Shown here piece after piece: positions 1 to 20,000 of a stretch of DNA of 20,000 nucleotides. This DNA is from an uncultured virus (IMG/VR IMGVR_UViG_3300037524_000956). Taxonomy: Duplodnaviria > Heunggongvirae > Uroviricota > Caudoviricetes. Location: IMG/VR virus record IMGVR_UViG_3300037524_000956. The stretch is one strand, 5' to 3'. Both the position numbers and the translations under genes were made by a program. Within the stretch, counting starts at the first letter, position 1; every line of letters begins with the position of its first letter. The notes under the pieces were generated by a model, which made no database searches, had not been told where the DNA came from, and saw only the letters and a program-made list of their open reading frames with translations.

Positions 1-16
1 GCCATGATTTAAATCC

Positions 17-376
17 TCACACTTGATCGCAGACGCGAATCAGTAATTTATCAGGGGTGCAAGTAGGATTTACCCACACCATACCTTCGGGCCATTGCGC
101 GGAATACACCGTGAGAATGGCGGTCGTATAATTAAAAGCGGTCGAGAGTAATAACCCGAGTCGCAATTCCAACACCGAAGTCGTCTCATCCCAATCAAAC
201 GCTTCGGGATTCGTATCCGAATCAATCTCAATCTCAGGGACAGTATTGATCGTGAGTACCCACCTTGTAGGATCAACATCTGGATAAGCGGTATGAAAGT
301 CAACACCATCTTCATTCAGGATCAGCCGAATAGCATTATTTCGCCCAACATAGACGGTTTCTTTTAAACTACTCAT
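17..376 (-). CDS. Hypothetical virion-associated protein (119 aa, beta-rich)
   Basis: ATGA-coupled to the upstream repeat gene. Followed by GAGGA + ATG (pos 5) of a next gene that runs off the window. Lies in the tail-fibre region. Confidence 0.7.
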   Translation of the reverse strand: MSSLKETVYVGRNNAIRLILNEDGVDFHTAYPDVDPTRWVLTINTVPEIEIDSDTNPEAFDWDETTSVLELRLGLLLSTAFNYTTAILTVYSAQWPEGMVWVNPTCTPDKLLIRVCDQV

Positions 377-1611
377 GCGGCTCTCCGAAGAAGGTTGCGG
401 GGTGAGGCTTGCAAGACGGTCAAGCGTTTCGTCGCCGATTGCAGTCCTGACAAAGCGGTATCGGATTGCAGTCCTGGACGATCCACACCAAGAGGGAATT
501 CACCCATATACACGGCAGGTTTCCGAGCAAAGATCAGGATCGTGGCGCTTGGAACTGTCAGCGATGCGCCAGTCAATACTGCTGGAACCAGAGACGCCAC
601 GGCGACTGAGGCGGGGAACGGGAGAATCGTGGCCGTGTTGACCGTTGGAGCCGACGAAGCCACTTCAACCGAGGCCGCAGGGACTTGAACCACCGCAGCT
701 TGCCCGACATTTGGCGCTACTGCTGATACCGTAACGGCGGACGAAGGAATCGCTACCACTGCTGCGGTTGAAATCTGAGGAGCCGACGAAGCGACTTGAA
801 CCGTTGCTGCCGGAACATTTACGGCGGTTGCTACAGTAATCGTCGGAGCCGTACTCGCGACCGCGACTCCTGCCGCAGGCACACTGAGCGAGGTGCCCGT
901 ATTAATCGCCGGGGGCGCTATATCTAGATTGACGGCTACAGCGGGAACCGTCACCGTAACGCCTTGGCCCAACGAAGGCACAATCGCTGCAATAGTCACT
1001 GCGACTGGCAACAGCCCGACATTCGCAAATGGCGAACAGGTATGGTCTACGGTAAGCGAAGTTTCATCAGCGGTAACATCGGTTTCGTCCGCCGTGCGCC
1101 AGTAGCCATTCACGCAGGGACGAAGGGCGCTGACAGTGATTGCGGCGGCGGGAACTACTACTTCAGTAATTGATGTGGTTGTAATCAGCGGGGCAGCGGT
1201 ATCGATAGAGACTACCGCACTCGGAACAGCGAAACTAACCCCGGTCGCCAGCGAAGGAGGACTTCCTACTACTGCAACATTTGCTGCCTGAGAAACAAAA
1301 CTAACACCGGATTGAATTGTAGGGGTTAATCCAGCAATAACTACCGCAACCGATGGAACAATTATCGACGATCCTTGGCCTAACGATGGGGCAATGGCCG
1401 AAACAGTAATCGCGCCAATTGGAGAAACTACTGCGCTGCCTGTTTGAATCGTTGGAGTAGAAGCAGCAACAACAATTCCCGCTGTAGGAACAGTAACGCT
1501 TGCACCAGAACCTGTGCTCGTCGTTTCCTGCACCCAGCCAAAGGGCGTGACCCGCGAAAGCGTTCCGGTTTCTTCTAACCAGCCGGAGGGCGTAACGCGG
1601 TTGATCGCCAT
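373..1611 (-). CDS. Fibre/shaft-like virion protein with ~14 tandem 22-aa repeats (V-x-V-P-A-A-x-V-x-V-x-A-x-x-P-x-x-x-T-G)
   Basis: Repeats are readable in the translation (VTVPTAGIVVAASTPTIQTG, LSVPAAGVAVASTAPTITVA, VQVPAASVEVASSAPTVNTA). The DNA duplication GGAGCCGACGAAGC recurs at ~647 and ~779, 132 nt apart. Function is inferred from position and composition. Confidence 0.75.
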   Translation of the reverse strand: MAINRVTPSGWLEETGTLSRVTPFGWVQETTSTGSGASVTVPTAGIVVAASTPTIQTGSAVVSPIGAITVSAIAPSLGQGSSIIVPSVAVVIAGLTPTIQSGVSFVSQAANVAVVGSPPSLATGVSFAVPSAVVSIDTAAPLITTTSITEVVVPAAAITVSALRPCVNGYWRTADETDVTADETSLTVDHTCSPFANVGLLPVAVTIAAIVPSLGQGVTVTVPAVAVNLDIAPPAINTGTSLSVPAAGVAVASTAPTITVATAVNVPAATVQVASSAPQISTAAVVAIPSSAVTVSAVAPNVGQAAVVQVPAASVEVASSAPTVNTATILPFPASVAVASLVPAVLTGASLTVPSATILIFARKPAVYMGEFPLGVDRPGLQSDTALSGLQSATKRLTVLQASPRNLLRRAA

Positions 1612-1614
1612 CGA

Positions 1615-2952
1615 CTAACTCCGGCCTCGAATAGTCGGGTCTACGTGCACGGTGATCGACGGTTCGCCTACCACCACACGGGCGCGCAGGTGGCCAATTT
1701 CCGCCGGGGTAATCGCCGAGGTCGGGTTCAGTTTACCGAACCAGGAGGTCGCGTTTTCGCCGGTCCAACCACTCGCATCCAGCGCCCCGGTGGTCTGATC
1801 CGCCGCTGCGGCGAGCAGGGCTTTTCGATCAGAGACAATCGTGGCGAGCGGAAAGCCGGACGTACCCTGATAACTGAATTCACCCCACACTTCATCGTTC
1901 TGATACGCCGTAGCACTCCCTGAACGGACAATTTCCAGCGAGGGCGTAATCGCCGAAGTTCCGGAGTGATAGCAATCAATCCACGGACTCACATAAGGCG
2001 TGGTGTAACTGCAATTCGCCGTGGTGACGATTTTCCAGCTACAGCGATTCGTGCCGTCATAGCTCGCGCCATTATTCGCATAGATGCCGGTATCAATGAC
2101 GGTCGAGCCAAAGGCGTCGTGATATTGCAGGTTATAGTGCTCATCGCCTGCCGAGCAGTTGTACAGCCAAGCGTGCGCCGAGCTTTTATTAGCGGGCGTT
2201 TGTGATGCTAAAATAGCGACGCCAGAACCGAGTTTGCAATGAATAAACTGGAATTCTGTCGCTCGATTGGTTTGCGATGCGATCAGTGTTCCAGTAACCA
2301 CCGATAAATCACATCCCACACATTGAATCAAACATCCCGAACTTGAAGCTTTTAGCAAGACGCTTGGTGTGGAACCATCAGATGAAATAACGCAACCTAA
2401 AAAACTAGAATTTGAATGATTCGTTATTCCATGTCCGGTAGCGCCGAACCGAAATGTTGTATTGGAAAGATTAATATAATTATTGCTCGAAGAAGCCGAA
2501 CCTCCAATAATTATATTGCCGGTGCCAGTAGTACCCAGCCACAAATAACAATTTTCTAATTCAAGATGTGCTCCATCAGAAGAGCCGATGGTCATTGATG
2601 CAGAGCTTGATCCTGCTATTCTAAAAGTCAATCCCGATATAAAAACACGATACGCTCCATTAACATCAATAGTGCGAGTGGACGAGTCATGCCCAATCCA
2701 GTTATTAACCCCCATCGTCCCTAGCGTTTGTGGCGGCTCGTTGCTTTTATCATTACTGCAAATAACGTTGACGTTATTACCAAAGGTATACGTCGCAGCC
2801 GCCGACAACGTATCAGTGAACCCCTGATCGACGTAAATGGTATCGCCATCGCCGGTCGCTGCCGTGACGGCCCCGGCGAACGTGGTAAACGCTTTCGCCC
2901 AGGTCAACCCATCGGAGTTATCGCCATCACTGGCGACATAATACAGCGTCAT
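1615..2952 (-). CDS. Putative tailspike/receptor-binding protein, right-handed beta-helix (pectin-lyase-like)
   Basis: N-terminal YYVASDGDNSDGLTWAKAFTT...GDTIYV is the typical cap of parallel beta-helix proteins. It is followed by Asn/Cys/Ser-rich beta repeats (LELENCYL, INLSNTTF, FQFIHCKL, WLYNCS). Confidence 0.65.
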   Translation of the reverse strand: MTLYYVASDGDNSDGLTWAKAFTTFAGAVTAATGDGDTIYVDQGFTDTLSAAATYTFGNNVNVICSNDKSNEPPQTLGTMGVNNWIGHDSSTRTIDVNGAYRVFISGLTFRIAGSSSASMTIGSSDGAHLELENCYLWLGTTGTGNIIIGGSASSSNNYINLSNTTFRFGATGHGITNHSNSSFLGCVISSDGSTPSVLLKASSSGCLIQCVGCDLSVVTGTLIASQTNRATEFQFIHCKLGSGVAILASQTPANKSSAHAWLYNCSAGDEHYNLQYHDAFGSTVIDTGIYANNGASYDGTNRCSWKIVTTANCSYTTPYVSPWIDCYHSGTSAITPSLEIVRSGSATAYQNDEVWGEFSYQGTSGFPLATIVSDRKALLAAAADQTTGALDASGWTGENATSWFGKLNPTSAITPAEIGHLRARVVVGEPSITVHVDPTIRGRS

Positions 2953-3167
2953 GATTCCGCCCCAACTAACGCTTCAAATTCCTGATCCGCCAACTGCACG
3001 TCCATCTCCGCAATGCGATTCGTGATGATCGTATTGACATCCACGCCCACCGCAGCGAAGAACGAGATCATGTATTCCCGCCCGTCCTGATCGTACATGC
3101 GCAGCACCACATGCTTGCTGCCATTCGCCTGCACGGACTCTTCTTTCAAGTGTGAAGTAATGGGCAT
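2949..3167 (-). CDS. Hypothetical protein (72 aa, MPITSHLKEE...)
   Basis: Start reassigned to ATG 3167 with AGGAG RBS. The stop overlaps the next start (ATGA). Confidence 0.75.
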   Translation of the reverse strand: MPITSHLKEESVQANGSKHVVLRMYDQDGREYMISFFAAVGVDVNTIITNRIAEMDVQLADQEFEALVGAES

Positions 3168-3169
3168 GA

Positions 3170-3424
3170 CTATTCTCCTACAGCCGCTTGCAGGTCGTTG
3201 TGCGCGGTAATCCATTTGTTCATTTTCGTCTTGAGATTATTCCACTGCGTCACCGTCAAGCCGAAGGCGTTGCGAACCTGGGCATCGGTTAAATCACCCG
3301 CCTGAATTCTGGAGATCACGAACTTCGCCAGTTGCACGCAGCGCTCGCGTTCGGCGTTGCGATACGCTTCCCGAAAGCGGGAAACGAATTGCGCAGCGGT
3401 TTGATGCTTGAGCAGTAGAGCCAT
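3170..3424 (-). CDS. Hypothetical protein (84 aa, helical)
   Basis: AAGGTG RBS, ATG start, tight packing within the operon. Confidence 0.75.
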   Translation of the reverse strand: MALLLKHQTAAQFVSRFREAYRNAERERCVQLAKFVISRIQAGDLTDAQVRNAFGLTVTQWNNLKTKMNKWITAHNDLQAAVGE

Positions 3425-3425
3425 G

Positions 3426-3536
3426 TTATTTCACCTTCAAACTATTCACGGCAATCTCAATCGCCAGATTCAGCAACGCCGCACCTACCGAGACCGCAAT
3501 CTGTTGACAAGACTCAATACCAGACGGGACGGGCAT
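3426..3536 (-). pseudogene. 36-codon ORF (MPVPSGIESCQQIAVSVGAALLNLAIEIAVNSLKVK), apparent remnant paralogous to the C-terminus of the upstream gene
   Basis: Translated by hand (below the track cutoff). IAVSVGAALLNLAIEIAVNSLK aligns with VAEAIGRDLLSIAVKTAVLMMR of 3540-3785. Confidence 0.5.
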
Positions 3537-3539
3537 GGG

Positions 3540-3785
3540 TTACTTACCACTTCTCATCATCAAAACTGCCGTTTTGACCGCGATACTCAACAAATCACGA
3601 CCTATCGCTTCGGCAACATACGCAAACTCGCTCAGAACAATCTGCTTTTTATCCGTTCCAGATATATCAGCATCACTCAGTCTGATTACCGCAAGTTTTA
3701 TCCTTTCGTAATCCAGCGATCCGACTAGCATCTTGATGATCGTTTGCAGCGCTAACAACCAGATGTTACCGCTAAAGGTTTTCAT
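3540..3785 (-). CDS. Hypothetical protein (81 aa, amphipathic helices, possibly membrane-associated)
   Basis: Likely start MKTFSG at 3785, just after the upstream stop. Contains ISGTDKKQIV and a hydrophobic C-terminal helix. Confidence 0.65.
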   Translation of the reverse strand: MKTFSGNIWLLALQTIIKMLVGSLDYERIKLAVIRLSDADISGTDKKQIVLSEFAYVAEAIGRDLLSIAVKTAVLMMRSGK

Positions 3786-3786
3786 G

Positions 3787-3993
3787 TTATTCACTGGGCG
3801 TGGGATTGGCTGCGTTGAGCATCGCATAACCGAGTTGATTCAGTTCAGCCAGCGCTCCAATCAATTTCTTCTCAATGTCGAGAACGTAGGCATAAGGCAT
3901 GTCTTCCCACGTCACCACTGAAGAGGAAAAAGGCTTTTCGTTGTCAGTAATGACCAACGATACTTTTACATCTAACCGCTTATCAGGATTCAT
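3787..3993 (-). CDS. Hypothetical protein (68 aa)
   Basis: Strong GGAGG RBS 6 nt before the ATG. Predicted beta-hairpin plus helix. Confidence 0.75.
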   Translation of the reverse strand: MNPDKRLDVKVSLVITDNEKPFSSSVVTWEDMPYAYVLDIEKKLIGALAELNQLGYAMLNAANPTPSE

Positions 3994-4007
3994 ACCAGCC
4001 TCCGCAA

Positions 4008-4029
4008 AGCGAGCCGGTGAAGGCTCGCT
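4008..4029 (-). terminator. Intergenic stem-loop AGCGAGCC-N6-GGCTCGCT followed by short T run (weak terminator or mRNA stabiliser)
   Basis: Perfect 8-bp stem directly after the 4037 stop codon. Confidence 0.5.
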
Positions 4030-4036
4030 GCGCCTA

Positions 4037-4600
4037 TCACTTGTCGTTGAAACCTGCCGAAGTAGGATTGGTTAATTCCGACCCTGGAACGCTCGTTTCC
4101 GGCAAATCCAGCACCGGCCTGCTCGTCATTTCTTTCAACAGCTTCCGCATCACGCCGATATTGCTGATCGCCCGCTTGTAGTCATGCTCGGTCAACGACC
4201 CGGCCATACTTGCGGACTGCGACTGAGATAGTTCCACGGCGGTCAGCATCCAATACTGGGCCAGCAATTCCGTCTGCTCATTCAACGGAACATTCTCGCC
4301 GTTAATGTCCTCTACGAACATATCGTAGGGTTCGGCCAGATTGATGTTAAAGCCGGTCGGATGCGTCGCGGGTAGGTCGGGAATCGGCTTCGCATGAATC
4401 GCCTCAACGAGAGTAGTCATGTAGTCCAGATATGAATTCTGGCGGCCAATCGACCACTCGTGCATCCCGGAACCCAGAGCGGCATCGGCTTCTTGAGCGA
4501 CGGTCTTACCAAACTCGTAAGCCGACTTCGCCACGGCTCTCAGTTCGGCATTGCGATTGGGGTATTTTTTGAACAGATCAGCAAAATCAGCGTTCGCCAT
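4037..4600 (-). CDS. Hypothetical protein (187 aa) with two-fold internal repeat ending in P-x-x-DLP-x-T
   Basis: GGAG RBS. The ungapped 63-aa internal repeat is visible in the translation. Confidence 0.85.
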   Translation of the reverse strand: MANADFADLFKKYPNRNAELRAVAKSAYEFGKTVAQEADAALGSGMHEWSIGRQNSYLDYMTTLVEAIHAKPIPDLPATHPTGFNINLAEPYDMFVEDINGENVPLNEQTELLAQYWMLTAVELSQSQSASMAGSLTEHDYKRAISNIGVMRKLLKEMTSRPVLDLPETSVPGSELTNPTSAGFNDK

Positions 4601-4625
4601 TGTTACTACTCCAAAATATTAAAGA

Positions 4626-5006
4626 TCATTCACCATTCAGAAATGCAAACCGCGCCAGTAAGTCAATTCGCTGCTGCAAATCCTGACGCGCCCACTCGCC
4701 CAAGTTCGGGCAATATTCACTGATGCACTGGTTTGAGATACCAGCGACTTTCAAACCATTCGGAAGAGTCGCTACTAATACTGCAAATCCATCGACAACA
4801 TAGCCAGTAACGGGAGCCAAACCGCGAGACGAACCATCTGGCTTGGAGCCGAGCCAAATATCTCGATTATGTCCCTCCAGCGGAATCCATGTGGGAGCCA
4901 CAATAACCGGACAGGGTTCGGCGCTGTAATCCGGGCCAAACGCGGCATCGCCACAGGCGATAGACAGCGCTGGAGCAAACAACAAACCGAGAAAAAGCTT
5001 TTTCAT
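4626..5006 (-). CDS. Putative exported protein/lipoprotein (126 aa)
   Basis: GAGG RBS. MKKLFLGLLFAPALSIA-C is a signal peptide with a possible lipobox Cys. Three further Cys residues. Confidence 0.7.
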   Translation of the reverse strand: MKKLFLGLLFAPALSIACGDAAFGPDYSAEPCPVIVAPTWIPLEGHNRDIWLGSKPDGSSRGLAPVTGYVVDGFAVLVATLPNGLKVAGISNQCISEYCPNLGEWARQDLQQRIDLLARFAFLNGE

Positions 5007-5015
5007 TTTATTGCC

Positions 5016-5240
5016 TCAAAATAGTAAATCGGAATCCAGACAGCCCAACGAATCCAGAATCAACTCTTCGTTTCGTGTCTCACACAAAATATAGGTATAG
5101 AAACAAAATCCGGGATTGGGCCGCAGGAGAAACCCCGGCAATAATCGCGCTCGTTCCGTCATCGCATAGCGCAAAATCCAGTCAAAGTGCGCACAATACA
5201 AGCGACGCTGTTGAATGTGCAAAGCCGTAGAGCGCAACAC
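5016..5240 (-). CDS. Hypothetical protein (74 aa)
   Basis: Fills the gap exactly between the flanking genes. GTG start abuts the upstream stop. Confidence 0.5.
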   Translation of the reverse strand: MLRSTALHIQQRRLYCAHFDWILRYAMTERARLLPGFLLRPNPGFCFYTYILCETRNEELILDSLGCLDSDLLF

Positions 5241-5507
5241 TTAAAACATCCCCCGACACTGCATCCCGACCGACTCAACCATTGTAGCCACCGCCATCCT
5301 GCCGCAGAGTGGATCCGGGGTCTTGATGCTCATCGTTGGGTTGCAGTGAAGCAGTGCGCACCCGGATAATAGGTGGATCAAAAGACTGAGGATCGCCACC
5401 AGAAACAGAAAGTGAATGGCTTTCTTGCACAGATTCGCTGCGTCCCACCAAATTGATCTCGGATATATCGGTTTCACGAGTACGGGTCTCCGGCGAACGA
5501 ATTTCAT
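5241..5507 (-). CDS. Putative lipoprotein (spanin-like position), overlapping the holin 3' extension
   Basis: KKAIHFLFLVAILSLLIHLLSG-C: basic residues, a hydrophobic stretch and an LSGC lipobox. Directly downstream of lysin/holin. Start uncertain. Confidence 0.55.
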   Translation of the reverse strand: MKFVRRRPVLVKPIYPRSIWWDAANLCKKAIHFLFLVAILSLLIHLLSGCALLHCNPTMSIKTPDPLCGRMAVATMVESVGMQCRGMF

Positions 5508-5664
5508 CACGTACAAACACTCCAATCAGGCCCGCCAGCGCCATCCCGGCTAGCACAATCGCTTCAATCTGATCAGGTCGTAAAGCGACACCGGAAACAG
5601 TTAACAGCCAAACCAATCCACGCCATGTAGAAGCTTCCCGCAAGCGATTGATTATCCAGTTCAC
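5275..5664 (-). CDS. Holin (two N-terminal TM segments) with long hydrophilic C-terminal tail
   Basis: MNWIINRLREASTWRGLVWLLT...IVLAGMALAGLIGVF resembles common small phage holins. GTGA overlap with the endolysin stop. Confidence 0.75.
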   Translation of the reverse strand: MNWIINRLREASTWRGLVWLLTVSGVALRPDQIEAIVLAGMALAGLIGVFVRDEIRSPETRTRETDISEINLVGRSESVQESHSLSVSGGDPQSFDPPIIRVRTASLQPNDEHQDPGSTLRQDGGGYNG

Positions 5665-6236
5665 AATTTATATTCCCCTACCAAAAAAGCATCCTTTTTA
5701 ACTCTTTGAAGTACGTACATTAATTCCTGCCGAGACACTAGCGCCTTATTCCCATGCACATCCTTATCATAATAAGACCTTCCAGTCCTATACGGAAGCG
5801 AAGCCCACTCCATTGATAAAGAATCAGCAAAAGACTCATCCCCACCGTGCATCCTCCCAACCAGCCATTTATCTAAACCCCGCCGGCGAAGCAGCTGCAG
5901 CCCAAGCATGTCTTGTGTACTTGCATCAAATACATCACTCATTTTCCACCAAGAATCAACAAGACCCTGTAACGTGGAGTTAATAATTTGATAGCGGCCT
6001 ACAGCACTGTATCCAATTCTTGAATTATGTTTTTCTTTATACCGTCTAATTGCTTCATCTTGCCAGTCCAGTACCTCAGCAACTATTAAAGTTGTTAAAG
6101 GCTTTAACGGGGGGTATACTTTAAACGCTTGCCAAACCACCACATCATAACCAGACTCAACACCCTGTGCTTCAGCAGCACTTTCACTCTCATGCCTGGC
6201 GATAAGATCAAGAAGTGGCTTGACTCGATTAATCAT
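5661..6236 (-). CDS. Endolysin, lambda-R-like lysozyme/lytic transglycosylase fold
   Basis: Motifs LLDLIARHES (catalytic Glu), YDVV, SAVGRYQI, F...QD, LSMEWASLP. Confidence 0.9.
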   Translation of the reverse strand: MINRVKPLLDLIARHESESAAEAQGVESGYDVVVWQAFKVYPPLKPLTTLIVAEVLDWQDEAIRRYKEKHNSRIGYSAVGRYQIINSTLQGLVDSWWKMSDVFDASTQDMLGLQLLRRRGLDKWLVGRMHGGDESFADSLSMEWASLPYRTGRSYYDKDVHGNKALVSRQELMYVLQRVKKDAFLVGEYKL

Positions 6237-6868
6237 GCAACAGTCTCAACAACACGTAAAGTAGCTGTACCGCTTGCAAAACTAGTAATCTTTAACCGAG
6301 CCAATGGCCAAGGAATAGTTAATGCTAAAGAATCACTGGCAGTTTTTGCTGTTAATGTTCCATCAGCCTTAGCCAAAATGGCTGTTTCAGCTTCAGCATT
6401 ACTTGTCATATTACGAGTTCCATACTGAACTTCATACGTTAAGCTCGCACCGGTGGAAAGCACCACAGAAACACCCTTTAACGGGTATTCATCATTAAGC
6501 ATAATCCATGGAGTTTCTAACGCATTACTATTACCTACAGTTACATTTGACCCAACTGCACCACTCGCTGCAATTCGTGTAACAGTCTTAAAACATGCCG
6601 TTGTCGTAACAGTAGAATTATTAGGTCCAGTAATGGCTTCTGAAATAGAGTTACCAAAAGTCGTAGTGCCGTATATTGTAAAAGTTAATGCAGATAAATT
6701 TCCAGCGCTATATATTGTTACTTTCTGTTGCTCACCAAACGTAGCAACTCCGCAGGCGGCAAGCGCACCTGCGATAATCAAGTTGCCTGCTTCAGCTAAT
6801 TGCTGTGCAGCGCAAACCCCATCGGCATCTAAAGCTGTAGGTGCAGCAGTATATGAAACAGTTGACAT
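6233..6868 (-). CDS. Virion structural protein (211 aa, Ala/Thr/Gly-rich beta protein)
   Basis: GAGGA RBS. Composition and position after the adaptor genes. Confidence 0.7.
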   Translation of the reverse strand: MSTVSYTAAPTALDADGVCAAQQLAEAGNLIIAGALAACGVATFGEQQKVTIYSAGNLSALTFTIYGTTTFGNSISEAITGPNNSTVTTTACFKTVTRIAASGAVGSNVTVGNSNALETPWIMLNDEYPLKGVSVVLSTGASLTYEVQYGTRNMTSNAEAETAILAKADGTLTAKTASDSLALTIPWPLARLKITSFASGTATLRVVETVA

Positions 6869-6883
6869 TACATGTTCCTCTTA

Positions 6884-7627
6884 TCAAGCGGCTGATTGTT
6901 CACTATTTTCCTGCTTTACACCTAAGGAATCAAAAACAAACCCCCTCGGCAGCTCCATCAATCTCACCTGCCGGCGAAGGCTTGTACGCAAATTGTTTTG
7001 CGCCTCAGCTATCCCTTGATACCATACCGTACTATAAAGTTGTGCCTTGCCTTGATTAAACGTGTCAATATCTGTTTGCATGTTTAATCGGAACAAAGTA
7101 CCAATTACTAACAATTCATGGTACGCTTCTGGAATTTGTGGATCAACACCAACAGGAGGTATTCCTGTAGGGAGTGCTAAACTTAACGAAGTTACATATC
7201 CTTCTATATCCACTTCACAATCAGCATTTGGATATGGCACAAATCGAACTTTGTCAGGATACATATCAGTAACTACAAACTTCGGTGTTCCTGTCGCTGC
7301 ACGCCAGTTAGCAAATCGCTGAGAATTCTCTTTACTACTAAATGTAAAATACCCAAAGTCTAATTCACTAACAGTAATCGGGCGTAATTGGTTTCCGTTA
7401 AGTATAACAGTCTTTACCACAAACATATTACTTGGTATTTCCAACCAGAGATCACCAGCCTCTACGTCATCTACTGTTGAGACATCATAAAGAGCCAGCG
7501 TGCTTTTAGCAAATTCTGATTCCGCCAGCGAAGCTTGCGCTAAAATAGTTGCATCAGAAACTAAATACGGCGTAGCTATGTCATCAAAGCGGACACGAAC
7601 GGCTGCAATTAATTCTGCCGCAGTCAT
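6884..7627 (-). CDS. Putative head-tail adaptor/tail tubular protein (paralogue 2)
   Basis: MTAAELI...R...D...PYLVSD, GTPKFV, FVPYP, PQIPEAYHELLV follow the pattern of podoviral adaptor-type proteins. Confidence 0.65.
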   Translation of the reverse strand: MTAAELIAAVRVRFDDIATPYLVSDATILAQASLAESEFAKSTLALYDVSTVDDVEAGDLWLEIPSNMFVVKTVILNGNQLRPITVSELDFGYFTFSSKENSQRFANWRAATGTPKFVVTDMYPDKVRFVPYPNADCEVDIEGYVTSLSLALPTGIPPVGVDPQIPEAYHELLVIGTLFRLNMQTDIDTFNQGKAQLYSTVWYQGIAEAQNNLRTSLRRQVRLMELPRGFVFDSLGVKQENSEQSAA

Positions 7628-8271
7628 AACATCGCCCTCGCACTACCCTTTGATTCTAAATACTCGTAGTTAAACGCCCTACGCATGGGCACTAAATTAA
7701 CTGTAAGATTAGCTTGCATCCGTTGTGTTTTCTTATTATCCGGCCATTCCAGCGAGGCAACCTTTAAAGCTTCCCAAACAACCAGCGAGTGAAACTTCTC
7801 ATCCCAAATCGGCTCATCGCCTAAACTATCAAAGCCCGCTGGCTTGTACCACACATCACCCCAAATCTGCCACGCTTCCGTAGGGTCAGGTTCTATCCGA
7901 TAATTACCATTTGGTAAAGATATGAAATAGCGTGGAGTACCTTGCATTTGCAAATTAACTTGTTCCTCTGCAACCCAGTTATCGTATTCCCAAAAGTACA
8001 TAGGAAATCTTGCCGATTCCCCTACTTTGTTACAATATACCGAGTCTTTAGAAATTTCTTTAACATTATAAACTTCATACTCAGCCTTCCCGGCTACCGT
8101 GGTTAATATCAAACCCCGGCTGTGGAAAAACTTCCATTGATCATACTCTATTTGAATACGCAAATACGCATCAGAAAGCCATTCGAAAATGGTTTGGGTA
8201 GAAACCATATAAGGCTCTACCTCATCGCCCATTGCAAGTCTTAACTTTGCAACCATTTCCGAAGCGGTCAT
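7624..8271 (-). CDS. Putative head-tail adaptor/tail tubular protein (paralogue 1)
   Basis: MTASEMV...R...D...PYMVST, TTVAGKAEY, GTPRYF, IEPDP, EPIWDEKFHSLVV. Confidence 0.65.
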   Translation of the reverse strand: MTASEMVAKLRLAMGDEVEPYMVSTQTIFEWLSDAYLRIQIEYDQWKFFHSRGLILTTVAGKAEYEVYNVKEISKDSVYCNKVGESARFPMYFWEYDNWVAEEQVNLQMQGTPRYFISLPNGNYRIEPDPTEAWQIWGDVWYKPAGFDSLGDEPIWDEKFHSLVVWEALKVASLEWPDNKKTQRMQANLTVNLVPMRRAFNYEYLESKGSARAML

Positions 8272-8281
8272 TGCAACACCT

Positions 8282-8740
8282 TTAAACTACTTGGTCTTTA
8301 ATAGAGTCATACCACGCTTGCCCCTTAGGATTCTTGTCCCGATAGTGGTGCGGGTATCTTAAAATATTGTACGAATTAGAGGTTTCAAACGTACTTCCAT
8401 CGGCGGCCTTGCGATAGCCAAATTGCCAGCTTTCCCGTTTAGCCCGCACGATAATCTCAAGGACAAAACGCGGAACAACTTGCCATTCGCCACGAAGCAT
8501 ATAATAGCTCTTGCCGTTTACGGAAATACTTACCAAACGAGTTGAATCGTTTTTGTCGTGCGAGGGTAAAATCATTACCTCAACCGGTTCAGCCATAAAA
8601 GCCAAATCATGAGCGTATGAGCTTAATGCCTCGTTTTCAACAATCTGAATAGGACTTGTAAAAGAGTCATCTTCAGGTTGTTCCATATAACCTGTTAAGA
8701 GGGGGTCAGTATTCTCGGATTTTTTAGTATATGTTGCCAT
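8282..8740 (-). CDS. Conserved phage protein of the capsid module (152 aa)
   Basis: LAFMAEPVEV...VSVNG-like SISVNG...RG....VPRFVLEII...RYP pattern, which I recall downstream of N4-gp56-type capsid genes. Confidence 0.7.
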   Translation of the reverse strand: MATYTKKSENTDPLLTGYMEQPEDDSFTSPIQIVENEALSSYAHDLAFMAEPVEVMILPSHDKNDSTRLVSISVNGKSYYMLRGEWQVVPRFVLEIIVRAKRESWQFGYRKAADGSTFETSNSYNILRYPHHYRDKNPKGQAWYDSIKDQVV

Positions 8741-8745
8741 TGTGT

Positions 8746-8770
8746 AAAAGCGGGAGGGTTACTCCCGCTT
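8746..8770 (-). terminator. Stem-loop AAGCGGGAG-TAACC-CTCCCGCTT followed by TT (T4 run including the stem base), just before the ATG at 8740
   Basis: Perfect 9-bp stem, 8748-8756 with 8762-8770. Confidence 0.55.
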
Positions 8771-8820
8771 CCTTTAAGGTTTGCGTAAATACGAAACAAT
8801 CGACCAGTTACGTATTGCCA

Positions 8821-9204
8821 TCAGCCCCACGCTTCAAAAAACGTATCGTCGTCATCGGTTTCAAGCGTCTTAACTGAAACATCAACAGTAAACCCAAGAC
8901 CGTCGCTGGTTAGTGAAATGCCCGCAGCCTCATAAGTACGAGTACCATTAGCAATCGTTAACAAAGACTTCGCATTCGCACCAGCATCCAATCCGTAAGT
9001 TGTAGTACCTGTAGCCGCACCTGGGTCAACGTAGTGAGTAGCCTCAATCTTATCAGTCAGATTAACAACACGAATAACTTGAGGTTTAAAACCCAATGTA
9101 ATCGTGAAATCCGCCGCAGTACGAACACCAGTACGGATGCCGTAAGCATAACGACGACCCTCTTGGAGCAGATCGTATTTTTCAGTATACAAGCCATTAG
9201 CCAT
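8821..9204 (-). CDS. Putative capsid decoration/minor structural protein (127 aa)
   Basis: AAGGTG RBS. ITLGFKPQVIRVVN motif and terminal FEAWG. Second gene after the MCP. Confidence 0.7.
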   Translation of the reverse strand: MANGLYTEKYDLLQEGRRYAYGIRTGVRTAADFTITLGFKPQVIRVVNLTDKIEATHYVDPGAATGTTTYGLDAGANAKSLLTIANGTRTYEAAGISLTSDGLGFTVDVSVKTLETDDDDTFFEAWG

Positions 9205-9215
9205 TTCAAATCACC

Positions 9216-9782
9216 TTATCCGTTAAGCAAGAGCTTAGTGTATTCAAGCCAGACGCTATAAATGTACGTCGCGTCTCCGTCGTTAGTACCGCCGAGGGTA
9301 AGTACGACAGACAGTCCGCCTTTAGTAAACAGCGCAGGTACACCACAGCTAAACGTCAGTTCTGAAACTGCCGCGACAATAGCAGTAGCTGCTGTTTGCT
9401 GAATATCCGAATTACCAACATCACCAGCCCCTGTTGGATAAACTTCACAATCCAGCGTAAGCTCATCATTATCGGCAGCTTTACCTACCAAAACATGAAC
9501 TTCCACAGGATAATTGGGATCCATGTTAATAGGAACTGGTACAGTAAAGCCTAATGCTTCGCCGGCAGAACAATTAACCGGAATGTTGATAACTGTTTCT
9601 TTATCAGCTAGTTGTGCATAACCAGCTACCGTAGTTGCTTGCTTAAGCAGTGCTGTGCCATCTTCTTGCGTAATGGCACCTAAAGGAACCGGAATAAAAC
9701 CCTTTTCACTTAAAAGAGCTTTAACTGCGTCGGCACCAGGGGCACTGATAAAGCGAGCCAATTCATTAAGACCACCGCTCAT
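9216..9782 (-). CDS. Putative capsid decoration/cement protein (188 aa, jelly-roll-like)
   Basis: GGAGGT RBS. Immediately after the MCP and beta-rich. Confidence 0.7.
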   Translation of the reverse strand: MSGGLNELARFISAPGADAVKALLSEKGFIPVPLGAITQEDGTALLKQATTVAGYAQLADKETVINIPVNCSAGEALGFTVPVPINMDPNYPVEVHVLVGKAADNDELTLDCEVYPTGAGDVGNSDIQQTAATAIVAAVSELTFSCGVPALFTKGGLSVVLTLGGTNDGDATYIYSVWLEYTKLLLNG

Positions 9783-9793
9783 TTATTACCTCC

Positions 9794-9830
9794 AAAAAGG
9801 CAGGACACAAGAGTTAGCATTGTGTCCTGC
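9794..9830 (-). terminator. Rho-independent terminator after the major capsid gene
   Basis: 11-bp stem GCAGGACACAA/TTGTGTCCTGC followed by CTTTTT on the - strand. Confidence 0.8.
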
Positions 9831-9846
9831 AAGTCCCCTACCACCA

Positions 9847-10923
9847 TTACGCTTCCGTTCCGACCCAGGCGATGGCCATCCAATCGTCGTTTAAGATCGC
9901 TTGTGCTTGCCAGGTCATTGCACTTACATACCCCCGCTGCCCGAGCGGATCTACCTTCGACTTATCCGACGGTGGGAAGTGATTAGCGTCAACACTATCA
10001 AACCCACGCAGCGGAACCTGCCCAAACGCATCACCACCACTATTACCACGGCCCATGATAATCAGCGGATAAACGTCAATGTTAGTGCCACCGTTGGACT
10101 TGGGAGTAAACCCAGCGACCGCCGCACCTACCAACGCCCCGACACCGGGGCGGTAAGTAAGAATAGGATTCACAATAATCCGAAAGCGACCAAGCGCACC
10201 AATTTCAAACTCAGGATCAAGCAACTGATTCGAGCCGTAATCCTGAACCTTAGTAAACCCAGGAATGTTCTCAAAGGTCTTTTCCATATCGGTATGACAG
10301 TACACCGGCCAAGAAGCATTAACCGATTGCATACCAAAATCAGGACCAGACTTTAACATCTTGTTGATGGTTGTAGCGTGCTTGCCAAGTAACGCCCGCG
10401 AAATGTTTTGGAACATAGCCTTAGTCGGCGGACCATTAACCGTACCAACTGTCGTACCCGTGCCACCGAAGAAATCATTAGTACAGGATTTTAGTTCCCC
10501 ATACACCATCATTTCCCGGCAAAGCGCGATACGAGTAGCCGCTTGATCTTCCATTTCCCGAGGGATAGTAACACCCTCTTCATGCAAGTACCGCAGCTTG
10601 TTAGAGTAACTATACAAGCAGCCAATTTCTTGCAACGTGGTGGAAGTTGTTGTCCACGCAATCGAGTCCGGCGAGGGAGTTACACCCTCTTGAATAACGT
10701 GCTTGGCGATAAAGGCAGTATCACCACCCGCAGCCATCCACTCGTTATCAACGCCGCCGTAAGGCAAAAACCGCATCCACTCAATAGTCTGCGATACGTT
10801 TTGCGGAAATGGCTCCATCGCGCCGAGCTTTGTAAGCATTTCCTTCGTTTGTGCTTTAGCAAGGATTCGCCCTTTATATTTTTCAAGGCGACCAACTTGC
10901 GTACTATAATTCATGCCAGCCAT
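9847..10923 (-). CDS. Major capsid protein, N4-gp56 family (HK97 fold)
   Basis: EGVTP, EIGALGRFRII, DVYPLII.G..AFG.V.L.G, DPLGQRGYV and ILNDDWMA are diagnostic. 358 aa, follows the scaffold gene. Confidence 0.93.
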   Translation of the reverse strand: MAGMNYSTQVGRLEKYKGRILAKAQTKEMLTKLGAMEPFPQNVSQTIEWMRFLPYGGVDNEWMAAGGDTAFIAKHVIQEGVTPSPDSIAWTTTSTTLQEIGCLYSYSNKLRYLHEEGVTIPREMEDQAATRIALCREMMVYGELKSCTNDFFGGTGTTVGTVNGPPTKAMFQNISRALLGKHATTINKMLKSGPDFGMQSVNASWPVYCHTDMEKTFENIPGFTKVQDYGSNQLLDPEFEIGALGRFRIIVNPILTYRPGVGALVGAAVAGFTPKSNGGTNIDVYPLIIMGRGNSGGDAFGQVPLRGFDSVDANHFPPSDKSKVDPLGQRGYVSAMTWQAQAILNDDWMAIAWVGTEA

Positions 10924-10925
10924 TG

Positions 10926-11705
10926 TTATCTACCCTCTGAGGCAACTTCTTCGAATGCAGCCAAGAACGCATCTTGTGAAGATTGCGCTCCAGCATCTCT
11001 AGTACGTCGAGATTGGCTTGCCGGGACTTGCCCCTGAGCCAGACGAGAAGTTTTATCACTAGCACTTTTCGTCTTTTCCTGTTTTCTACCCTGCTCCCAC
11101 GCCTCGAATTTTCTAAGCGCGTTGACGTATGGAGCTCCAAAGCTCAAAAGAGACTGTTGGGTTTGATACCCCTGTTGGGAATACCATTCGATAAAATCTT
11201 TGTGCCGCTGTCCCTCGGGCGCAAATTTCCCGTTTTGTACTGGAGGTATAATTTCCTCTAGCGCTTCGGGAGGGTAAACCGACAAAACTAACTGCTGCCC
11301 GTAAGCCTCAGTTATTTTGGATAGTGCAGGGTCGAGATAAGGCCGAAGAGCCGCTTCGTCTAAAGGTGAAGTTTGAATCGCCTCGGACAAAGCCGGGATA
11401 AGAATTTCAGCCAATTTCGGGTCGTAATCTTCTAAAACCTTTTTGAGTTTATCGGAATTAAAAGATGTTCTTGACCCTAAAGATTTCTCCAACCCAAGTA
11501 GCCGTTCCTGTAGCTGAGAAAGATTCCCATTAAACCTAGACTCCACACCACTAATATGTTCGGGGAAGTCTGATACACGTTGAAGCCTAGAATACACATC
11601 ATCTTCGGAGAGATCCCGTAAAAACGGAGTTACTTCCTCCGCCCCGGAATCGTCGGGAGTTGAGTTTACATCTTCGTATTCCAGTTCGTTGGACTGTTCA
11701 GTCAT
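10926..11705 (-). CDS. Capsid scaffolding protein
   Basis: Acidic N-terminus, coiled-coil, C-terminal DAFLAAF. Located between portal and MCP. Confidence 0.75.
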   Translation of the reverse strand: MTEQSNELEYEDVNSTPDDSGAEEVTPFLRDLSEDDVYSRLQRVSDFPEHISGVESRFNGNLSQLQERLLGLEKSLGSRTSFNSDKLKKVLEDYDPKLAEILIPALSEAIQTSPLDEAALRPYLDPALSKITEAYGQQLVLSVYPPEALEEIIPPVQNGKFAPEGQRHKDFIEWYSQQGYQTQQSLLSFGAPYVNALRKFEAWEQGRKQEKTKSASDKTSRLAQGQVPASQSRRTRDAGAQSSQDAFLAAFEEVASEGR

Positions 11706-11902
11706 TTTGTATTTTCCGTTAATTGTTGTATCAGGGTTTTTAACTCTGCGTAGTGGCCCCGGAGAGCCTCTGTAGTTGCGTGGTCAGTACCTGGTACAGC
11801 AATACGTTCTATGACGAGATTAGCACGTTCTACTAAAAATTGCAAAAAACGCATAGGGTCAATATACCAAGTACCATACACTTGCACTAACGCATCTTTC
11901 AT
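11702..11902 (-). CDS. Small head-module protein (66 aa)
   Basis: ATGA-coupled on both sides. T..LRG...ELK.L helix typical of the small gene after the portal. Confidence 0.7.
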   Translation of the reverse strand: MKDALVQVYGTWYIDPMRFLQFLVERANLVIERIAVPGTDHATTEALRGHYAELKTLIQQLTENTK

Positions 11903-14016
11903 TGTAACCCCAATGTGTTAAGCGCTGCTGCAACATCTATCTCAGGTGTCTCAGCCTTCGCCGGGGTAAGTGGTTTCGCGCCGGGAAGTTCTTCGGCACG
12001 TTTTTGCTCAACGTCCATGTCCTTTTGGGCTATCGCTGTATCCGATTTAATTTGTGCCTCAGCTTGCGCTTGCTGTAGCGACAGCCGTTTAAACTGCGCC
12101 TCGAGTGCCAATTTAAGCGTATCAACCTCTTTCCTAAGATCCGCTTTATACACTTCAGTTTGAGCTTCAATTTGTGCCGCCGTCACCTTTGGATCAGGTT
12201 GTTGCTCCGCCGCCTCCAGCCGTTGCCGTTCCTCATCAGTAAGCGCCAGGGATTCAATATCAATTTGGAACCCCTCAAGGTAAACCTGCATCCACTTCCG
12301 GGGCGAAATCCCATAAACTGGCTGAAGAACCTGTTGGGCAATTTGCAACAGGGCTTGCTGCTGTAACTCCTTCACGATAAGTGTTGTAGAGCCTAAAGGC
12401 TCTACCACCGCATCTCCTTGCGCCTCCTCCGGTCCGTATAACTGTACCCACTCGTAAAAGTTTTCCAGCAACGGTTTACAAGTTTTATCATCCCATTCCT
12501 TAACAATAAGCCGAAGATTTGTCGTGGAATTGTTCATTAACTGCTGTGACACTCCAACAGCGTCAGTAACAGCTTGTCCCTGCAATAGCAAGCTTAACCC
12601 GGTGGTGTCCTCTGCCATTTTTAACCAGTATTGAATAACTGGCATAATATCGTTTAAGTAATTAGGAAACTCTAAAAACGCCATTGCATTTTTAGCTTCC
12701 GTCATCGCGTCGATTCCTGGCAAGCCGGATTTCACCCGCCACCGCTTGTATGGCCGAAGTTTGGTGTCCTCACCGTCAATGGGTTCTATAAGGCCGTCCA
12801 TTTCCAGCACCTGTGGTCCGACAGAATACCCCATATTATCCATCAAGGCACGAACAGACGCAGTAAGCCCTCGTTGTGGAGTCTCCATTTGCTCTGGGAT
12901 TCCGATTCCCGCCCAAGAGTTATCTCTTGGCTCCCAGCAAACCAGATGATACGGGAACTTTTCAGTTTCCAGCGGAAACGGGGCGATTTTAATAATCCGA
13001 TCATTAAGCATCGTTATTACGCCAAAACCCAGCGAACGCTCCTCGTTTTTATCCTTCCACTCAATCACCCCGGTTCTGACCCAAAGGGCGTAAGGCTTTT
13101 TGGAGTCTTTTCTTTTAGCCATATTATCATCTTGCGGCCCCTCATCCAACGCCAGTTTAATAGCATCGGCGAAGTAATTGGGGTCTTTCGCCATGTCCTG
13201 CAACTGCCGCTTTGTTACCTCAGGTATTTTCTCAAAGAAGAACTTACCATTTTGAATATCAGTACCACAATCCGGGTCAGGGTAACAGTTTTCCACCTTA
13301 ATACACTCAATTTGCGGAGTGTAAAATAGCATAGTTTCTAGTTCTTTTAAAAGCATTTCCGCCGTGAATTCATCCGTACTAGCTGGGATGAACTCCAGGA
13401 TTTTTGTAGTGTCACTACTTAGCCGGCGTTCCTTCGGAAACGGGCCTTTAATCACCCCAGTGCCAACTATCCCCGATTCTACCAACTGCCGCCTTACTAC
13501 GCCGGCCCACCCAGACTCCTTAAGCCAATCTTTAATAATCGTCTCAGCGACTTGTATCGCGGCAGCGGCAGAATTCTCATCCTGTATCTTGCGAGCAATG
13601 TCTGGCAGAAAAACAGGAATTTGCTGCATAATATTTGGGTATTTTGCAAGAATCCCGAAAACCGTTTGCAAGTCACTTACAGGTGTGGCTTTTAACGCCC
13701 AGGGCATCTTTCCCGTAGGAAGCAAAATATCTGCAACCCGAGCTGTGCCAGCGTTTGTATAAGGGCGAGTGATGTTGACCAGGACGGTAGAGCGGTCGTT
13801 TTCGAGTCTTTCACGGAGGGGAGTTACTGAGGAATTTAATGTCTCACCCTTTTCATACTCGGTTGTTGTTCGGTTAAGAGCATCGACACCCTTGTATTGG
13901 TTCCGGGCGGACTGCCAAATACGGTCAAGCTCCTTTCTCCCGGAAATGGCTCGCTTGCGCTCGTCGCAAAGGGTTGCAACTAAGCACTCAAGACTTTCGT
14001 TCTCAGGCAATTCCAT
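11899..14016 (-). CDS. Portal protein (705 aa)
   Basis: GIVGTGVIKGP, NCYPDP, WAGIGIP, MAEDTTG and a long Gln-rich C-terminal barrel helix (P22/N4-like portal). Start set at ATG 14016 (AGGGGG RBS). Confidence 0.92.
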   Translation of the reverse strand: MELPENESLECLVATLCDERKRAISGRKELDRIWQSARNQYKGVDALNRTTTEYEKGETLNSSVTPLRERLENDRSTVLVNITRPYTNAGTARVADILLPTGKMPWALKATPVSDLQTVFGILAKYPNIMQQIPVFLPDIARKIQDENSAAAAIQVAETIIKDWLKESGWAGVVRRQLVESGIVGTGVIKGPFPKERRLSSDTTKILEFIPASTDEFTAEMLLKELETMLFYTPQIECIKVENCYPDPDCGTDIQNGKFFFEKIPEVTKRQLQDMAKDPNYFADAIKLALDEGPQDDNMAKRKDSKKPYALWVRTGVIEWKDKNEERSLGFGVITMLNDRIIKIAPFPLETEKFPYHLVCWEPRDNSWAGIGIPEQMETPQRGLTASVRALMDNMGYSVGPQVLEMDGLIEPIDGEDTKLRPYKRWRVKSGLPGIDAMTEAKNAMAFLEFPNYLNDIMPVIQYWLKMAEDTTGLSLLLQGQAVTDAVGVSQQLMNNSTTNLRLIVKEWDDKTCKPLLENFYEWVQLYGPEEAQGDAVVEPLGSTTLIVKELQQQALLQIAQQVLQPVYGISPRKWMQVYLEGFQIDIESLALTDEERQRLEAAEQQPDPKVTAAQIEAQTEVYKADLRKEVDTLKLALEAQFKRLSLQQAQAEAQIKSDTAIAQKDMDVEQKRAEELPGAKPLTPAKAETPEIDVAAALNTLGLQ

Positions 14017-14158
14017 AAAACCCCCTAATAAACTCCACAAAAAATCGAATAAGTTTTCCCGATAACAAAAGTATCGCGGTGCCTATATAAACTAAAGCAA
14101 CAAGCATAAACCAGTCAGCTATTACTTTATTACGACCTGTTAATCTATAACGAATCAT
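14003..14158 (-). CDS. Small single-pass membrane protein (51 aa, [51 protein letters not shown])
   Basis: Translated by hand (below the track cutoff). ATGA overlap with the 14155 stop. Fills the gap up to the portal. Confidence 0.55.
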   Translation of the reverse strand: MIRYRLTGRNKVIADWFMLVALVYIGTAILLLSGKLIRFFVEFIRGFYGIA

Positions 14159-14373
14159 GCAGCCTCCCACATTGGCTCAATCGCTTCCGGGGTAGGTCCG
14201 ATCTTGGTTATTTCCTCCTTCGCCGGCGGAGGGGTTAATTCTTTAAGCATTTCAGGCTCAAGTAACGCATATAACCTTTTAACTTCTTTCGCAAGTGTAA
14301 AGCAAATGTTTTCACCATTGCAATTTATCGGGGCACATGTTTCTGCTCTCTGTAAGGCTTCTTTAATGTTCAT
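14155..14373 (-). CDS. Hypothetical protein (72 aa)
   Basis: ATGA-coupled to the dfrB-like gene. Contains an LAKEVKRL helix. Confidence 0.65.
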
Positions 14374-14597
14374 TCAATTCTCTTTAAGGCTGTCGCCGGG
14401 TAAATTTGTACAGAACCAGTTTCAGAAGAACTCTCAACAGCGTATCCTTCGGGGGTTAAATTTGTAGAGTACCAGCCGACTATTTTACCCTGCCAGCAGG
14501 AACCCTTAATCTTTTTAACAACATCTCCGTATTTAAAAGTTGGGTGACTAATAGTAGGCCAGGGAAATAAACAGTAAGTTACTGAAAAGTCATTCAT
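14370..14597 (-). CDS. dfrB: DfrB-family (R67-type, type II) dihydrofolate reductase homologue
   Basis: [27 protein letters not shown]....[11 protein letters not shown] matches the R67 DHFR core without gaps. K32, W38 and the VQIY active-site motif are retained. About 38/56 identities against the R67 sequence as recalled from memory. Confidence 0.92.
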
Positions 14598-14598
14598 T

Positions 14599-16212
14599 TT
14601 AATATCCCATTACCGCGTCTAAGGGTCGCCAACCAGCCTTTGTACTCTTAAATTCCATCCCAGTATTTACTCCTTTTATCGGCCTCGCCCGCGTGGGTAC
14701 AAACGTAAGCACAAACGCATCCCAGTGATCAGGGCTTCGCGAGGCGTTTTTCTGCGACCGAGTACGGCCTAAAGCGAATCTCGCCCGGTAATCGTCTTTG
14801 GACTCAATTAATAAAAGCCCACCTTTGTACTCGAATTGAATTGCGGTAGCTTGTGCTACAAACGTAGGGTTGTCCGGGAGGGAAATTTCCAAATCTTCAA
14901 TATAATCCACCGCCTGCGAGTGCAAGTACGCCCGCAAGTTATAATTCTTCCCATCTGAAAGTTTCGCCCCGGTATGCACAGCCAACGTGATAGAGCTAAA
15001 TGGGCCGTATTTTAACTGATCAGCGGCGGAGCCACCAGGCCCGTCCCGCTCAATCGCAATGAGTTCCACTGGGCCGGTGTTTAATAGCTTTTTAACCTTG
15101 TACTCGATAATCGTAGCAAGTTGAACTCCGTCGAGTTTCCTATACGTTTCAGGTTCGATAGACAACCGACCCCGCCTCGCCCAAATTACAATCTCATCAT
15201 TACCCATTCCGGCGGCGTCTACCCCGATCCGCCAGGGAGTCGTGTCAGGTTGCTCGATAGACCCTGGCCGGCGGGAGATTGCTGCCTGGATTTTGTTGTG
15301 ATCTACTAAAGTGTTTGAAACAGACGCCGCATAATTCCGATCTACCTGGGAGGCCAGCGTAGTGGGTAACAACTCAAGCTTTTGCTTTTTATACCAGGGT
15401 TCTTCCTCAGGCTCAAGATCAAGGTTTTGCCGTTTTCTTGGATCCTCTTTCCAGTCGAATATAAAAATTTGTTCTTTAGGCAAAAACTGTCGCAGTATAT
15501 AAAACAGGTTCCCAATCCCATTCACCGTTGAGATATAAATCCGGCAGTTTGTCGTAGCCGATAGGGAAGACTCCGCCATATCTGGATGTTCTAAATGCGC
15601 GAACTCATCCACAAAGTATAAACCCGCCCGGCCACCACGCCCAATCTCATCACCGATTTCACCCTTAATCACCGAGTTGTTTAACAAATTCGGAACGGTT
15701 CCCCACTTCCGCCCCGCAGTGTGTTCAGAGTGGAGGAACTCCGCCGGAAGGTTGTCGATAAAGGCTCGTACTTTCCAAAAGATAGAATCCGGGTCGTGCT
15801 CGCCGTTATCTACAAGCTCTTTCTTACGGCTTCCAAACCCAACGACTGAGGAAGGATAAAACAGCCAAACGCAAACTGCACACGCAGCGCATAACCAGGT
15901 AAAGCCTACGTCACGAGATTTTTCCCCAAGTCCCCGACGGGAGTTAATGTAAGAATCGTATACCCAATTAACGAATTCCACTTGTCTTGGGAAGAGAATA
16001 AACGGAAAGTACTTGTCTTTCGGCTCACGAGGATCAAAAGTCATTCCCCAGTCGTTTATGAAATCCGCCCAGTGGGTTGAATAATAGTCCATTAATTTAC
16101 TTAACGCGGCGGGATTCTTTCTCAGCCGGGAAAGAGCATCCAATCGGAACTCAAAGACACTTTTGTAATCCGGATTTACCCAGTTGAATTTGGACGGATC
16201 AAACTCATTCAT
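14599..16212 (-). CDS. terL: Terminase large subunit
   Basis: ATPase motifs [22 protein letters not shown] (Walker B), STVNG. Nuclease motifs [12 protein letters not shown] and SPDHWDA. Confidence 0.95.
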
Positions 16213-16801
16213 CTTCCCATCCCTCTGTTATGATGGTTAAAGCCCGCCGGGTGGGGGGTTGTTGCACAGGCTTTTTAATCACCGTCGGCTCCTGCTCTTC
16301 CCCAGGGATATACCCTCGCCGCTTTAACAACCTTACGTATGTTTCGATTGGATCTTCGTTGTCAAACTCAGCATCGGAGCGAGCTGCACCGTGTACGTTC
16401 GTTTGTAATAGGATTTCCTTTCGATCATTGAAGAACTGTACCGCCGGCGCACCTACAGGCTCGTCAGGGTCGAAATCGGGGATGTTCTTAAGCATGAAAA
16501 TCGGCCCGGTGGCATTGCCATATCCAATTAACTCCTCATACCCGGAGGCAATAGCAATCATACACCTGCTTATCACGTAACGAAGTTCAGGAATACGCTG
16601 GCCGAGCCGCAAAAGTGACGTGGGGCCGGGGAGGCCGACGGAGAGTGCATACCCGGTTACTGTCGGTCGGTTGCCCGTGTCAGCGCACTCGTTGAAGTAT
16701 ATGTTGGAGCGGGCGATAAAATCCTCCACCCCCGCCGGAGGACTTACGGTGGCCGGATTGCGCTTCCATTCGGGGACGAAGGTGGCGGGGGCGGAAGACA
16801 T
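16205..16801 (-). CDS. terS: Terminase small subunit (P22 gp3-like DNA-packaging protein)
   Basis: YF......RPTVTGYALSVG and TGPIFMLKN motifs. Overlaps the terL start. Confidence 0.8.
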   Translation of the reverse strand: MSSAPATFVPEWKRNPATVSPPAGVEDFIARSNIYFNECADTGNRPTVTGYALSVGLPGPTSLLRLGQRIPELRYVISRCMIAIASGYEELIGYGNATGPIFMLKNIPDFDPDEPVGAPAVQFFNDRKEILLQTNVHGAARSDAEFDNEDPIETYVRLLKRRGYIPGEEQEPTVIKKPVQQPPTRRALTIITEGWEDE

Positions 16802-16803
16802 TT

Positions 16804-17025
16804 TTATTTAGCTTCCCACCGCTTTCCGCTCATTCCACATTTAGCGAAGAACTTACGTTTTCGTTCATCGTGACAATCCGTTCCACGTCCAGTCACCTTA
16901 GACGCTAAAGCATAAGGATCATTACCGTTCACCACCGGATGAATGCAGTGTAAGCTCCATGAACTATTTTCATCAGGTTCACTATACTTACACTCTCTAC
17001 ATAAAGCAGGAAATGGTTTATTCAT
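16804..17025 (-). CDS. Small Cys-rich (probable Zn-binding) phage protein
   Basis: CRECKY...C.HP...C..ER...CG..G..WE. AAGGA RBS. Confidence 0.75.
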   Translation of the reverse strand: MNKPFPALCRECKYSEPDENSSWSLHCIHPVVNGNDPYALASKVTGRGTDCHDERKRKFFAKCGMSGKRWEAK

Positions 17026-17189
17026 GTTATTTCCTTATTCCACCATCTAATATTACTCTTAATACTCGGCCCCATTGCCTCAATCATACGACAAAGCATT
17101 TCGGCCAAGATAAAATCTGGCATATCTATCTTATTTTCAATACTATGCTTATTGATAAGTTGTGTTAATTCTTTCTTGAAATTTTCCAT
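17022..17189 (-). CDS. Hypothetical phage protein (55 aa, MENFKKELTQLINKHSIEN..DMPDFILA)
   Basis: Start reassigned to ATG 17189 (AAGGG RBS). ATGA-coupled to the next gene. Confidence 0.7.
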   Translation of the reverse strand: MENFKKELTQLINKHSIENKIDMPDFILAEMLCRMIEAMGPSIKSNIRWWNKEIT

Positions 17190-17241
17190 TATTTTACCCT
17201 TTGTTGTCACTAAAGACCCCCGCTGGCCCGTTGGGCCAACC

Positions 17242-17769
17242 CTACACCCACAAGTGCCATATCGCCCCCGACTGCACTTTATCAAACTCATCCACAATCA
17301 AATCCCTTTTTACTTTTGAGGTAAGGTGCCTTACCACCGTGACGGGAAAGCAATCAAGCCCGAACAATTTAAGATACTCAAGGTACTTGTTAATTTGCAG
17401 GCTTGCATCCACGTAAGTTAATTTTACCTCGATTAAAACACCCCCGCCAGGTCGCTCCACAACGAAATCCGGCTGAAAGTATTTAACATCTTTCCCACAA
17501 ATATACACAAACCACTGGTGATCTAAAAGATTCCAGCCCGCCCGCGAACAGATTTTATCAAGCACCCTTCCCACTTTCTTTTCATACGTGCTGCCACGGG
17601 CTTTAGCCCCGGTTAAGGCACCTTTTAAAGCCCACGCCGGCGGAGTGGCTTGCTCCACGCGAGGGAAACTCCTCAGGGCGGCGAGCGCCGGGGCGCGGCG
17701 GGCCTCCGAAGCACTCGGCACGAATCCGGGGCGGGAGTGGCTGAGGCTGTGGGAGGGGCTGGCGTTCAT
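17242..17769 (-). CDS. PD-(D/E)XK nuclease (resolvase/restriction-like fold)
   Basis: RGSTYEKKV...QPDF...LIEVK catalytic pattern. Start uncertain: the track's TTG at 17820 coincides with a TTGACA box. Confidence 0.8.
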   Translation of the reverse strand: MNASPSHSLSHSRPGFVPSASEARRAPALAALRSFPRVEQATPPAWALKGALTGAKARGSTYEKKVGRVLDKICSRAGWNLLDHQWFVYICGKDVKYFQPDFVVERPGGGVLIEVKLTYVDASLQINKYLEYLKLFGLDCFPVTVVRHLTSKVKRDLIVDEFDKVQSGAIWHLWV

Positions 17770-17831
17770 TTTGGGGCTGTCATGTGTGGCTGTGGTAGCG
17801 GGGCGTATGGGTTGTGTCAATTCTTGTCCCG

Positions 17832-17860
17832 AGTGTACCGCGTTTTCTGGTGGTTGTCAA
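17832..17860 (-). promoter_or_regulatory. Leftward sigma70-type promoter for the packaging/structural operon
   Basis: TTGACA (17860-17855), 17 nt spacer, TACACT (17837-17832). Confidence 0.7.
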
Positions 17861-18219
17861 TGTTTTTAGCGGGTTACTGCTAGATTATGTATGTACAATG
17901 TACATTTGATTTATTGGCTCCAGTTAGTTTTGACCTGTAGGTCTATAATATAAACACACTCACGAAAACAAAGGGGTGGGGGTCTAAAGAGGAACCAAGA
18001 GTCGGAAACGATAGGAAGCACCTGGTGCGAGCGAGCCAGGAATACATGGCGCTAGTGGGCGATGGTTGGCATGGTGTTTGCAACGCGGGCGCGTGCGCGG
18101 GTACGTTATACATGCGCGTTGCGGGTGTAGGTGTGTACATACCATTGGCTGTGTTATCCTGCATACGAGCCTTGCGTATTGATGAAACGGTTTAATTGTT
18201 TTGTATGTATGAAAACCTG

Positions 18220-18248
18220 TTGACAAATGAAAACCCCCGTCGTATGAT
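18220..18248 (+). promoter_or_regulatory. Rightward sigma70-type promoter
   Basis: TTGACA (18220-18225), 17 nt spacer, TATGAT (18243-18248), AT-rich upstream. Confidence 0.85.
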
Positions 18249-18306
18249 TCGTTCATGGTCATTGAGACCATGAAACGAACCGATTTTTTACCACTTGGAG
18301 AGTAAA

Positions 18307-18693
18307 ATGCGAACCGTAACGATTGAATTACCTGAAGCGTATGAAATTACTAGCGCCAAAGACGCGCCAAGTGAATATCGCACGGTCAAAACCGCAAGCT
18401 GGACCGCTGAAATCATACTCAACGCGGTTGAGTTTGGGCTGTCGGAGAGCATAGGCAACACATGGTCCGTCAGCAAGAAAGATGTTGAGACGCTCAAAGC
18501 ACGCCACGAGGCGATTGAACGTGGTGATTGGGCCAGAAAGGGAGCAAAAAGCAGCATTAGCGACGCAAAACTGGCTGAGCGTGTTGCCAAAATTGACATT
18601 GCCAAGCTTTTGGCGATGTTGTCGCCGGAGCAGCATAAGGCAATTTTGGCTGCCGGCGGTGATATTTCCGTAGTTACCACCAAACAAAGTTAA
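18307..18693 (+). CDS. Hypothetical (probably early) protein, 128 aa
   Basis: GGAG RBS (18297-18300) and ATG 18307, directly after the promoter. Confidence 0.85.
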   Translation: MRTVTIELPEAYEITSAKDAPSEYRTVKTASWTAEIILNAVEFGLSESIGNTWSVSKKDVETLKARHEAIERGDWARKGAKSSISDAKLAERVAKIDIAKLLAMLSPEQHKAILAAGGDISVVTTKQS

Positions 18694-18730
18694 TTCAACC
18701 GCGCCCGCAAGGGCGCACGAGGAGAAAACC

Positions 18731-18898
18731 ATGTATATCCTAGTCAATAATGGTAAGTTTTTTGCGGGCAAAGAGAATAACAAGCTAATATGGACGGATC
18801 TATCCATGCTAAAATGTTATCCATGCCAGGTTATTCTGTATCCATCGCAAGATAGCCTTGATGAAGACAGATTTACTACCCCCAAACCTGCCAGGTGA
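18731..18898 (+). CDS. Hypothetical protein (55 aa, MYILVNNGKFFAGKENNKLIWTD...)
   Basis: Translated by hand. GAGGAG RBS, and it ends just before the terminator. Confidence 0.7.
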   Translation: MYILVNNGKFFAGKENNKLIWTDLSMLKCYPCQVILYPSQDSLDEDRFTTPKPAR

Positions 18899-18923
18899 AT
18901 TGATTAAACCCGAATAATCCATT

Positions 18924-18953
18924 AAAAACCCGTCGCGAGGCGGGTTTTTTATT
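18924..18953 (+). terminator. Rho-independent terminator (potentially bidirectional)
   Basis: AAAAACCCGTC-GCGA-GGCGGGTTTTTT: GC stem, GNRA loop, T6 tract, preceded by A5. Confidence 0.9.
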
Positions 18954-18995
18954 GCCTGCGTATTACTAGAATAAACCATTAAACCGATTTCTAAT

Positions 18996-19043
18996 TGTTT
19001 CACGGGAAATATTTACCATTTTCTAGTTGTTTCCCGTGAAACA
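18996..19043. promoter_or_regulatory. Two parS-like 16-mers: TGTTTCACGGGAAATA (18996-19011) and TGTTTCCCGTGAAACA (19028-19043)
   Basis: 2 and 1 mismatches respectively to the chromosomal parS consensus TGTTTCACGTGAAACA. Confidence 0.65.
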
Positions 19044-19198
19044 TTCATAAAAAAACCACTAAATAACATATTGACAATATACATTATACCAATAATGGTA
19101 TACTGTTGAAAAATAAAATAAAAAAAAAACATGGCATATTGTCAAAATAAAAATTCATGATTATTTTAACGTAACATATTGAAAAATAAAACAATTTA

Positions 19199-19560
19199 AA
19201 ATTCTCCACCAGCACTCCAGCAGCACTCCAGCTTCACCCCACCATATAGCATCAAACTCCATCAAATCCACCAGCCAATTTTACAAAACACAAAACACAA
19301 AAAACAACGCAAACACCCATATATAAGAAATACGATTCTGACCCCCTGAGCGATTCAGGCAATACGATTCCCTTATATAAAAAAAAAAAATTATGTAAGA
19401 TATATACATTAGGCACTCTACAAGCAATATGTTTACCTACATCCCGCAATCGTATTTACGTTATGCGTTGTGCGCAAAAAATCTTTGGTGGATTTCGTGG
19501 AGTTAGGTAGATTATGCTGGAGGGTTGAAAGAGGGTTGGAAGAGTGCTTGTGAAGAATTT
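19199..19560. repeat. Large degenerate inverted repeat around an AT-rich core (candidate replication origin)
   Basis: Arms 19199-19273 and 19486-19560 align without gaps at about 52/75 by hand count, including two 17/19 blocks. Inner pairs are ACAACGCA and AAATACGATT. A12 tract at the centre. Confidence 0.7.
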
Positions 19561-19741
19561 GGCGTTGGTGGCACGTTCGCCCCGGAACCATGTATCATAT
19601 CGCCGTAAACCCCAAACGCCGAAAATCGCCGTTTTGCCCGGTTCCTGCCCCATTCCACACCACACAACCGCCGGAATTCGCCGCCGGTTGCCCGCAACCC
19701 GCCCGCAAACCATTAAACCAAAATGACCCCATAAAAATAAA

Positions 19742-19769
19742 TTGACAATACATTGCATTGTCATATAAT
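19742..19769 (+). promoter_or_regulatory. Perfect-consensus sigma70 promoter with overlapping palindromic operator
   Basis: TTGACA, 16 nt spacer, TATAAT, with an A-rich UP element. Palindrome TGACAAT-N7-ATTGTCA at 19743-19763. Confidence 0.85.
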
Positions 19770-19846
19770 ACCCGTATCGCCCGCATACCGCGAGCGTTTA
19801 ACCTCGCGAGTCAATCCTCAACACCAGCGAATTTTGGCATCGCCTT

Positions 19847-20000
19847 ATGCGCAACGCCGACGGTTCGCCCGCCAGGTGCCGCAAGAGCGGAAAGATGCAG
19901 ACTTGGAAAACCCGCCCGAAAGACTTTTCCCAACCTGTCAAGCACGGGCTTAAAGAATCATTCCGGCTAACCCCAGAAAACGCCCAAGACTGGGTTGTTG
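19847..20000 (+). CDS. Partial hypothetical phage protein (MRNADGSPARCRKSGKMQTWKTRPKDFSQPVKHGLKESF...), runs off the window
   Basis: Frame is open from 19802 to the window end, downstream of the strong promoter. RNADG..RC...GK..TWKTRP..F..PVKHGL resembles an uncharacterised phage family I recall. Start uncertain. Confidence 0.6.
   Translation, partial: MRNADGSPARCRKSGKMQTWKTRPKDFSQPVKHGLKESFRLTPENAQDWVV

Follow-up and report, generated by a model that had tools for sequence, protein, structure and literature searches.

A type B (R67-like) dihydrofolate reductase gene between terL and the portal gene of an uncultured tailed phage

In T4-type phages, a dihydrofolate reductase (DHFR) of the FolA family, encoded by frd, pairs with thymidylate synthase. 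The general point that a phage DHFR recycles the dihydrofolate (DHF) left by phage thymidylate synthase is also made in the available text of PMC12486381, which treats the type B, or R67-like, DHFRs (DfrB). That text counts 386 DfrB homologues, of which 20 are viral and 19 of these belong to Caudoviricetes. According to the same source, tetramer formation correlates with activity, and the VQIY motif is exclusive to cluster I, which includes DfrB1-10; the cluster-I homologues that it lists, 38-55% identical to DfrB1, are active tetramers that confer trimethoprim resistance. Viral DfrBs are linked there to ThyA in genomes without FolA and are proposed to supply DHFR, while non-catalytic viral homologues are described from phages with ThyX. 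Its main text makes no mention of terminase, portal, cyclohydrolase or QueD. Other available texts report that DfrB-H4, from a Vibrio phage, gave trimethoprim resistance in E. coli (PMC9835603), that dfrB2-like genes with 67% identity to a clinical allele occur in four freshwater viral contigs (PMC7265639, where, as far as the available text goes, the function and context of these genes are not analysed), and that eight dfrB candidates were counted in lytic phages (PMC12466917). Thus, phage DfrB homologues, their link to ThyA and their measured activity are already known, and the novelty that the first-pass annotation of the present locus implied was too high, since such homologues had been annotated, published and partly assayed (PMC12486381, PMC9835603, PMC7265639). 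The position of the gene described here is unusual but explicable.

The locus lies within a 20,000-nt stretch of DNA from an uncultured virus of the Caudoviricetes (IMG/VR IMGVR_UViG_3300037524_000956), hereafter called the window. A short gene, dfrB (Table 1), encodes a genuine member of the DfrB/R67-type DHFR family with conserved active-site residues. The family call made for this ORF at first sight is borne out by a Pfam profile search, in which the product matches DHFR_2 (PF06442) with 92.8 bits against a gathering cut-off of 25 (E 1.2e-26), covering profile positions 20-77 of 78; it also matches phrog_31682 (PHROG, E 1.8e-18) and, by phmmer, R67 DHFR (PDB 1vie, E 5.7e-22). In the phmmer alignment, DfrB residues 17-74 run alongside residues 4-61 of 1vie_A for 58 residues without a gap, and 39 of these (~67%, a hand count) are identical. 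We take the first residue of 1vie_A to be residue 17 of R67, which is consistent with a 62-residue chain, so that residue n of the phage protein presumably corresponds to residue n+3 of R67. With this numbering, K32, W38 and W45 of R67 are kept as K29, W35 and W42, the S65-V66-Q67-I68-Y69 strand is kept as S62-Y66, and H62 is replaced by E59. The gapless core retaining K32, W38 and V66-Q67-I68-Y69 that had been proposed therefore holds. Residues K29, W35 and S62-V63-Q64-I65-Y66 are invariant in an alignment of 84 homologues, and E is the consensus in the column of E59.

Against the NCBIfam model for clinical alleles (NF000331, trim_DfrB), the protein scores 96.4 bits, under the 137-bit cut-off; thus, it is a member of the family and no named resistance allele. 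This score and the environmental homologues support the earlier view of a non-clinical relative of the resistance genes. The protein database holds 536 DfrB homologues of near-equal length at E <= 1e-5, and a full-length homologue (P0002) on a 30.6-kb contig is 80% identical.

Modeling of four copies predicts that DfrB associates with itself, with an ipSAE of 0.61 compared with 0.01 for the best of three controls, a contact agreement of at least 56% and a partner pLDDT of at least 78. The predicted interface comprises residues 10-14, 16-17, 40-48, 53, 55, 60-61, 63 and 65. In calibration, this mark of self-association was reached by 20 of 30 solved homomers and by 1 of 23 monomers. Self-association is thus supported as a prediction, the score of which does not fix stoichiometry; as the R67 tetramer is a solved structure, the score indicates likeness and may reflect model memory of that tetramer. 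By analogy with characterized relatives, DfrB would be a catalytically competent, homotetrameric DHFR, and we infer from the active homologues at 38-55% identity that it reduces DHF in an NADPH-dependent, trimethoprim-insensitive manner.

The minus strand carries all genes from ~17.8 kb to the left end of the window. The operon order is presumed small terminase, TerL, dfrB, orf72, a possible 51-aa membrane ORF and an SU10-type portal, and it continues with a scaffold-like ORF, the major head protein, two SU10-type adaptor-like proteins and further ORFs, which include an endolysin (phrog_90) match. No tRNAs were found in the window. A single spacer base separates the terL stop codon (14599-14601) from the dfrB ATG (14595-14597), and the dfrB stop codon overlaps the ATG of orf72 as ATGA, as the first-pass annotation had stated when it described a start 1 nt after terL and coupling to the next gene. 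Its placement of dfrB between terL and the portal gene is also right, with orf72 and the possible 51-aa ORF lying in the same interval. These junctions leave no gap, and thus no room for an attC site or an IS, in agreement with the remark that neither is seen nearby; judged from them, dfrB has no integron gene-cassette context (attC, intI).

Table 1. Features of the dfrB locus and the ThyA-family gene of the same phage (window coordinates unless G007 is given).
Feature	Position	Strand	Description and evidence
dfrB	14370..14597	minus	75 aa, ATG start; type B (R67-like) dihydrofolate reductase, VQIY active-site strand
TerL, large terminase subunit, 537 aa	14599..16212	minus	phrog_2 E 6.6e-20; tblastn to annotated phage TerL
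198-aa ORF, presumed small terminase by position only	16205..16801	minus	no Pfam/PHROG match
orf72, 72-aa Cys-containing ORF	14155..14373	minus	no Pfam/PHROG match
Possible 51-aa single-pass membrane ORF	14003..14158	minus	ATGA overlap with orf72; overlaps portal start
Portal protein, SU10-type	11899..14040	minus	Pfam SU10_portal E 6.6e-20; phrog_332, phrog_1216
Best promoter-like site upstream of dfrB operon	17832..17860	minus	TTGACA-17-TACACT; consensus match only, scan at chance
ThyA-family gene	G007 44326-45078	opposite dfrB	PF00303 E 2.8e-40; phrog_160

The genes around dfrB recur in related phages. The 198-aa ORF upstream of terL has counterparts with 38-84% identity at the same position, and homologues of orf72 (42-54% identity) stand directly before the portal gene in four relatives, L006, L007, L021 and L024, all of which are without dfrB. 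Within the possible 51-aa ORF, a stretch beginning VIADW is kept in a close variant of the locus, L116, despite nucleotide changes, and small hydrophobic ORFs are present in the same interval in L008, L009, L014, L023 and L024. The true start of the portal gene is likely the ATG at 14016, as suggested by portals of relatives, which begin with MQLPENESL.

A promoter scan of the window found 11 sites against 8.9 +/- 2.8 expected and, like the terminator scan, does not rise above chance. At this level, no promoter-like site was found on the minus strand between 17140 and 11500, in keeping with the earlier statement that dfrB has no visible promoter of its own, and the best candidate upstream of the operon faces a plus-strand promoter-like site at 18220-18248. 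Three metatranscriptome libraries yielded contigs identical to the locus, two of which span the junction of dfrB with orf72 and one that of terL with dfrB; most of terL and portal is left uncovered. These contigs are compatible with read-through transcription but do not prove it, because such libraries can contain DNA. With a one-base spacer on one side and ATGA coupling on the other, dfrB would be read through from terL.

The interval between terL and the portal gene differs widely among relatives. An IMG/VR scan with TerL gave 25 loci, and 22 of them contain both the end of terL and the start of the portal gene: the phage of the window itself (L005, 100% identical) and 21 other relatives, with terL 57-93% and portal 51-94% identical. 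A survey of these intervals, suggested along with the first-pass annotation, finds DfrB in the phage of the window itself and in 0 of the 21 other relatives. In the 20 intervals examined (L012 and L015 were left out as duplicates of L011 and L014), the length ranges from 7 to 1197 nt and is 119 nt or less in nine. L021 has the orf72 homologue alone, and L006 and L007 have a different 66-72-aa ORF together with the orf72 homologue. In L014 and L024 there is a 194-205-aa TSCPD-domain protein, which resembles the C terminus of B12-dependent ribonucleotide reductase; the remaining intervals hold small hydrophobic ORFs and other ORFs without an assigned family. When 13 proteins from these intervals of relatives were compared with Pfam, the two TSCPD proteins matched and 11 gave no match. 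A 216-aa protein in L022 looks methyltransferase-like by eye only, and it has no Pfam or NCBIfam match. Nucleotide alignment shows homology up to the terL stop codon, a complete break across the interval and resumption at the start of orf72. Given these varied lengths and contents and the position of the break, the stretch between terL and portal is a hypervariable cargo slot, and dfrB fills one exchangeable position there.

The remainder of the phage genome was found in a second virus record. Megablast of window positions 11000-17500 against cultured phages gave no match. An exact 59-base match identified a 54,209-bp record, G007, the ends of which overlap window positions 1-6453 (99.985%) and 18851-20000 (100%). 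Thus, G007 and window positions 6454-18850 make up one genome of ~66.6 kb, and the longest contig recorded for the protein cluster of DfrB, 66,824 bp, agrees with this size. On the strand opposite the structural genes, G007 encodes a helicase, an exonuclease, a thymidylate synthase (phrog_160, E 6.3e-45), a dCTP deaminase (phrog_1663), a Sak4-like protein, a DNA methyltransferase, a split DNA polymerase and a primase; a 3,155-aa protein and tail genes are also present. The PHROG scan of 62 G007 proteins and 30 window proteins gave no match to integrase or excision families, and this uncultured phage is probably virulent. FolA-type DHFR (PF00186, DHFR_1) has no match in G007 or among the window ORFs scanned, Thy1/ThyX (PF02511) has none in G007 or in G001, and G007 has no second DHFR_2. 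Consequently, dfrB is the sole recognizable DHFR gene of the phage, whose genome also encodes a dCTP deaminase and a ThyA homologue. The earlier description of dfrB as far from nucleotide-metabolism genes was an effect of the 20-kb window.

The ThyA-family gene lies ~13.4 kb from dfrB on the opposite strand, so the two are not physically linked. The best PDB matches of its product are all thymidylate synthases, and its best phage matches all bear that name; among cultured relatives, the best is a protein of a cyanophage, with 42% identity. The catalytic Cys-His, RS.D...N and H.Y motifs align with those of thymidylate synthases. However, all NCBIfam equivalog cut-offs are missed, and both Trp residues of QWRSW are replaced by Phe (YGEQFRSF, compared with YGAQWRSW in an aligned thymidylate synthase). 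Given these low scores and this divergence, the protein could be a dUMP hydroxymethylase. The dUMP hydroxymethylase reaction releases tetrahydrofolate, and so would need no DHFR. Enzymes of this kind are homologues of thymidylate synthase (PMC8989533, available text).

DfrB is probably an active tetrameric DHFR, an auxiliary nucleotide-metabolism enzyme that completes the thymidylate cycle of the phage, and its position in the slot is where the gene landed. The dCTP deaminase would supply the deoxyuridine nucleotide pool, and ThyA would turn methylene-tetrahydrofolate into DHF while making dTMP. DfrB would then reduce DHF to tetrahydrofolate with NADPH, so that the cycle could continue while phage DNA is synthesized. 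The position of dfrB between terL and the portal gene would reflect its landing in a hypervariable cargo slot. Support comes from the presence of a ThyA-family gene, from the absence of FolA and ThyX, and from a related phage, G004, in which DfrB is encoded near thyA. Other observations stand against it. The gene sits inside a structural operon, 13.4 kb from thyA and on the other strand, and should this operon be a late one, the enzyme would be made only once DNA replication is under way. Moreover, the ThyA protein is divergent, two relatives (G002 and G003) do without DfrB, and ThyA turns up in the flanks of no more than 2 of the 79 other viral DfrB loci. Both the late co-transcription of dfrB and its functional link to ThyA are what we infer here.

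In G004, the terL of which is 82% identical to that of the window, a 68-aa DfrB is encoded ~750 nt downstream of thyA, and there is none at terL. The early region of G004 is syntenic with that of G007 (exonuclease 65%, ThyA 64% and the following ATPase 67% identical), whereas the orthologous stretch of G007 spans only ~480 nt and lacks DfrB. The complete genome G002 has ThyA and neither DfrB nor FolA; G003, which is 97% complete, has none of the three. Since these two relatives do without it, DfrB is optional in this phage group, in which the FolA of the host may suffice. In a tree of DfrB proteins (144 rows, 80 columns, a quick method in which 5 of 141 branches reach 95), the group of the window has an SH-aLRT of 86, the subgroup of G004 one of 91-92, and the joint 19-row group one of 85. 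At this poor resolution, the tree does not separate relocation from independent gain of the two DfrB positions.

The terL-dfrB-orf72 order recurs only in near-identical or close variants of the phage of the window. A metagenome scan gave eight loci, which include the variant contig L116 (terL 98.9%, DfrB 96% and orf72 84.7% identical) and do not include the contig of P0002. A soil-metagenome contig, 90-95% alike, spans positions 14047-14797; in all, different metagenomes have yielded this arrangement in no fewer than three sequence variants. A comparison of the window with L116 shows 8 of 228 nt to differ in dfrB (5 synonymous and 3 non-synonymous codons), compared with 118 of 1305 nt in terL (109 and 5) and 35 of 219 nt in orf72 (18 and 11). 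This hints that dfrB, which is less diverged than its flanks, is younger or was recently exchanged, with counts too small to show selection. Such a history would suit a dispensable passenger, that is, a cargo gene recently acquired in a recombination-prone slot, which is maybe active as an enzyme, helps the phage hardly or not at all and is retained for a short time only. The empty or otherwise filled slots of the 21 relatives, the complete relatives without any DfrB and a synonymous/non-synonymous ratio (5/3, from small counts) that gives no clear sign of purifying selection all point the same way. However, every residue that is invariant in the family is intact, the arrangement persists in its several variants, P0002 is a full-length homologue at 80% identity, and the genome has a ThyA to serve and no other DHFR. 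A mere passenger is thus unlikely.

DfrB genes of other viruses are found in other surroundings. By tblastn, 26 GenBank phage records contain DfrB-like genes, of which several already bear the annotation R67 DHFR, and the three contexts that were opened are early or replication regions. In IMG/VR, 186 stretches encode a DfrB relative. Crude ORF calling around 79 other viral DfrB loci, with the closest ORF taken on either side, gave 127 distinct proteins, none of which falls in the PHROG category "head and packaging". ThyA was found near DfrB at two of the 79 loci, both in this phage's own group, by a tblastn search of +/-6 kb flanks with three phage ThyA proteins, a search that would miss a divergent or more distant ThyA. 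Considering the 127 neighbors and the 21 relatives, the position of DfrB in the packaging module is unusual and confined to this phage and its close variants.

The first-pass annotation had seen a hint of a role other than folate supply, such as binding of nucleic acid or nucleotides by the pore. In a packaging-linked form of this idea, the pore of the SH3-like tetramer would bind them together with terminase or portal. The tight coupling of dfrB to terL and to the downstream ORFs, and the RNA-library contigs that bridge both gene junctions, would agree with a non-enzymatic function of this kind in packaging. It is nevertheless highly improbable: relatives with similar terL and portal genes leave the slot empty or fill it with unrelated genes, packaging genes are missing from the 127 neighbors elsewhere, G004 keeps its DfrB by thyA, and the available text of the literature on DfrB homologues describes no such role for any known DfrB. 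With no other DHFR in the genome, a DfrB near thyA in G004 and unrelated cargo in the same slot, the proposal of a function outside folate supply is unsupported.

A different departure from the thymidylate cycle would be a tetramer whose pore reduces another dihydropterin or binds another nucleotide-like ligand. A GTP cyclohydrolase I, QueD-like or QueE-like gene, of the pterin and 7-deazaguanine pathways, is the immediate neighbor at 24 of the 79 viral loci, and the non-catalytic homologues of ThyX phages (PMC12486381, available text) would also accord with such a function. However, FolE, QueD and QueE have no match among the 62 G007 and 30 window proteins scanned, the DfrBs linked to FolE or Que genes form a separate 22-row group in the quick tree (SH-aLRT 94), and the phage protein shows VQIY, the motif canonical for the cluster I that reduces DHF. 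An alternative substrate is thus very unlikely here, and reduction of DHF within the thymidylate cycle continues to be the preferred function.

One may also ask whether the slot itself has a function. It could be a dedicated exchange site at which nucleotide-metabolism genes are swapped, with DfrB doing the same job in an early thyA module, as in G004, or in a structural operon, where a late copy would be selected for a second, late wave of folate recycling that sustains dTTP supply during packaging. This is rather unlikely. The examples of nucleotide-metabolism cargo are DfrB here and the TSCPD-domain protein, like the C terminus of B12-dependent ribonucleotide reductase, in L014 and L024. 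Beyond routine annotation, two points emerge: DfrB has two alternative locations among related phages, beside thyA or in the terL-portal interval, and in this phage group that interval serves for the swapping of small cargo genes. Neither changes the presumed function of DfrB.

Close homologues give high trimethoprim resistance in E. coli (PMC9835603 and PMC12486381, available texts), and the phage could in principle deliver this resistance to the benefit of its host. That dfrB serves as such a resistance gene is scarcely credible, since the scanned proteins of the whole genome include no integrase or excisionase match, no promoter of its own was found in a scan at chance level, integron and IS context is absent, and the labels of the matching samples read wetland and soil metagenome. 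With no integrase match, no mobile-element context and these sample types, the direct risk of resistance spread from the phage gene looks low. Through this locus, the known reservoir of type B DHFRs gains one environmental phage. The locus is consistent with the published view that metabolic support, and not resistance, was the original role of these enzymes.

Among described systems, the viral DfrBs of PMC12486381 (available text) are alike in that the phage has a ThyA-family gene, lacks FolA and encodes a DfrB predicted to self-associate, presumably as a tetramer. In contrast to the ThyA-linked cases described there, dfrB occupies the interval between terL and portal, at a distance of 13.4 kb from thyA and on the opposite strand. 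DfrB-H4 of a Vibrio phage and DfrB-H3 of a Pseudomonas phage (PMC9835603, available text) are likewise phage-encoded DfrB domains; however, they belong to longer, multi-domain proteins of early regions near DNA methyltransferases (in Pseudomonas phage PS-1, a 167-aa protein adjoins a methyltransferase), whereas the present protein is a stand-alone 75 aa. With the freshwater contigs of PMC7265639 (available text) the locus shares an environmental phage DfrB that is ~67% identical to a clinical allele.

The closest structural counterpart is DfrB1/R67 (PDB 1vie), which belongs to the same Pfam family and shares the gapless 58-residue core with its 39 identities, including K32, W38, W45 and S65-Y69; self-association is predicted for the phage protein as well. 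The phage protein stays below the NCBIfam cut-off for clinical DfrB alleles and has E in place of H62 of R67, and in place of the N terminus of R67 it has the motif WPxxSHPTF, which is WPxxTHxTF in the closest environmental homologues. The present protein is encoded within a phage structural operon and not, like clinical dfrB genes, by an integron cassette. In comparison with T4 frd, the differences are those of family: the T4 enzyme is a FolA monomer with an unrelated fold, DfrB is an SH3-like tetramer, and no FolA homologue is found in this genome. The job proposed for the two is nonetheless equal, since in each case a phage DHFR would recycle the DHF of a phage thymidylate synthase.

In 24 of the 79 other IMG/VR DfrB loci, the DfrB gene is short (60-72 aa) and immediately adjoins a gene for GTP cyclohydrolase I (phrog_2197), a QueD-like protein (phrog_2389) or a QueE-like protein (phrog_2076), which together form a 7-deazaguanine and pterin pathway set. 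DfrB lies near position 6000 in most of these loci, and in a quick tree such DfrBs constitute one group (22 rows, SH-aLRT 94). The PMC12486381 main text makes no mention of GTP cyclohydrolase I, QueD-like or QueE-like genes, and, judged by titles and abstract openings, none of the papers listed on deazaguanine, phage and dihydrofolate reductase obviously concerns this link.

The terL-portal slot occupied by dfrB in the window contains, in two relatives, a TSCPD-domain protein that stands alone there and is like B12-dependent ribonucleotide reductase at that enzyme's C-terminal end (NF006417, E 4e-15). The 72-aa ORF overlapping dfrB (orf72) and its homologues have a conserved EP.Y..P.P.WE-like C-terminal tail immediately ahead of the portal gene. 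The same ending is present in a slot protein of L023 that is otherwise unrelated, and a weaker form is found in L009. This common tail suggests that a short conserved element or peptide lies at the portal 5' border. Since the portal proteins of relatives start MQLPENESL, the true portal start in the window is probably the ATG at 14016 rather than the listed TTG. When the window (14155-16212) is compared with L116, a metagenome contig carrying a close variant, nucleotide divergence is 9% in terL, 3.5% in dfrB and 16% in orf72; such unevenness between two phage variants suggests mosaic recombination around the slot.

Positions 17860-20000 hold few convincing ORFs and a sign change in GC skew, with two promoter-like sites (consensus matches, which occur at chance level across the window) that face each other at 17832-17860 and 18220-18248. 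This is probably a divergent control region between the structural and replication modules.

Features and loci considered here
Feature	Location	Strand	Remark
orf72	window 14155-14373	minus	
orf72 homologues	L006:2911-3129; L007:2704-2922; L021:725-946		
Slot proteins with like tail	L023:1531-1944; L009:2462-2728		
Portal ORF as listed	window 11899-14040		TTG start at 14040
TSCPD-domain protein	L014:3603-4187; L024:4078-4695		194-205 aa, Cys-rich tail
Promoter-like site	window 17832-17860	minus	faces plus-strand site
Promoter-like site	window 18220-18248	plus	11/12 matches
Single 3,155-aa ORF	G007 24578-34045 (= L125:4578-14045)		outside window, same phage
DfrB adjoining FolE/Que genes	L045-L050, L057-L059, L063, L065, L069, L072, L074-L076, L082, L084, L087, L095, L096, L098, L099, L104		

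The giant ORF, present in G007 (the virus record that completes this phage genome), has all its PHROG matches in families of unknown function, except for one stretch labeled "endolysin". Giant virion proteins of such size may recall the N4-type virion RNA polymerase.
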